From: a virus | Taxonomy: Duplodnaviria; Heunggongvirae; Uroviricota; Caudoviricetes | IMG/VR virus record: IMGVR_UViG_2563366852_000006 | Location: 1-40,933 of that record | DNA: 40,933 bases | Strand: one strand, 5' to 3' | In this document: piece by piece, positions 1-40,933 of the stretch | Position numbering within the stretch: the first letter of the stretch is position 1 | Layout of the letters: each line of letters begins with the position of its first letter | Made by a program: the position numbers and the translations under genes | The notes under the pieces: generated by a model | Database searches by the model: none | What the model was told of the DNA's origin: nothing | Seen by the model: the letters and a program-made list of their open reading frames with translations, nothing else

Positions 1-330
1 TTGCCTCCCCCCCGTTGATGGGTAAAATAGCCGCAATTTTTCGTTTTCAACAAGCGCGGCGCGATGCCGCTTACTCAAGAAGAAAGAATTATGACGTTGT
101 CTCCTTATTTGCAAGAGGTGGCGAAGCGCCGCACTTTTGCCATTATTTCTCACCCCAATAATTAAGCCCAAATTAAAGCTCTTTCACTCTTTCAAAATCC
201 TTTCAGTTAATTGAGATTGAGCTATATAACTCATTTAAATACATTTAGTTATGTGGCTTCTTTAATTGAAAATTCTTTCATGTAACTTTAAATCGATCTG
301 CTTGCTTTCATCAAAAATCTGTACATATGC

Positions 331-347
331 TTGTACATAATGTACAA
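331..347. promoter_or_regulatory. Perfect inverted repeat TTGTACA-TAA-TGTACAA upstream of the integrase; further TGTACA copies at 320-325 and 371-376
   Basis: Read directly from the sequence. The TGTAC half-site recurs in the cI-cro intergenic palindrome at 8002-8019. Confidence 0.35.
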
Positions 348-385
348 AGCAGCAGAGGTGTTTTGCGATTTGTACAAGGTGAGTA

Positions 386-1609
386 ATGGCGCTGTCTGAT
401 GCGTGGTTGCGTTCAGTCGTTGGAAAGGAACGTGATAAGGTTTTGGTTAAATCCGATCGTGATGGTCTGTCTGTCAGAGTATCACCGAAAGGTCGCGTAG
501 TGTTCCAATATCGTTATCAATGGGCAGGGAAAGGTGAGCGTCTTGATATCGGAACTTACCCAGCAACTGGATTAAAAGAGGCCAGAGAAGAAGTTATCCG
601 TCTCCGTGGTGAACTCGAGTCAAACCGTAATCCACGATTGGTCAAGCAGGCTGAAAAACGAAAAGCTACTGAAGCCATGACGGTAGAGTCTGTGATCCGT
701 GCCTGGTATGAAGCATATTGTGTAAAAAATAAAAAAGGCTCTGAACAGATACTCCGCTCGTTTGAGCTGCACCTGTTCTCTAAAATCGGGAATATCCCTC
801 ACGATGCAGCTACATTGCATGATTGGTTAGAAGTCCTGGAGCCTCTTAGCACTAAGACTCCAGCAATAGCAGACCGATTGCTAATTAACGCAAAGCAGGC
901 CCATGTCTGGGCGTATAAGAGAAAGCTCATTGAAACTCGCCCGCTGTCGGATATCACGGGTAAAGATATGGATATCCGTAAAGGTCAGAAGAAACGGTTT
1001 CTGACACATGATGAAATTAAAATCCTTTATGCTGCGATCGATGGTTCTCGAATGGTTCCTAAATACCGGGCCTTCATTAAACTATTGCTGCATTTTGGCT
1101 GCCGTAGTTCAGAGCTAATTACCGCCAGGGTGGACGATTTTGATTTCATTAATAAAGTATGGACTGTACCACCAGAACGACATAAGACTGGGGAGATAAC
1201 GGGCGAACCGCTAAAGCGGCCCATTATTGAACCGGTTGAAGAGCTTATAAAGTACGCTATTTCTATGAACAATGGTTCCGATATGCTTTTTACTAAGGAA
1301 GGAAGCAGGGAACCCGTTGGTCGGACATCATTGCAGTCGCTGCCTTACAATTTAATGCAGTATGCATGGCGGCGTTTGGGGTATCAATTCCCTCATTGGT
1401 CTCTGCATGATTTGAGGCGAACAGCACGAACAAACTTTTCTGATCTTACTGCGCCTCATATCGCAGAAATAATGCTCGGTCATAAACTGCCGGGGGTATG
1501 GCAAGTTTATGACAAGAGTGATTATTTAGAAGAACAGCGTAAAGCCTACCAGGCATGGTGGGAGAGAGTTGAATCGATTGTTACTTGTTCTGGTTCAGAC
1601 ACCAACTGA
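386..1609 (+). CDS. int: Tyrosine recombinase (phage integrase)
   Basis: 407 aa ORF with an N-terminal arm-binding-type region and a C-terminal catalytic region containing HDLRRTARTN and a downstream Tyr (VYDKSDYL); sits at the prophage edge next to an AT-rich putative att region. Confidence 0.85.
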   Translation: MALSDAWLRSVVGKERDKVLVKSDRDGLSVRVSPKGRVVFQYRYQWAGKGERLDIGTYPATGLKEAREEVIRLRGELESNRNPRLVKQAEKRKATEAMTVESVIRAWYEAYCVKNKKGSEQILRSFELHLFSKIGNIPHDAATLHDWLEVLEPLSTKTPAIADRLLINAKQAHVWAYKRKLIETRPLSDITGKDMDIRKGQKKRFLTHDEIKILYAAIDGSRMVPKYRAFIKLLLHFGCRSSELITARVDDFDFINKVWTVPPERHKTGEITGEPLKRPIIEPVEELIKYAISMNNGSDMLFTKEGSREPVGRTSLQSLPYNLMQYAWRRLGYQFPHWSLHDLRRTARTNFSDLTAPHIAEIMLGHKLPGVWQVYDKSDYLEEQRKAYQAWWERVESIVTCSGSDTN

Positions 1610-1781
1610 CAGTTTGCATATTTTGAACGCAATAAAATATGACAGTCCGCTTTGAGCGAGGAGCGGATATATGATGTTTAGAAAACGCGCGATTTGCAGT
1701 TAAGCAATCTAAGTTACTGATGTACTATACTGGAACTGCTGGCCAGTTTGTGTTGAACACCATCATTATCACAATAAGGAA

Positions 1782-3035
1782 ATGAAAGTTGAAATGAATA
1801 CTAAACTTTTGGCCTATTTAAACAATGAGTTACATGGAGTGTGGGTAGATAGTGAAAATCGTAATATCCACATAATACTTAAATCAAGCCTTCCTATAAT
1901 TAAATCCGTCTGGTCAGGAGCACCTATCCACTTTTTGGTAGGTTTATCTACTAAAAATATACTAGTGATTGGGATGTTGATTGAAGATAATGTCGATAAT
2001 CCATTTTTACTAGCCTATCCACCAAGAGAGGCAGATGAAATTAAAGGGCTGGATTTGTTATTGTCAGGCGCTTATGATGGTATTCTATTATCATTTTTTG
2101 ACTCGCATACAATGCGTGTTATGGACCTGAAAATAAAAGTTTCGGAAAATTTACCGTGTGAATGTTTAAAAAAATTTTGTGCTAATTCATATTCTCTCAA
2201 TTCAGGATTTAGGGAAGGTAATGAAGCAATGGATGAATTCTGCAACAATGCTTTGACTGGTAACGAGAAAATAATTAGTCTGCCACTAAGTGTAATCGAT
2301 AAAAAATCTTACCTAGCAAGTGTTCATGAACCAAACGATACCGTATTAACATATGAATTTAGCGTCAGTGAAAACGGCTCTGAGGGATATGAGCAGGAAG
2401 CTCTTATATACCATGCTTTGCGGCAGGTCTTTTCAACGGAGGAAGTGTTTTTTTCTCCAGATATTATTGAGGGTAATAAAAAAAGAGAACTAGTTGATAT
2501 TCTTATTGTAGAAAATGACTATGTATTATCTATACAGTCTAAAGCATCATCTTTGATTGAAATGGGTTTGAAATCTCATGAAAAGCTTTGTAGCATGTAT
2601 AAGAAAAAAGCATTGCAAGGGATCGATCAGGTTAAAGGCGTTATCCCAATTCTAAATAATGATGTGGTTATTAATTATGACGGGAGGGAATGCTTAATAA
2701 AGCGCAGAAAGGGTATTTATCATTTAGTGATAATCTCAGATCTTGTTTTAGAGAAAGAAGGTGCTGAAAAGATTTATAACGAAATTAGCAACCTTAAAGA
2801 GTCAAAAGGGGCGAAAGTTTTAGTTATGAGCCTTGAAGGTCTTGTAAATTTTATAAGACTATCAAGATTAAATAAAAGAATGTTTTGGGCAATGCTGGAG
2901 GCTAAATACAAGTTCAGCATAAAAAACCGTACAATTTTAATTAGAGATATCGACTCTAGCCAAGAGAATAATCTACCATTACTTGCCACTGATCAATACC
3001 TATCACTTCTTCGAGGTACGGGAAAATTAAAATAA
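1782..3035 (+). CDS. Hypothetical protein, AT-rich cargo gene between integrase and the early operon terminator
   Basis: 417 aa uninterrupted ORF, visibly AT-rich compared with flanking phage genes. RBS AAGGA lies just before the 1782 ATG; an alternative ATG is at 1794. No family recognised by eye; a possible E...PD...QxK-like stretch (EQEAL...SPDIIEG...VLSIQSK) is unverified. Confidence 0.6.
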   Translation: MKVEMNTKLLAYLNNELHGVWVDSENRNIHIILKSSLPIIKSVWSGAPIHFLVGLSTKNILVIGMLIEDNVDNPFLLAYPPREADEIKGLDLLLSGAYDGILLSFFDSHTMRVMDLKIKVSENLPCECLKKFCANSYSLNSGFREGNEAMDEFCNNALTGNEKIISLPLSVIDKKSYLASVHEPNDTVLTYEFSVSENGSEGYEQEALIYHALRQVFSTEEVFFSPDIIEGNKKRELVDILIVENDYVLSIQSKASSLIEMGLKSHEKLCSMYKKKALQGIDQVKGVIPILNNDVVINYDGRECLIKRRKGIYHLVIISDLVLEKEGAEKIYNEISNLKESKGAKVLVMSLEGLVNFIRLSRLNKRMFWAMLEAKYKFSIKNRTILIRDIDSSQENNLPLLATDQYLSLLRGTGKLK

Positions 3036-3220
3036 ATTGTATCAATGATACTGTTGCCACGTATCGAGACTGGCTTATGAACGGAAGGGTTTTCCAGCAG
3101 TTCAGCGACCGGAGCTGCACATCGATGCCGGATTGTGCCTGCAATTATGTACTTGGCTAAGAGGTGCTGCTGGCTCTGGATAGAATAACCCTAACGTCCA
3201 AAGAGCGCGCATTTTCATGT

Positions 3221-3263
3221 AAAAAAATAAATAGCTTGTCTGCTCTTGATACAGAGCAGACAG
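3221..3263 (-). terminator. Rho-independent terminator at the end of the leftward early operon
   Basis: Hairpin TTGTCTGCTC-TTGATACA-GAGCAGACA (3236-3263) followed on the minus strand by a T-run (plus-strand A-run 3221-3229), just downstream of the xis-like gene. Confidence 0.55.
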
Positions 3264-3320
3264 TCAGATCTGTTTGGCTTGTGCCATAGATGTGCCAGCT
3301 CACATTTGAGCTAATGTTTG

Positions 3321-3518
3321 TTACTCAATTACTCCTGCAAACCTGTATATCTTACGTGATGCCCATTTATTTGGGCAGGATTTAATATCAGGATCTGGAA
3401 AATCAGGCCGATATTTCTGACCAGTCCTCCGGTTTACACTGTTCCAGCGAAGCACCGTCGATATTGAAACGCCACAGAATTCGGCGACTTGTTTTGTTGT
3501 CATTAAGTTGTTCATTGT
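3321..3518 (-). CDS. xis: Excisionase / AlpA-family HTH protein
   Basis: Internal start MNNLMTTKQVAEFCGVSISTVLRW is a typical AlpA/Xis HTH. Start re-chosen at 3518 because the track's longer N-terminus overlaps the upstream gene and looks non-coding. Confidence 0.6.
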   Translation of the reverse strand, partial: TMNNLMTTKQVAEFCGVSISTVLRWNSVNRRTGQKYRPDFPDPDIKSCPNKWASRKIYRFAGVIE

Positions 3519-3859
3519 TGACCCTCCTGTGGTTGTGCAGTTGAAAGACTCATGCCAGCGCGTTGTTTCCAGACGACCCAGCCGAGAGCCATATCCCACG
3601 CCATGTACTCGTTATCACCGTTTTTTGCTCTCCGACGATCGACTGTTTTACCGAAACGCTTTTCCATAAATAATTCATAGGCTGCGCGTTCATCTGGCTC
3701 AACTTCCAGAGATGCCAGTGCAATCCGTGCCAGTTCTAAATCATCTTCAAGCTCAGCGCGAATCTCAGCGAATGCACTCTGTGTTAAGGCGAACTCAATG
3801 CTCTGCACTTTATTCCGTGCGCGCTCAAGCAGTGCATGGTAGTTAATTTCGGTTGTCAT
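3512..3859 (-). CDS. Hypothetical phage early protein
   Basis: 115 aa ORF tightly packed in the leftward operon (stop/start overlaps with its neighbours); acidic and helical-looking; no motif recognised. Confidence 0.5.
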   Translation of the reverse strand: MTTEINYHALLERARNKVQSIEFALTQSAFAEIRAELEDDLELARIALASLEVEPDERAAYELFMEKRFGKTVDRRRAKNGDNEYMAWDMALGWVVWKQRAGMSLSTAQPQEGQQ

Positions 3860-4734
3860 ACCCCTACCTCTTCGAATTTTAATTCCAATTGATCACCCCA
3901 GATTTCACATGACTCTGAACACGAGCCGGTATCGAATCGCCTGGCCTGTACCATCGCCTGATACAAATTTCTGTAGTCGCTGTTGGCAGACATTCTGGCA
4001 ATTCCGTCAAGCGTCAGGTGACCACGGTACATAACGTCTTTACCTGTTCTGCGATGACCATCCCTGACGTGTTTGCCTGTAACCAGCTCATTAAAAACTC
4101 GCATCAGACCAGGTTCGTCTTTACATGCAAGCCCCAGCTTTTGCGTTGACTTTTTGATGCAGAAAACACAGTTCCCGAGATGCTCCGGGATTTGCAAATC
4201 AAAAGGTTGTTTTCGCCACCACCGGATAACATCCGACTTATCAAAATCTGACAGTTCGGCAAGATACCGGATGCCCGATTTCGGTTTCAGCCTACGGGGT
4301 TCGTCTGCACGAATACCCAGCCATGTGATGTAATTACCTCGCCCGAAATGGTTATCGCAGTATTTCGTGAAAGGGATGAGTTTTAGCCTGTCAGTACAGA
4401 ACGCGCCACCGATGTATGGCGTGCCGTACTTTTTAACCATGTCCATAAACGGTTTAAGTACCGGCATTCGCGTCTGAATATCCTTTGGCTCCCATTCTGT
4501 ATAACCATTTGGCTGCCCAAGCTCAGGATTGATATCGACCTGCAACACAGTTAGTGGTATGCCCCAGAACTTCACAACCTCCCGAATAAAGCGGTATGTC
4601 AGCGGATGTTCGCAACCGGTATCCATAAAGATGTAGCAGACGTTATTGCCAGCCTTTCTTTGTTCTTCCATCAGGTGAACAAGATATGCGGATGTTCTCC
4701 CGCCAGAAAAACTAACTACATGAGTTATGCACAT
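3856..4734 (-). CDS. PAPS reductase-like PP-loop family protein
   Basis: Contains VSFSGGRTSAYL, an SGGxDS-type PP-loop, near the N-terminus. Start chosen at MCITHVV (4734), which overlaps the upstream HD gene stop by 10 nt; the track's longer start at 4851 is the alternative. Confidence 0.7.
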   Translation of the reverse strand: MCITHVVSFSGGRTSAYLVHLMEEQRKAGNNVCYIFMDTGCEHPLTYRFIREVVKFWGIPLTVLQVDINPELGQPNGYTEWEPKDIQTRMPVLKPFMDMVKKYGTPYIGGAFCTDRLKLIPFTKYCDNHFGRGNYITWLGIRADEPRRLKPKSGIRYLAELSDFDKSDVIRWWRKQPFDLQIPEHLGNCVFCIKKSTQKLGLACKDEPGLMRVFNELVTGKHVRDGHRRTGKDVMYRGHLTLDGIARMSANSDYRNLYQAMVQARRFDTGSCSESCEIWGDQLELKFEEVGV

Positions 4735-5261
4735 TTGCGTAATTCCGATAACTCGTTGAAGCGTTCCATAAACATCCCGTAGGCATGGCCCGGTGCCAGT
4801 GGAATAACTTTGAACATCTCTGTTGCCGGGATACCTTCCAGTACAGGCCATAAAGAGCCATCATCAAGCCCGAGATCACGGCGTTCGGTTGCCAGCATGA
4901 TTAGATCGGCATATTTCACAGGCGTGCTCATAACCGGGGGCAACTCGTATTTCTCACGGATTACTGCATCTATTTTTTCTTCCATCCGTTTATAGTCAGG
5001 AAGAAGGCGTTTCAGTGGTGCGGGGATGTCCTGGCAATACGCTTCTGTTGCATCATGCATTAACGCTTCAAAAGCAAATTCCTGCGGCACCAGCTGGCTG
5101 CAAAGCACCGCATGTTGGGCGACGCTGTAGAAGTGAGAAAGATGACCGGCAAAGCGGCAGATATTTGAAAGGGAAACCGCGATATCGTTAATCACGATGT
5201 CGTCTTTATTTATCCTGTCATAATAAAAATGCTTCCCGGAAAAAGTTTTAATAAATGACAT
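4725..5261 (-). CDS. HD-domain phosphohydrolase (YfdR-like 5'-deoxynucleotidase family)
   Basis: His...HD...D pattern (FAGHLSHF...EALMHDATEAY). Start at MSFIKTF (5261) is preceded by GGAGAACAAA RBS; the upstream ATG at 5288 has no RBS. Confidence 0.65.
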   Translation of the reverse strand: MSFIKTFSGKHFYYDRINKDDIVINDIAVSLSNICRFAGHLSHFYSVAQHAVLCSQLVPQEFAFEALMHDATEAYCQDIPAPLKRLLPDYKRMEEKIDAVIREKYELPPVMSTPVKYADLIMLATERRDLGLDDGSLWPVLEGIPATEMFKVIPLAPGHAYGMFMERFNELSELRKCA

Positions 5262-5388
5262 TTTGTTCTCCACGTATATGCGCTGCACCGCGCTGAATTT
5301 GGGTAAAAGGAAGCCCTCACCATCCGGTGATTATTGAGTTAATTACGTTTCCATAAATGCCCCTGCAGGGGCATTTGCAGTAATGAAA

Positions 5389-6213
5389 TCAGGCGGTGAA
5401 AGTACCAATAAAGGTTTCTACTTTGCTGTCTTTGAATTTCTCAACAAGCAGATCACGAAATTCGTTAGCCATATCTTCCTGCACCGCTTCCAGCTGAATA
5501 ATGCGCAGAACCAGTACAGGACGATCGCCAGTGATAATGCTGAGGCGTAATTTAAACGGACGTTCTTTCAGACCTTCAAACGGAACGCATTTAAATTCAA
5601 ATGCCACTGGCATAATGTCTTTGGTCTTCGCTTCGACAGATTCCATCAGGGAGCGTTTGCCGCTGAAGTCATTATCTTCAAAATCAGCGGTCTGGTTTGC
5701 TTCAATCGTGATTTTACGGATTGCCGCAGCCGCTTTTGTTGCCTGAATGGCGTCACCATTAGCATCAAAGCCCACAAGGTAGTCGGCCCAGTCTTCAATC
5801 CATTCTGCCAGTGATTTCTGGGAGTTACGCTCGCCGTTAACAGACAACAGGGCAGAGAACGGTGCTGTCTTTTTCAGTTTGAGAGTGGCGGTGTTATCTG
5901 CGTGACCTGGTTCATCAATAGTACCCAGGTTAAGCACACTGACGGCACGCATATTATCAGCATCGATAAAGCAGCGGGTGCCTTCATCTGCAAGATCTTT
6001 AGAATAACGGGTAAAGTCATCGATGCTGGCAGTGGAAAGCGCACCACGGAAACGGAAGCGATTTAAATTAAATTTTTCCAGATCATGAATGCGGAAATTC
6101 TCAGGCAATGCCACAGCATCGGCACCAATCTTACTGATAATTTCATTAACACCCTGAGCAGAAATAAGGGCATGGATTTGATTAATTGCGGTTGCGTCTA
6201 AGTTCTGAGACAT
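5389..6213 (-). CDS. DUF2303 / YfdQ-like phage protein
   Basis: 274 aa ORF; size and gene order (120 aa, 274 aa, 178 aa HD) recall the yfdP-yfdQ-yfdR arrangement of E. coli CPS-53. This is from memory, not a search. Confidence 0.5.
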
Positions 6214-6278
6214 AATAAGTCCTCACTATATTAAGATATTCAGTGATGAGATAAATAATCAGTTAATTAAGAACGATA

Positions 6279-6641
6279 TTAATGACCTGCTGCGCGGAGT
6301 TTTCCGTCAGGCTCACCGGCAAGAGTCAGTAATTGTCCCTGGTCTTCCTGCAGAATAGTCAGGCGACCACCGCGATTGACATACATCGGCGTTTCGGTGG
6401 TGTCTTCTTCGGAAATTTTCCCACGGTTAGTCGGGCGAACATATGAGAGTTTGTGTTTGATTTTCACACGGTTCTCATCAAATGGTTCGATTTCCAGGTT
6501 GAGTGAGACCTTACCTTTGGTTTTCGTGTTCATCACACCGGAAGCGACTTCACTGAGAACTGCGCCGATTTTGGTTTCAAATACGCCGCCGTCCAGCTCC
6601 CCGATAAATGCCTGCACATCAGTACTGCGTTCACTAGCCAT
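6279..6641 (-). CDS. Hypothetical early protein (120 aa), first gene of the leftward operon
   Basis: Start re-chosen at MASERST (6641) with GAGGAG RBS upstream; the track's N-terminal extension to 6872 is Cys/Arg-rich and looks non-coding. Confidence 0.55.
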   Translation of the reverse strand: MASERSTDVQAFIGELDGGVFETKIGAVLSEVASGVMNTKTKGKVSLNLEIEPFDENRVKIKHKLSYVRPTNRGKISEEDTTETPMYVNRGGRLTILQEDQGQLLTLAGEPDGKLRAAGH

Positions 6642-6689
6642 TTTGCTGCTCCTCATCATATCGACCCTGCAAGGTCGGTTAGTTTCTCC

Positions 6690-6778
6690 ACAAAACAGAG
6701 AAGAACACCTGCGGTGGCAGCCGCCCGGATGGATTGGGTTATGAGCCCGTCGTCCGATGATGTTCTTCTCTGTTTTGT
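6690..6778. repeat. 18-bp perfect inverted repeat (ACAAAACAGAGAAGAACA / TGTTCTTCTCTGTTTTGT) with a 53-nt GC-rich spacer, in the leader of the leftward operon
   Basis: Arms at 6690-6707 and 6761-6778 are exact reverse complements. The spacer contains a nested GCGG-TGGCAG-CCGC hairpin. No credible ORF covers it. Confidence 0.6.
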
Positions 6779-7236
6779 AAAAAGAGCGGTACCAGCCGGA
6801 AGCAAGTGTACAAACTGGTACCGCCAAAGCAGTGGCTGTTGTGGTGGGGTTGTCACTCAGGCGTATGGTCAACCTGACAATCCGGTGTCCTCAACGGGGA
6901 AAGAGTAACCCCGCCATACTTACCGCCGCGCCATTTCGCGGATTACCACAACGCTGAGAGCACTTAGCCAGTTACGGCACCACACTTTGTCGCGGTTCCA
7001 TAAATGCCCTCATCGTTGCACCCTGGTCTCTTCCCAGGCGTCAAACCGAATCGCCACGCTGGTTAGGCGTCTTATCAGCATCATCATTGACTTGCACATT
7101 CCGGCTACCTGGTTTGTTTGCCCGAGCAAGGAGTGGATTATCCCCTTTAACGTCACCAGACCGCTAACGACGCATGTGCCATACGCCGTGTTACAACCAA
7201 ATTTTGTTTTAATCTTGCCTGTGTTATGTTTCTTTT

Positions 7237-7253
7237 AGATACATTATGTATCT
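7237..7253. promoter_or_regulatory. Palindrome AGATACA-TTA-TGTATCT, candidate operator or promoter element (oL-like position)
   Basis: Perfect inverted repeat in the 670-bp non-coding region between cI and the leftward operon, followed by GGTACATTGTCAAG. Confidence 0.3.
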
Positions 7254-7273
7254 CATGGGTACATTGTCAAGCA

Positions 7274-7297
7274 TAAAAAAACCTGCCGAAGCAGGTT
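7274..7297 (-). terminator. Rho-independent terminator downstream of cI
   Basis: Hairpin ACCTGC-CGAA-GCAGGT (7281-7296) followed on the minus strand by a T-run (plus-strand AAAAAAA 7274-7280), immediately after the cI stop. Confidence 0.6.
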
Positions 7298-7309
7298 CAT
7301 AAATATTGA

Positions 7310-7984
7310 TTAGGCCTTTATTGTGTATCTTCTTGGTTTTCCCGAGAAAATCACTGTACCAATTATAGAGCAATTACCGTTAATCTTAATGTAAGGCTCA
7401 GGCCAGTTTGGGTTTAATGCTTTGAGATAACGCTGTGTTCCATCTTCTATCAACCGCTTGAAGGTGGTTTCGCCTGAATCGTGCATCAATGCAATAACGT
7501 CGTCACCGTGGCAGGCAGGGACTTCAGGATCTACAAAAATCATGTCTCCCGGGCGGTACTCATCAATCATTGAATCACCAATCACCCGCAAGATATAAGT
7601 CATTTCGCCACAGGGTACAGGGCAGGGATAAGTTTCTGCTGTGCTCAAATCAACCTCAGAATAGCCAACTTCTTTCCATGCTCCGGCCTGTACCCATGAT
7701 ATGACAGGGACTAACGTTATTTGTTTGTTAGTAATTGAAACATCAGGTTTTTTTGTGATGTTTGTTGTCTGGTGTTCTTGATCAAGCCATCCGACAGGCA
7801 GGTCGAAACATTTTTCGATGTGCCGTGCCATGCTGTCACCGATATTTTTAGTAGCACCATCTCCCATAAACCTGCTGGTCTGGGTTGGCTCGCGATCAAT
7901 CATGGTGGCAAAGGAAGAATTCCCGCCAACACCATCTCTCAGTTTTCTGGCGTTAGACCGCCGGATGTCATGGACTGTTTTCAT
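7310..7984 (-). CDS. cI: CI-type prophage repressor (LexA-like S24 peptidase domain)
   Basis: C-terminal S24 autoprotease signature (ILRVIGDSM ... TTFKRL); divergent from a cro-like gene across an operator-bearing intergenic region. Confidence 0.85.
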   Translation of the reverse strand: MKTVHDIRRSNARKLRDGVGGNSSFATMIDREPTQTSRFMGDGATKNIGDSMARHIEKCFDLPVGWLDQEHQTTNITKKPDVSITNKQITLVPVISWVQAGAWKEVGYSEVDLSTAETYPCPVPCGEMTYILRVIGDSMIDEYRPGDMIFVDPEVPACHGDDVIALMHDSGETTFKRLIEDGTQRYLKALNPNWPEPYIKINGNCSIIGTVIFSGKPRRYTIKA

Positions 7985-8001
7985 AACGAAATTAAAACCT
8001 T

Positions 8002-8019
8002 TGTACCGATAGGGTACAA
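8002..8019. promoter_or_regulatory. Operator-like palindrome TTGTACC-N4-GGTACAA in the cI-cro intergenic region
   Basis: Inverted repeat between the divergent cI and cro starts; a second partial palindrome TACA-TAT-TGTA overlaps the cro RBS near 8063-8074. Confidence 0.5.
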
Positions 8020-8074
8020 GTATCTTGAAGGTTCATCTCAATCATGTAATATGTATATTGGAGGTACATATTGT

Positions 8075-8275
8075 ATGAAAGCGTATTGGGACTCTTTAAC
8101 CAAAGAACAGCAGGGCGAGTTGGCCGGAAAAGTTGGCTCAACACCAGGCTACTTACGGCTGGTTTTCAATGGTTATAAAAAAGCCAGTTTTGTGCTGGCT
8201 AAAAAACTTGAGCAATGCACGTCAGGTGCAATTACGAAATCTGACTTAAGACCGGATATCTATCCGAAAGATTAA
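8075..8275 (+). CDS. cro: Cro-like HTH regulator (YdaS-type)
   Basis: 66 aa; GGAGG RBS 7 nt upstream of the ATG at 8075; HTH-like LAGKVGSTPGYLRLV and C-terminal ITKSDLRPD. The track ORF from 7772 is antisense to cI and is rejected as the start. Confidence 0.7.
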   Translation: MKAYWDSLTKEQQGELAGKVGSTPGYLRLVFNGYKKASFVLAKKLEQCTSGAITKSDLRPDIYPKD

Positions 8276-8306
8276 CAGAACACCTTCAATTTTTAACCAC
8301 AGAACG

Positions 8307-8870
8307 ATGAGGCTAACCGTGGGTAAGCATCACTGGAAAGTAGAAAAACAGCCTGAGTGGTACGTGAAAGCTGTCAGAAAAACTATCGCGGCGTTGCCGG
8401 GGGGGTACGCTGAAGCTGCTGAGTGGCTGGATGTAACAGAGAACGCTTTATTCAACCGCCTTCGTGCAGATGGCGATCAGATTTTCCCGCTGGGATGGGC
8501 AATGATTTTACAGCGCGCGGCTGGCACTCACTACATTGCGGATGCTGTCGCACAGTCTGCTGGTGGGGTGTTTGTATCGCTTCCTGAAATTGAGGAAGTA
8601 GAGAACGCCGATATAAACCAGCGCCTGCTGGAAGTCATCGAACAGATCGGGAGTTACTCAAAGCAGATTCGTTCGGCAATCGAAGACGGGGTAGTGGAGC
8701 CACACGAGCAGACAGCAATTAATGATGAGTTGTATCTGTCAATTTCGAAGCTCCAGGAGCATGCAGCACTGGTCTACAAAATCTTTTGCGCTCCAGAAAA
8801 GAGTGACGCCCGCGAGTGTGCAGCTCCGGGCGTCGTGGCGTTTTGTGTCTGTGGAGAAACTAACGCATGA
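8307..8870 (+). CDS. CII-like phage regulatory protein (CP76-type), tentative
   Basis: 187 aa directly downstream of cro; HTH-like LDVTENALFNRLR then an acidic helical region. Family call is from memory. Confidence 0.4.
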   Translation: MRLTVGKHHWKVEKQPEWYVKAVRKTIAALPGGYAEAAEWLDVTENALFNRLRADGDQIFPLGWAMILQRAAGTHYIADAVAQSAGGVFVSLPEIEEVENADINQRLLEVIEQIGSYSKQIRSAIEDGVVEPHEQTAINDELYLSISKLQEHAALVYKIFCAPEKSDARECAAPGVVAFCVCGETNA

Positions 8871-17498: not shown

Positions 17499-17932
17499 GC
17501 AGAGTCACCGCGATTATCTCCGCTCTGATTATCTGCATCATCGTCTGCCTGTCATGGGCTGTTAATCATTACCGTGATAACGCCATCGCCTACAAAGAGC
17601 AGCGCGATAAAGCCACATCCATCATCGCTGACATGCAGAAGCGTCAACGTGATGTAGCAGAACTCGACGCCAGATATACAAAGGAGCTTGCTGATGCTAA
17701 CGCGACTATCGAAAGTCTCCGTGCTGATGTTTCTGCTGGGCGTAAGCGCCTGCAAGTCGCCGCCACCTGTGCAAAGTCAACGACCGGAGCCAGCAGCATG
17801 GGCGATGGAGAAAGCCCAGGACTTACAGCAGATGCTGAACTCAATTATTACCGTCTCCGAAGTGGAATCGACAGGATAACCGCGCAGGTTAACTACCTGC
17901 AGGAGTACATCAGGACGCAATGCCTTCGATGA
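17495..17932 (+). CDS. Rz: Spanin inner-membrane subunit Rz
   Basis: N-terminal TM helix then a coiled-coil-like periplasmic domain; overlaps the R stop. Confidence 0.85.
17688..17879 (+). CDS. Rz1: Spanin outer-membrane lipoprotein Rz1, embedded in Rz in another frame
   Basis: 63 aa ORF wholly inside Rz; lipobox LLGVSAC then a Pro-rich segment. Confidence 0.75.
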
Positions 17933-18182
17933 TAGCGATAATTTTACTCATCATCCTTCACATCTGGCTCTGTAGACAGGGTGGTGCTTACTTCTGGAGC
18001 GAATCCAGATTAAACATCTCATTGCTGATGCTTGATATTGAGCATCTGGCGCGCGGTAAGGGCTGTGTTGAGATAAGTGCCAGTTCATTACAAAGCTATA
18101 TCTAATGGAACCTGAAATAATTTGTCATTGTCATGACAAGAAAATTCATTAATGATGAGCTCTCATTATACGGGAGGTAGAT

Positions 18183-18431
18183 ATGGCATTTCGTTATTTT
18201 GAACTTACCGAAAATATTCCTTTTGAGGATGCAAGAGAGCTTCACGTACAGTTCAAACACCACTTAGAATATGTTGTAAAGGCGTTATTTATGCCAGGAA
18301 CACATGAAAAGCATTTAATTGTTGAAGGCCGGGATGACGAATCGATAACACAGATATTTGGTGGGCATGATGAAAAGTTTATGCATCTTTATCATATCGA
18401 TGAATATGAAAAACGTGAAGACTTAATCTAA
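18183..18431 (+). CDS. Hypothetical small acidic protein
   Basis: 82 aa, AT-rich, GGGAGG RBS 6 nt upstream; Asp/Glu/His-rich. Confidence 0.45.
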   Translation: MAFRYFELTENIPFEDARELHVQFKHHLEYVVKALFMPGTHEKHLIVEGRDDESITQIFGGHDEKFMHLYHIDEYEKREDLI

Positions 18432-18546
18432 CCTCCTACGACTGTTTTTATTGCCATCATAAAAGCCATTCCTTGCAGAGTGGCTTTGATAATGGATATC
18501 CCAACAAGCGGATAAGACAATAAATATACCCACCAGGGGATAAACA

Positions 18547-18792
18547 ATGTCTAAAATCACGGTTACACCTGCATAGCAGATCCGCTTAAACCTGCTGGCG
18601 AAACTGTACTATGACACCGCCGCTGCAGCAGACGCGATTAAGTTTGTTGGTGACGATCCGTTGAAGTATCAAATCTTTGTGAACCAGTTAAGCTGGGTAA
18701 CATCTGAAAGCGGGCTGGTAGCCAGAACGACGAAAGCTATCAAAGAGTCGGAAGACACACTACTGTGGTTTGAAGCTGAATCTGGTTCATAA
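18547..18792 (+). pseudogene. Small ORF interrupted by one in-frame TAG at codon 10
   Basis: ATG at 18547 after an AGGGGA RBS; TAG at 18574-18576; the same frame then stays open for 71 more codons to TAA at 18790-18792. Confidence 0.4.
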
Positions 18793-18840
18793 GTGAATGA
18801 ATGTGGTAATTTAATCCTCCGCAAAAAAAAGGGGATAAAA

Positions 18841-19062
18841 ATGCCAAAGAATGTCATAGCTATTTTACCGGGTGACGCGTTTGATCATGTTGTTGTCCAG
18901 GACGACCTGGAGATTGTTACCTTCAGGGGTGACAAGGGCGGCGTGCTTACTATGCCTATCGAGGAGTACGAACTAGACGGGATAAGTTATAACGTCGCAC
19001 GTTGTGACGGTATGGTCACTGACGAAAAAGTTGAGAAGGCTATCAGACACTTCACCAAGTAA
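18841..19062 (+). CDS. Hypothetical small acidic protein
   Basis: Start chosen at MPKNVIAIL after AAAGGGGATAAAA; followed by a terminator. Confidence 0.4.
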   Translation: MPKNVIAILPGDAFDHVVVQDDLEIVTFRGDKGGVLTMPIEEYELDGISYNVARCDGMVTDEKVEKAIRHFTK

Positions 19063-19080
19063 TAATCAGCTTCCGAACCA

Positions 19081-19104
19081 AGCCTCGCAATAGCGAGGCT
19101 TTTT
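19081..19104 (+). terminator. Rho-independent terminator
   Basis: AAGCCTCGC-AATAG-CGAGGCTT followed by TTTT. Confidence 0.6.
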
Positions 19105-19116
19105 AACGACAGAGGT

Positions 19117-19311
19117 ATGACAGTGGTTCTTACAGCTAAGCAGTTTGAAGACCTTGCATCCTTCGCGAAGGAAGATAGCCAGCCTCAATACACCATCGCA
19201 ACCGGAATAATCCCAGAATTCGAAGATGATTGTGAGTTTATCCCCGTTTATGCCGGGCTCATCGCTTATTTAGAGTTACTGAATCACGGTGTATTGCAAC
19301 TCGACCACTAG
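19117..19311 (+). CDS. Hypothetical small acidic protein
   Basis: 64 aa ORF, D/E-rich; weak translation signals. Confidence 0.3.
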   Translation: MTVVLTAKQFEDLASFAKEDSQPQYTIATGIIPEFEDDCEFIPVYAGLIAYLELLNHGVLQLDH

Positions 19312-19385
19312 CGACATTACGCCAAGTATTCATCAAGTGCCTAGTTTAATGTTAAATTATTCCCTCATTCATAAAAGGGAATGTT

Positions 19386-19787
19386 ATGAAAATAGATCAC
19401 GAGTATTTGAAAGGTCTTTTGGAAGCTTTCGAGGCGTCTGAAGAGCCGCATACTGATATAAAGCAGCTGCAGCTGGCTGGGTATGACTACAGCACCGATG
19501 AATTTTTATTCCATATGCGTTTATTGGCTGATCGTCAACTAATTGCTAGAACAGACGGCAAGTATGGGTTTGGTTTCTCTGAGGCTGCTGATGGAGGATC
19601 ATGGTTCGTTATACCGTTACGATTAACTTCAAGCGGTCATGACTTCCTTGAAGCTCTCAGGAATAAAGAGGTTTGGAATTCTCTCAAGACCGGCTTTAAA
19701 GATGCAAGCATTGGAACATTAGTTGACGTTTCAAGGCGTTTGCTGGATGGTTATATTCAGAAAAAAATTGACGACTTAATTGGCTAA
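19386..19787 (+). CDS. Hypothetical protein, possibly DUF2513-like winged-helix
   Basis: 133 aa; N-terminus MKIDHEYLKGLLEAFE resembles DUF2513 proteins from memory; followed by a strong terminator. Confidence 0.45.
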   Translation: MKIDHEYLKGLLEAFEASEEPHTDIKQLQLAGYDYSTDEFLFHMRLLADRQLIARTDGKYGFGFSEAADGGSWFVIPLRLTSSGHDFLEALRNKEVWNSLKTGFKDASIGTLVDVSRRLLDGYIQKKIDDLIG

Positions 19788-19813
19788 TATTTTATATAAC
19801 CATCAGCCCCGCA

Positions 19814-19838
19814 ATCGCGGGGCTTTTTTATTGCCATT
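19814..19838 (+). terminator. Rho-independent terminator
   Basis: AGCCCCGC-AATC-GCGGGGCT followed by TTTTTT. Confidence 0.65.
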
Positions 19839-19921
19839 ATGATGGCAGATACATTGCTATGGCGTAACAGGATTTCAACTATGAACCCAACAGAAGCAGC
19901 TACATCACCGAAGGACGGATA

Positions 19922-20272
19922 ATGCCACCACGCACACCAAAAGCCTGCCGTGTTCGCGGGTGCCGCCATACCACCACTGACCCGTCAGGTTATTGCGAAA
20001 GCCACAAAAGCGAAGGCTGGAAGCAATACAAGCCAGGACAATCCCGTCATCAGCGCGGCTACGGTTCGAAGTGGGACGTTATCCGCACGCGTGTGCTGAA
20101 ACGTGACAAAGGTTTATGCCAGTTGTGCCTGCGTGCTGGTGTGGTGCGCGAGGCGAAAACCGTTGACCACATCATCCCTAAAGCGCATGGCGGCACTGAT
20201 GCCGACTGTAATCTGCAGAGTCTGTGCTGGCCGTGTCATAAGGCGAAGACGGCCCGTGAACGGTTGAAGTGA
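19922..20272 (+). CDS. HNH endonuclease (packaging-associated)
   Basis: Cys-rich N-terminus and HNH core (VDHIIPKAHGGTDADCNLQSLCWPCHKAK); located just upstream of the terminase small subunit, as in HK97-type phages. Confidence 0.85.
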   Translation: MPPRTPKACRVRGCRHTTTDPSGYCESHKSEGWKQYKPGQSRHQRGYGSKWDVIRTRVLKRDKGLCQLCLRAGVVREAKTVDHIIPKAHGGTDADCNLQSLCWPCHKAKTARERLK

Positions 20273-20297
20273 TAATAATTCTCAACTGCCTGAGGGG

Positions 20298-20359
20298 AGG
20301 GGCGGGTCAAATCCCTGCGGCCTGACGTCTTCCGGACTGCCCGCCCCATCGTTTTTTTA
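20298..20359 (+). other. GC-rich inverted repeat (GAGGGGCGGG ... CCCGCCCC) with downstream T-run, between HNH and terminase; candidate cos vicinity or terminator
   Basis: Arms at about 20298-20306 and 20339-20348, T-run at 20353-20359. In HK97-type genomes cos lies between the HNH gene and the small terminase gene. Confidence 0.3.
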
Positions 20360-20388
20360 TACCCGCGAAAAATGAAATTTAACCAGGA

Positions 20389-20892
20389 GTGCCGCATATG
20401 GCTGGAACGGCGGGGCGTTCCGGGCGTCGCCCCAAGCCAACGGCGCGCAAGGCGCTGGCCGGAAACCCCGGCAAGCGAGCCCTGAACAAAGATGAACCTG
20501 TTTTTACGCCCATCAAAGGTGTTGAGCCACCGGAGTGGTTCGCTGAAGAAGATCTCCCTCTCGCCACGATCATGTGGCAACTGACAACCAAAGAACTCTG
20601 CGGTCAGGACCTGCTGTGCGTGACTGACCTCGCGGTGCTTGAGCGGTGGTGCGTGGCCTACGAGTTCTGGCGACGTGCCGTGAAAAATATTGCCATACAG
20701 GGCAACACCATCACCGGTGCAATGGGCGGCAGGGTCAAAAATCCGGAGCTGACCGCCAAAAAAGAACAGGAGTCCGAGATGAGCAGCACGGGGGCAATGC
20801 TCGGACTCGACCCCAGCAGCCGCCAGCGTCTGATTGGCCTGGCGGGGCAGAAGAAAGCCACTAACCCGTTTCTGAAAATCATCGAGTCATGA
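20389..20892 (+). CDS. Terminase small subunit (P27 family)
   Basis: N-terminal basic region [24 protein letters not shown]; immediately upstream of and overlapping the large subunit. Alternative start at 20398. Confidence 0.8.
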
Positions 20893-22622
20893 GCCGGAAA
20901 TCTTACCCCAACGTAAATGCTGCCAATCAGTATGCCCGTGATGTCGTGCGCGGAAAGATTGTGGCCTGCCAGTTTGTGATTCAGGCCTGCCAGCGCCATC
21001 TTGATGACCTGATGGCGGAAAAAAGTAAGTCGTTTCGTTACCGCTTCGACAAGGACCTGGCTGAACGGGCCGCGAAATTTATTCAGCTGTTGCCACACAC
21101 CAAGGGGGAGTGGGCATTCAAGAGGATGCCCATCACGCTGGAACCGTGGCAGCTCTTTGTGATCTGCTGTGCGTTTGGCTGGGTCAATAAAGGCTCCCGG
21201 CTGCGCCGCTTCAGGGAGGTGTATACCGAAATCCCCCGTAAGAACGGCAAATCGGCAATCTCTGCCGGTGTTGCCCTGTATTGTTTTGCCTGTGATAACG
21301 AGTTTGGCGCAGAAGTGTATTCCGGTGCCACGACAGAGAAACAGGCGTGGGAAGTCTTTCGCCCGGCTCGACTGATGTGTAAACGCACACCCATGCTGAC
21401 GGAAGCGTTCGGGATTGAGGTTAACGCCTCAAACATGAATCGTCCGGAGGATGGCGCGCGGTTTGAACCGCTGATCGGTAACCCCGGTGATGGTTCATCA
21501 CCCCACTGTGCGGTGGTGGATGAATATCACGAGCACGCCACAGATGCGCTTTACACCACGATGCTTACCGGGATGGGGGCGCGACGTCAGCCACTGATGT
21601 GGGCCATTACTACTGCCGGGTACAACATTGAGGGGCCGTGCTACGACAAGCGGCGGGAAGTTATCGAGATGCTCAACGGGTCGGTACCCAACGATGAACT
21701 GTTCGGGATCATCTATACCGTTGATGAAGGTGACGACTGGACCGACCCGCAGGTGCTGGAAAAAGCTAACCCGAATATTGGCGTGTCGGTTTATCGCGAA
21801 TTTTTGTTAAGTCAGCAGCAGCGTGCGAAAAATAACGCCCGTCTGGCAAACGTCTTTAAAACAAAGCACCTCAATATCTGGGTGTCGGCGCGTTCGGCGT
21901 ATTTCAACCTGGTGAGCTGGCAGAGCTGCGAGGATAAATCACTGTCCCTTGAGCAGTTCGAGGGGCAACCGTGCATCCTGGCCTTTGACCTGGCGCGTAA
22001 GCTGGATATGAACAGTATGGCGCGACTTTATACCCGCGAGATTGACGGTAAAACGCATTACTACAGTGTGGCCCCGCGTTTCTGGGTACCGTATGACACG
22101 GTGTACAGCGTCGAGAAAAATGAAGATCGCCGGACAGCCGAACGCTTTCAGAAATGGGTGGAAATGGGCGTCCTGACCGTTACCGATGGTGCAGAGGTGG
22201 ATTATCGCTACATCCTCGAAGAGGCCAAAGCGGCGAACAAAATCAGCCCGGTCAGCGAGTCACCCATCGACCCCTTCGGGGCGACCGGGCTGTCACATGA
22301 CCTTGCTGATGAAGACCTGAATCCCGTCACTATCTTCCAGAACTTCACCAATATGTCCGATCCGATGAAAGAGCTGGAAGCAGCGATTGAATCGGGACGT
22401 TTTCATCATGACGGCAATCCCATCATGACCTGGTGTATCGGCAACGTGGTCGGCAAAAACATGCCGGGTAACGATGATGTGGTGAAACCCGTCAAAGAGC
22501 AGGCGGAAAACAAAATTGACGGTGCAGTTGCGCTGATTATGGCGGTTGGCAGAGCCATGCTGTACGAGAAAGAAGACACGCTGTCTGATCACATTGAGTC
22601 CTACGGGATCCGCTCGCTTTAA
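20889..22622 (+). CDS. Terminase large subunit
   Basis: 577 aa; ATPase-like N-terminal half and nuclease-like C-terminal half with conserved acidic residues; position between the small subunit and the portal. Confidence 0.9.
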
Positions 22623-22633
22623 CTGAGGTAATT

Positions 22634-22816
22634 ATGATCATGCTGATTCTCGCGCCTCTGGTGGGCGTGCTGGGTGCGCTTTTGCTGGCGTATGGTGCCT
22701 GGCTGATTTATCCCCCGGCGGGTTTTGTTGTTGCCGGGGCGCTGTGCCTGTTCTGGTCGTGGCTGGTGGCGCGATATCTCGACCGTACACAGTCGTCTGT
22801 CAGCGGAGGTAAATAG
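22634..22816 (+). CDS. Small membrane protein (2 TM)
   Basis: 60 aa ORF with two hydrophobic helices between terminase and portal. Confidence 0.4.
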
Positions 22817-24057
22817 TGTTCTTTTCGGGATTGTTTCAACGAAAAAGTGACGCGCCGGTGACCACGCCAGCAGAGCTGGCGGATGCTATCGGGCTGTCAT
22901 ATGACACCTATACCGGAAAGCAGATCAGCAGCCAGCGGGCCATGCGACTGACGGCGGTTTTTTCCTGCGTCAGGGTTCTGGCAGAGTCGGTCGGGATGTT
23001 GCCCTGCAACCTGTATTACCTGAACGGCAGCCTGAAGCAGAGGGCCACCGGCGAACGTCTGCATAAGCTGATCTCCACGCATCCCAATGGCTATATGACG
23101 CCGCAGGAGTTCTGGGAGCTGGTGGTCACCTGTCTGTGCCTGCGGGGAAACTTTTACGCCTACAAAGTGAAAGCGTTTGGCGAAGTGGCTGAACTGCTGC
23201 CCGTCGATCCCGGTTGTGTGGTACCGAAGCTTAACAGTAGCTGGGAACCGGTTTACCAGGTCACATTCCCGGACGGCTCCACGGATGTACTGAGCCAGGA
23301 AGATATCTGGCATGTGCGCACGCTGACGCTGGACGGTCTGGTGGGACTGAATCCCGTCGCCTATGCCCGCGAGGCAATATCGCTGGCAGCTGCGACCGAA
23401 GAGCACGGGGCCAGACTGTTCAGCAATGGCGCGGTGACGTCGGGTGTGTTGCGTACAGAACAGACGCTGTCGGATCAGGCTTATGAGCGCCTGAAGAAAG
23501 ATTTTGAGGAGCGTCACACCGGGCTTGGTAATGCTCACCGCCCGATGATCCTTGAGATGGGGCTGGACTGGAAGTCGATGGCGCTGAACGCCGAGGACAG
23601 CCAGTTCCTGGAAACCCGCAAGTTTCAGCTTGAAGAAATCTGTCGTCTGTTCCGGGTGCCGTTGCACATGGTGCAGAACACCGATCGCGCCACCTTCAAC
23701 AATATCGAAGAGCTGGGGCTGGGATTTATCAACTATTCACTGGTGCCGTATCTGACCCGCATCGAACAGCGGATCAACACCGGACTGGTACGAAAAAGTA
23801 AGCAGGGCGTTTATTACGCCAAATTTAACGCCGGGGCGTTACTGCGCGGGGATATGAAGTCCCGTTTTGAAGCCTACGCCACCGGGATCAACTGGGGAAT
23901 TTACTCTCCCAATGACTGCCGCGACCTGGAAGATATGAATCCGCGTCCCGGTGGTGATGTCTATCTCACACCGATGAACATGACCACGAAACCCTCCGAT
24001 GGCAGTAAAGCCGGTAAGCAGAAGGATAACGCCAATGCAGACGAAACAACGTCTTGA
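22816..24057 (+). CDS. Portal protein (HK97 family)
   Basis: 413 aa following the terminase; sequence style and size fit HK97-type portals. Confidence 0.85.
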   Translation: MFFSGLFQRKSDAPVTTPAELADAIGLSYDTYTGKQISSQRAMRLTAVFSCVRVLAESVGMLPCNLYYLNGSLKQRATGERLHKLISTHPNGYMTPQEFWELVVTCLCLRGNFYAYKVKAFGEVAELLPVDPGCVVPKLNSSWEPVYQVTFPDGSTDVLSQEDIWHVRTLTLDGLVGLNPVAYAREAISLAAATEEHGARLFSNGAVTSGVLRTEQTLSDQAYERLKKDFEERHTGLGNAHRPMILEMGLDWKSMALNAEDSQFLETRKFQLEEICRLFRVPLHMVQNTDRATFNNIEELGLGFINYSLVPYLTRIEQRINTGLVRKSKQGVYYAKFNAGALLRGDMKSRFEAYATGINWGIYSPNDCRDLEDMNPRPGGDVYLTPMNMTTKPSDGSKAGKQKDNANADETTS

Positions 24058-24685
24058 TGTACCGCTGAGTCTGAAGTCTGTCAGTGACTCCGGTGAGTTT
24101 GAAGGGTATGGCTCCGTCTTTGGTGTAAAGGACAGCCACGATGATGTGGTGATGTCCGGGGCATTTACCGCCTCCCTGCGGGCGTGGAGTGACAGAAAAG
24201 CGTTACCTGCGCTGCTCTGGCAGCACCGCATGGATGAGCCCATCGGTGTTTACACCGAAATGAAGGAAGACGATGTCGGGCTTTACGTCAGGGGGCGGTT
24301 GCTCATTGATGATGATCCCCTGGCAAAACGCGCACATGCACACATGAAGGCCGGTTCGTTAACCGGCCTTTCTATTGGGTACGTCCTGAAGGACTGGGAA
24401 TACGACCGGACGAAAGAAGCCTTTCTGCTGAAAGAAATCGACCTCTGGGAAGTCAGTCTGGTGACGTTCCCGTCTAACGACGAGGCGCGGATCAGCGACG
24501 TCAAGAACGCGCTGGCCCGCGGGGAAATCCCCGAACAGAAAAAAATCGAAAGAGTCCTGCGTGATGTCGGACTCTCCCGTACCCAGGCCAAAGCATTCAT
24601 GGCCGGGGGCTATGGCGCACTGTCCCTGCGCGACGCTGAGGATGTGGGCTCTGCACTGAATGCACTGAAAAATCTGAACTTCTAA
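24035..24685 (+). CDS. Prohead protease (HK97 family)
   Basis: Sits between portal and major capsid; start chosen at MQTKQRL (24035), alternative 23999. Confidence 0.8.
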   Translation: MQTKQRLDVPLSLKSVSDSGEFEGYGSVFGVKDSHDDVVMSGAFTASLRAWSDRKALPALLWQHRMDEPIGVYTEMKEDDVGLYVRGRLLIDDDPLAKRAHAHMKAGSLTGLSIGYVLKDWEYDRTKEAFLLKEIDLWEVSLVTFPSNDEARISDVKNALARGEIPEQKKIERVLRDVGLSRTQAKAFMAGGYGALSLRDAEDVGSALNALKNLNF

Positions 24686-24699
24686 TCAGGAGAAATACG

Positions 24700-25905
24700 A
24701 TGGCGGTTGATATTAAAGATGTGGAACAGGTCGCGCAGGAGCTGCAGCAGAAGTTTGACGACTTCAAAGCAAAGAACGACAAGCGCGTGGATGCGATTGA
24801 GCAGGAAAAAGGCAAACTTGCCGGGCAGGTGGAAACCCTGAACGGGAAACTCAGCGAGCTGGAAAATCTCAAAAGCGACCTTGAAAAAGAGTTGCTTGAG
24901 CTGAAACGTCCGGCAGGTGGTGCGCAAAATAAACTGGCCACCGAGCATAAAGAAGCGTTTGTGGGCTTCCTGCGTAAAGGCCGTGAAGATGGTCTGCGCG
25001 ATCTGGAGCGTAAGGCATTGCAGGTGGGCACCGATGAAGACGGTGGCTACGCCGTGCCGGAAGAACTGGATCGCAACATTCTCAACCTGCTGAAAGATGA
25101 AGTGGTGATGCGTCAGGAAGCCACGGTGATCACCGTTGGCGGTTCCGACTACAAAAAACTGGTGAATCTGGGCGGCACGGCTTCCGGATGGGTGGGGGAA
25201 ACGGATACGCGATCCCAGACTGCCACCTCCAGACTGGAGCTGATTGAACCTCTCATGGGGGAAATCTACGGCAACCCGCAGGCTACCCAGAAAATGCTGG
25301 ACGATGCCTTCTTCAACGTGGAGGCCTGGATCAACAGCGAGCTGGCAACCGAATTTGCTGAACAGGAAGAAATTGCCTTTACCTCTGGCGATGGCACCAA
25401 GAAGCCGAAAGGGTTCCTGGCGTATGAATCCACTGATGAAACCGATAAGGTCCGGGCGTTCGGCAAACTTCAGCATATTGTATCCGGCGAAGCGACTGCG
25501 GTGACCGCAGACGCCATTATCAAACTGATTTACACGCTGCGTAAGGCACACCGCACTGGCGCGAAGTTCATGATGAACAACAACAGCCTGTTTGCCATCC
25601 GTCTGCTGAAAGACACCGAGGGTAACTATCTGTGGCGTCCGGGGCTGGAACTGGGGCAACCGTCCTCTCTGGCGGGTTACGGTATCGCTGAAAACGAGCA
25701 GATGCCGGATATCGCTGCAGATGCGAAAGCCATTGCATTTGGTAACTTCAAACGGGGTTACACCATCGTAGACCGTATCGGCACCCGCATTCTGCGTGAT
25801 CCGTACACCAATAAACCATTTGTCGGTTTTTATACCACCAAGCGCACCGGCGGCATGCTGGTCGATTCGCAGGCCATCAAACTGCTGAAGATTGCAGCGG
25901 CGTAA
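24700..25905 (+). CDS. Major capsid protein (HK97 fold)
   Basis: 401 aa with a coiled-coil N-terminal delta-domain-like region followed by the capsid body; directly after the protease. Confidence 0.85.
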   Translation: MAVDIKDVEQVAQELQQKFDDFKAKNDKRVDAIEQEKGKLAGQVETLNGKLSELENLKSDLEKELLELKRPAGGAQNKLATEHKEAFVGFLRKGREDGLRDLERKALQVGTDEDGGYAVPEELDRNILNLLKDEVVMRQEATVITVGGSDYKKLVNLGGTASGWVGETDTRSQTATSRLELIEPLMGEIYGNPQATQKMLDDAFFNVEAWINSELATEFAEQEEIAFTSGDGTKKPKGFLAYESTDETDKVRAFGKLQHIVSGEATAVTADAIIKLIYTLRKAHRTGAKFMMNNNSLFAIRLLKDTEGNYLWRPGLELGQPSSLAGYGIAENEQMPDIAADAKAIAFGNFKRGYTIVDRIGTRILRDPYTNKPFVGFYTTKRTGGMLVDSQAIKLLKIAAA

Positions 25906-25954
25906 TCATTCATGGGCGCGGAACCGCGCCCCCTGTTCTGACGGGTGAAGAATC

Positions 25955-26155
25955 ATGATCCTGAAACAAGATCTGAAATGGTCACCGGACGGTATGCGTG
26001 TTGAGGTCATTCGGGCCGGTGAGTATGACGACGGGGCGCTTCCTGCCCGTGTGCAGGAGATTGCACTTCAGGCCGGGTTAGCAGAGCGCGGAATCAGTGC
26101 AAAAAGCAGTAAAGCGGCAAAAGAGAAAAAAGCCACGACCAGTAAAGAGGGCTGA
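25955..26155 (+). CDS. Hypothetical small protein
   Basis: 66 aa ORF between capsid and connector genes; Lys/Ala-rich C-terminus. Confidence 0.4.
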   Translation: MILKQDLKWSPDGMRVEVIRAGEYDDGALPARVQEIALQAGLAERGISAKSSKAAKEKKATTSKEG

Positions 26156-26157
26156 GC

Positions 26158-26481
26158 ATGCTTCTGACAATGGAAGAGATTAAAGCCCAACTCCGGCTGG
26201 ATGAGGATTTCGATACTGATGACCGCCATCTGCAACTGCTGGCCTGTGCGGCACAAAAGCGGACGGAAACGTATCTGAACCGGAAGCTCTATGCACCGGA
26301 TGAAACCATTCCGGACAGCGATCCGGACGGGCTGCACCTGCCGGATGATATTCGTCTGGGGATGCTGATGCTTATCAGCCATTTTTACGAAAATCGCTCG
26401 TCGGTTACAGACGTTGAGAAAATGGAGTTGCCAATGAGCTTTAACTGGCTTGTCGGCCCGTACAGGTACTTTCCGCAATGA
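26158..26481 (+). CDS. Head-tail connector (gp6-like)
   Basis: Size and position after the capsid gene; N-terminus MLLTMEEIKAQLRLDED typical of this family. Confidence 0.6.
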   Translation: MLLTMEEIKAQLRLDEDFDTDDRHLQLLACAAQKRTETYLNRKLYAPDETIPDSDPDGLHLPDDIRLGMLMLISHFYENRSSVTDVEKMELPMSFNWLVGPYRYFPQ

Positions 26482-26888
26482 AAATTCGTCAGGCGCAGAC
26501 CAGCGTAACCTACATTCTGCCGGACCCCGGTGAACTGAATAAACGCGTCCTGATCCGCCAGCGGGTGGATATGCCCGCGGATAACTTTGGCGTGGAGCCT
26601 CAATACCCGGTTGCGTTCCGGACATGGGCGAAGGTTGTCCAGACCAGTGCCACCACCTGGCAGGAAACCGCGCAGACCGGGGACGCCATCACCCATTACA
26701 TCACCATTCGTTACCGCCGGGGGATCACCGCTGATTATGAGGTGGTCTGCGGTGACAGTGTGTACCGGGTGAAACGTCAGCGCGATCTGAACGGGGCGCG
26801 GCGCTTTCTGCTGCTGGAGTGTACGGAGCTGGGCGAATGTAGGCAGAGTCACGGAGGCAACAATGACGACTTCCTTTTTGCACGTTGA
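26478..26888 (+). CDS. Head-tail joining / head completion protein
   Basis: Position and size; overlaps its neighbours. Confidence 0.55.
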   Translation: MKIRQAQTSVTYILPDPGELNKRVLIRQRVDMPADNFGVEPQYPVAFRTWAKVVQTSATTWQETAQTGDAITHYITIRYRRGITADYEVVCGDSVYRVKRQRDLNGARRFLLLECTELGECRQSHGGNNDDFLFAR

Positions 26889-27369
26889 TTTTCAGCAGCC
26901 CGCGGAGATGCGCTTTAACCGCGCCCGTGTCCGGCGGGCGTTTGTCACGATTGGTCAGCGTCATATGCGTGATGCCCGTCGGCTGGTGATGCGCCGTGCG
27001 CGGTCGGCACCGGGTGAAAACCCCGGTTATCAGACCGGACGCCTGGCTCGTTCGATTGGTTACATGGTACCCAGAGCCAGTAAACATCGCCCTGGTTTTA
27101 TGGCACGTATAGCCCCTAACCAGCGTAATGGAGAGGGAAACCGCCGTATCACCGGTGATTTTTATCCGGCTTTTTTGTTCTATGGCGTGAGGCGAGGGGC
27201 AAAGCGTCGTCGCAGCCATCATCGTGGTGCATCCGGTGGCAGCGGCTGGCGACTGGCTCCACGTAATAACTTCATGGTGGAAACGCTTGAAAAGAACCGC
27301 AGCTGGACACGCTATTTTCTGGCGCGGGAATTGCGTAAATCACTGAAGCCGGAGCGACGACACAGATGA
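26863..27369 (+). CDS. HK97 gp10-like neck/tail completion protein
   Basis: Position; basic protein; overlapping gene ends. Confidence 0.45.
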   Translation: MTTSFLHVDFQQPAEMRFNRARVRRAFVTIGQRHMRDARRLVMRRARSAPGENPGYQTGRLARSIGYMVPRASKHRPGFMARIAPNQRNGEGNRRITGDFYPAFLFYGVRRGAKRRRSHHRGASGGSGWRLAPRNNFMVETLEKNRSWTRYFLARELRKSLKPERRHR

Positions 27370-27926
27370 AACTGACGCCTGTTATTGCTGCGCTGCGTGC
27401 CCGCTGCCCGTATTTTGAAAACCGGGTGGCAGGCGCGGCACAGTTCAAAAATCTGCCGGAGGTCGGAAAGCTGAGACTCCCGGCGGCGTATGTGGTACCG
27501 GGTGATGACTCTCCGGGAGAAAACAAAAGCCAGACCGACTACTGGCAGGAGCTGAAAGAGGGCTTCTCCGTGGTTGTCATACTGAGTAACGGGCGTGATG
27601 AGCGCGGTCAGTTTGCTTCGTATGATGTGGTGGACGATGTCCGGCAGATGCTCTTTAAGACTCTGCTGGGCTGGAACCCGGAAGCGTGCGGTAACCCGAT
27701 TACCTATGACGGCGGCACGCTGCTGGATCTGAATCGTCATGAGCTGATTTATCAGTTCGATTTTTCGGTCATCAGCGAGCTGACCGAAGACGATACCCGC
27801 CAGCAGGATGACCTGAACAGTCTGGATGAACTGCAAACGCTGGCGATTGATGTTGATTATCTCGATCCCGGTAACGGGCCTGACGGCGATATCGAACATC
27901 ACACCGAAATAACCCTTCCTTCCTGA
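27366..27926 (+). CDS. Tail-associated protein preceding the sheath gene
   Basis: Position only. Confidence 0.45.
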   Translation: MKLTPVIAALRARCPYFENRVAGAAQFKNLPEVGKLRLPAAYVVPGDDSPGENKSQTDYWQELKEGFSVVVILSNGRDERGQFASYDVVDDVRQMLFKTLLGWNPEACGNPITYDGGTLLDLNRHELIYQFDFSVISELTEDDTRQQDDLNSLDELQTLAIDVDYLDPGNGPDGDIEHHTEITLPS

Positions 27927-27934
27927 GGATCATC

Positions 27935-28105
27935 ATGTTTGTGAAACCTGTTAAAGGGCGGTCAGTGCCTGACCCTGCCCGCGGCGACCTTTTGCCCGCC
28001 GAAGGGCGAAATGTTGATGAGAACAACTACTGGCTGCGCCGTGAAGCAGCGGGTGATATCCGGCGCGTGAATAAAAAGGTGAACACCGATGACGATAAGC
28101 TTTAA
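27935..28105 (+). CDS. Small protein (DUF2635-like), not in the ORF track
   Basis: 56 codons from ATG 27935 after a GAGGA RBS; N-terminus MFVKPVKGRSVPDP; overlaps the sheath start, as in Mu-like tail clusters. Confidence 0.4.
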   Translation: MFVKPVKGRSVPDPARGDLLPAEGRNVDENNYWLRREAAGDIRRVNKKVNTDDDKL

Positions 28106-29585
28106 CACCATTCCGTCGAATACGCTGGTTCCGCTGTTTTATGCGGAAATGGATAACCAGGCTGCGAATACTGCACAGGACAGCGGAGCATCGCTGCTGA
28201 TTGGTCATGCCAATAACGGTGCAGAGATTGTTGCCAACAGTCTGGTGCTGATGCCGTCGGCAGACTATGCACGCCAGATTTGTGGTGCGGGAAGTCAGCT
28301 GGCGCGTATGGTCGAGGCTTATCGCCAGACCGACCCGTTTGGCGAGCTGTATGTGATTGCCGTTCCTGAATCCACAGGCGCGGCGGCAACGGTTACGCTG
28401 ACGGTGACCGGGGCGGCAACCGAAACCGGCACGGTGAATGTCTATGTGGGACGTACCCGCGTGCAGGCTCCGGTGACCAACGGCGATAACGTCACGACGA
28501 TTGCCAGCAGTATCAAAGATGCCATCAATGCCGTTCCGGCCCTGCCGTTTACGGCCTCATCTTCGGCTGGCGTGGTCACACTGACCGCGCGTCATAAGGG
28601 GCTTTGCGGGAATGAAATTCCTGTCAGCCTCAATTACTACGGCTTTGGTGGGGGCGAAGTGCTGCCAGCGGGCGTACAGATTGCCGTGGCGACGGGTACC
28701 GCCGGAACGGGCGCTCCTGTTCTCACCGGCGCGGTGGCTGCAATGGCGGATGAGCCGTTTGATTATATCGGCCTGCCGTTCAACGACACGGCCTCCGTTA
28801 ACACGCTGGTGACCGAGATGAACGATACCAGCGGTCGCTGGAGCTATGCGCGTCAGCTGTATGGTCATGTGTATACGGCAAAGATCGGCACGCTGTCAGA
28901 ACTGGTGACCGCAGGTGACCAGTTTAACCAGCAGCACATTACCCTGGCGGGATACGAAAAAGAGACCCAGACGCCTGCCGACGAGCTGGCGGCAAGCCGT
29001 ACCGCCCGCGCAGCGGTGTTTATTCGCAACGATCCGGCACGTCCCACGCAGACCGGTGAGCTGGTGGGTATGCTGCCTGCGCCGAAGGGGAAACGGTTCA
29101 CGATGACCGAACAACAGACCCTGCTGTCTCATGGCGTGGCAACGGCGTATGTCGAAAGCGGGGTGCTGCGCATTCAGCGTGATGTCACCACGTACAGGAA
29201 AAACGCTTACGGTGTTGCGGATAACAGCTACCTCGACAGCGAGACGCTGCATACCAGCGCGTATGTGCTGCGCAAACTGAAATCCGTCATTACCAGTAAG
29301 TACGGGCGTCACAAGCTTGCCAGCGACGGTACCCGCTTTGGTCCCGGTCAGGCGATTGTCACACCGGCGGTGATCAAAGGGGAACTGCTGGCAACCTACC
29401 GTCAGCTTGAGCGTGCGGGGATCGTGGAAAACTACGAACTGTTTAAGCAGTACCTGGTTGTGGAGCGTGATGCCAGCGATCCGAACCGCCTGAACACGCT
29501 GTTCCCGCCTGACTATGTTAACCAGTTGCGTGTCTTTGCCGTGGTTAACCAGTTCCGTCTTCAGTATTCAGAGGAGTCTGCATAA
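28089..29585 (+). CDS. Contractile tail sheath protein
   Basis: 498 aa immediately followed by tube, chaperone and tape-measure genes. Confidence 0.75.
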   Translation: MTISFNTIPSNTLVPLFYAEMDNQAANTAQDSGASLLIGHANNGAEIVANSLVLMPSADYARQICGAGSQLARMVEAYRQTDPFGELYVIAVPESTGAAATVTLTVTGAATETGTVNVYVGRTRVQAPVTNGDNVTTIASSIKDAINAVPALPFTASSSAGVVTLTARHKGLCGNEIPVSLNYYGFGGGEVLPAGVQIAVATGTAGTGAPVLTGAVAAMADEPFDYIGLPFNDTASVNTLVTEMNDTSGRWSYARQLYGHVYTAKIGTLSELVTAGDQFNQQHITLAGYEKETQTPADELAASRTARAAVFIRNDPARPTQTGELVGMLPAPKGKRFTMTEQQTLLSHGVATAYVESGVLRIQRDVTTYRKNAYGVADNSYLDSETLHTSAYVLRKLKSVITSKYGRHKLASDGTRFGPGQAIVTPAVIKGELLATYRQLERAGIVENYELFKQYLVVERDASDPNRLNTLFPPDYVNQLRVFAVVNQFRLQYSEESA

Positions 29586-29941
29586 TGGCCCGTATCGGGG
29601 GAACCTGTTATTTCAAAATTGACGGTCAGCAGCTATCGCTGACCGGCGGCATTGAGGTGCCCATGAACAGGACGGTTAATGATGACATCATCGGCCTGGA
29701 CGGTTCAGTGGACCGCAAGGAAACTCACCGTGCACCTTATGTCAAAGGGACCTTCAAGGTGCCGAAGAATTTTCCGGTGAGCAAAATCACCTCGTCTGAT
29801 GAGATGACCATCACTGCCGAGCTGGCGAACGGTCAGGTCTATGTATTGTCGTCTGCCTGGCTGTACGGTGAAGCGAACCATAATGCCGAAGAAGGCACGG
29901 TTGATCTTGAGTTCCACGGTGAAGAAGGGGATTACCAGTGA
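29585..29941 (+). CDS. Tail tube protein
   Basis: 118 aa directly after the sheath gene. Confidence 0.7.
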   Translation: MARIGGTCYFKIDGQQLSLTGGIEVPMNRTVNDDIIGLDGSVDRKETHRAPYVKGTFKVPKNFPVSKITSSDEMTITAELANGQVYVLSSAWLYGEANHNAEEGTVDLEFHGEEGDYQ

Positions 29942-30261
29942 TTGAGCTTGTACTTAAAAAACCGATCATCGCCCACAAAGAAACACTGCATGTGCTGGAA
30001 ATACGTGAGCCTACGTATGACGAGATTGAGGCGCTGGGGTTCCCTTTCTCTGTTTCGCCTGATGGTGGTATGAAAATGGACAGTCAGGTAGCGCTGAAAT
30101 ATATCCCGCTTCTGGCCGGGATTCCGCGCTCGTCTGCAGCGCAGATGACGAAGCTGGATATTTTCAAGGCAGGCATGATTGTAATGCGTTTTTTTACCGG
30201 CTTGGAGACGGAAGAGACCTCCGGAAGCGATTCTACAATGTCGCGTGGTTCTGGAAATTAA
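29938..30261 (+). CDS. Tail assembly chaperone
   Basis: 107 aa between tube and tape measure, with a slippery T-run near its 3' end. Confidence 0.6.
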   Translation: MIELVLKKPIIAHKETLHVLEIREPTYDEIEALGFPFSVSPDGGMKMDSQVALKYIPLLAGIPRSSAAQMTKLDIFKAGMIVMRFFTGLETEETSGSDSTMSRGSGN

Positions 30262-30353
30262 ACCCCCTTGAACTTCGCCGGACGGCTATTTCCCACTTTG
30301 CTGATCTGGAGGCAGAGGCCGTCCGTATAAATGAGGAGATGAAGCATGGCTGA
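30189..30353 (+). other. Putative programmed -1 frameshift site (T TTT TTT) and extension frame of the tail chaperone
   Basis: Heptamer at 30189-30195 in the chaperone frame; the -1 frame stays open for 53 codons to TGA at 30351-30353, overlapping the tape-measure start. Confidence 0.45.
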
Positions 30354-32247
30354 TAATTTTCAGCTGAAAGCCATCATCACCGCCGTTGACAGGCTATCCG
30401 GCCCGCTTAAAGGTATGCAGCGTCAGCTTAAGGGGTTTCAGAAAGAAGTCTCCAGCCTTGCTCTGGGCGCTGCCGGGGCGGGTACTGCAATAATGGGGGC
30501 ACTGGCACTCCCTGTAAAATCAGCCATCACCCTTGAATCGAAGATGGCTGATGTCCGCAAAGTGGTGGACGGTCTGGATACGCCGGATGCGTTTAAGGCC
30601 ATGACGGAGCAGGTACGCGCTTTGTCTACTGAGCTTCCCATGTCTGCAGACGGGATCGCGGAAATTGTGGCGGCTGGCGGTCAGGCCGGGATTGCACGTG
30701 ATGAACTGATGCAGTTTGCCACTGATGCGGTGAAGATGGGCGTGGCCTTTGATACCACGGCTGAAGAGTCCGGGCAGATGATGGCCCAGTGGCGTACTGC
30801 GTTTAATATGACGCAGGATGAAGTGGCCGGGCTGGCTGACAAAATCAACTACCTTGGTAATACCGGCCCGGCGAATGCGAAGAAAATCTCCGATATTGTT
30901 ACGCGTATTGGTCCTTTAGGTGGTGTTGCAGGTGTGGCTTCCGGCGAAATCGCGGCAATGGGGGCAACCATTGCCGGGATGGGCGTGGAGTCAGAAATTG
31001 CCGCCACAGGGATCAAGAACTTCATGCTTTCCCTGACCGCGGGAAATTCCGCGACAAAATCGCAGAAACAGGCATTACGTTTTCTGCGGATCAATCCGAA
31101 GAAATTAGCTGCTGATATGCAGAAAGATGCCCGGGGAACCATGCTGTCTGTACTGGATGCGATGGCTAAAGTGCCTAAAGAAAAACAGGCAGCTGTGCTG
31201 AATGCCCTGTTCGGGAAAGAGTCTCTGGGCGCGATAGCACCTCTGCTGACTAACCTTGATTTGTTGCGTACCAACTTCAGGCGGGTTGCGGATTCCCAGC
31301 AGTATGGCAGTTCGATGCAGAAGGAATATGCTTCGAGGGCAGCGACGACGGAAAACCAGCTTTTACTTCTGCAAAATCAACTTGATGCAATTTCTTCCAC
31401 TCTGGGGGAAACGTTTCTTCCTGAGGTTAATGATGGTCTTGAAGCGGTAAAACCGCTCCTTGAGGAAGTGAGAACGTTTGTCCGTGAAAACCCGGAGCTC
31501 GTTAAGACCATTGCTAAAATCGGTCTGGCTTTACTGACAGTGGGGGCCGCTGCAGGCTCTTTGTCCAGAATCATGAAAGTTCTCGGCGGTGTGATGAATA
31601 TGACGCCTGCTAAGGGGCTGATTGCTCTTCTGGTTGGTGGCGCTTACCTCATTATTGATAATTGGGAAACCGTAGGTCCTGTCATAAAAAAAGTCTGGCA
31701 CGTGGTGGATGAAACGGCGCAGGTGATGGGGGGATGGGAAACTGTTCTGAAAGCGATTGCCCTGTTTATGGCAACCAAATGGGTTGCTGACGTTACCAAA
31801 TCTATTACCGCAGTGACCAGAGAGATGCGTACGCTGGGGAAGGTATCGGCAGAAACGGGATTGATGGGGAAAGGCCGCGGCTTTATCGGGAAGGCCGGGG
31901 TATATGATTTTCTGGGAACCCTGATGTATGAGCCGGTTAAAGATACTCTGGAAAGTGTTGTTCCTGAAGATACGGTTAACTGGCTGGATAATAAAGGGCT
32001 GTTTCTGGCTTCAGACTGGACGCCTTTTTTTGATCGTAAAGAGTACGAGCAGTATCAGGCCAACCTGAGTCAGTACAAACCCAATGTTCCGCTGTTGAAT
32101 CCATCTTCTTCCATGACACAGCACAGCGAGCTGAAAGTCACGTTCGAGAATGCTCCGCCAAGTATGAAGATAATTGATGTACCGGGCAAAGCCGATCCCC
32201 TGATGAAAATCACGCACGATGTGGGGTATTCTCCATTCAGACGATAA
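30346..32247 (+). CDS. Tail tape measure protein
   Basis: 633 aa, Ala/Gly-rich and helical, with C-terminal hydrophobic segments; canonical position. Confidence 0.85.
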   Translation: MADNFQLKAIITAVDRLSGPLKGMQRQLKGFQKEVSSLALGAAGAGTAIMGALALPVKSAITLESKMADVRKVVDGLDTPDAFKAMTEQVRALSTELPMSADGIAEIVAAGGQAGIARDELMQFATDAVKMGVAFDTTAEESGQMMAQWRTAFNMTQDEVAGLADKINYLGNTGPANAKKISDIVTRIGPLGGVAGVASGEIAAMGATIAGMGVESEIAATGIKNFMLSLTAGNSATKSQKQALRFLRINPKKLAADMQKDARGTMLSVLDAMAKVPKEKQAAVLNALFGKESLGAIAPLLTNLDLLRTNFRRVADSQQYGSSMQKEYASRAATTENQLLLLQNQLDAISSTLGETFLPEVNDGLEAVKPLLEEVRTFVRENPELVKTIAKIGLALLTVGAAAGSLSRIMKVLGGVMNMTPAKGLIALLVGGAYLIIDNWETVGPVIKKVWHVVDETAQVMGGWETVLKAIALFMATKWVADVTKSITAVTREMRTLGKVSAETGLMGKGRGFIGKAGVYDFLGTLMYEPVKDTLESVVPEDTVNWLDNKGLFLASDWTPFFDRKEYEQYQANLSQYKPNVPLLNPSSSMTQHSELKVTFENAPPSMKIIDVPGKADPLMKITHDVGYSPFRR

Positions 32248-32311
32248 TATAACTACTTTAATCAAGTAGGATTATTGAGTGGTAAAGCTTGTGCTGAAAG
32301 TAGGAGAGAAT

Positions 32312-32800
32312 ATGAAGAAAATGTTTATATTGTTGTTGGCTGTAGGACTGCCATTAAACTCCTTTGCGAAGCCAGTAACGGAAAAGCAGCTTGCTACATA
32401 CTTTATAGATAACGTTAAAACTTCAGCGGATAAGAATATAGATCTAGATGTAGAGGGAATAAATAGACTGTCTGTAATATGCCCAGCAAAGTCGGCAAGT
32501 GGAACTCTTTTAATAAAAAAAGCATCCTACGAGTTTAATAAAAGCATTGGTGCTTTTGATTTTGAAAATAACTCACAATCTGCACCATTGACTTTTATTG
32601 TACCAATTAGTGAGGATGAAAATAACTTTGACTCGGAAATTATTGGTTTCTCTTTTGCATTTAAAATGCCAAGAGGGCAATTCTTTGTTGATGTTACGAA
32701 AACAGGGAAGGTAAAGGCTGGCGTAAATATTAGTGGTGAAAGCGAAATTACTTATTCATCATGTAGAATAGATACTCATAATATTGATTATGCTCGTTAA
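32312..32800 (+). CDS. Secreted or lipoprotein-like cargo protein inside the tail module
   Basis: AT-rich; signal peptide MKKMFILLLAVGLPLNSFA; own terminator downstream; inserted between tape-measure and DNA-circularisation genes. Start chosen at MKKMF (32312). Confidence 0.6.
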   Translation: MKKMFILLLAVGLPLNSFAKPVTEKQLATYFIDNVKTSADKNIDLDVEGINRLSVICPAKSASGTLLIKKASYEFNKSIGAFDFENNSQSAPLTFIVPISEDENNFDSEIIGFSFAFKMPRGQFFVDVTKTGKVKAGVNISGESEITYSSCRIDTHNIDYAR

Positions 32801-32815
32801 TTTTATTACCTAATA

Positions 32816-32845
32816 AAAAAACGCGTTTACACGCGGTTTTTATTT
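32816..32845 (+). terminator. Rho-independent terminator after the cargo gene
   Basis: CGCGT-TTAC-ACGCG stem-loop followed by GTTTTTATTT. Confidence 0.55.
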
Positions 32846-32856
32846 GAGGTGACGCC

Positions 32857-34230
32857 ATGGATTTTTCTCATATTTCTTCGTACCTATCCTCTGATTCTCG
32901 AAGTGGCTGGCGTGAAAAGCTACTTGAAGCATCATTTCGAGGTGTGCCGTTTAAGGTTGAAGAAGAAAGTGCGGGAACCGGTCGCCGTGTGGAAACACAT
33001 GAATACCCGAACCGCGACAAGCCCTATACCGAAGATCTGGGAAAAGTCACTTTCCGCCCGTCCATCACAGCTTATGTGGTGGGAGATGACTGCTTTGACC
33101 AGCGCGATCGCCTGATTGAAGCGCTGAATAAACCCGGTCCCGGCACGCTTGTCCACCCGACATATGGTGAGCTGAAAGTCTGTGTTGACGGGGAAGTTCG
33201 GGTCAGCACATCGAAAAGTGAAGGGCGTATTGTCCGCTTTGACCTGAAGTTTGTCGAAGCAGGAGAACTCTCTTACCCCACATCAGGTGCGGCGACGGCG
33301 CAGACGCTGATGTCATCCTGTTCTGCACTGGATGACTGCATCAGTGACAGCTTCAGCGGTTTCAGTATCGATGGTGTGGCGGATTTCGTGCAGAACGACG
33401 TTATCGGTAATGCCAGCATAATGCTGGGGTATGTTTCTGATGCGATGAAAGTGGTGGATTCTGCCGTATCGGATGCCGCCAGGCTGTTGCAGGGGGATAT
33501 CTCGGTACTTCTGCCGCCGCCATCGTCAGGCAAAAATTTCGTTGAGCAGGTGCAGAAAATGTGGCGTACCGGGAAACGCCTTTATGGTAACGCCAGCGAC
33601 CTGGTCACCATGATCAAAACGCTTTCCGGTGTCAGCCTCGGCAGCGATCTGCAACCGCGCGGCGTCTGGAAAACGGACAGTAAAACCACCGCCACGGCGA
33701 CGCAGCAGCGTAACGTGGTTGCCAGCACCCTTCGTACGACCGCAATCAGCGAAGCGGCGTATACCGTCACCCGATTGCCTGCGCCAACAACTTCCGCGGT
33801 GATGCAGAATTCCGCAGTGGGGCAGGCAACAACACCCGCGCAGAGCACTGGCTGGCCTTCCGTCACGCATCCGGCACTGAACAATGCACCGGCGGTGAAA
33901 AACACGGTTGACCTGCCGACGTGGGAAGAACTGACTGACATTCGCGACACACTGAATACGGCAATTGATAAGGAGTTGTCCCGTACAACCAGCGATGCGC
34001 TGTTTCTGGCGCTGCGCCGGGTGAAAGCAGATCTGAATGCGGATATCAACACGCGCCTTGAACAGTCTGCACGGATCATTCAGCGCACACCGGATGAGGT
34101 TTTACCCGCGCTGGTGCTGGCGGCGACCTGGTTTGATAACGCGGCGCGTGACGCGGACATTATCCGGCGTAATGCCATTACGCATCCCGGCTTTGTGCCG
34201 GTGATCCCTCTGAAGGTGCCAGTGCAATGA
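32857..34230 (+). CDS. DNA circularisation protein (Mu N-like)
   Basis: N-terminal pattern EASFRGVPF ... GRRVETHEYPNRDKPYTEDLG typical of the family. Confidence 0.8.
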   Translation: MDFSHISSYLSSDSRSGWREKLLEASFRGVPFKVEEESAGTGRRVETHEYPNRDKPYTEDLGKVTFRPSITAYVVGDDCFDQRDRLIEALNKPGPGTLVHPTYGELKVCVDGEVRVSTSKSEGRIVRFDLKFVEAGELSYPTSGAATAQTLMSSCSALDDCISDSFSGFSIDGVADFVQNDVIGNASIMLGYVSDAMKVVDSAVSDAARLLQGDISVLLPPPSSGKNFVEQVQKMWRTGKRLYGNASDLVTMIKTLSGVSLGSDLQPRGVWKTDSKTTATATQQRNVVASTLRTTAISEAAYTVTRLPAPTTSAVMQNSAVGQATTPAQSTGWPSVTHPALNNAPAVKNTVDLPTWEELTDIRDTLNTAIDKELSRTTSDALFLALRRVKADLNADINTRLEQSARIIQRTPDEVLPALVLAATWFDNAARDADIIRRNAITHPGFVPVIPLKVPVQ

Positions 34231-35306
34231 ACGACAATGTCACGCTACGGGTAAATGGCCGGGAGTGGAATGGCTGGACATCGGTGCGCATCGGTGCCGG
34301 TATTGAACGGCTGGCGCGGGATTTCAGTGTGGAGATCACCCGCCAGTGGCCGGGAGATGAGGGTATCACCACGCTTCAGCCGCGCATTAAAAACGGTTCA
34401 AAAGTGGAGGTGCTGATTGGTGATGAGCTGGTGATCACCGGCTGGGTGGAGGCGACGCCCGTTCGTTACGATGCCCGTTCGGTCAGTACCGGTATTGCCG
34501 GACGCAGTCTGACGGCTGACCTGATTGACTGTGCAGCCGAACCGACACAGTTTAACGGACGCTCGCTGGTGCAGATTGCGCAGGCGCTTGCTGCGCCTTT
34601 CGGCATTGAGGTGGTGAACAGCGGTGCGCCGTCGGGTGTTATTCCTGATGTTCAGCCTGATCACGGTGAAACGGTGATTGAGGTAATCAACAAAATACTC
34701 GGTCAGCAGCAGGCACTGGCTTACGACGACCCGCACGGCAGGCTGGTGATTGGCGGTATTGGCTCAACGCGGGCACATACTGCACTGGTACTCGGGGAAA
34801 ACATCCTTTCCTGTGATACGGAGAAGAGTATCCGGGAGCGGTTTTCAGTTTACCAGGTGGCGGGGCAGCGTGCCGGAAACGACGATGATTTCGGTGAGGC
34901 CACCACCACCGCGCTGCGGGCCCGCACAGAGGACGCATTTATTGCCCGTTACCGTCCGATGTATATCAGGCAGACAGGGCAGGCTACGGGGGCAGGCTGT
35001 ATTGCCCGTGCGGACTTTGAAGCCCGACAACGGGCGGCGCGGACGGATGAAACCACCTATGTGGTGCAGGGCTGGCGACAGGGTAACGGTACGCTGTGGC
35101 AGCCCAACCAGCGGGTGATTGTCTTTGATCCGGTCTGTGGTTTCGACAATACCGAACTGCTTGTTTCGGAAGTCACGTTTACTCAGGACCAGAACGGCAC
35201 CCTGACGGAAATCCGTGTCGGCCCACCTGATGCTTATCTGCCTGAACCCGAAGCCCCCGGCGCGCGGAAAAAGAAAAAAGCCAGAGTACAGGAGGACCCG
35301 TTCTGA
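34227..35306 (+). CDS. Late control D family tail protein (Mu P / P2 D-like)
   Basis: N-terminus resembles P2 gpD by eye (LRVNGREW ... GDELVITGWVEAT); canonical position. Confidence 0.7.
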   Translation: MNDNVTLRVNGREWNGWTSVRIGAGIERLARDFSVEITRQWPGDEGITTLQPRIKNGSKVEVLIGDELVITGWVEATPVRYDARSVSTGIAGRSLTADLIDCAAEPTQFNGRSLVQIAQALAAPFGIEVVNSGAPSGVIPDVQPDHGETVIEVINKILGQQQALAYDDPHGRLVIGGIGSTRAHTALVLGENILSCDTEKSIRERFSVYQVAGQRAGNDDDFGEATTTALRARTEDAFIARYRPMYIRQTGQATGAGCIARADFEARQRAARTDETTYVVQGWRQGNGTLWQPNQRVIVFDPVCGFDNTELLVSEVTFTQDQNGTLTEIRVGPPDAYLPEPEAPGARKKKKARVQEDPF

Positions 35307-35854
35307 TGAGGACGATTGAAGCCATGCAGCGACAACTCCTCGGCCTGATTGGGCGGGCCGTGGTGAAAAGCATCAGTGCCGCCACGAAATGTCAGACCGT
35401 GGATGTGTCCCTGATTGCCGGTGAACCCAAAGCCGGGGTTGAACATCTTGAACCCTACGGTTTTACCGCAAGGGCAAACAGCGGTGCGGAAGCGGTGGTG
35501 TTGTTTCCGGATGGCGACCGTTCTCATGCGGTGGTTGTTACGGTGTCGGACCGTCGCTACCGCCTGAAAGGGCTGCAGACGGGGGAGGTGGCGGTCTATG
35601 ACGATCAGGGGCAGTCCGTGACGCTGACCCGGGAGGGGATCGTGGTGGACGGTGCAGGTAAAACGATCACGTTTCGCAATGCGCCTAAGGCACGTTTTGA
35701 AATGGACCTGGAAGTGACAGGACAGGTGAAAGACCTGTGCGACTCCGGCGGCACCACCATGTCAGCGATGCGGCTTGCCTATAACGGGCATCGTCACAGA
35801 GAGAACGGTCAGGGCAGTAACACCGACAAACCTGATAAAGCGATGGAGGCATGA
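35306..35854 (+). CDS. Baseplate assembly protein V (spike)
   Basis: Family-typical stretch AEAVVLFPDGDRSHAVVV ... RYRL ... GEVAVYD. Confidence 0.75.
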   Translation: MRTIEAMQRQLLGLIGRAVVKSISAATKCQTVDVSLIAGEPKAGVEHLEPYGFTARANSGAEAVVLFPDGDRSHAVVVTVSDRRYRLKGLQTGEVAVYDDQGQSVTLTREGIVVDGAGKTITFRNAPKARFEMDLEVTGQVKDLCDSGGTTMSAMRLAYNGHRHRENGQGSNTDKPDKAMEA

Positions 35855-36279
35855 TGGAACTGTGGCTGACGGTGAACGGTAAACGCACCTGCGCCAGCGC
35901 ACCGCTGGATCCGCTGACCCGCGCCGTGGTGATTTCCCTGTTTACCTGGCGGCGGGCGGAGCCTGATGACAACGCCGACGTCCCGATGGGATGGTGGGGG
36001 GATACCTGGCCTGCGGTACAGAATGACCGTTACGGCTCCCGACTGTGGCTGCTTCAGCGCAGCAAACTGACCAATCAGCTGGTGCAGACAGTAAGGGGGT
36101 ATATCCGCGAATGCCTGCAATGGATGATTGATGACGGCGTGGTGTCCCGTATTGATCTGGATATCCGCCGCACCGGGATTAATGAACTGGGTAACAGTAT
36201 CACTCTCTGGCGTCGTGACGGACCGGTAATGATTTCTTTTGATGATCTGTGGAGTGCGATAACGCATGGCGGACAGTGA
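35851..36279 (+). CDS. Baseplate protein (Mu gp46 / W-like)
   Basis: Position and size in the baseplate cluster. Confidence 0.55.
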   Translation: MMELWLTVNGKRTCASAPLDPLTRAVVISLFTWRRAEPDDNADVPMGWWGDTWPAVQNDRYGSRLWLLQRSKLTNQLVQTVRGYIRECLQWMIDDGVVSRIDLDIRRTGINELGNSITLWRRDGPVMISFDDLWSAITHGGQ

Positions 36280-37324
36280 ATTTCAGCGCCCGACGCTGGC
36301 AGAAAATATCAGTATGCTCCGTAACGATTTATTCGCCAGGCTGGACGTCAGCGACACGCTCCGGCGCATGGATGAAGACGTGCGGGCAAAGGTGTATGCG
36401 GCGGCGCTGCATACGGTTTACGGGTACATCGATTATCTGGCAATGAACATGCTGCCTGACCTGTGCGATGAGTCCTGGCTGGCGCGACATGCTGCGATGA
36501 AACGGTGTCCGCGCAAGGGGGCCACGGCTGCCAGCGGGTATATGCGCTGGGAAGGTGTCAGCGATGGCCTGAAGGTGACCGCCGGGAGTGTTATTCAGCG
36601 CGATGACCTGGTTCAGTACACGGCAACTGCCGATGCAACCAGCTCCGGTGGTGTCCTGCGCGTGCCGATCGCCTGCTCAAGTGCAGGCGCGGTCGGTAAC
36701 GCTGACGACGGTACGTCATTAATCCTGGTCACGCCGGTTAATGGTCTGCCGTCTTCCGGCGTGGCAGATACCCTGACAGGTGGATTTGATACTGAAGAGC
36801 TGGAAACGTGGCGCGCCCGCGTCATTGAGCGGTATTACTGGACGCCGCAGGGCGGGGCTGACGGGGACTATGTCGTCTGGGCTAAAGAAGTGCCCGGCAT
36901 TACCCGCGCATGGACATACCGTCACTGGATGGGAACGGGAACTGTCGGTGTGATGATTGCCAGCAGTGACCTGATTAATCCCATTCCGGAAGAATCAACG
37001 GAAACGGCAGCAAGACAACATATCGGGCCACTGGCCCCGGTGGCAGGCTCTGATTTGTATGTATTCAGGCCGGTGGCACATACGGTGGATTTTCATATCC
37101 GCGTGACGCCGGACACACCGGAAATACGGGCTGCCATTACCGCGGAGTTGCGTTCGTTCCTGCTGCGTGATGGTTATCCGCAGGGAGAACTGAAGGTATC
37201 GCGTATCAGTGAGGCGATTTCCGGTGCGAACGGGGAATACAGCCATCAGTTGCTTGCACCGGTGGACAATATCTCCATTGCGAAAAACGAACTGGCGGTA
37301 CTGGGGACGATTTCATGGACGTGA
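36266..37324 (+). CDS. Baseplate J-like protein (Mu gp47)
   Basis: 352 aa in the canonical position. Confidence 0.7.
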
Positions 37325-37899
37325 CAAACGATGATTACATCCGCCTGTTATCGGCACTGTTGCCGCCCGGTCCGGCGTGGTCAGCCAGCGATCCGGCGAT
37401 TGCTGGTGCGGCACCGTCATTAACCCGTGTTCATCAGCGTGCGGATGCCCTGATGCGGGAGCTGGATCCGCGCACCACCACCGAACTGATAAATCGCTGG
37501 GAGCGTCTGTGCGGCCTGCCGGATGAATGTATTCCCGCAGGGACACAGCCCCTTCGCCAGCGTCAGCAACGACTGGATGCGAAGGTTAACCTGGCGGGCG
37601 GCATCAATGAGGATTTTTACCTTGCACAGCTTGCTGCCCTGGGCAGACCAGACGCTACCATCACGCGATACGACAAAAGCACGTTCACCTGCTCATCGGC
37701 CTGTACTGACGCTGTGAACGCGCCGGAATGGCGGTATTACTGGCAGGTCAACATGCCAGCTGCCACCAACACCACCTGGATGACATGTGGCGATCCCTGT
37801 GATTCCGCGCTGCGTATCTGGGGCAACACCGTTGTCGAGTGTGTACTTAACAAACTCTGCCCTTCGCATACCTACGTAATTTTTAAATATCCGGAGTAA
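37315..37899 (+). CDS. Tail protein (Mu gp48-like)
   Basis: Position immediately before the tail-fibre gene; Cys-rich C-terminus. Confidence 0.5.
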
Positions 37900-37902
37900 T
37901 CC

Positions 37903-40933: not shown

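Follow-up and report, generated by a model that had tools for sequence, protein, structure and literature searches.

What is a long, AT-rich gene doing between the integrase of a prophage and the terminator of its leftward early operon? We examined this locus in a 40,933-nt sequence (Caudoviricetes record IMGVR_UViG_2563366852_000006, hereafter the window for its whole length), where the gene at this position, called here the orphan gene, is a good candidate for a single-gene anti-phage defence, a function suggested by its genomic context. The left part of the window corresponds to an Escherichia coli prophage integrated between yjjG and prfC, with 100% identity to strain FAM21845 and one other genome over positions 1700-3150, and the annotation of FAM21845 agrees with the window coordinates 386-8275. 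In the FAM21845 prophage, a lambdoid early region is combined with an HK97-type head and a contractile tail; the right end of the window departs from that strain and stops inside tail-fibre genes. Stx-converting phages and the phages 2H10 and PhiR63_1 have the integrase and the leftward genes in common with the window and lack the orphan gene. An Rfam scan of positions 1-8500 returned nothing credible. The features of the locus are compiled in Table 1.

Table 1 Features of the integrase-proximal locus, in window coordinates; residues of the orphan protein are counted from the ATG at 1794.
Feature	Position	Strand	Remarks
Tyrosine integrase	386..1609	+	PGAP 'tyrosine-type recombinase/integrase'; conserved left flank of the cargo slot
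Variable cargo cassette, one gene	1661..3237	.	~1.58 kb; edges set by loss and return of backbone homology
Orphan CDS	1794..3035	+	413 aa; an upstream alternative ATG at 1782 would give 417 aa
N-terminal domain, aa 1-192	1794..2369	+	Family-specific, alpha/beta, built from beta-hairpins
Predicted PD-(D/E)xK nuclease domain, aa 193-386	2370..2951	+	Basic; closest to the FokI/BspD6I cleavage-domain type
Catalytic motif codons	2397..2543	+	Protein EGYEQE...RELVDILIVENDYVLSIQSK
E202 codon	2397-2399		
E232 codon	2487-2489		
D235 codon	2496-2498		
Q248 codon	2535-2537		
K250 codon	2541-2543		
Intrinsic-terminator-like hairpin and T-run	3221..3262	-	Ends the leftward early operon; conserved backbone; right cassette edge
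Small helix-turn-helix ORF, excisionase-like	3321..3599	-	Last gene of the leftward operon; conserved right flank

The first-pass annotation of this DNA had described a long, clean open reading frame of foreign-looking composition, and both parts of this description held. The frame lies on the + strand and is annotated by PGAP, which starts it at the ATG 1794 (WP_016249556.1, 'hypothetical protein'), the ORF counted from the first ATG spanning 1782..3035 (+). The start at 1794 is the more likely one, since the same methionine begins most homologues. The probability of 413 stop-free codons, given the gene's own base composition, is ~7e-16, so that this is not a chance frame. Its GC content is 34.0% (GC3 0.29), as compared with 45-47% in the integrase and four measured leftward genes and 50% over the whole window. 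A sigma-70 consensus promoter was looked for upstream of the gene and not found, and the hairpin downstream of it is oriented for the opposite strand; we infer that the gene is expressed in the lysogen. The hairpin corresponds to a convergent terminator that had been placed at 3221-3263, and it has the elements expected of one facing the leftward operon: on the minus strand, a 10-bp, G+C-containing stem (3262..3237) is followed by AGCUAUUUAUUUUUUU, the U-run of the transcript. The surrounding 96 nt fold with an energy of -29.2 kcal/mol (z = -3.1 versus shuffled sequences).

Comparison of positions 1300-3900 with six related prophages by blastn showed that backbone homology stops at 1616-1660, just beyond the integrase stop codon, and returns at 3238-3272, at the terminator hairpin. 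These two breaks delimit a cassette (~1661-3237) with a single gene, in which we found no second annotated gene and no further ORF likely to be coding. Its flanks are conserved, the integrase being 86-96% identical in the related prophages up to the left break and the small ORF at the end of the leftward operon having counterparts annotated as 'DNA-binding protein' or 'helix-turn-helix domain-containing protein'. What lies between these flanks is an unrelated gene set in all six prophages examined, different in each of them. One occupant is a dGTPase defence gene (PADLOC E 8.7e-105); the others are a 331-aa gene, a pair of 150 and 160 aa, a 515-aa gene, a 239-aa gene in phage 2H10, and a pair of 377 and 121 aa in PhiR63_1, and none of these non-dGTPase occupants matched PADLOC. 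The integrase-proximal cargo slot proposed by the first-pass annotation, which had suggested looking for a different gene at this position in related prophages, was therefore recovered in 6/6 cases, and such variable genes between conserved flanks are the hallmark of prophage hotspot cargo (moron-type). About 870 of 5,426 complete E. coli genomes match part of the region 900-4000, mostly its flanks, and the cassette occurs in 75 complete E. coli genomes, in the same context each time and with at least 99% identity (counted as matches of a 1451-bp query over at least 80% of its length at at least 99% identity). The orphan gene is a self-contained cargo, and the slot that it fills, bounded by the integrase on one side and the leftward-operon terminator on the other, is exchangeable.

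The encoded protein had no match at E ≤ 10 in Pfam, NCBIfam, or PADLOC, and no meaningful match among PDB sequences. For these four resources, the earlier remark that no family could be recognised still stands; it fails for PHROG, where the protein belongs to PHROG 30399, a group of unassigned function. All the source names listed for the 348-member cluster of the protein are 'hypothetical protein'. A word-indexed search retrieved 13 close relatives, those with a source name being all from Enterobacterales, and a profile search run exhaustively against 1.8 billion representatives yielded 225 matches at E ≤ 0.001 (225 clusters at 50% identity), most of them ~400 aa long and aligned end to end. 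Repeating the homologue search with the family alignment added three more new sequences, and a locus search with the clade alignment found Kluyvera as the sole species-representative genome. The two-domain family is real; it is rare but spread widely. We found no match by tblastn among the 50,697 phage records of the INPHARED isolated phages; WP_016249556.1 did not appear in the literature searched, nor did its accession or sequence fragments in those parts of the DefensePredictor supplements that were searched. Homology to a housekeeping enzyme, an outcome that the first-pass annotation had named as speaking against a role in phage-host conflict, was looked for as well. The one candidate was a phmmer match of residues 49-94 to malic enzyme/malate dehydrogenase (E 0.0068), which we treated as chance: this 46-residue match had E 1.3 with the clade profile and was gone with the deeper family profile.

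The orphan protein is soluble, with no transmembrane segment found, and consists of two domains of opposite charge, the N-terminal half being acidic (pI 5.06) and the region of aa 191-413 basic (pI 8.68). The N-terminal half, confidently predicted in the structure model, has W17, K30, K37, D65, and P70 as conserved residues, as well as E104 in most relatives. We found no solved structure (PDB) resembling this domain, and no reader fold matched it. Two candidate relationships were rejected. An internal duplication had a probability of 0.9% in an hhalign comparison of the N- and C-terminal profiles, which means that a second nuclease domain is not detectable in the N-terminal half. A 2283-aa protein (P0055), considered as a relative of N-terminal repeats because of 21 matched stretches, is a secreted CHU_C repeat protein, and its match is a spurious accumulation since each repeat scored only 0.4-10 bits against the profile. 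We presume, purely by inference, that the N-terminal domain is a sensor or regulatory domain.

A weak E...PD...QxK-like stretch had led the first-pass annotation to a tentative guess of a nuclease fold, and this guess was right at the level of both fold and motif. In the model built from a 61-sequence alignment (pLDDT 90.6, pTM 0.89), the catalytic residues are distributed in the canonical order over helix 196-210 and strands 229-232, 236-239, and 243-250, with E202 on the helix, D235 by the second core strand, and Q248 and K250 on the third. The model has the alpha-beta-beta-beta-alpha-beta core of PD-(D/E)xK nucleases, with an acid on strand 2 and the (D/E)xK position on strand 3, the QxK of the window being a variant form of this motif. 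E202, E232, D235, and K250 are each found in 61/61 sequences of the family alignment, where K30, G198, P222, and Q279 are also invariant. Position 248 is occupied by E in 54 relatives, Q in 5, and S in 2, and the window protein has Q: the family consensus, RELTDILA...LIESKAL, is a textbook D...ExK, and the clade of the window reads RELVDILIVENDYVLSIQSK, with Q248 replacing the glutamate. This clade is also devoid of three conserved residues (E104 -> S, D346 -> S, R371 -> K) and, given these losses together with Q248, its activity could be altered. The model matches restriction-endonuclease cleavage domains, with Foldseek in agreement; the comparison figures were 12.9 for the R.BspD6I small subunit, 12.6 for N.BspD6I, 12.3 for FokI, 10.0 for HindIII, 8.7 for Can2, 8.6 for Upx, 8.0 for McrC, 7.3 for NucC, and 7.2 for SduA. 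Weak matches to Pfam NERD were found in 17/61 relatives (best E 2e-4). On the strength of the model, we assign the C-terminal domain to the PD-(D/E)xK nucleases, as a predicted cleavage domain of FokI/BspD6I type whose E-D-(Q)xK set is complete.

The genomic neighbourhoods of the homologues, of which we surveyed about ten independent ones, provided clues about the role of this nuclease. A P2-like prophage carries a homologue between baseplate/tail genes, adjoining a DUF6602/PD-DExK gene, and at the end of a Morganella lambdoid prophage the integrase, PD-T7-1 (E 1.6e-156), and a homologue follow one another in a row. The homologues of IMG/VR prophages take up two kinds of position, one flanked by tail genes and a lambda-type integrase and the other within the early region; one of these prophages has an HEC-04-like ATPase and a C5 methylase near its homologue, and another an AAA/TPR-ATPase pair immediately beside it. 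On a Yersinia plasmid it stands alongside Mrr_cat, PLDc_2, and HEPN genes, in Kluyvera it adjoins PDC-S11 (E 8.6e-107), and on a Salmonella IncFIB plasmid with phage-type genes, which we take to be a phage-plasmid, it is found beside IS110. Chromosomal islets of Serratia also hold homologues, one islet being flanked by IS elements and a Fic/Phd pair. Relatives at 22% identity occur in metagenomic islands with RteC genes, where they are flanked by defence genes (type I RM, AbiEii, SMODS/SLATT/Nmad2, PLDc_2, Mrr_cat, HNH, and HipA). The listed neighbours and slot occupants associate the family with defence genes, in counts taken without a background rate. Candidates for a conserved partner gene were discarded: no alignment was obtained between the two Mrr_cat neighbours, or between the 438-aa DUF6602 neighbour and a 432-aa neighbour in Serratia. 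Across the contexts examined, we found neither a recurring neighbour nor a conserved methyltransferase. Since the neighbours differ in every context and the candidate partners cannot be aligned, the orphan gene behaves as an autonomous module moving between mobile-element hotspots.

From this genomic context we lean, with moderate confidence, towards a defence role in which the orphan protein, from a new family, would act on its own as a nuclease against phages or mobile elements, autoinhibited by its N-terminal domain and released by a cue. The protein would be made in the lysogen, where the N-terminal domain would keep the unspecific cleavage domain switched off as long as no infection cue is present; a phage protein, or a form or modification of DNA, could serve as this cue. 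FokI-type domains need oligomerisation, and the release of the cleavage domain would probably proceed in this way. Once active, the enzyme would cut invading or replicating DNA, and neither a methyltransferase nor an antitoxin or other partner would be required.

Several other explanations deserve consideration. The replacement at position 248 and the loss of three conserved residues might indicate that the gene of the window's clade is a decaying or catalytically dead remnant that hitch-hikes without function, and broken copies do occur elsewhere: in Kluyvera the frame is shifted near codon 384, IS5 interrupts a copy on a Klebsiella plasmid at residue 273, and a truncated 268-aa E. coli variant is present on 26 contigs. 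However, Q248 is found in 13/13 clade members, down to 54% identity, and dN/dS against intact homologues of 85-92% amino acid identity is 0.26-0.29, from which we conclude that the variant motif is maintained rather than decaying. These substitution patterns point to purifying selection on the family, full-length ORFs persist in elements of five genera (Escherichia, Serratia, Morganella, Yersinia, and Salmonella), and a functionless remnant is hardly credible. Patchy loss is common among accessory defence genes, and the broken copies are compatible with the turnover of a defence gene, yet they call for caution. It is also very improbable that we are dealing with a toxin, be it a nuclease effector (interbacterial or contact-dependent) or the toxic component of an addiction module. 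A PAAR gene 2.5 kb upstream of the homologue on the Yersinia plasmid and the Fic/Phd toxin-antitoxin pair near the homologue in Serratia fonticola would fit this idea, but the cassette has no immunity or antitoxin gene, the contexts examined have no small conserved neighbour, neither a secretion-associated N-terminal domain nor a transmembrane segment was found in the protein, and the full-length gene is stable in the 75 genomes. A DNA-processing enzyme at the service of the mobile element itself (a homing or selfish endonuclease, or a recombination/repair nuclease) would account for the variety of slots in which the gene resides, be they integrase-proximal, P2-like, lambdoid early, on a phage-plasmid by IS110, or in an IS-flanked islet, and for an AT-rich composition unlike that of any host backbone examined. 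We nevertheless consider it quite improbable: synteny with recombination or replication genes is missing, the terminator separates the orphan gene from the early operon, which has the opposite orientation, and recognised defence genes are among the neighbours in the cases listed above. Moreover, the junctions lie at backbone features common to unrelated cargo, which general hotspot recombination explains better than site-specific homing.

Within defence, the chief competitor is a modification-dependent, type IV-like restriction enzyme, whose N-terminal domain would read a modified base and which would cut modified phage DNA directly, without any abortive or triggered step. Several observations are in line with it. 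The nuclease is solitary, with no adjacent methyltransferase in the window and none conserved elsewhere; the D...QxK motif of the window is the form reported for Mrr; and in two unrelated contexts an Mrr_cat gene is placed directly 3' of the homologue, in one of them with a 4-bp overlap. Nonetheless, the acidic character of the N-terminal domain would be unusual in a DNA reader, this domain resembles no known reader fold, and neither Mrr_cat nor Mrr_cat_2 gave an HMM match to the protein. The prophage also encodes its own N6-adenine methyltransferase (11199-11885) and the host DNA is methylated by Dam and Dcm, so that the target would need to be a non-host modification. We regard direct type IV-like cleavage as unlikely.

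The putative cue-released, single-protein nuclease was also compared with known systems. FokI, the R.BspD6I small subunit, and N.BspD6I have a sequence identity of only 11-12% to the orphan protein, which, unlike FokI, has no detectable FokI-like DNA-recognition domain and an acidic N-terminal domain instead. It also differs from type II/IIS restriction-modification systems in the absence of a cognate methyltransferase, its cassette having a single gene and its homologues no conserved methyltransferase neighbour. Shedu (SduA, DUF4263) is an immune nuclease consisting of one protein, in which the N-terminal sensor domain varies (bioRxiv 10.1101/2023.08.10.552793). In the orphan family, however, the N-terminal domain is conserved in all members rather than swapped, and the nuclease domain is structurally nearer to FokI/BspD6I than to SduA. 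In addition, the orphan protein matches neither DUF4263 in Pfam nor any PADLOC model, a collection that presumably includes Shedu. By analogy, the protein would work most like Shedu and other single-protein nuclease effectors, yet it lacks the features by which their members are recognised.

The remaining PD-(D/E)xK proteins involved in defence are also distinct. NERD proteins (PF08378), frequent in defence islands, have the E...D...ExK layout in common with the orphan family, but the window protein has no match to Pfam NERD even at E 10. Among the NERD-domain defence proteins, ZwsA is larger and combines VHS, DUF647, NERD, and S4 domains (bioRxiv 10.64898/2026.04.06.716636), and DS-26 of DefensePredictor has 532 aa (PMC13092281); both architectures differ from that of the orphan protein. 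Mrr is set apart by its winged-helix N-terminal domain, the like of which was not detected in the orphan protein, as was no Mrr_cat match. Upx, with 1212 aa and two nuclease domains, is unlike the 413-aa orphan protein, and for Can2, Card1, NucC, and Cap4 only the nuclease half of the latter (130-150 residues) appears to align, the protein having no CARF/SAVED match in Pfam. In contrast with these signal-activated effector systems, the window has no cyclase or CRISPR genes, and the CBASS-like genes beside distant homologues already have effectors of their own.

A broader interpretation, which we put forward only tentatively, is that the orphan protein may be the founding member of an autonomous immune-nuclease family extending from Enterobacterales to Bacteroidota-type elements, in which an acidic, cue-sensing N-terminal domain would release FokI-type cleavage and whose active site would have been remodelled in enterobacteria. 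The change of E248 to Q and the loss of E104 and D346 could then correspond to a changed use of metals, a nickase activity, or a tighter gating. Since the PD-(D/E)xK theme is already common, with 14 nuclease proteins of this kind among the newly validated DefensePredictor systems (PMC13092281), the novelty would lie in the family and its sensor domain and not in the principle. If the orphan gene proves protective, a compact single-gene immune nuclease (a 1.24-kb gene for 413 aa) would join the defence repertoire of E. coli, and the slot between integrase and terminator in the yjjG-prfC prophages, including Stx-converting phages with the same integrase, would become a defined defence hotspot, the other unannotated occupants of which could be mined. 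Such a protein, in which a new regulatory domain gates cleavage of the FokI type, would moreover hold practical interest as a switchable nuclease module.

The left limit of backbone homology lay at 1651-1660 in five of the six compared relatives and at 1616 in the remaining one, that is, mostly inside, or just ahead of, the loop of a small hairpin (TCCGCT / AGCGGA, 1646-1667, in the region 1616-1672) located directly past the integrase stop; therefore, hairpins are present at both cassette junctions. Six alternative cargo sets occupied the integrase-terminator interval in related prophages (Table). One of them was a dGTPase defence gene, and the other five were all unannotated and had no match in PADLOC, so that this slot may be home to several more uncharacterised systems.

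Homologues of the orphan nuclease with 91-92% identity occurred in IMG/VR prophages with additional nearby cargo, and a further homologue, with 90.6% identity, was encoded by the Salmonella Senftenberg plasmid pCFSAN006211 (110 kb, IncFIB). This plasmid looks like a phage-plasmid, since it carries genes for Rha, a phage Dam-like methylase, thymidylate synthase and DHFR. In two unrelated contexts, a Yersinia plasmid and a metagenomic defence island, the gene immediately downstream of the homologue coded for an Mrr_cat restriction endonuclease, the two ORFs overlapping by 4 bp in the defence island. Since BLASTP gave no alignment between the Mrr_cat proteins of the two contexts, the pairing would either have arisen twice or be due to chance.

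At four positions otherwise conserved in the family, the enterobacterial clade differed from the consensus of 61 relatives (E104->S, E248->Q, D346->S and R371->K, numbered from the ATG at 1794), with the loss of an acidic residue in three of these four changes. Some copies of the gene were decayed, by a frameshift or by insertion sequence truncation among others. The family profile also retrieved P0055, a secreted CHU_C repeat protein of 2283 aa, with an E-value of 1.5e-16; we rejected it as a false positive because its score was only the sum of some 21-22 very weak repeat matches.

The prophage itself encodes a phage N6-adenine methyltransferase, which would be relevant if the orphan nuclease is methylation-sensitive. 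The closely related prophage of E. coli strain FAM21845 possesses a second orphan gene, without match in Pfam or PADLOC, at its attR end, where it adjoins a DinI-like pseudogene. The right end of the window (36-40.9 kb) is unlike that of the FAM21845 prophage and terminates in tail-fibre genes.

Table. Features of the prophage (window) and of loci around homologues or related prophages (L-numbers, own coordinates).
Feature	Position	Strand	Remark
Alternative slot occupant	L020:2582-3808		
Alternative slot occupant	L021:2577-3572		
Alternative slot occupant	L022:2311-3287		
Alternative slot occupant	L023:2382-3929		
Alternative slot occupant	L002:3282-4001		
Alternative slot occupant	L003:1627-3216		
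529-aa AAA_22 protein and 763-aa CSD/TPR/ATPase protein	L034:9786-13663	-	directly adjoining homologue
HEC-04/OLD-like ATPase and C5 cytosine methylase	L031:2189-5035	+	~3 kb upstream of homologue
90.6% homologue, pCFSAN006211	L035:7001-8245		adjoins IS110 transposase
Mrr_cat gene beside homologue	L006:9474-10355		
Mrr_cat gene beside homologue	L012:9212-10177		likewise in L013
Mrr_cat remnant	L008:9212-9445		truncated to 77 aa
Codons of residues 104, 248, 346, 371	window 2103-2105, 2535-2537, 2829-2831, 2904-2906		
Decayed Kluyvera copy	L025:8001-9243		frameshift near codon 384
Decayed Klebsiella plasmid copy	L036:6001-6834		IS5 truncation at residue 273
Decayed E. coli 268-aa variant	protein P0165		on 26 contigs
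N6-adenine methyltransferase	window 11199-11885	+	NPPY motif; rightward early operon
Second orphan gene, 437 aa, FAM21845	L024:38168-39481	-	absent from window

Follow-up and report, generated by a model that had tools for sequence, protein, structure and literature searches.

Gene content of the leftward string

The window, that is, the whole stretch of 40,933 nucleotides analyzed here (IMG/VR virus record IMGVR_UViG_2563366852_000006), carries at 3321-6641 a single leftward string of genes on the minus strand, consisting of yfdP, yfdQ (DUF2303), yfdR (HD), a PP-loop gene, a yfdT-like ORF and xis. These genes and their flanking elements are given below in the direction of reading.

7243..7270 (-): candidate pL-like early-left promoter, TTGACA-16-CATAAT (promoter scan, 11/12 matches)
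6642..7236 (-): leader of ~595 nt, from the promoter candidate to yfdP, strongly structured by RNA folding
6279..6641 (-): yfdP, 120 aa; 99% identity to K-12 YfdP; phrog_204; RefSeq "protein YfdP"
5389..6213 (-): yfdQ, 274 aa, DUF2303; PF10065; 100% identity to K-12 YfdQ
4725..5261 (-): yfdR, 178 aa, HD-domain 5'-deoxynucleotidase/DnaA-binding protein (K-12 ortholog); phrog_318, E 2.4e-108
3856..4734 (-): ninC-like gene, 292 aa, PP-loop "PAPS reductase-like" protein; phrog_424, E 7.9e-92
3512..3859 (-): yfdT-like ORF, 115 aa; 72% identity to K-12 YfdT over 79 aa; phrog_660
3321..3515 (-): xis, 64 aa, excisionase, final gene of the string; phrog_1553
3237..3262 (-): terminator-like hairpin closing the string; 10-bp stem, then a T-rich tail

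The final four genes of the string (yfdR, the ninC-like gene, the yfdT-like ORF and xis) are translationally coupled: the yfdR stop and the ninC-like start overlap by 10 nt (4725-4734), and ATGA overlaps join the ninC-like stop to the start of the yfdT-like ORF (orf115; 3856-3859) and the stop of the latter to the xis start (3512-3515). The excisionase matched phrog_1553 with an E-value of 6.8e-35 over residues 29-92 of a longer ORF. RefSeq annotates an identical locus in agreement with these gene identities, and annotated copies of the arrangement at 100% identity are found in many E. coli genomes. As every protein has full-length, high-identity homologs, chance was ruled out. The locus is ordinary and already known, every gene having a named K-12 or lambda ortholog; it is well known rather than unusual because its genes are those of lambda NinC and K-12 YfdP/Q/R/T. 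The prophage carrying the module is apparently complete, and the best overall explanation, which we regard as fairly probable, is that a lambdoid E. coli prophage, integrated beside yjjG, has this region as its early-left accessory operon.

A preliminary description of this DNA had reported at 3512-6213 an early leftward operon encoding a PAPS-reductase-like PP-loop protein, an HD phosphohydrolase and a DUF2303-like protein. The genes and overlaps that it described are present there on the minus strand, and its leftward early-operon setting is right. The same interval also contains the 115-aa yfdT-like ORF (3512-3859), which is absent from the title of that description, and the identity of the genes as lambda NinC and K-12 YfdP/Q/R/T had been missed. 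An early leftward promoter had been assumed as well; a candidate sequence for it does exist (7270-7243, minus strand), and its function as the early leftward promoter is plausible, if unproven. The candidate lies directly 3' of a terminator-like hairpin of the cI-like gene (7298-7279) and is overlapped by ATGTA..TACAT operator-like palindromes, which recur in the cI/cro intergenic region (8042-8078). The leader downstream of it folds at -225 kcal/mol versus -192 +/- 7 kcal/mol for shuffled sequences (z = -4.6) and includes a 25-nt inverted repeat (6690-6714/6754-6778). No convincing ORF was found in the leader, where RefSeq places no gene, and an Rfam scan of 3000-8400, leader included, matched no RNA family.

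The Yfd module and its variable slot

The proteins around the PP-loop gene are close relatives of those of the K-12 element CPS-53, with identities of 99% for YfdP, 100% for YfdQ and 97.2% for YfdR (over all 178 residues), and of 72% over 79 aa for the yfdT-like ORF, which corresponds to YfdT in its C-terminal part. YfdQ matched PF10065 over 266 of 269 model positions (E 4.3e-93). The HD protein is named yfdR, 5'-deoxynucleotidase, in RefSeq; its HD motif is intact, since H50, H69-D70, E73 and D119 align with those of the HD-domain structure 2gz4 (E 8.7e-12), the H69-D70 dyad being encoded at nt 5052-5057, and its score against the Pfam YfbR-like model (24.6) falls slightly under the cutoff of 25.9.

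K-12 YfdR has been reported to bind DnaA, through domain I of the latter and in competition with DiaA and DnaB, and to possess a weak dNMP 5'-nucleotidase activity (PMC4776307, the activity citing Zimmerman et al. 2008). In excess supply the K-12 module lowers DnaA-dependent initiation at oriC; this effect of YfdQRST was observed in multicopy only, deletion of yfdQRST in K-12 left replication initiation and hydroxyurea resistance unchanged, and initiation in vitro was not inhibited by purified YfdR on its own (PMC4776307). YfdQ, YfdR and the YfdT-like protein are the CPS-53 module; with the K-12 functions carried over from 97-100% identity, they would act on DnaA, and their likely use would be the takeover of host replication, early after induction or infection. 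A role of yfdPQR in recombination was also considered and rejected, following PMC12315714.

The position between yfdR and yfdT is occupied by yfdS in K-12 and by Eae together with another ORF in phage 2H10, and this is a variable slot of a conserved yfdPQR(S)T module, into which the PP-loop gene fits as a cassette. Among 5426 complete E. coli genomes, yfdR is present in 2948 and the ninC-adjacent arrangement in only 163. Similarly, adjacency to yfdR among 80 ninC loci of IMG/VR is confined to a clade of 94-98% identity (10 loci), and the lambda-type order NinB-NinC-NinE-NinF was observed in 12 loci of the 79-81% identity group (~20 loci). These distributions bear on the alternative of a single pathway of nucleotide or DNA modification shared by the PP-loop, HD and DUF2303 proteins, in which the HD phosphohydrolase might, for instance, provide or remove nucleotides for a modification that depends on the PP-loop enzyme. 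Such cooperation would fit the shared strand and operon, the 10-nt overlap followed by ATGA overlaps, and the preservation of the arrangement, with 100% identity, across many E. coli genomes; however, the adjacency is limited to that single shallow clade and to a small part of the yfdR-bearing genomes, the slot is filled differently in K-12 and 2H10, phages of the lambda type have NinC, with no YfdR, in their rightward nin region, and in O157 phages NinC adjoins a different gene, of 147 aa. We consider the cooperative pathway very unlikely. Under the overall explanation that we think the likelier one, the operon is a mosaic whose accessory genes are independent of one another, and in it an ortholog of lambda NinC may have left the nin region for the slot held by yfdS in K-12. 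The proposal that the three proteins form a nucleotide- or DNA-modification unit does not agree with a variable-slot cassette that elsewhere lies mostly in the nin region, and the suggested part of the HD protein in defence evasion finds no counterpart in the published roles of K-12 YfdR, which are DnaA binding and a weak dNMP nucleotidase activity (PMC4776307).

The NinC-like protein and its possible functions

The ninC-like product is 79% identical to lambda NinC over residues 2-287 (lambda 41078-41935, tblastn), that is, 98% of its length. Counted from its ATG, which is the start in RefSeq too, it has 292 aa; a listed ORF of 331 aa is an upstream extension of it. Its conserved motifs are encoded as follows.

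4684-4713 (-): PP-loop SFSGGRTSAY, residues 8-17
4603-4623 (-): DTGCEHP
within 4381-4401 (-): Cys113
4291-4323 (-): WLGIRADEPRR
4150-4176 (-): GNCVFCIKK
3904-3927 (-): GSCSESCE, C-terminal

All the motifs of the NinC family (SxSGGRxS, DTGxEH, C113, WxGxRxDE, GNCxFCxKK and CSESCE) are thus carried by the protein. The PP-loop, DTGxEH, WxGxRxDE and Cys113/189/192 do not vary among 71 distinct homologs of 36-98% identity, 69-70 of which also have C272/C276; the family motifs are likewise (near-)invariant in a set of 41 homologs. The catalytic motifs are therefore intact and not degenerate, degenerate motifs being one of the points on which the preliminary description had been prepared to abandon its reading. 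Because neither the PP-loop nor any candidate cluster cysteine varies, catalysis is favoured over simple binding, and we infer that the protein is an active ATP pyrophosphatase. The family is large, with ~370 clusters (50% identity) matching at E <= 1e-30 and a homolog in 588 of 50,697 phage records; no second ninC copy was found within the window. Lambda ninC is dispensable and shows no phenotype on K-12, and the literature on NinC function yielded nothing beyond "nonessential" and "poorly understood". A search of PDB sequences also returned a faint match to "PptA" (21fy, E 0.65).

Several lines of evidence connect the family with DNA. Six of the seven longest proteins among the top 150 NinC representatives are fusions to N6-adenine DNA methyltransferases, in both domain orders and with two methylase families (PF05869 and PF02086), and a Dam gene directly adjoins ninC in 12 of the 80 IMG/VR loci; the Dam of the window is a separate gene, ~7 kb from the ninC-like gene. 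In the defence libraries, compared by PADLOC and NCBIfam HMM scans, the best match was the PADLOC SspD model (E 3.7e-15), spanning only model positions 2-123 of 277, the N-terminal half; the PADLOC BrxP model (3e-4) and DndC models (6.5e-3 to 7.6e-3) followed, and the NCBIfam scan gave no DndC or SspD model at E <= 0.01. In addition, a PAPS-Dam gene of Vibrio phage 44E38.1, together with its neighbour, allows escape from the host Dnd system (Piel et al. 2022, preprint 10.1101/2021.05.05.442762) and has been cited as anti-Dnd (PMC13551039). The N-terminal half of its product, p0018, is 55% identical to the window protein over 96% of the latter. As p0018 and p0019 were swapped together (10.1101/2021.05.05.442762) and p0018 joins its PAPS domain to Dam, the share of the PAPS domain itself in the escape is unproven. 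The fusions, the Dam adjacency and the genetics of this homolog make the link from the PP-loop protein to DNA modification or counter-defence the best supported part of the preliminary description.

The annotation of such proteins suggests a different function, namely that of a true assimilatory PAPS reductase (CysH), an auxiliary metabolic gene (AMG) boosting host sulfate assimilation. The protein does match Pfam PF01507 and is annotated "PAPS reductase", CysH and APS reductase rank among its top structural matches, and phage PAPS reductases are treated as AMGs in the literature. However, it scored only 20.2 bits with the NCBIfam CysH equivalog NF002537, whose cutoff is 154, only 59-63 N-terminal residues align with K-12 CysH by BLASTP and hhalign, and the PDB sequence searches, with the single sequence and with the profile, found CysH and APS reductase by N-terminal similarity only. 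NinC has the canonical SGGRTS loop where CysH has SSSFGIQ, and extra CxxC and CxxxC motifs that set it apart from CysH. The C-terminal catalytic motif of CysH is ECGLH, to which the NinC tail, GSCSESCE, presents no counterpart when the motifs are compared unaligned. Moreover, the host already carries cysH-cysIJ, and the fusion partners are DNA methyltransferases rather than enzymes of sulfur metabolism. A CysH function is highly improbable.

Modification of RNA, as by TtuA, NcsA, TtcA and TilS on tRNA, would offer a thiolating or otherwise modifying activity that might shield tRNAs from anticodon nucleases or tune translation. Against it stand the recurrent fusion or adjacency to DNA adenine methyltransferases in both orders and two families, the occurrence of NinC in DNA-metabolism regions, the genetic link to anti-Dnd activity, and Pfam and NCBIfam scans that detected no THUMP, PUA or TilS C-terminal domain, so we judge it unlikely. 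Alternatively, NinC might leave phage DNA unmodified and act against defences, phosphorothioate-based or others, either by hijacking host IscS, DndA or DndDE as a decoy or competitor, or by consuming a defence-related nucleotide or adenylated intermediate. Homology to SspD and DndC in the absence of their partners would suit a protein that plugs into or titrates host machinery, and the anti-Dnd activity is seen only in a Dnd+ host; yet NinC is common in phages whose hosts mostly lack Dnd and Ssp, such as lambda and K-12, and this explanation seems to us quite unlikely.

Taken together, the homology, the conserved motifs, the class of fold, the gene context and the fusions, along with anti-Dnd genetics from elsewhere, suggest that NinC is probably a DNA-directed counter-defence enzyme and not a sulfur-metabolism gene. 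More specifically, though with less than even probability, the family may comprise stand-alone Fe-S PP-loop enzymes that directly modify phage DNA, either with sulfur (as phosphorothioate or thio-base) or by another ATP-activated modification, and that are targeted by or cooperate with Dam-type methyltransferases. A DNA substrate, an Fe-S cluster and sulfur insertion are here predicted features. NinC would adenylate a DNA site and then replace the activated oxygen with sulfur, which would pass via a cluster held by Cys113/189/192 and the flexible C-terminal CxxxC tail; the chemistry would be SspD/DndC-like and would use host IscS. The three-cysteine cluster is proposed from conservation and by analogy with the [4Fe-4S] PP-loop enzymes, among which are TtuA, NcsA and LarE. 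Working beside phage adenine methylation, such an enzyme would render phage DNA resistant to modification-sensing restriction (Dnd, Ssp).

The interest of the locus rests on the NinC family, which studies of gut, bee and marine viromes routinely list as a "PAPS reductase/cysH auxiliary metabolic gene". We argue that such an annotation misleads and that DNA modification or counter-defence is where the family belongs, because the protein fails every CysH-specific test applied and because it combines a canonical PP-loop, invariant cysteines, a best match to SspD and repeated independent fusions to adenine methyltransferases. If NinC does modify DNA, it would represent a previously unrecognised one- or two-protein route of DNA modification for counter-restriction, and the large sulfur-metabolism AMG literature on such genes would be wrong. 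As lambda carries an ortholog, the question is directly testable in the best-developed phage system.

Comparison with known systems

In K-12 CPS-53, the genes yfdP-yfdQ-yfdR-yfdS-yfdT-torI share order and orientation with the window operon, and an excisionase is the final gene in both. The two differ in the slot, where CPS-53 has yfdS (DUF551) and the window the ninC-like gene, and in the excisionase, as that of the window is unrelated to TorI by BLASTP. CPS-53 is a cryptic remnant, whereas the module of the window resides in an apparently complete prophage. Lambda NinC (Orf290, PHROG 424) is of the same length class as the window protein and shares all its conserved motifs; in lambda- and P22-type phages the gene is part of the rightward nin region, with ninB on one side and ninD/E on the other, whereas the window copy sits in a leftward operon between yfdR and the yfdT-like ORF, near xis.

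Known phosphorothioation systems depend on a DNA-recognition subunit and on a partner that is a P-loop NTPase (DndD, SspC or BrxC), and bacteria whose PAPS-domain gene stood alone had no phosphorothioate (PMC12914056). Pfam, NCBIfam and PADLOC searches with YfdR, the YfdT-like protein, Xis, YfdQ and YfdP found no DndD/SspC/BrxC NTPase and no DndE/SspB. The window protein has the PP-loop ATP-pyrophosphatase fold in common with SspD, DndC and BrxP, and its conserved cysteines could hold an Fe-S cluster like that of DndC; unlike the proteins of those systems, it is accompanied by no cysteine desulfurase gene, and members of its family are phage-borne and stand alone or are fused to a methylase. 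Vibrio phage 44E38.1 differs in that its p0018 is Dam-fused and was tested jointly with p0019, whereas the Dam of the window is separate; the early region of that phage also has homologs of YfdP and YfdQ.

Layout and identity of the early leftward gene string

Positions 3321-6641 of the window are occupied by a continuous gene string on the minus strand, and the same annotation is found in the RefSeq locus of E. coli SC516, which is 99.9% identical across window positions 1-6846. The genes and their flanking elements are as follows.

7310-7984: LexA-family cI-like gene
7270-7243, minus strand: candidate promoter (TTGACA-16-CATAAT) upstream of the gene string
6642-7236, minus strand: structured leader of ~595 nt between the pL-like promoter and yfdP
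6279-6641, minus strand: yfdP, 120 aa
5389-6213, minus strand: yfdQ (DUF2303), 274 aa
4725-5261, minus strand: yfdR (HD protein), 178 aa
3856-4734, minus strand: NinC-like PP-loop gene, annotated as PAPS reductase family, 292 aa
3512-3859, minus strand: YfdT-like ORF, 115 aa
3321-3515, minus strand: xis, 64 aa
3262-3237, minus strand: terminator-like hairpin after xis

The yfdR and NinC-like genes overlap by 10 nt (4725-4734), and ATGA overlaps join the NinC-like gene to the 115-aa ORF (3856-3859) and this ORF to xis (3512-3515); the genes from yfdR through xis are translationally coupled. The promoter-like site comes just past the terminator of the cI-like gene and is overlapped by ATGTA..TACAT palindromes, which are found again in the cI/cro intergenic region. 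Together, the promoter-like site, the palindromes and the terminators make the label of an early leftward operon, used in the preliminary description, reasonable as a prediction from the sequence layout. The leader contains no convincing ORF and gave no match in an Rfam search; its predicted fold is much more stable than those of shuffled controls (z = -4.6), and it carries a 25-nt inverted repeat (6690-6714 / 6754-6778; 88% complementary, 39-nt loop) 50-140 nt upstream of yfdP. Because no N-like gene is evident, the leader might act as an RNA element for antitermination or regulation.

The window corresponds to a lambdoid prophage located at yjjG. YfdP, YfdQ and YfdR are 99, 100 and 97% identical, respectively, to their counterparts in the K-12 cryptic prophage CPS-53, and the 115-aa product is 72% identical to YfdT across 79 residues. 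The gene order also matches that of CPS-53 (yfdP-yfdQ-yfdR-yfdS-yfdT-torI(xis)), except that yfdS (DUF551) is replaced by the PP-loop gene, which is present in single copy within the window. The PP-loop protein is 79% identical to NinC of phage lambda over 98% of its length, 93% identical to a protein encoded by Stx2 phages, and 54-55% identical to the product of a gene between ninB and ninE in P22-like prophages, and is a member of PHROG 424 (E 7.9e-92). On these identities, the locus is the known early-left yfd module carrying NinC as a cassette, and both its genes and their arrangement are already known. The observations of the preliminary description were confirmed as a whole: SFSGGRTSAY occupies residues 8-17 of the PP-loop protein (nt 4684-4713), and YfdR carries the HD dyad at residues 69-70 (nt 5052-5057).

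Two further regions of the prophage were observed. The Q antiterminator gene (14423-14788) is separated from the lysis genes by a two-gene insert of low GC content (about 32%; 14792-15376 and 15384-16406, both minus strand). Its genes match the two subunits of PDC-M53, a candidate defence system in PADLOC (subunit B, E 1.8e-54; subunit A, E 2.1e-32), and the insert is likely a prophage-borne defence moron. A 417-aa ORF (1782-3035, plus strand; 34% GC) lies between int and xis at the prophage end, a classic moron or defence position; searches of Pfam, NCBIfam and PADLOC gave no match, and it matches phrog_30399 only (E 3.7e-294).

Distribution of the module and a proposed role in replication

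The distribution of the PP-loop, HD and DUF2303 genes speaks against one functional unit. Among 5426 complete E. coli genomes, 2948 carry yfdR, whereas 163 have the ninC-yfdR arrangement; in phage 2H10, Eae and another ORF fill the slot behind yfdR, and in K-12 yfdS does. Inspection of 80 IMG/VR loci with NinC homologs found yfdR adjoining NinC only in the clade of 94-98% identity (10 loci); the lambda-type order NinB-NinC-NinE-NinF was observed in 12 loci of the 79-81% identity group (~20 loci), and the NinC homologs of the remaining loci lie in other contexts. In O157 prophages, a 90% NinC allele is located in an early-left operon after gam-recT-exo and a YfdQ homolog, and adjoins a different, 147-aa gene. 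Our view of yfdR/Q/P agrees with a published survey, in which the early-left operons of lambdoid phages commonly carry this cluster, whether or not recombination modules are present (PMC12315714).

One NinC homolog, P0021, found on 20 contigs, is a chimera that is NinC-like to about residue 230 and continues into a DUF551 (YfdS-type) C-terminus, with loss of the GSCSESCE tail. It probably arose from a deletion that joined neighbouring ninC and DUF551 genes, indicating that both cassettes can coexist in the slot. In addition, the ninC-like gene has 629 matches in E. coli, of which 74 are on plasmids, presumably phage-plasmids; the alleles of three listed plasmids of about 96-110 kb are ~91% identical. 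On plasmids of ~97-110 kb, ninC comes after a gene with an ASCH domain, and on plasmid NZ_AP042698.1 (68640-79507) it is surrounded by Ea22-like genes, with an ASCH-domain gene and a gene for a phosphatase-domain protein upstream.

For the yfd genes themselves, the K-12 orthologs are informative. Multicopy yfdQ and yfdR together with either yfdS or yfdT suppress over-initiation mutants and inhibit initiation at oriC; deletion of the K-12 yfd genes alters neither replication initiation nor hydroxyurea resistance, and YfdR purified and assayed by itself leaves initiation in vitro uninhibited. In structure, YfdR is homologous to YfbR, a 5'-deoxynucleotidase, and its affinity for nucleotides is much lower (PMC4776307). 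The window encodes a sufficient set, namely YfdQ (100%), YfdR (97%) with intact HD ligands, and the YfdT-like protein. By orthology, the best available explanation is that the yfd genes would dampen host replication initiation early in lytic growth. YfdQ gave no informative fold match; the PDB entry 9o7m ("YfdQ Protein") matches it at E 2e-44 with roughly 40% identity by eye, and the 36 chains of this entry suggest a large assembly. A limited literature search found no paper describing the entry. The interpretation in the preliminary description is partly supported: the proposal of DNA modification or counter-defence is reasonable for the PP-loop protein, the three genes as a unit are not supported, and nothing was found linking YfdR to defence evasion.

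The NinC family and its probable link to DNA modification

Conservation was checked first among 41 homologs and subsequently among 71 distinct ones of 36-98% identity. The PP-loop, DTGxEH, K118, WxGxRxDE, R148, C113, C189 and C192 are unvarying, and C272, C276 and E277 are kept in 69-70 of the 71, with C126 being replaceable. Degenerate catalytic motifs, which the preliminary description had counted as evidence against activity, were therefore not found, and the NinC-like protein looks like an active enzyme. Its AF2 model is confident save for the C-terminal tail (pLDDT 87, pTM 0.85). By analogy, the three invariant cysteines combined with a PP-loop would correspond to the layout of [4Fe-4S]-dependent sulfur-inserting enzymes. 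Of the PADLOC models for defence systems, SspD, which is the PP-loop subunit in Ssp phosphorothioation, scores best (E 3.7e-15, N-terminal half only), followed by BrxP (E 3e-4) and DndC (E 6.5e-3). Clustered at 50% identity, the family comprises 370 clusters with E <= 1e-30 and 1356 with E <= 1e-10. Many members of 330-350 aa (P0244, P0249, P0251 and others) match the profile in two stretches split near position 150, which implies a putative insertion of ~50-60 residues that separates the PP-loop core from the half with the CxxC motif.

Among the best 150 of the family, seven representatives exceed 430 aa, and six of these are fused to N6-adenine DNA methyltransferases, in the order Dam-NinC (P0242, P0243) or NinC-Dam (P0241, P0248, P0272); further fusions are P0081 and P0082. 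Both orders, and the involvement of two methylase families (PF05869, and PF02086 in P0250), indicate more than one fusion event. Similarly, 12 of the 80 IMG/VR loci have a Dam gene directly next to NinC, either upstream or downstream of it, at NinC identities of 48% to 79%. The window encodes a PF05869 Dam-type methyltransferase (11199-11885, plus strand; E 1.2e-45) in its nin-like region, a separate gene ~7 kb from the ninC-like gene and of the type fused to or adjoining NinC homologs in other phages. The fusions are good evidence that NinC takes part in the process that phage DNA methylation serves, with DNA as its target and counter-restriction as its purpose.

The family is widely annotated in the literature as a sulfur-metabolism auxiliary metabolic gene, from which the fusion, context and motif evidence points away. 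Assimilatory PAPS reductase (CysH) was rejected as an identity for the NinC-like protein on model score, alignment, loop and tail. The CysH equivalog model gave 20 bits against a cutoff of 154, only 59-63 N-terminal residues align with host-type K-12 CysH (BLASTP, hhalign), and the loop is SSSFGIQ in CysH versus the canonical ATP-pyrophosphatase SGGRTS in NinC. The catalytic C-terminal motif of CysH is ECGLH; by inspection, the NinC tail has no counterpart to it, and GNCxFCxKK and a C-terminal GSCSESCE are found in its place.

The fusion protein P0082 is encoded by p0018 of Vibrio phage 44E38.1. When p0018 was moved with the neighbouring p0019 into a sensitive phage, this phage grew on a host with dndFGH-dependent resistance (10.1101/2021.05.05.442762), which was later cited as a phage PAPS reductase promoting Dnd evasion (PMC13551039), although the two genes were moved together and the effect of the PAPS domain itself was not separated. 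Vibrio phages account for 341 of the 588 phage records with a NinC homolog, a share confounded by database sampling. The share would fit a link to hosts rich in phosphorothioate systems only if Vibrio is such a host.

NinC versus known phosphorothioation systems

We propose that NinC would activate a DNA site in an ATP-dependent manner and then transfer sulfur to it, possibly with the help of host IscS and, if the host is Dnd+, of host subunits as well. Alternatively, NinC may be involved in tRNA thiolation, or may serve as a non-catalytic decoy. Lambda ninC is nonessential, and the literature reports no phenotype for it. Bacteria with a lone PAPS-domain gene contain no phosphorothioate (PMC12914056), and no DndD/SspC/BrxC-type NTPase or DNA-recognition subunit was found near NinC in the window with Pfam, NCBIfam and PADLOC. 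Given these missing partners, the lone-gene data, the lack of a reported lambda ninC phenotype and the design of the Vibrio transfer, NinC is not filed as a member of the DndC/SspD family.

The residual interest of the locus lies in the chemistry of the NinC family. Established phosphorothioation systems require both a P-loop NTPase (DndD, SspC or BrxC) and a subunit for DNA recognition; by analogy with their PP-loop subunits, NinC most likely works like DndC/SspD without being a member of that family.

Follow-up and report, generated by a model that had tools for sequence, protein, structure and literature searches.

Few bacterial small RNAs have been known for as long as DicF, yet work on its operon continues. 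The C4 antisense RNA of P1 and P7 is a tRNA-like phage RNA that is processed by RNase P from a longer early transcript. Processive antiterminator RNAs such as put of HK022 and HK639 and the Bacillus EAR element modify RNA polymerase, and ROOL and GOLLD are large, ornate and conserved tRNA-adjacent phage RNAs whose function is not known. Stems cut by RNase III occur in the lambda N leader, at T7 R1.1-type sites, and in the processing stalks of 16S and 23S rRNA. For DicF itself, a 190-nt species requires RNase III and a 53-nt species requires RNase E, and the published ydfABC-dicF and read-through transcripts amount to partial termination at the DicF terminator in the Qin prophage (PMC10448788).

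We analyzed a 40,933-nt stretch of tailed-phage DNA (hereafter the window), in particular the gap at positions 6642-7309 between a repressor gene and the first leftward gene. In our assessment this gap is probably a repressor-controlled leftward promoter followed by a 590-base untranslated leader, which is built of four conserved RNA modules (A to D in order of transcription) and is related to the DicF locus. The first-pass annotation of this DNA had read an inverted repeat in the gap as an isolated hairpin; it is really one module, D, of this leader, and the largest module, A, had been missed.

The gap and its leftward promoter

The flanks of the gap are as they had been annotated, with the repressor gene and a terminator-like hairpin on one side and the first leftward ORF on the other. 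A LexA/S24-type (cI-like) repressor is encoded at 7310-7984 of the minus strand. Its stop codon is followed immediately by the intrinsic terminator of the gene, an 8-bp GC-rich hairpin (7298-7279, minus strand) followed by a T-run. The first leftward gene, also on the minus strand, is preceded by the Shine-Dalgarno sequence GAGGAG (6654-6649) and starts with ATG at 6641-6639; its 120-residue product matches phrog_204 of the PHROGs collection, which has no assigned function.

The ORF table bears out the view that the roughly 670 bp in between hold no credible ORF. Every ORF of the gap is short, with 83 aa at most, and the table additionally extends the first leftward gene to a TTG start. Among relatives the gap varies by hairpin-length indels and compensatory base changes and not in a codon-like manner. 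Some phage records carry short hypothetical proteins over the region, and the K-12 annotation places ymfH over a copy of modules C and D in the e14 prophage; short ORFs annotated over these elements, among them ymfH of e14 and hypothetical proteins of Ayreon and mEp460, are unlikely to be real genes. No N-like antiterminator gene was indeed found among the leftward ORFs tested; their matches (phrog_204, DUF2303 and an HD-type phosphatase) do not include N. We also considered orf33 of phage SfV as an N analogue and dropped it, as it has no arginine-rich motif and belongs to no known family.

A pL-type promoter, previously only proposed for this gap, is present on the minus strand at 7270-7243, where TTGACA and CATAAT are separated by 16 nt and match the sigma-70 consensus at 11 of 12 positions. 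Phage Ayreon, which is 98% identical here, has an annotated promoter at the same place. Two adjacent predicted operators, TGTTTCTTTTAGATACA (7227-7243) and TGTATCTCATGGGTACA (7247-7263), both overlap this pL-like promoter, in agreement with the earlier suggestion that the gap could contain operators. They follow the motif TGTAYC-N5-GRTACA, which at up to two mismatches has seven matches in the 41-kb window. Five of these seven lie here and in the cI/cro gap (8002-8068, three copies), leaving only two elsewhere. The palindrome AGATACATTATGTATCT that had been pointed out at 7237-7253 is confirmed in the sequence; it marks the junction of the two operators and hence represents two abutting operator half-sites. 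The operator region also contains a 20-nt direct repeat with 20-nt spacing (family D3).

Folded as RNA, the whole leader reached -231 kcal/mol on the minus strand (z = -5.2) and -207.5 kcal/mol on the plus strand, so that the minus strand is 24 kcal/mol more stable. In addition, the paired columns of modules A and D contain G-U pairs on the minus strand only, which on the other strand, and in DNA, are mismatches. Given the more stable minus-strand fold and these covarying G-U pairs, we take the leader to be transcribed on the minus strand, and all modules below are described in that orientation.

Modules B and C and their relation to DicF

Module B (6837-6952) is a cloverleaf-shaped RNA homologous to the 5' part of the DicF precursor of 190 nt. 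Identity is 89% with a 123-nt segment of the E. coli K-12 Qin prophage (L012 2752-2874), whose end is 9 nt upstream of dicF, and 75% with the P1 'dicF-like region'. The free-energy fold of B is a four-way junction; across relatives 92.6% of cells are paired, with variation too small for a covariation test.

Module C (6779-6836) was delimited by an inverted repeat, by folding and by alignment, and consists of a DicF-related small-RNA candidate with an intrinsic terminator. The terminator stem is a 10-bp perfect inverted repeat (I7) with arms at 6824-6815 and 6795-6786, followed by UCUUUUU, and the module folds with -21.2 kcal/mol (z = -3.0). SfV has an annotated terminator at the same place. 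C and DicF share the stretch UUGGCGGUAYCAGUUU, which is the 5' arm of the DicF terminator. The 5' 14 nt, with the seed CAGCCACUGCUU in C and UUUCUGGUGACGUU in DicF, and the hairpin loop differ. With a different seed and loop, targeting of ftsZ, xylR and pykA cannot be assumed for C; as judged by sequence alignment, C does not carry the DicF regions that pair with these three mRNAs. The Rfam model of DicF (RF00039) gave no match at the gathering score in the window, nor at E <= 10 on 6550-7400, and the same search detected K-12 dicF with 76.7 bits as a positive control. The context of C is that of DicF: it follows a precursor domain, lies in a repressor-controlled early operon and ends in a Rho-independent terminator. 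The first-pass annotation had listed a small RNA among the possible contents of the gap, and this is likely to hold for C, which combines the DicF-shared stretch and the terminator with a position after the precursor-domain homologue. The small-RNA role is predicted, and C may be a terminator only.

The order of repressor, promoter, precursor domain, small RNA/terminator, inverted repeat and ORF also occurs in Qin, e14, SfV, F1055 and a phiV10-type cassette. As in the Qin dicF locus, the repressor-controlled promoter is directed away from the repressor gene, the precursor domain is preceded by a long-range helix with a shared signature, and an inverted repeat separates the small RNA from the next ORF. 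Qin differs in that it has no A-core, in that the element after dicF is a module other than D, and in that ORFs (ydfABC) stand ahead of its RNAs, which is not the case here.

The leader is a mosaic with module boundaries at GTTGTGG. In phiV10-type phages the end of module A is the exact start of a true tRNA-Arg, and in our locus B occupies this slot. The arrangement recalls C4, a copy of which was found by an Rfam scan at 9328-9415 of the window. Unlike C4, however, B and D were detected neither as tRNA nor as C4, and cleavage by RNase P at this locus is a conjecture.

A long-range helix, predicted to be an RNase III stem

Between A and B lies the long-range helix HM1, whose 5' strand (7018-7004) and 3' strand (6965-6949) enclose a variable insert (7003-6966). 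Duplex energy and homology predict that it is an RNase III stem. In the window HM1 is an 18-bp duplex of -25.3 kcal/mol; in relatives 18-22 bp are maintained despite changed sequences, around inserts of 56-264 nt that contain T-arm-like hairpins. The strands were compared by duplex energies, and a MAFFT alignment put variants longer by one nucleotide out of register. Strands paired with their own partners gave -28.2 kcal/mol compared to -23.2 kcal/mol for cross-pairing, and the own partner ranked first in 7 of 14 cases, a moderate preference.

The 5' end of the 190-nt DicF RNA corresponds to L012 2746-2751 and falls within the 3' strand of a 22-bp long-range helix in Qin. This Qin helix, HM1 and the stem of module D have a common signature: the 5' strand reads AAC..AAGAGCAU and the 3' strand reads GUGCUCUU..GUUGUGG. 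Both HM1 and the D stem are continuous duplexes of about two turns in the transcribed strand, as is expected of an RNase III substrate, and by homology with the Qin helix both would be cleaved by this enzyme. They resemble the RNase III stems of phage leaders and rRNA in being duplexes of about two turns that are formed from payload-flanking sequences and are placed between functional RNAs of one transcript. They differ from those stems in that D carries as its payload a conserved three-way junction, one arm of which resembles tRNA-fMet, in place of rRNA or a simple loop, in that the helix has its own conserved signature that recurs in several modules, and in that cleavage is at present a prediction.

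Module D and its initiator-tRNA-like arm

The 18-bp inverted repeat itself was found as described previously: acaaaacagagaagaaca (6690-6707) and tgttcttctctgttttgt (6761-6778) are exact reverse complements that lie 53 nt apart. A repeat search extended the arms to 25 nt at 88% identity (6690-6714 and 6754-6778). By our own arithmetic, a perfect 18-bp inverted repeat is expected by chance about 3e-6 times in 668 bases. The spacer had been thought to contain a hairpin of its own. It is indeed structured, but contains three nested helices and not a single one. Module D (6690-6778) is a 20-bp helix (6778-6759 paired with 6709-6690) capping a three-way junction; the junction carries a hairpin at 6724-6711 and, at 6748-6736, an anticodon arm like that of initiator tRNA. 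Its minimum-free-energy fold has -42.2 kcal/mol (z = -7.2 compared to 200 shuffles) and equals the structure that was tested for covariation.

Covariation among relatives, the check that had been proposed for this repeat, was carried out with 18 sequences. The D structure has 94.9% of cells paired compared to at most 48.6% in slid controls, and 10 pairs changed on both sides compared to at most 3. In the 20-bp stem 96.7% of cells are paired and 5 pairs changed on both sides. A wider survey collected 100 variants in 146 loci, and 82% of the variants stand directly after a T-run.

These data bear on the proposal that the repeat acts as DNA, be it a cruciform, a protein site, a recombination site or a mobile element, or that the gap hides small protein genes. 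The perfect 18-bp arm pair could form a cruciform, the region is mosaic with its GTTGTGG boundaries, and proteins have been annotated over these elements, as noted above. Nevertheless, we regard the proposal as highly improbable: covariation preserves pairing and not sequence, the G-U pairs in paired columns would be mismatches in DNA, most relatives have a G-T at pair 16-86 and hence an imperfect DNA repeat, and the repeat is not dispersed within the window. The short ORFs are broken in relatives by hairpin-length indels.

The sequence CGGGCTCATAACCC in D is that of the anticodon arm of the metZ tRNA-fMet. The 14 identical nucleotides (6749-6736) are in the same stem-loop register, span the three G-C pairs and the CUCAUAA loop, and sit at the tip of a covarying arm. 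D therefore contains a local mimic of a tRNA arm. In tRNA-fMet the three G-C pairs mark the initiator, the CAU anticodon is read by MetRS, and the anticodon loop is cut by enteric VapC. The dominant form, GGGCTCATAACCC, accounts for 100 of 152 copies in a search whose pattern fixed TCAT, so that this count carries no independent weight for the conservation of CAU itself. The e14 copy has the loop UUAAUAA, and loop positions 1, 6 and 7 are variable in other copies.

Mimicry of tRNA could be the main function of the leader, with D, and possibly A and B, acting through host machinery that recognizes tRNA. The D arm might bind the 30S P site, IF3 or MetRS and so control translation of the first gene, or it might serve as a nuclease or defense decoy, released against VapC-type toxins that cut initiator tRNA or against other tRNA-directed defenses. 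On this view the long D stem would provide a scaffold or a means of release. Besides the identity with tRNA-fMet and the frequency of the dominant form, the location of D about 45 nt upstream of the ribosome-binding site is consistent with such a role. So are the T-arm-like hairpins in the helix inserts of relatives and the elements that follow A in relatives, which are a true tRNA-Arg in 22 of 112 variants and, in others, cloverleaf modules closed by GUUGUGG..CCACAAC. On the other hand, an ARAGORN search of the window for tRNA and tmRNA was negative, as was the Rfam tRNA model in the region, the loop departs from the tRNA sequence in e14 and at the three variable positions, and mimicry is compatible with RNase III processing and not an alternative to it. 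As the main function, we consider tRNA mimicry rather unlikely.

Between D and the ribosome-binding site are a conserved GUGGAGAAACUAAC and a small hairpin, E (6660-6679), with a fold of -8.5 kcal/mol (z = -2.9). In relatives the stem sequence of E varies, and the pairing and the UUGCAG loop are kept.

Module A is a conserved pseudoknotted RNA

The A-core (7017-7190) was defined by a family profile and by covariation. It comprises hairpins H1, H2, H4 and H5 and a CACC:GGUG pseudoknot between a loop and downstream sequence; a loop contact GCACA:UGUGC may exist in addition. The single copy in the window matched the profile with an nhmmer E value of 7e-36. In an alignment of 40 sequences, 95.2% of cells are paired compared to 29-47% in slid controls, and 15 pairs changed on both sides compared to 2-6. 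Homologues occur in P1, Uetakevirus phages and Enterobacterales prophages, usually joined to a tRNA or tRNA-like RNA, and the range of the A-core is restricted to Enterobacterales.

The absence of an N-like gene raises the question of whether A could be a cis-acting processive antiterminator RNA that allows read-through of the C terminator and later terminators without N. A starts 45 nt after the predicted transcription start and upstream of the C terminator; strict promoter-like sites are enriched eight-fold upstream of A-core copies (26% compared to 3.4%); and a pseudoknot with long invariant single-stranded stretches is typical of RNA that binds macromolecules. Like put, A is a structured RNA that comes soon after the leftward early promoter of a lambdoid phage without N and lies upstream of terminators. 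It differs from put in size and fold (about 175 nt with a pseudoknot compared to stem-loops of about 70-126 nt) and in being present once, with no copy in the rightward operon, whereas put has left and right sites. Moreover, A has no sequence relation to put: the HK022 and HK639 immunity regions, including the annotated putL-like RNA, gave no nhmmer match to the A, B and D profiles. About three quarters of the A copies have no nearby strict promoter match, and several sit after another RNA module. The P1 copy of A is next to trnI, on the downstream side of the dicF-like terminator in the ban operon. Terminators downstream of A are weakly enriched (42 of 101 compared to 95 of 357), a result that carries little weight since the crude finder used loops of 3-8 nt and misses C-type hairpins. 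SfV has the same promoter, C terminator and D and lacks A and B; A is therefore dispensable for read-through and processing of the rest. Taken together, we judge the antiterminator role of A to be improbable. The suggestion of a nut-like site in the gap does not hold, as there is no N gene, the H5 loop is the 7-nt GAAGAGA and not a GNRA-like pentaloop, and homology to put is absent.

A riboswitch-like structure had also been envisaged for the gap. In such a reading A, or D together with hairpin E, would be a riboswitch-like or protein-binding sensor of an ion, a metabolite or uncharged tRNA, or of some protein of the phage or host, and would set read-through or translation of the early genes. 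The location in a 5' UTR would suit such a sensor, as would the complex conserved folds with invariant unpaired GGAAUGUGCAAG, GGCG and the GAAGAGA loop in A, and the conserved elements between D and the ribosome-binding site. In contrast, no covarying alternative pairing of the terminator/antiterminator kind, or one sequestering the Shine-Dalgarno sequence, was found, and no Rfam riboswitch matched at E <= 10. Copies of the modules are found ahead of unrelated genes, ahead of tRNAs and within operons, and in the window two further modules and a terminator separate A from the ORF. We consider a sensor very unlikely.

A model for processing of the leader

The reading that we favor, with moderate confidence, is that of a processed leader of the dicBF type, which would both release a small RNA and attenuate the early genes. 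Departure of the cI-like repressor from the two operators would allow transcription to begin near 7236 and to proceed leftward through the four folded modules. RNase III would cut two duplexes of about 20 bp, namely HM1 after A and the D stem formed by the inverted repeat, and RNase E, perhaps with RNase P at the tRNA-like B, would trim the pieces. The predicted products are a free A RNA; a B+C precursor that would mature into a DicF-family small RNA of about 55 nt ending at the terminator (6795-6779); and a capped mini-RNA from D with the initiator-tRNA-like anticodon arm. The C terminator would halt part of the transcripts and thereby attenuate the early genes. Transcripts that read through would be cut in D, separating the mRNA from the upstream RNAs and leaving it with hairpin E and the ribosome-binding site. 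Upon the observed promoter and operator motifs, modules, structures, conservation and homology to the DicF locus, the model thus places a predicted start site, predicted cleavages throughout, putative partial termination, and putative trans roles for A, C and the D payload. It assigns A no function, and the exact initiator-tRNA anticodon arm in D is left unexplained.

Relation to described RNA families and distribution

No Rfam 15 family corresponds to A, B or D, as judged from a scan of the window at gathering thresholds, a scan of the region at E <= 10, and scans of ten related loci. The weak matches obtained (STnc50, mir-3617 and others) were far under their thresholds and represent look-alikes of terminators and long hairpins. 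AgvB and AsxR have Rfam families, which did not match in the window; the Pas small RNAs of pathogenic E. coli were rejected because they are located in late regions; and resemblances to RNase P RNA, SRP RNA and boxA/boxB were seen by eye only and had no model support. No description of A or D came up in literature searches by topic and by sequence string, though part of this may have been noted by Faubladier and Bouche (1994) in their work on dicF-like prophage sequences. Two modules combine strong covariation with the lack of an Rfam family: A, a pseudoknotted RNA that usually adjoins tRNAs, and D, a three-way junction in which the anticodon arm of initiator tRNA is copied exactly.

Like ROOL and GOLLD, the A-core is a conserved structured non-coding RNA of prophages that is often found beside tRNA genes. 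Unlike them, it has no Rfam match, is much smaller (about 175-290 nt), is confined to Enterobacterales, and is located inside an early-operon leader with a DicF-type small RNA.

A broader reading can be offered tentatively, in which the A-core and D each represent an undescribed class of phage RNA in a modular system that cuts small RNAs from one early transcript. In this equally speculative picture, a reusable RNase III helix bearing the HM1/D signature would frame the payloads, and tRNAs or their mimics would punctuate them. With similar reserve, the released payloads could be imagined to mimic parts of tRNA, in the present case the initiator anticodon arm, and to engage, or act as decoys for, host factors that recognize tRNA; candidates are MetRS, RNase P, the 30S P site together with IF3, and anticodon nucleases such as VapC-type toxins. 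Were the modular system real, it would represent control of translation, or counter-defense, by phage RNA only. If A or D were to act on the translation or tRNA-processing machinery or against tRNA-targeting defenses, they would exemplify a novel type of RNA interaction between phage and host.

As seen from this window, the DicF locus is one instance of a much wider modular RNA leader that occurs in lambdoid prophages, P1 and Uetakevirus phages. At least 80% of the leader version described here is present in about 16% of complete E. coli genomes. Single-module copies occur in the K-12 prophages Qin and e14, which makes the predictions testable in a standard laboratory strain.

Promoter, operators and boundaries of the gap

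On one side of the gap (6642-7309) lies a repressor gene of the LexA/S24 type (7310-7984, minus strand) with a terminator-like hairpin (7298-7279, minus strand), and on the other the first leftward ORF (120 aa, no assigned function; ATG at 6641-6639, minus strand), with a DUF2303 (YfdQ-like) gene coming after it. The first-pass annotation had seen no credible ORF here, and the ORF table indeed contains only short, unconserved ones. Its suggestion of a pL-type promoter with operators was also upheld. A minus-strand promoter (TTGACA, 16 nt, CATAAT; 7270-7243) agrees with the consensus at 11 of 12 positions and is overlapped by two matches to TGTAYC-N5-GRTACA (7227-7243 and 7247-7263). This motif, with up to two mismatches allowed, occurs seven times in the 41-kb window, including three sites between the repressor and cro-like genes (8002-8018, 8019-8035 and 8052-8068). 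Because the two matches abut at the promoter, the palindrome AGATACATTATGTATCT, confirmed at 7237-7253, consists of the right half of one operator and the left half of the next. Judged by these motifs the layout is a standard pL/OL arrangement, and leftward transcription is predicted to start near 7236. The proposed nut-like structure did not hold up, as an N-like protein gene is absent.

A mosaic leader

BLAST searches of phage genomes found the entire gap at 98-99% identity in Stx2c-converting phages, cdtI, Ayreon and 2H10, and isolated pieces of it in otherwise unrelated phages. The leader is pieced together as a mosaic from RNA modules, which along the minus strand run A, HM1, B, C, D and E. 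Its minus-strand RNA has a folding energy of -231 kcal/mol (z = -5.2 versus shuffled sequence), and the plus strand is less stable (-207.5 kcal/mol, z = -4.8). That this folded leader serves as a riboswitch or protein sensor is very improbable.

The core of module A (7190-7017) is present once in the window and has homologues at about 80% identity in several settings. In Uetakevirus of the phiV10/TL-2011b type its end is the exact start of tRNA-Arg(UCU), and the cassette concerned is flanked by the terminase and portal genes; P1, P7 and their relatives have it directly behind tRNA-Ile2, ahead of ban; and Salmonella, Enterobacter and Klebsiella phages carry it as well. A pattern scan of viral contigs returned at least 120 loci, with 112 distinct variants when loci fetched earlier are included. 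Scanning one genome per species gave 25 true copies, all but one of them in Enterobacterales; the exception, on a contig of 1.75 kb with the label Bacillota MAG, is probably contamination. Eleven more pattern matches in other phyla were rejected as chance, since the other motifs are missing. Promoter-like sites are enriched upstream of A copies (26% versus 3.4%); most copies have no promoter under a strict rule, and several come after another RNA module.

A structure for the A-core was drawn up by eye and then tested on 40 sequences against slid-partner controls and 500 shuffles. It comprises helices H1, H2, H4 and H5 together with a pseudoknot in which the 7-nt loop of H4 pairs with a segment lying 12 nt further downstream; this pseudoknot switches cleanly between CACC:GGUG (35 sequences) and AACC:GGUU (five). 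Cells were paired in 95.2% of cases, versus 29-47% with partners slid, and 15 pairs changed on both sides, versus 2-6 in these controls. None of the 500 shuffles equalled the observed values in four of five measures; for the fifth, further pair types, 38 did. H5 (7069-7052, minus strand) is a covarying 5-bp stem with the loop GAAGAGA that resembles lambda boxB (loop GAAGA), from which it differs in its 7-nt loop; the N-like protein gene is absent.

An antiterminator like put or EAR is a doubtful identity for A. The gap as a put site, and A as one of the put antiterminator RNAs of HK022 and HK639, were both rejected on comparison, A being unrelated to those RNAs. The comparison with SfV also weighs against this role: SfV shares its repressor, promoter, C and D with the window, and at the place of A and B it has a protein gene with no assigned function and a different tRNA-like module. 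As SfV thus carries C and D without A, A is optional cargo, unneeded for reading through C.

In phiv142-3 (locus L004, 2820-2930) and other phiV10-type phages, the cassette between the terminase and portal genes lies on the opposite strand and holds A, tRNA-Arg(UCU) and a DicF-related small RNA with a terminator, after which come a hairpin formed by an inverted repeat, another terminator and a small accessory ORF. The leader seems to move in its entirety, as a portable expression cassette. One record has the tRNA annotated on the wrong strand.

Modules HM1, B and C and their link to DicF

HM1 is a minus-strand helix whose 5' strand CAACGAUGAGGGCAUU (7018-7004) pairs with the 3' strand AAGUGCUCUCAGCGUUG (6965-6949) around a 38-nt insert. 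Relatives keep a duplex of 18-22 bp with both strands changed and inserts of 56 to 264 nt. Pairing with the own partner was only moderately better than with the partners of other variants (-28.2 versus -23.2 kcal/mol), and the own partner ranked best in 7 of 14 cases. Helix-framed inserts in A relatives (SPN1S, L008 about 1620-1730; L107, L113 and L083) contain T-arm-like hairpins such as CTGGTTCAATTCCAG and GGTCAGTTCGATTCGGACACC, so that the helix module may deliver various tRNA-fragment-like payloads.

Module B (6952-6837) is 89% identical to the E. coli K-12 Qin sequence just ahead of dicF. Its identity to the part of the P1 ban operon annotated as "dicF-like region" is 75%, and compensatory changes can be seen by eye. 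Its free-energy fold, a four-way junction with the closing stem GUUGUGGU/ACCACAAC, fits the 11 available variants (92.6% paired), which vary too little to test covariation. Module C (6836-6779, minus strand) is a perfect 10-bp hairpin followed by UCUUUUU. It aligns with DicF, the small RNA of the Qin prophage dicBF operon, and with its SfV and e14 counterparts over UUGGCGGUAYCAGUUU; the 5' seeds differ. As C falls below the Rfam DicF model in scans of the window and gap region and has another seed, we do not file it as DicF.

DicF is cut out of the dicBF transcript as a 190-nt RNase III-dependent and a 53-nt RNase E-dependent species, and the DicF terminator stops part of the transcripts (PMC10448788). 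In the Qin locus (L012), the 190-nt species has its 5' end at positions 2746-2751, which belong to the 3' strand of a long-range helix of 22 bp immediately ahead of Qin B. This helix and HM1 have a common signature, AAC..AAGAGCAU in the 5' strand and GUGCUCUU..GUUGUGG in the 3' strand. By homology, therefore, B and C together would be the counterpart of the 190-nt precursor and HM1 that of its RNase III site.

In H2 of the A-core, the segment UCUGGUGACGUU (7149-7160, minus strand) coincides exactly with nucleotides 3-14 of DicF, a match with an estimated chance of about 1e-3 that may reflect a shared seed or an evolutionary link; P1 has UUUCUGGUGA just past its A-core (L006, about 2690-2700). 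A third recurrent cloverleaf-like module, GUGGUGAAUGCGGCUSAGCGC ... CACCNGGCACCAC, closed by a GUUGUGG/CCACAAC-type stem and with no Rfam family, stands in for B in many loci; it occurs in SfV (L002, 2730-2830), e14 (L172, 1350-1480) and Qin (L012, 2950-3090, dicF to dicB).

Module D and hairpin E

The inverted repeat reported in the first-pass annotation is exact (6690-6707 and 6761-6778, 53-nt spacer), and a repeat finder extended its arms to 25 nt at 88% complementarity. It forms the stem of module D (6778-6690), which starts directly at the end of the terminator T-run. Two scans combined gave 100 distinct variants at 146 loci, most without A, and 82% of the variants sit right after a T-run. 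D is a 20-bp helix topped by a three-way junction, with CCGGA/UCCGG stacked on a GGG-CUCAUAA-CCC hairpin as first arm and a GCGG-CUGCCA-CCGC hairpin as second; this model is also the minimum-free-energy fold (-42.2 kcal/mol, z = -7.2). Among 18 sequences, 94.9% of cells were paired versus at most 48.6% in slid controls, and 10 pairs changed on both sides versus at most 3. Folding and covariation across relatives, as proposed earlier, thus revealed conserved paired structure in both the A-core (40 sequences) and D (18). The perfect 18-bp repeat is peculiar to the window, with a G-U at pair 16-86 in most relatives. Several pairs in D are of the G-U type on the minus strand, so D cannot be read at the DNA level or on the plus strand; that the gap is a DNA-level element or holds hidden ORFs is hardly credible.

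The D stem strands bear the signature common to HM1 and the Qin RNase III helix, and some loci have a D-type payload within an HM1-type helix. On this basis, the most economical reading is that D would be a further copy of a reusable RNase III "frame". The tip of its first arm, CGGGCTCATAACCC, matches the anticodon arm of E. coli initiator tRNA at all 14 nt, a stretch that covers the three G-C pairs and the CAU-containing loop; the chance of any 14-mer match to any tRNA is about 0.01, an estimate made before the structural register is counted. That tRNA mimicry is the primary function of D is unlikely, and such a function would be compatible with processing. Rfam has no family for A, B or D, the A-core had no Rfam 15 match when the window, gap region and related loci were scanned, and no description of A, B or D was found in the searchable literature, leaving aside a 1994 paper on dicF-like prophage sequences. 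The less likely reading makes A and D new classes of RNA that act by mimicking tRNA. A conserved GUGGAGAAACUAAC and, after it, hairpin E (6679-6660, minus strand), whose stem varies in sequence and retains pairing in relatives, set D apart from the Shine-Dalgarno sequence. In another prophage with A and D, a 127-nt match to the Rfam tRNA model (L105, 1077-1203, minus strand; 43.9 bits) may be a tRNA with an insertion.

A proposed model of a processed leader

From the DNA motifs, folds, covariation and homologies of the leader we infer all RNA ends and all trans-acting effects in a dicBF-type model, which we consider probable. The gap is in part homologous to the non-coding portion of the dicBF operon and may work in a similar way. 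Loss of the repressor would free pL, and the untranslated leader RNA would fold one module after another. RNase III would cleave HM1 and the D stem; the pieces would then be trimmed by RNase E, perhaps together with RNase P at the tRNA-like B. A DicF-family small RNA with its 3' end at the C terminator would accumulate, the terminator would attenuate the early genes, and the cut in D would part the read-through mRNA from the upstream RNAs.

Prevalence and copies in E. coli K-12

At least 80% of the region is present in 894 of 5,426 complete E. coli genomes, and some module in 4,770. In K-12, B adjoins dicF in Qin, and e14 has a tRNA-like module, C and D beneath the annotated gene ymfH; the model is therefore testable in K-12. 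The e14 gene (L172, 1363-1674) is overlaid by the tRNA-like module (GTGGTGAATGCGGCTCAGCGC...CACCACAAC), a DicF-related hairpin with terminator and a D-type element with the loop UUAAUAA instead of CUCAUAA, and may be a mis-annotated RNA locus.

RNAs of the rightward operon

The rightward operon contains, in tandem, gathering-level Rfam matches to isrK (9227-9303, plus strand; 60.1 bits) and C4 antisense RNA (9328-9415, plus strand; 80.1 bits), which suggests an immI/anti-Q-type RNA switch. Both lie within ORF 8867-9703, possibly a doubtful call, whose annotation in SfV is 'immunity region' protein orf37. SfV has the same isrK/C4 pair (L002, 5487-5675).

Follow-up and report, generated by a model that had tools for sequence, protein, structure and literature searches.

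What is a group of small, acidic ORFs doing between the lysis and the packaging genes of a prophage, and how was it assembled at this site? The window, which is the whole stretch of 40,933 nucleotides analysed here, belongs to an SfV/HK97-like E. coli prophage, and an initial annotation had pointed to such a cluster in it as possible anti-defence cargo. We compared the locus with about 150 related loci. The cluster is, in our judgement, rather probably a tandem array of four independently exchangeable accessory modules that were inserted by recombination at a post-lysis unit consisting of a terminator and a hairpin. The modules would be o61 with A, B with C, and D with E, plus E as a unit of its own inside the last.

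Gene content of the lysis-to-terminase gap

Between the end of the spanin gene (17932) and the HNH and terminase genes (from 19922), four intact small ORFs and one ORF interrupted by an amber codon are found (Table 1). Their number and lengths (82, 73, 64 and 133 aa for the intact ones) agree with the initial annotation, as do the position between lysis and packaging modules, the AT-richness (the GC content is 0.35-0.47, while the lysis and terminase genes on either side reach 0.51-0.58) and the mostly acidic character. For A, B, C, D and E, the pI is 5.2, 4.9, 4.6, 4.05 and 5.1 and the net charge is -9, -2, -6, -9 and -6, respectively. Relative to small conserved ORFs of related loci, the five are at the acidic end, and the acidic residue content of the proteins is moderate (12-22%). 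A sixth small ORF, o61, was absent from the earlier list. It overlaps the end of Rz as the first gene after the spanin genes, has a hydrophobic N-terminus, belongs to phrog_11822 (E 2e-34), is annotated as gene 65 in Sf6 and occurs as a 50-aa form in the minimal relatives L108 and L109.

Table 1. Positions of genes and sequence elements in and around the cluster
Feature	Position	Strand	Remarks
Holin gene	16692		lysis
Lysozyme gene	17022		lysis
Rz (spanin) gene	17495-17932		lysis
o61	17920-18105	+	61 aa
Palindrome TTGTCATtgtcATGACAA	18122-18139	+	perfect; overlaps -35 of sigma-70-like site; upstream of A
Sigma-70-like site	18128-18156	+	TTGTCA-17-AATGAT; scores 9/12
ORF A	18183-18431	+	82 aa
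Intact hairpin copy	18452-18497	+	base stem CCAUCAU/GAUAAUGG, one mismatch; 10-bp upper stem AAAGCCAUUC/GAGUGGCUUU
ORF B	18547-18792	+	DUF2560 gene; TAG at 18574-18576 (codon 10)
ORF C	18841-19062	+	73 aa; own GGGG ribosome-binding site
Intrinsic terminator 1	19081-19104	+	AGCCUCGC-aaua-GCGAGGCU + U5; 9-bp stem; fold z -4.3
ORF D	19117-19311	+	64 aa; most acidic protein
Decayed hairpin copy	19312-19354	+	base stem ACAUUA/UAAUGU intact, upper stem degraded; between D and E
Small hairpin UUCCCU...AGGGAA	19358-19383	+	pairs E ribosome-binding site; -7.9 kcal/mol, z -2.5
ORF E	19386-19787	+	133 aa; DUF2513
Intrinsic terminator 2	19805-19830	+	AGCCCCGC-aauc-GCGGGGCU + U6; fold z -4.5
Palindrome TTGCCATtatgATGGCA	19831-19848	+	directly after terminator 2
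HNH gene	19922		packaging
TerS gene	20389		packaging
TerL gene	20889		packaging

All five ORFs belong to conserved families, and purifying selection was found on D (dN/dS 0.09-0.14), on E and on the B family (dN/dS 0.16). As far as their sequences tell, A, C and D represent narrow enterobacterial phage families without known function. A is a member of phrog_35226 (E 3e-56), a narrow Enterobacterales family; it has no Pfam match and no match among 50,697 phage records, and its homologues form 11 clusters with 64-94% identity. In P22-like E. coli prophages (context L108), A stands alone at the equivalent position.

When the amber codon of B is read as Gln, the product matches PF10834 with 55.2 bits (gathering cut-off 25) and phrog_571. 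The frame is not intact: about 80 aa are expected for DUF2560, and the next start codon leaves just 43 aa. Intact homologues of 81 aa carry Glu or Gln in place of the TAG, which is common to all six near-identical copies. B is probably a pseudogene in the present lineage. In the literature, DUF2560 is named in passing. C lies in frame with B and is separated from it by the TAA at 18790-18792 alone; in E. coli 2c3 (L002) both are fused to a 141-aa product. C has no family in Pfam, PHROG, NCBIfam or PADLOC and no match in phage records, and its homologues, forming 12 representative clusters of 72-74 aa, match end to end. Two matches of C to PPC-domain repeat proteins (881 and 975 aa) were rejected as chance similarity inflated by repeats.

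D belongs to phrog_9518 (E 3e-34), the family of N15 gp56 and mEp390 gp53. Its homologues form 13 clusters, are present in N15, mEp390 and Klebsiella phages, and usually stand directly behind the spanin genes. D is devoid of membrane or signal features, and its AF2 model, a low-confidence alpha+beta structure (pLDDT 58), is not interpretable.

The acidic composition had been taken as a hint at DNA mimics that counteract restriction or CRISPR, comparable to Ocr, ArdA or AcrIIA4. A, C and D are small and acidic, have neither membrane segments nor enzyme domains, and are narrow in distribution with a fast turnover; moreover, a known anti-defence family occupies the equivalent slot in relatives. 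However, A, C and D match no mimic family by sequence, their acidic content (17-22%) is moderate, and the largest protein, E, is modelled as a winged helix and not as a mimic. None of the five proteins matches a known anti-restriction, Acr, lysis or structural family, and PDB sequence searches with A, C, D and E revealed nothing credible. A site in the late operon behind terminators is also ill-suited to blocking restriction at DNA entry; the gene order, with D behind a terminator, argues against classic early anti-restriction. We consider DNA mimicry quite unlikely, and this part of the initial annotation is not supported.

The wider idea of anti-defence genes is supported by association only: genes of the Acb2/Tad1 family of cyclic-nucleotide sponges (PF24729) are located in the equivalent hairpin-bounded slot of relatives. 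In related prophages, these genes occupy the post-lysis slot and are followed by the hairpin element described below. However, none of the five proteins matches PF24729, so that the link is positional only; searches of Pfam, NCBIfam, PADLOC and PHROGs assigned none of them to a family of anti-defence or defence proteins, and PADLOC and NCBIfam returned no match for any ORF.

Terminators and a conserved hairpin at the module edges

The ORFs had been described as each having its own terminator. Just two canonical terminators are present for the five ORFs, after C and after E. The first was confirmed at its reported position, and the second, reported at 19814-19838, lies at 19805-19830 instead (Table 1). 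They mark the left and right edge of the D+E module, respectively; the first coincides with a module boundary found by megablast at 19083 and is identical in sequence in L003. Between terminator 1 and positions 19805-19828 the identity is 88%, with compensating changes in the stem. By this comparison, both terminators are to be regarded as copies of one backbone post-lysis terminator.

Promoter-like sites are scarce. Three were detected in total, compared with a mean of 4.8 in shuffled sequence, and the only one within the cluster is the sigma-70-like site preceding A. Together with its palindrome it is conserved in L108, and the stretch 18122-18156 may be a promoter together with an operator or, alternatively, a junction element that has collapsed. 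D starts 12 nt past terminator 1, which leaves no space for a promoter, so that its expression most likely depends on the antiterminated late transcript alone. With no such space before D and a promoter-like site before A only, the cluster would be transcribed mainly within the Q-antiterminated late transcript, as gene order and terminator positions suggest.

The second component of the module edges is a bipartite hairpin of 43 nt. It comprises a conserved 7-bp base with the arms GCATTAC/GATAATGC, above which a 2x2 internal loop leads to a 10-bp top that varies. The hexamer GATAAT in the 3' arm is invariant, whereas no conservation is seen at -35 and TG. Because no U-tract follows the stem, the element is not a typical terminator. 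In an alignment of 91 distinct sequences, 96% of the cells are paired, compared with 31-53% in slid controls, and compensatory changes occur in 10-11 of the 17 pairs, where it has to be considered that the seed sequences were chosen with a folding-energy filter, which favours pairing, and that an independent IMG/VR set was constrained in the base stem only. One stem pair varies between C-G, U-A and U.G in L109, L108 and the window. The frequent G.U pairs indicate a strand-specific element, and together with the compensation in the upper stem they argue for an RNA structure rather than an operator.

Altogether 145 copies were counted next to 86 flanking ORF clusters, with one to three copies per locus. 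In related phages, many different small ORFs, the Acb2/Tad1-family genes among them, have the hairpin immediately behind their stop codon. Many temperate phages of enterobacteria, such as phi80, mEp390 and Klebsiella prophages, carry it between the lysis and the terminase genes, and it marks accessory slots in a large group of temperate phages of E. coli, Klebsiella and Pectobacterium. Via phi80, the hairpin also reaches laboratory strains. Non-phage loci do not have it, nor does the remainder of two whole phage genomes. In a search against Rfam (E<=1), no match overlapped the hairpin, either in the window or in six loci whose copies score high; only sub-threshold matches driven by the terminator were obtained.

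Within the window, the copy downstream of A is the sole significant match to covariance model R1 (32.1 bits, E 1.3e-6; fold z -3.0). Directly 5' of it, a T-run is left as a remnant of the backbone terminator (18445-18451). The copy between D and E is decayed (13.1 bits, E 0.25); more than 20 loci have a perfect copy at the homologous position, upstream of DUF2513. Because minimal relatives carry the hairpin element at the corresponding site, the palindrome after terminator 2 may be the collapsed base stem of a further copy; its counterpart in L109 reads ...CTTTTTATTGTCATTACAAAAGCC...GATAATGG. A collapsed origin of both palindromes is plausible from the alignment with L109, while neither the palindrome at 18122 nor that at 19831-19848 gave a significant covariance model match. 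With a single intact hairpin in the window, the cassette picture leans mainly on relatives.

XerCD/dif-type sites have the arms CATAA/TTATG. The hairpin, with arms CATTA/TAATG and a spacer of about 27 nt, was rejected as a site of this type. A resemblance exists to the PeSL cassettes of T4-type phages: according to Arbiol et al. (2010, PMC2839356), a short conserved intergenic stem-loop motif flanks non-essential ORFans in a hyperplastic region, and recombination between its copies shuffles the modules. The hairpin is likewise a conserved stem-loop flanking variable ORFs in a hyperplastic region. In contrast to the PeSLs, it occurs in temperate lambdoid-type phages, has no U-tract and no conserved -35 or TG, and retains only GATAAT as an invariant motif. 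Integron cassettes also come to mind: an imperfect inverted repeat comes immediately behind a small ORF that lacks a promoter, one strand is favoured, and the outer arms are conserved in sequence and the centre in structure only. However, the hairpin has no GTTRRRY/RYYYAAC core sites and is shorter than attC, and no integron integrase gene was found among the neighbours examined. On this comparison, we regard the resemblance as architectural only.

The winged-helix protein E

E is the largest protein of the cluster and matches PF10711 (DUF2513) with 50.8 bits (gathering cut-off 29.6) over residues 2-108 of 133; PF10711 was recovered in all 129 homologues. Its model (pLDDT 96.5) has a winged-helix fold, in which a winged helix-turn-helix (wHTH) is followed by three C-terminal helices. 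The model superposes on the wHTH domains of MarR, TubR, HxlR and PadR, and a BFVD fold search gave generic wHTH and phage YjcQ-like matches only. E shares its predicted fold with MarR/PadR-type proteins, but differs from these and from YjcQ in the distinct three-helix extension and in its acidic character. By sequence, it has no MarR or PadR match in Pfam and belongs to no known Aca family, and the PDB gave no sequence match even with a 40-sequence profile. A literature search on DUF2513, PF10711 and RefSeq protein accessions found no mention. Judged from the model, E may act through its winged helix on nucleic acid or on a partner protein. The small hairpin that pairs its ribosome-binding site recurs, with CCCY/RGGG variants, in 21 of 23 distinct DUF2513 5' UTRs.

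About 35 phage loci have E as the conserved final gene of the cargo, immediately preceded by a small ORF that varies (D in 10 of them, DUF2560 in 7, others elsewhere). This arrangement, the predicted fold of MarR/PadR-type regulators and a conserved inverted repeat with the GATAAT hexamer about 35 nt upstream of the E start would suit an Aca-like regulator of the variable gene or genes upstream, with E as the HTH marker of an anti-defence operon. However, the repeat is also present where E is absent (L102, L104, L105, L109, L110, L112 and phi80), and its upper stem covaries and uses G.U pairs like an RNA. It was therefore rejected as an E-specific operator. In addition, the copy in the window is decayed, there is no promoter space before D, and E belongs to none of the known Aca, MarR or PadR sequence families. 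The locus thus does not have the organisation of an acr-aca operon, and an Aca-like role of E seems unlikely to us.

Most phage loci have E ahead of the terminase genes, and the spanin gene is directly followed by a D homologue in N15, in mEp390 and in prophages of Kluyvera and E. coli. From these positions, D might be considered as an accessory lysis factor and E, next to HNH and TerS, as a DNA-binding factor for cos cleavage or packaging, which we judge to be very improbable. The close relative L109 is devoid of the cluster but keeps equivalent lysis and packaging genes, and D has no membrane or signal features. E is combined with at least three unrelated terminase types, lies in an early region in phage Chlobot and is also present in genomes other than those of phages; for the several terminase types and the occurrence outside the late region, we rejected it as a packaging factor.

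Outside of phages, E is a lone gene beside housekeeping genes in Acidobacteria, Nitrospirota, Alphaproteobacteria and others, a setting which speaks for a general cellular role more than for counter-defence specific to phages. A conserved operon partner was sought among 45 same-strand neighbours, and no recurring family was found. Two type IIG restriction enzymes are located directly upstream of non-phage E genes and one type I HsdR is adjacent; the other neighbours are housekeeping or unique genes.

Probable exchange of cassettes and possible functions

The lysis-to-terminase gap had been named as a known cargo site, and the comparison of loci bears this out. In the minimal relative L109, o61 is followed by a terminator and then by HNH, with about 220 bp in between, and single modules are present in L003 and L108. 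In other phages, the ORFs of the window occur separately and recombined, as D alone, D-B, B-E, B-HNH and D-E. At the module edges, one backbone terminator and one 43-nt hairpin recur in full, decayed or partial form.

Morons, in the concept of Hendrix and Juhala, are known from lambdoid phages, with lambda bor and HK97 gp15 as examples. As these, the cluster comprises AT-rich, terminator-bounded, presumably non-essential and mosaic extra genes, and it sits between genes that are adjacent in relatives. It differs in that most of its ORFs have no recognisable promoter of their own, several stand in tandem, and the junctions are copies of one terminator-plus-hairpin unit instead of unrelated signals. 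Expression in the lysogen, with functions in superinfection exclusion, abortive infection or altered host physiology, would be in line with the terminator-bounded AT-rich inserts, a classic moron signature, with the promoter-like site and palindrome before A, with the restriction enzymes adjoining some non-phage E homologues and with the GnsAB and KilA-N genes in the equivalent slot of relatives. However, the one promoter-like site is weak and such sites are fewer than in shuffled sequence, D and E are placed directly behind a terminator, PADLOC gave no match, and the neighbours of non-phage E share no partner family. We therefore assign a low probability to lysogen-expressed morons.

We prefer the array of exchangeable modules, for which a mechanism can be proposed. 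At the level of the sense-strand RNA, the hairpin may serve in processing or stabilisation, and its conserved base may double as a homology patch for cassette swapping. The proteins would be non-essential cargo acting on the host late in infection, with counter-defence as the most likely theme. Taken together, and put forward only tentatively, this describes a cassette array in which each small gene carries at its stop codon a 43-nt hairpin, possibly a structured element not described before, that serves both in processing or stabilising the late mRNA and as a recombination joint, while A to E, and DUF2513 in particular, are late counter-defence genes.

By themselves, the five ORFs are ordinary hypothetical phage cargo, and the added value lies in their context. 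DUF2513, a widespread family without literature, gains a confident predicted fold and a defined genomic niche. A role of the hairpin in RNA processing or as a recombination joint, if it has one, would explain the shuffling of the hotspot. In that case, the hairpin would become a sequence handle for finding unknown late-expressed accessory genes, a group to which some known counter-defence genes belong.

Organisation of the cluster and its exchangeable blocks

The 40.9-kb window is a lambdoid E. coli prophage and belongs to the SfV/HK97 type. Among 5,426 complete E. coli genomes, only 6 contain the whole 2.4-kb stretch with the small ORFs at 99% identity; its ends, the Rz end and the HNH gene, occur in thousands. 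All five reading frames proposed in the initial annotation are present, and their description as AT-rich and acidic holds: the GC content of the ORFs is 0.35-0.47 compared with more than 0.51 in the flanks, and four of the five products have a pI of 4.05-5.2 and a net charge of -6 to -9. The first of the proposed terminators is a good intrinsic terminator hairpin and the second exists as well, at 19805-19830, about 9 nt from where it had been placed. That each ORF has its own terminator was overstated, as there are two for five ORFs. Since these two are 88% identical and the changes in their stems compensate each other, they are copies of one sequence. The list of ORFs lacked o61, which overlaps the Rz end. 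This ORF, with a hydrophobic N-terminus, belongs to the backbone and not to the cargo, because a 50-aa form is present in minimal relatives. Likewise missed were the structured hairpin element of the cluster and the shared frame of the 73-aa ORF C and the interrupted ORF B, which a single TAA separates. The initial annotation was right in spotting this moron cluster, an ordinary one, but read too much into it.

In the minimal relative L109, the order is lysis genes, an o61-like ORF, terminator, second hairpin and HNH gene, and the ORFs lie about 220 bp apart. Compared with this backbone, the window contains four inserted blocks, each of which is found alone elsewhere. The pair of o61 and A precedes a P22-type terminase in E. 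coli S1, D and E with HNH directly follow Rz1 in other E. coli strains, D is solitary in Kluyvera, mEp390 and N15, and Klebsiella phages have the combinations D-B, B-E and B-HNH. E is located just upstream of terminase genes of any type in about 35 phage loci, and in the early-left region of phage Chlobot. The block edges in the window match pieces of the post-lysis terminator and hairpin unit of relatives without the cluster. The comparison shows that the cluster consists of tandem exchangeable accessory genes inserted at this unit.

Each of two module junctions holds a palindrome (18122-18139 and 19831-19848) that follows the pattern TTGYCAT-N4-ATGRCAA, and the T/C and A/G changes of the pair match. 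These palindromes could be operators or, alternatively, base stems of the hairpin element that have collapsed; neither was significant against the hairpin covariance model. A second AT-rich island (14792-16406, minus strand, GC 0.31-0.36) separates the Q region from the holin gene and contains two leftward ORFs of 194 and 340 aa. At the same position, near-identical E. coli prophages have two leftward genes annotated by PGAP as 'nucleoid-associated protein' and 'hypothetical protein'. The island is probably another moron and possibly a defence gene pair. AT-rich patches at 1500-3000 (GC 0.33-0.37; ORF 1782-3035 beside an integrase-like ORF, 386-1609) and at 32000-33000 (GC 0.36-0.42; ORF 32279-32800 inside the tail region) look like additional cargo.

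Features of the cluster and its surroundings, with hairpin copies in related loci
Feature	Position	Description
Lambda-family holin	16692-17018	
GH24 lysozyme	17022-17498	
Rz spanin	17495-17932	embedded Rz1; left border of cluster
ORF o61	17920-18105	61 aa; phrog_11822; resembles Sf6 gene 65
ORF A	18183-18431	82 aa; phrog_35226; 11 homologue clusters, Enterobacterales only
Block edge after A	18445-18497	terminator T-run and second hairpin
Hairpin element, intact	18452-18497	covariance model 32.1 bits, E 1e-6
ORF B	18547-18792	interrupted, TAG at codon 10; DUF2560 (PF10834)
ORF C	18841-19062	73 aa; no catalogued family; 12 representative clusters, 72-74 aa, end-to-end matches
Block edge before D	19081-19104	terminator hairpin alone
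ORF D	19117-19311	64 aa; phrog_9518; 13 clusters
Hairpin element, base stem only	19312-19354	covariance model E 0.25
ORF E	19386-19787	133 aa; DUF2513 (PF10711), 50.8 bits, cut-off 29.6; winged-helix fold
Block edge after E	19805-19848	terminator and short palindrome
HNH endonuclease	19922-20272	right border of cluster
P27-type small terminase	20389-20892	
Large terminase	20889-22622	
Hairpin copies, related locus L112	823-865, 1436-1477, 1746-1788	
Hairpin copy, mEp390 (L233)	36401-36443	
Hairpin copy, phi80 (L236)	2001-2040	

The encoded proteins

The dN/dS values of D (0.09-0.14), E (0.02) and the B family (0.16) identify these as real genes. Products A to E gave no match to PADLOC, NCBIfam or named anti-defence, lysis and structural families, and the idea that the small acidic proteins are DNA mimics found no support. 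The AlphaFold2 model of E, built on a 40-sequence alignment (pLDDT 96.5), comprises a winged helix-turn-helix and, C-terminal to it, three helices. Solved structures gave no sequence or profile match to E, and DUF2513 is not mentioned in the literature searched. For D, whose family includes N15 gp56 and mEp390 gp53, the predicted model reached a pLDDT of only 58. The TAG in ORF B, at a position occupied by Glu or Gln in intact 81-aa homologues, is common to all six near-identical copies, and B is regarded as a pseudogene in this lineage. Strain 2c3 of E. coli (L002, 2238-2663) has lost the TAA between B and C, and its PGAP annotation there is a fusion of 141 aa, 'DUF2560 family protein'.

Homologues of E occur as lone genes in non-phage genomes of many phyla, with no recurrent neighbour. 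Three of these loci adjoin type IIG or type I restriction enzymes, and a link of DUF2513 to restriction systems is possible. In two unrelated bacteria (L035, Thiothrix nivea, 2773-7731; L063, 2602-7076), a type IIG restriction-modification enzyme of 1,065-1,075 aa is followed after 13-130 nt by the DUF2513 gene and then by further ORFs of unknown kind; in L097 the DUF2513 gene adjoins type I HsdR. A short hairpin at 19358-19383 (UUCCCU...AGGGAA) pairs the ribosome-binding site of E, with CCCY/RGGG variants and an equivalent site in the loci L011-L049. Its conservation in 21 of 23 distinct DUF2513 5′-UTRs suggests that translation of E is under control.

A covarying hairpin between the genes

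The 95 nt in front of DUF2513 starts show striking conservation among loci with differing upstream genes. Their conserved part takes the form of a bipartite hairpin, rGCAUUAC-AG-[10-nt arm]-loop-[arm']-yGA-UAAUGCy, with base stem and internal loop conserved in sequence and an upper stem that varies among copies and is fully compensated. In an 18-sequence seed alignment, 96.4% of the cells are paired and both sides are changed at 10 of 17 pairs; with partners slid by 1-3 columns, pairing was 31-53%. Because the seed sequences had been selected with a folding-energy filter, an independent set was collected from at least 120 IMG/VR stretches by a pattern fixing the base stem only. Among the matches listed, 80 loci delivered 102 covariance-model hits (91 distinct sequences, 41 different upper arms), with 95.8% of the cells paired and compensatory changes at 11 of 17 pairs. 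The structure belongs to the sense strand, since it is rich in G.U and U.G pairs (68 of 91 at one position among these matches), folds with -24.7 kcal/mol versus -17.4 for the complement, and is on the gene strand in 45 of 47 hits at DUF2513 loci. The element is most simply explained as an RNA structure. It is possible that E is an Aca-like regulator, but this is made less likely by the inverted repeat in front of it, which also occurs without E and has the behaviour of an RNA.

In enterobacterial temperate phages the element occupies the gap from lysis to terminase genes, adjoining diverse small ORFs. Among the matches listed, it starts right at the stop codon of the preceding ORF (modal gap 0), and a median of 32 nt separates its end from the following start codon. 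Loci contain one to three copies with a modal spacing of 311-312 nt. No copy was detected in non-phage loci, elsewhere in the window or elsewhere in the complete mEp390 genome, and Rfam 15 gave no match. The ORFs 5′ of the element form 86 clusters among the matches listed, including DUF2560, the D family, A, spanins, GnsAB, KilA-N and, in IMG/VR loci, at least ten Acb2/Tad1-hairpin-domain proteins (PF24729, E 2e-18). In an Enterobacter hormaechei prophage (L102/L103, 3341-3625), a gene with this domain comes immediately after the spanin gene, and the gap also contains a homologue of the 64-aa ORF D. The commonest variant is located directly after rha in phi80, for which reason DH5alpha and DH10B carry it, and 3′ of gp36 in Pectobacterium phage ZF40. 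The perfect copies in E. coli NEB 5-alpha and DH10B (H75, H78) presumably stem from the phi80 lacZ remnant and offer a convenient experimental system.

Expression and significance

Since D starts 12 nt after the terminator and a promoter-like site is present only at A, the cluster genes are probably read by an antiterminated late transcript. Within this late RNA the hairpin would probably act in processing or 3′ stabilisation, and its conserved base could double as a homology patch for cassette exchange. For the A to E proteins, late-acting interference with host or defence functions is the best available guess, albeit a doubtful one, made because of the Acb2/Tad1 company and the small, soluble, fast-turning-over proteins.

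Among described concepts, the PeSL cassette known from T4-type phages comes closest (PMC2839356); the likeness to integron attC is architectural only. In many enterobacterial temperate phages, accessory-gene cassettes carry a covarying 43-nt hairpin as a tag. No description of this architecture was found in the literature searched, and it is worth following up.

Follow-up and report, generated by a model that had tools for sequence, protein, structure and literature searches.

Small proteins of the DUF2560 family (Pfam PF10834, PHROG 571) are encoded by lambdoid and P22-like prophages of Enterobacteriaceae. We analysed a whole stretch of 40,933 nt of prophage DNA, here called the window, and the locus at 18547-18792 (+ strand) of this window resembles the genes of this family. 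It shares with them a near whole-length match, a length of 81 codons, a predicted four-helix fold and a position after the lysis cassette and before the HNH and terminase genes. It differs from them in that the frame is broken at codon 10, in having Trp50 and Trp74, which no other aligned member has, and in giving the lowest family score of the proteins tested. Amber alleles are familiar from laboratory mutants of lambdoid phages, such as lambda Sam7, where CAG or TGG was changed into TAG and the phages are grown on supE or supF hosts. Like these mutants, the locus has an amber codon made by one base change in a phage gene of the late region, at which supE would bring back the wild-type glutamine. 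In contrast to them, the allele is natural, the gene is probably non-essential, the one host that was checked is without supE, and nothing points to selection for conditional expression of the allele. Resident prophages of E. coli are also known to decay, with nonsense and frameshift pseudogenes found in otherwise complete or cryptic prophages. As in these cases, the window has a point lesion in one accessory gene, and its prophage otherwise appears complete. However, its lesion is not private to one strain but fixed in an allele that occurs across prophages with different integrases and diverged packaging genes. We consider that the locus is very probably a fixed nonsense pseudogene of a small DUF2560 accessory gene in the late region of a mosaic lambdoid prophage. 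Three rival explanations, a product from an internal start, functional read-through and a sequencing error, are unlikely even when taken together.

The ATG start of the gene lies at 18547-18549, with the sequence AGGGGA (18535-18540) 6 nt upstream. The energy of pairing between Shine-Dalgarno and anti-Shine-Dalgarno at this start is -6.5 kcal/mol, at about the 7th percentile of the window background (median -2.3, 5th percentile -6.9). This upstream and ribosome-binding region is nearly base-for-base the same in the closest intact homologue (L003), which points to AGGGGA as the Shine-Dalgarno sequence of the ancestral gene. Nine sense codons follow (18547-18573), encoding MSKITVTPA, which aligns with MSEITVTPA of the intact homologues and would be the sole part still translated from the native start. 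The amber codon TAG is codon 10 (18574-18576). Behind it, 71 sense codons without a Met continue the frame up to the TAA at 18790-18792. This remnant (18577-18792, codons 11-81 and the stop) is probably untranslated; on the homologue alignment and the AF2 model it can still be read as helices 1-4 of the family. The earlier note had described an ATG with a good ribosome-binding site, the TAG and the 71 codons up to TAA, and all of these are found as it placed them. It had added that the open reading frame track missed the gene for want of a Met after the stop. Indeed, the ORF finder listed at this locus nothing but a 43-aa ORF with a TTG start (18661-18792, + strand), and the track was therefore blind to the DUF2560 gene. 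This listed ORF, whose TTG derives from CTG in the lineage, is probably no real gene. By our estimate, an open run of 71 codons is by itself not very improbable (about 0.03 in random sequence). The frame is nevertheless more than chance, since its read-through product matches the DUF2560 profile on both sides of the stop.

When codon 10 is taken as Gln, the conceptual translation scores 55.2 bits against the Pfam DUF2560 model (E 8.4e-15), well above the gathering cut-off of 25. The match covers profile positions 2-69 of 72 and spans the amber codon; the part after the stop alone scores 49.2 bits. The same translation matches phrog_571, a family of unknown function, with an E-value of 4.7e-23. 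Among 5.8 billion proteins searched, 33 relatives were found, mostly of 81 residues and 72-89% identical, from Enterobacter, Leclercia, Silvania, Phytobacter, Salmonella and E. coli. The DUF2560 family is small, with 65 clusters retrieved by a profile search of 1.84 billion cluster representatives. A scan of species-representative genomes for more DNA homologues gave two loci, a number insufficient for a formal branch model. A structure model was made on the nearest intact homologue as a stand-in for the window protein (AF2/AlphaFold, pLDDT 91.6). It predicts a compact four-helix protein with helices at residues 8-19, 24-34, 38-50 and 57-79. Foldseek searches with this model gave nothing informative, the best PDB match having an E-value of 1.6 and BFVD returning uncharacterised family members alone, and PADLOC had no match for the DUF2560 protein or for three neighbouring products. 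In a paper that mentions DUF2560, the name serves only as a PCR marker, with no statement on function. What the locus lacks is an uninterrupted frame of about 80 codons behind its ATG and ribosome-binding site. Because both start signals are intact and TAG stands at codon 10, the locus is a pseudogene of the DUF2560 family and not a coding member.

At the site of the premature stop, the homologues carry a sense codon. All 23 close full-length intact relatives have Gln at position 10, within the motif MSEITVTPAQQIRLNLL, and 33/33 diverse members aligned from the profile search of the 1.84 billion representatives have a sense residue there, mostly Gln. The four intact homologues that could be read at the DNA level (L003, L004, L006 and L016) all have CAG at codon 10, so the lesion is a single C>T transition, CAG to TAG. 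The guess of the earlier note that this codon would be CAG elsewhere is thus borne out by the protein alignments and by the DNA alike.

The branch leading to the allele carries, besides the nonsense change, about eight nonsynonymous and about eight synonymous changes, as counted by parsimony against L003 and three outgroups. The dN/dS ratio to the nearest intact relative is 0.31, versus 0.08-0.15 among intact homologues (Nei-Gojobori), with small counts in this comparison. Five amino acid changes are specific to the lineage: E3K, R50W, E70D, A71T and L74W. Three of them (E3K, R50W and L74W) fall at positions that are invariant in the 23 intact close relatives. None of the 33 diverse family members in the alignment has Trp at position 50 or 74, D70 and T71 are present together in one of them (P0064), and R50 and positions 70-71 are not conserved family-wide. 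The Pfam score of the window allele, 55 bits, is the lowest of ten proteins (56-69 for the others), and it rises to 63 when the five lineage residues are reverted. Copies of the lineage vary at two synonymous sites (positions 18 and 81) and at three nonsynonymous ones (N21Y, present in the window, D36E and T52I). One loss of the terminal stop codon (TAA>TAC) is seen in two copies (L002 and L025). According to a binomial estimate, the 3:2 ratio of nonsynonymous to synonymous sites fits neutrality and moderate purifying selection alike. As judged from sequence comparison, the substitutions, the dN/dS ratio and the stop loss together lean to the neutral side and suggest relaxed constraint without proving it, the counts being too small to exclude a moderate one.

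Two features of the locus sit less easily with a pseudogene: the frame downstream of the amber codon has no further interruption, and the allele is both common and fixed. A functional product, either truncated or made by read-through, could explain them too. In the former case, an N-terminally truncated DUF2560 protein would be made from an internal start, either TTG at 18661 (43 aa), GTG at 18679 (37 aa) or the ATC or ATT chosen by PGAP, and would keep some function. The downstream frame is indeed intact in all copies. Moreover, codon 39 is TTG in the TAG lineage versus CTG in L003, L004, L006 and L016, a synonymous change that dates to the branch of the stop and lies 7 nt downstream of GGTGA, and the 43-aa product still matches phrog_571 (E 6.7e-7). 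However, no in-frame ATG is present among codons 11-81, and the candidate starts behind the stop (ATC12, CTG16, CTG20, ATT31, TTG39 and GTG45) have in silico energies of -0.4 to -2.8 kcal/mol versus a background median of -2.3, so that none of these near-cognate starts has Shine-Dalgarno complementarity above background. TTG39 itself, with its GGTGA, is at -2.8 kcal/mol, also a background level, and GGTGACGATCCG codes for the conserved GDDP motif and is therefore present for coding reasons. The CTG>TTG change that created the ORF-finder start (18661-18663) is probably coincidental. Furthermore, ATC and ATT are very poor initiation codons. On the structure model, the TTG and GTG products would be without helices 1-2, and the GTG45 product would keep part of helix 3 and helix 4 alone. 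Since the intact protein is modelled as a compact four-helix fold, a product from TTG39 or GTG45 would be half a domain. The GTG at 18679, which is codon 45 of the frame, had been put forward in the earlier note as a possible start; its background complementarity and the little that it would leave of the fold speak against it. We therefore regard a functional protein from an internal start as improbable.

The public annotations also disagree on the start. Deposited proteins of this locus begin at five different places: at the ATC of codon 12 (70 aa), at about codon 16 (66 aa), at the CTG of codon 20 (62 aa), at the ATT of codon 31 (51 aa, the current RefSeq entry WP_435366616.1) and at the GTG of codon 45 (37 aa). 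In E. coli 2c3 (L002) the TAA has become TAC (position 3393 of L002, the equivalent of 18792 in the window) and the frame runs in phase into the next gene (18841-19062 in the window), hence the 141-aa "DUF2560 family protein" fusion that RefSeq holds for this strain. The second copy with this stop loss, L025, is the IMG/VR record UViG_2711768063. The ATC, ATT, CTG and GTG starts set by annotation pipelines provide a clean example of how a nonsense pseudogene is rescued, with at least six different truncated "DUF2560 family proteins" in public databases as the outcome. These should count as one pseudogene.

Alternatively, a suppressor tRNA of the host or a natural leakiness of the amber codon could allow read-through, and the little full-length protein thus made would be either a tolerated residual function or a device for very low expression. 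The suppressor tRNA supE inserts Gln at amber codons, and such an insertion would restore the ancestral residue exactly. The native ribosome-binding site and ATG are intact and conserved, and the allele is fixed and widespread. On the other hand, the window is without a tRNA gene: ARAGORN found none in its 40,933 nt, which removes a phage-encoded suppressor tRNA from consideration. On the host side, 155 of 5424 complete genomes have a supE-type glnV (anticodon CTA); the 60 matches listed are laboratory strains of K-12 type (C600, DH5alpha, DH1, J53 and similar). The wastewater isolate E. coli strain 20, which carries the allele, has wild-type glnV and glnX, both with CTG anticodons. This check covered the supE type in one host. 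The natural hosts of the allele do not appear to provide supE. The stop is also confined to one nearly invariant allele lineage, with all other homologues open at codon 10. At a programmed read-through site the reverse would be expected, with a stop conserved across diverged homologues. Substitutions have also accumulated at otherwise invariant residues. The proposal in the earlier note that the gene is expressed in amber-suppressor hosts alone finds no support in the window tRNA scan, in the supE matches listed or in the glnV and glnX genes of strain 20. Functional read-through is thus improbable as well.

A variant of these explanations is that the amber allele is maintained and not just tolerated. 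The level of a dose-sensitive DUF2560 protein would be kept very low by trace read-through, with Gln or a near-cognate residue inserted at UAG, or codon 39, changed from CTG to TTG in this lineage, would serve as a new start for a 43-residue product of two helices. If true, this would account for a downstream frame that has remained open in all copies and for the rank of the allele as the commonest DUF2560 form in complete E. coli genomes. We hold such maintenance to be very unlikely.

The amber codon is present in every one of 15 independent DNA copies of the allele, which come from complete genomes, drafts, IMG/VR and a gut metagenome. Besides the window, L001 and L002, the set comprises eight other NCBI assemblies, three viral contigs of IMG/VR and one contig from a human-gut metagenome. 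Over window positions 18400-18900, six complete E. coli genomes match at 99.2% or more; L001 and L002 were aligned base by base and keep the TAG. The IMG/VR and gut metagenome copies came from a pattern search in which the mutated base could be C or T and the lineage-specific Lys3 codon was required, and this search of the two collections returned T alone and no CAG copy. Copies of the allele differ from the window by at most two bases in 246. Among 5.8 billion proteins there is no intact one that is more than 89% identical; the best intact protein being at 89%, the un-mutated version of the allele has not been seen. Truncated products of the locus are found on about 170 Escherichia contigs (75 for P0001, 71 for P0034, which is the window's own allele, 18 for P0035 and 7 for P0036). 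A recognisable copy of the gene is present in nine of 5426 complete genomes. Six of these nine are the TAG allele, which makes it the commonest DUF2560 form among complete E. coli genomes having any copy, and the other three are about 79% identical. Carriers of the allele include environmental, animal and human-gut isolates. That the stop is a sequencing or assembly error in the window, as a single base change in an otherwise perfect frame could suggest, has practically no chance of being right and is refuted by the identical TAG in 14 other assemblies, produced independently in different projects and with different technologies, and by the truncated proteins of the TAG allele on these about 170 contigs.

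The genes around the locus follow an order that is shared with intact homologues. In the window, the holin gene lies at 16692, the endolysin gene at 17022 and the Rz gene at 17495, followed by two small ORFs, the DUF2560 gene at 18547, three small ORFs, and the HNH, small terminase subunit and large terminase subunit genes at 19922, 20389 and 20889, respectively. The slot between the lysis genes and the small terminase subunit gene is occupied in the same order by intact copies in L004-L007, L019 and L020, and in L004-L007 the lysis and terminase modules around the intact gene are different ones. An intact 81-codon DUF2560 gene also fills this slot in Escherichia phage vB_EcoS-716R3 and in Klebsiella phage ST13-OXA48phi12.2, and the intact copies in this position include isolated or induced phages. 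A gene of the Q family lies upstream in the window at 14423-14788, and strain 20 has a gene with this annotation at the equivalent position. In the related prophage of strain 20, the annotation extends from the integrase to the tail fibres and contains a single further frameshifted gene.

An alignment of 11 loci shows about 20 variable sites in the block that runs from the endolysin gene to the DUF2513 gene (17022-19787, 2.8 kb). In the region of the HNH gene, the small terminase subunit gene and the first 900 bp of the large subunit gene (19922-21792, 1.9 kb) there are well over 100, nearly all synonymous. A sharp mosaic boundary lies near 19.9 kb, and a second one is seen upstream of and within the holin gene. 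Carriers of the allele have at least two different integrases. The window prophage encodes a 407-aa integrase at its left end (386-1609, + strand) with no adjacent tRNA gene, and the strain 20 prophage has a different one (L018, 4419-5537), with tRNA-Thr (thrW) and proA beside it. One late region is therefore paired with different integration modules. Since the block is almost invariant, the terminase region has diverged and the integrases differ, the dead allele travels in a conserved accessory block of mosaic prophages and is not the private mutation of one strain. The earlier note had considered a recent nonsense pseudogene. A nonsense pseudogene with an ancestral CAG it is; the word recent must be qualified, given that TAG is in 15/15 copies and that their prophages have different integrases and strongly diverged terminase genes.

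Some further observations were made in the neighbourhood of the gene. The ORFs at 18183-18431 (82 aa), 18841-19062 (73 aa) and 19117-19311 (64 aa) are conserved with the block and belong to no Pfam family; two of the three match PHROGs of unknown function (phrog_35226 and phrog_9518) and the 73-aa ORF matches nothing. Two antisense ORFs, 18669-18857 and 18423-18560, match no PHROG family and are therefore treated as spurious. The intergenic sequence just upstream of the DUF2560 gene (18446-18516) has 81-91% identity with many lambdoid or P22-like phages, such as Sf6, HK544, mEp460, mEpX1, IME10 and Ayreon. Its counterpart in those phages also follows the lysis genes and is annotated as a terminator in Ayreon. 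The window sequence folds into a hairpin of 10 bp at about 18462-18487 (AAAGCCAUUC...GAGUGGCUUU) with no U-tract, and the fold z-score is -2.8 for 18428-18550. A promoter and terminator scan of 17900-19500 gave no more than the shuffled expectation. No Rfam element was found at the DUF2560 site. Those above the gathering score are the Hfq-binding small RNA isrK (60 bits) and the C4 antisense RNA (80 bits), adjacent in the early region at 9227-9303 and 9328-9415, about 9 kb away.

The history of this nonsense pseudogene may be proposed as follows. The ancestral gene encoded an 81-residue DUF2560 protein with a predicted four-helix fold and was a small accessory gene of lambdoid prophages of Enterobacteriaceae, placed between the lysis cassette and the HNH and terminase genes. 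One C>T transition then turned the Gln codon CAG at position 10 into amber TAG. Ribosomes would still load at the intact ribosome-binding site and ATG, make the nonapeptide MSKITVTPA and terminate, and the remaining 71 codons would not be usefully translated. The DUF2560 gene is probably dispensable for phage growth. Late transcription in lambdoid phages is antiterminated by Q, as it presumably is here, and the premature stop should then leave the downstream terminase and structural genes free of Rho-dependent polarity. The lesion would thus be tolerated because the gene is likely dispensable and such polarity should be absent from a Q-antiterminated late operon. The dead allele has since reached fixation in its lineage and has passed into mosaic prophages of E. 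coli.

The biological weight of this finding is small, as it adds one more decayed prophage accessory gene, of a family whose intact members have no known function. That a null allele is fixed across different integrase and packaging modules amounts to a natural experiment, which gives evidence, although not proof, that DUF2560 is unneeded for the maintenance of these prophages.

Follow-up and report, generated by a model that had tools for sequence, protein, structure and literature searches.

An optional moron-type cassette at the tape-measure/gpN junction of SfV-like prophages encodes a predicted exported beta-barrel protein

By the definition of Juhala and Hendrix, as restated in PMC3594210, a moron is extra DNA of deviant composition that has its own terminator and promoter and is expressed from the prophage. 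HK97 gp15 is a moron of this kind that acts in superinfection exclusion (Juhala et al. 2000; Cumby et al. 2012, both as reported in PMC3594210). It is a YebO-family protein, small and located in the inner membrane; its gene lies upstream of the tape-measure gene, its promoter and its expression from the prophage are documented, and the exclusion that it confers depends on the tail of the incoming phage.

Exported envelope proteins are also encoded by optional genes in or near the tail region of other phages, namely Lom and Bor of lambda, Cor of phi80, N15 and HK022, and Llp of T5. At the host surface these proteins serve adhesion, confer serum resistance or block receptors. Lom belongs to the Ail/OmpX family of outer-membrane barrels; the other three are lipoproteins. 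A last group to be considered, on account of its fold, is that of the periplasmic peptidoglycan-hydrolase inhibitors MliC, PliC and PhiA (PF09864; PDB 3oe3, 4mir, 7dpy and 2f09).

The DNA analysed here (the window: 40,933 nucleotides, the whole of IMG/VR record IMGVR_UViG_2563366852_000006) is an SfV/SfIV-group prophage that combines a lambdoid early region and head with a contractile tail of the Mu type. Its tail operon contains one small gene, hereafter the cargo gene. The cargo gene and that of gp15 are alike in being single small genes of foreign GC content in a tail operon beside the tape-measure gene, in being missing from close relatives, and in having products bound for the cell envelope, the latter being a prediction in the case of the cargo protein. 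The cargo gene differs from that of gp15 in that it lies downstream of the tape-measure gene and has no detectable promoter, and its product differs in being a predicted soluble exported beta-barrel without sequence relation to gp15. With Lom, Bor, Cor and Llp the cargo protein has in common its predicted export to the envelope and its optional tail-region gene.

An optional gene inside a Mu-type tail operon

The coordinates of the cargo gene and of its neighbours are given in Table 1. The gene has a GC content of 34.2% (GC3 0.26), below that of the tape-measure gene (51.5%) and that of gpN (55.4%). A first-pass annotation made from the sequence alone had reported an AT-rich ORF at the tape-measure/DNA-circulation junction of a Mu-type tail operon, and this was confirmed by the composition of the gene and by the Pfam domains of its two flanks. 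The upstream neighbour is also annotated as a tape-measure gene in vB_EcoM-720R4, in SfIV and by RefSeq. In DNA of 34% GC, where stops make up about 7% of random codons, the chance probability of an open frame of 163 codons is about 4e-6. No overlapping ORF of 40 aa or more was found on the opposite strand of the gene, and no Rfam family matched the locus. Some gene callers place the start at a GTG at 32279 (173 aa). This start was rejected because the relatives all start at the equivalent of MKK; it was further disfavoured by the better ribosome-binding site of the ATG.

Table 1. Positions of the cassette and its neighbours in the window, and loci of the other tail-located alleles.
Feature	Position or locus	Strand	Details
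Tape-measure gene, upstream neighbour	30346-32247	+	633 aa; PF10145, E 2e-42
AT-rich spacer, 64 bp, 5' of the cargo gene	32248-32311	+	contains the ribosome-binding site
Ribosome-binding site AGGAG of the cargo gene	32302-32306	+	5 nt before ATG; strong
Cargo gene ORF	32312-32800	+	162 codons plus TAA stop (32798-32800)
Signal peptide, 19 codons, MKKMFILLLAVGLPLNSFA	32312-32368	+	rule-based analysis; predicted signal peptidase I cut after SFA
Mature cargo protein, 143 aa, 15.8 kDa, pI 5.2	32369-32800	+	range includes the TAA stop
Seven-A run inside the cargo gene	32515-32521	+	sequence
Cassette terminator: A-tract, hairpin CGCGT/ACGCG (32822-32835), T-tract	32814-32845	+	fold and shuffles
gpN, Mu gpN-type DNA-circulation/baseplate hub gene, downstream neighbour	32857-34230	+	457 aa; PF07157, E 1e-33
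Allele P0007	L004, L006, L007		49% identity to the window protein
Allele P0012	L014		47% identity to the window protein
Allele P0013	L017		41% identity to the window protein
Allele P0015	L016		34% identity to the window protein

Comparison with related phages and prophages revealed that the gene is not always present. Phage vB_EcoM-720R4 matched positions 31200-34200 of the window at 99.4%, the cargo ORF being annotated there as hypothetical. SfIV matched both flanks at 98.5% yet lacked the cargo gene, which was also absent from SfV, SfI and SfII. The gap between the tape-measure gene and gpN measures 24 bp in SfIV and 45 bp in SfV, versus 609 bp in the window. A related gpN was detected in 1094 of 5426 complete E. 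coli genomes, or roughly one in five, and the insert was carried by 100 of these 1094 (101 by a search with the insert only), leaving about 990 without it. Empty-site prophages with the same tape-measure allele were frequent among the latter, and appeared as two-piece matches in which the span on the record was 576 bp shorter than the query. The gene had been considered from the start as cargo, a view to which conservation in all related tails would have been contrary; it was instead missing from the four Sf phages and from about 90% of the E. coli prophages with the same tail. These results indicate that the cargo gene is an optional, compositionally foreign cargo and not a part of the tail.

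In the alignment of the window with SfIV, the difference spans from the last tape-measure codons to about 60 nt into gpN, and a search for direct or inverted repeats flanking the cargo block found none. Both observations suggest that the block was exchanged by recombination and not by transposition. Transposition or site-specific insertion is made unlikely by the lack of flanking repeats.

Several other regions of the window stood out. A 417-aa ORF at 1782-3035 (+), without a Pfam match, occupies an island of 33-35% GC directly after the integrase gene (386-1609; PF00589). It looks like a second cargo gene, at that end of the prophage which bears the attachment site and where SfV-like phages have their serotype-converting or defence genes. 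In the early region, an isrK Hfq-binding sRNA (Rfam, 60 bits) is followed immediately by a C4 antisense RNA (80 bits) at 9227-9415 (+); this pair is the P1/P7-type antisense immunity and antirepressor control module. Two opposite-strand ORFs of 194 aa and 340 aa, with no Pfam match above threshold, form an island of about 31% GC at 14792-16406 (-), between the DUF968 gene/late-regulator region and the lysis genes. SfIV has a described 'moron' (orf47-49) at the equivalent position (PMC3851460), and the island is a candidate defence or cargo island. Lastly, a DUF2513 ORF (E 2e-13) at 19386-19787 (+) lies in a stretch of 38-44% GC (18000-19800) between the lysis and terminase genes, which is another small accessory region.

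A predicted exported protein of an uncharacterised family

The cargo protein matched PHROG 5586 end to end (residues 1-160 of 161; E 2.6e-84). It is a member of this family, which has no functional assignment, so that membership is uninformative as to its role. When 1.84 billion representative proteins were searched exhaustively with a profile, only 16 relatives were returned. Scans of the cargo protein against Pfam, NCBIfam and PADLOC gave nothing significant: the one hit, to a pectate-lyase model (E 0.086), was taken for noise, and none of the defence models of PADLOC-DB 2.0 matched at E of 10 or better. A Pfam scan of 12 aligned relatives gave no match at E of 5-10 or better. In particular, the Lom/Ail (PF06316) and Bor (PF06291) models matched neither the cargo protein nor the 12 family members. 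The comparison with lambda lom and bor, drawn in the first-pass annotation, thus holds by analogy only, since no kinship by sequence could be detected in Pfam. When a genome collection was scanned with a 4-sequence alignment, only the Shigella/E. coli allele P0007 and three weak Firmicutes matches (25-28% identity over 80 residues) were recovered, the latter being regarded as spurious. A literature search returned no paper on the cargo protein or its accessions. Exactly two cysteines are conserved in the mature part of 8 out of 8 full-length members, Cys57 (in a 'CP' motif) and Cys151, and closer members share the motif FKMPxGQFFVD; together with the signal peptide, these features are kept down to about 40-50% identity. 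The product of the cargo gene is a predicted moron-encoded envelope protein of an uncharacterised family, and as such an ordinary type of phage add-on.

The N-terminus of the protein, MKKMFILLLAVGLPLNSFA followed by KPV, was analysed by rule-based criteria. The two lysines of MKK precede a hydrophobic core, MFILLLAVGL (Kyte-Doolittle 3.0). This is followed by S-F-A, which occupies positions -3 to -1 relative to the predicted cut, and beyond the cut by K. An equivalent xA-K or xA-G cleavage site was aligned in all 8 full-length relatives, in agreement with the signal peptide proposed initially. Residues 1-56 contain no cysteine and hence no lipobox of the form [LVI][ASTVI][GAS]C; among the alleles, a possible lipobox (LTSC) was seen in P0007 only. 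The lack of a cysteine in the signal peptide points to a substrate of signal peptidase I and not to a lipoprotein, so that the likeness to lipoproteins suggested earlier did not hold. The mature protein has a GRAVY of -0.25 and lacks a second hydrophobic segment. An outer-membrane barrel of the Lom type was rejected, as the strands are short and polar, the C-terminus is non-aromatic and a disulfide is likely.

With the 12-sequence alignment as input, AlphaFold produced a model with a pLDDT of 85.1 and a pTM of 0.78, which supersedes a model obtained with 3 sequences (pLDDT 42). The model contains one helix (residues 24-41) and then eight beta-strands, the signal-peptide region (residues 1-20; pLDDT 55-58) being modelled as disordered. 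The two conserved cysteines are located in strand 1 (Cys57) and strand 8 (Cys151), and a disulfide between them probably closes the barrel. The cargo protein is best described as a soluble periplasmic barrel. It would be exported via Sec and cleaved by signal peptidase I after SFA, and the mature eight-stranded protein would fold in the periplasm and remain soluble. Foldseek searches against PDB and BFVD gave nothing below E 0.001, the structural neighbours being generic, and the best match in a profile search of PDB sequences was not below E 0.16. Among the fold neighbours were lysozyme inhibitors (PliC, MliC and PhiA), an immunity protein of type VI secretion and ligand binders of the lipocalin or avidin type.

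These neighbours would fit a host-fitness or virulence factor acting by lysogenic conversion, with the barrel binding a ligand or inhibiting some protein in the periplasm. The lysogen might in this way be shielded from host lysozyme, from colicins or from effectors of type VI secretion, or the ligand might be a small lipophilic molecule. E. coli MliC, when the sequences are read side by side, has a disulfide between its first and last strands (YQC..., ...NNCQ), where one is predicted here, and the carrier genomes listed include isolates from humans, poultry and livestock, both of which would suit such a role. However, informal inspection of the same genomes revealed no source or pathotype that stands out. 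Homology to MliC itself was rejected: no family member matched PF09864, hhalign against E. coli MliC gave a probability of 1.9% with only the signal peptide aligned, and the MliC motifs SxSGAxY and YxxxTKG are not found at equivalent positions. A SASG string is present four residues after Cys57, unlike its position in MliC, and is not conserved in the remote alleles described below. Judged by sequence or by lipobox, the cargo protein is outside the Lom, Bor, Cor, Llp, gp15 and MliC/PliC families. We consider a role in host fitness unlikely, though it deserves to be kept in view.

Alleles, terminators and transcription

Five alleles of the cargo gene, with pairwise protein identities of 34-51%, were found, all of them at the tape-measure/gpN junction of Mu-type tail clusters (Table 1). 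The other tail-located alleles are also AT-rich relative to their flanks (37-41% versus 47-57% GC). The identities between cargo proteins track those between the core tail proteins (52-88%) and are always lower. The gene therefore looks like a long-term, often-lost resident of the junction and not like a recent arrival, and the recent one-off insertion that could be read from the first-pass annotation is not borne out. A function in host fitness would leave this strict linkage to the tape-measure junction unexplained. Three remote alleles (P0018, P0020 and P0022; 27-29% identity) were located outside tail clusters, as stand-alone units in the maintenance/lysogeny regions of phage-plasmid-like contigs (L011, L012 and L013). 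Their neighbours include genes for an IncFII RepA, ParA, a CI-type repressor and the toxin-antitoxin pairs Gp49/HTH and MazEF.

A constant position in five divergent tail modules might be expected of a structural or assembly component of the tail. Against such a function, the gene is absent from SfIV even though the tape-measure gene and gpN are 98.5% identical there, and it is equally dispensed with in SfV, SfI, SfII and most related prophages. Moreover, tails assemble in the cytoplasm, whereas a cleavable signal peptide would direct the product to the periplasm, which argues that it cannot be a tail part assembled in the cytoplasm. The occurrence of relatives in both tail and phage-plasmid maintenance settings leads to the same conclusion, and we regard a tail component as extremely improbable.

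In Shigella flexneri SFBU1023 (L006, from about 6560 onward), the gpN located 3' of the cargo homologue is apparently cut after about 15 codons, by an element that we take to be an IS1-like inverted-repeat end. The cut in gpN indicates that this prophage is defective; its cargo gene and terminator are intact.

The terminator of the cassette, CGCGT-TTAC-ACGCG followed by a T-run (32822-32845), has an extended fold of -13.4 kcal/mol (z = -3.7), and none of 200 shuffled sequences folded equally well. The gene thus has a terminator of its own, as had been noticed at first reading, and its shape is that of the bidirectional form. Terminators were present after 4 of the 5 tail-located alleles (those of the window, L006, L014 and L017), the others being unrelated in sequence to that of the window: GCCGCCA...TGGCGG then seven T in L006, and CCCGCTTCGGCGGG then seven T in both L014 and L017. 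The fifth, allele P0015 of L016 (5984-6471), is separated from its neighbours by gaps of 16 and 17 bp and has no terminator. In this lineage the cargo gene is fully absorbed into the late operon. Among the phage-plasmid contigs, L011 and L012 have a terminator both before and after the gene, while L013 is cut upstream at the contig end and has a hairpin without a T-run downstream. L011 (about 690-735) and L012 (about 2870-2915) also share an AT-rich element, TTATTT(T)AAATAAATATTTAAT, which separates a terminator-like hairpin from the gene, just upstream of the latter, and which may serve the stand-alone gene as a conserved promoter or operator.

We also searched for a promoter, which the first-pass annotation had proposed to look for just upstream of the gene (32248-32311). 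A consensus scan of the spacer detected no + strand sigma-70 site at 9 of 12 matches. Over the 200 nt that precede the cargo gene the best PWM score was 7.7, compared with a shuffle median of 7.4 and a 95th percentile of 10.3, and best scores were likewise close to the shuffle median upstream of all five tail-located alleles and of two phage-plasmid alleles; both scans address sigma-70 only, so that weak or non-sigma-70 promoters may escape them. Within this scope, no promoter above shuffle level was found, here or upstream of the other scanned alleles. Of the four moron features that can be tested in sequence, the cassette displays three, namely extra DNA, deviant composition and a terminator.

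Because the cargo gene points in the direction of the late operon and is not preceded by a terminator, it must be transcribed together with the late tail genes. During late transcription, the cassette terminator would be passed with the help of a Q-type antiterminator; a gene for an antitermination protein is annotated by RefSeq in the related prophage L005. It is conceivable, from this arrangement, that the product is made only with the tail genes, as a late periplasmic factor of the lytic cycle that acts during or after lysis. Such a factor might mask receptors or the envelope so that progeny are not wasted on debris, like Llp of T5, or adjust envelope breakdown. The position inside the late operon in the same orientation and the undetected promoter are in line with this, as is the L016 allele, for which co-transcription with the tail genes is the only possibility, and the stability of the position in the tail module over a long divergence. 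However, the unrelated terminators kept after 4 of the 5 tail-located alleles are most easily explained by transcription that starts nearby and is unmodified by the antiterminator, the phage-plasmid alleles stand alone beside maintenance and repressor genes and not beside late genes, and about 90% of related phages do without the gene. A late factor is for these reasons improbable in our view, if by no means negligible. Indirectly, the retention of the terminators hints that, in lysogens, transcription free of antitermination may start near the cargo gene.

Divergence of the gene and its proposed role

We compared substitution rates among five near-identical E. coli copies (window, L001, L005, L020 and L021). 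In this small sample, in which pairs are not independent, pN/pS was 0.73 for the cargo gene, 0.10 for the tape-measure gene, 0.11 for gpN and 0.06 for gpP. Synonymous divergence was about 0.025 for the cargo, tape-measure and gpN genes and 0.070 for gpP. This result shows a sharp contrast in constraint, which is compatible with diversifying selection or relaxation alike.

A high pN/pS would be expected if the gene were a decaying passenger, a hitch-hiker of long standing whose present function is small or nil, and so would the loss of the gene from most related prophages and the existence in databases of internally deleted or frameshifted variants (P0002-P0004 and P0006). One of these, P0006 (MPSKVGKWNSFNKKASYEF...), is the exact reading obtained after loss of one A from the seven-A run of the cargo gene (Table 1). 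This truncated form was present on 21 contigs, including one complete genome, and the six-A variant could reflect either simple decay or slippage-based on/off switching. On the other hand, the window and each of the four other close copies compared retain an intact frame, despite the 7% stop frequency per codon, and RefSeq annotates a protein at the cargo site in the 30 carrier genomes listed. The conservation of the signal peptide, of both cysteines and of the FKMPxGQFFVD motif in distant members, the confident AlphaFold fold derived from co-variation in only 12 sequences, and the retained terminators also speak against decay, which we consider quite unlikely.

The tape-measure protein of the window is 71% identical to that of L006, the divergence being concentrated after about residue 470. 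Identity is nearly 90% over the N-terminal 470 residues, whereas the C-terminal 160 residues or so (window 31750-32247 versus L006 5390-5927) are almost unalignable. This hypervariable segment directly abuts the cargo gene, and the C-terminal third of the protein differs markedly between tail lineages with different cargo alleles.

We propose that the locus is a moron-type cassette, made up of a ribosome-binding site, a gene and a terminator, that is optionally carried at the tape-measure/gpN junction of SfV-like tails. The barrel would bind something that becomes accessible in the periplasm while a phage infects: the tail tip or the tape-measure C-terminus of an incoming phage with this type of tail, for example, or else a receptor or an entry factor. 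Our best guess as to the function of this periplasmic binding protein of the envelope is that it acts as an exclusion factor. The whole statement, that of a moron cassette whose exported barrel is an envelope binding protein most likely serving superinfection exclusion, is a tentative one, to which we give slightly less than an even chance. Several observations favour exclusion. The C-terminus of the tape-measure protein, which enters the periplasm first, is the hypervariable segment encoded directly upstream; the fold class is one used by periplasmic protein inhibitors; and quick amino-acid change is expected at an interface of conflict. In addition, according to PMC3594210, HK97 gp15, whose gene adjoins the tape-measure gene, blocks injection in a tail-dependent manner.

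A more specific proposal, speculative and on the whole unlikely, is that the family represents a new class of periplasmic superinfection-exclusion proteins, each genetically tied to the type of tail that it recognises. The barrel made by the lysogen would then capture the tape-measure C-terminus or the tail tip of an SfV-like phage and stop channel formation, and it would co-diversify with the adjoining hypervariable C-terminus. This would explain together the presence of five alleles at one junction, the extent of the exchanged block (from the tape-measure end, across the cargo gene, to the first part of gpN) and a pN/pS that is sevenfold higher in the cargo gene.

SfV-like tails occur in about one in five complete E. 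coli genomes, and about one in ten of those prophages encode the cargo protein. As it stands, the cargo gene is a typical moron and an incremental addition to this group; it is also a small single-gene target with a confident fold and is easily testable. To our knowledge, the exclusion proteins known so far are membrane proteins or lipoproteins. If the cargo protein blocks entry from the periplasm, a soluble periplasmic mechanism would be added to the short list of exclusion proteins, and exclusion of this type would bear on attempts to predict the host range of phages in E. coli and Shigella. If, on the other hand, its effect is to protect from enzymes of the host or of competitors, the cargo protein would be a lysogenic-conversion factor. 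The positional linkage across divergent alleles and the contrast in evolutionary rate make the cargo gene a good and cheap candidate for a new exclusion mechanism.
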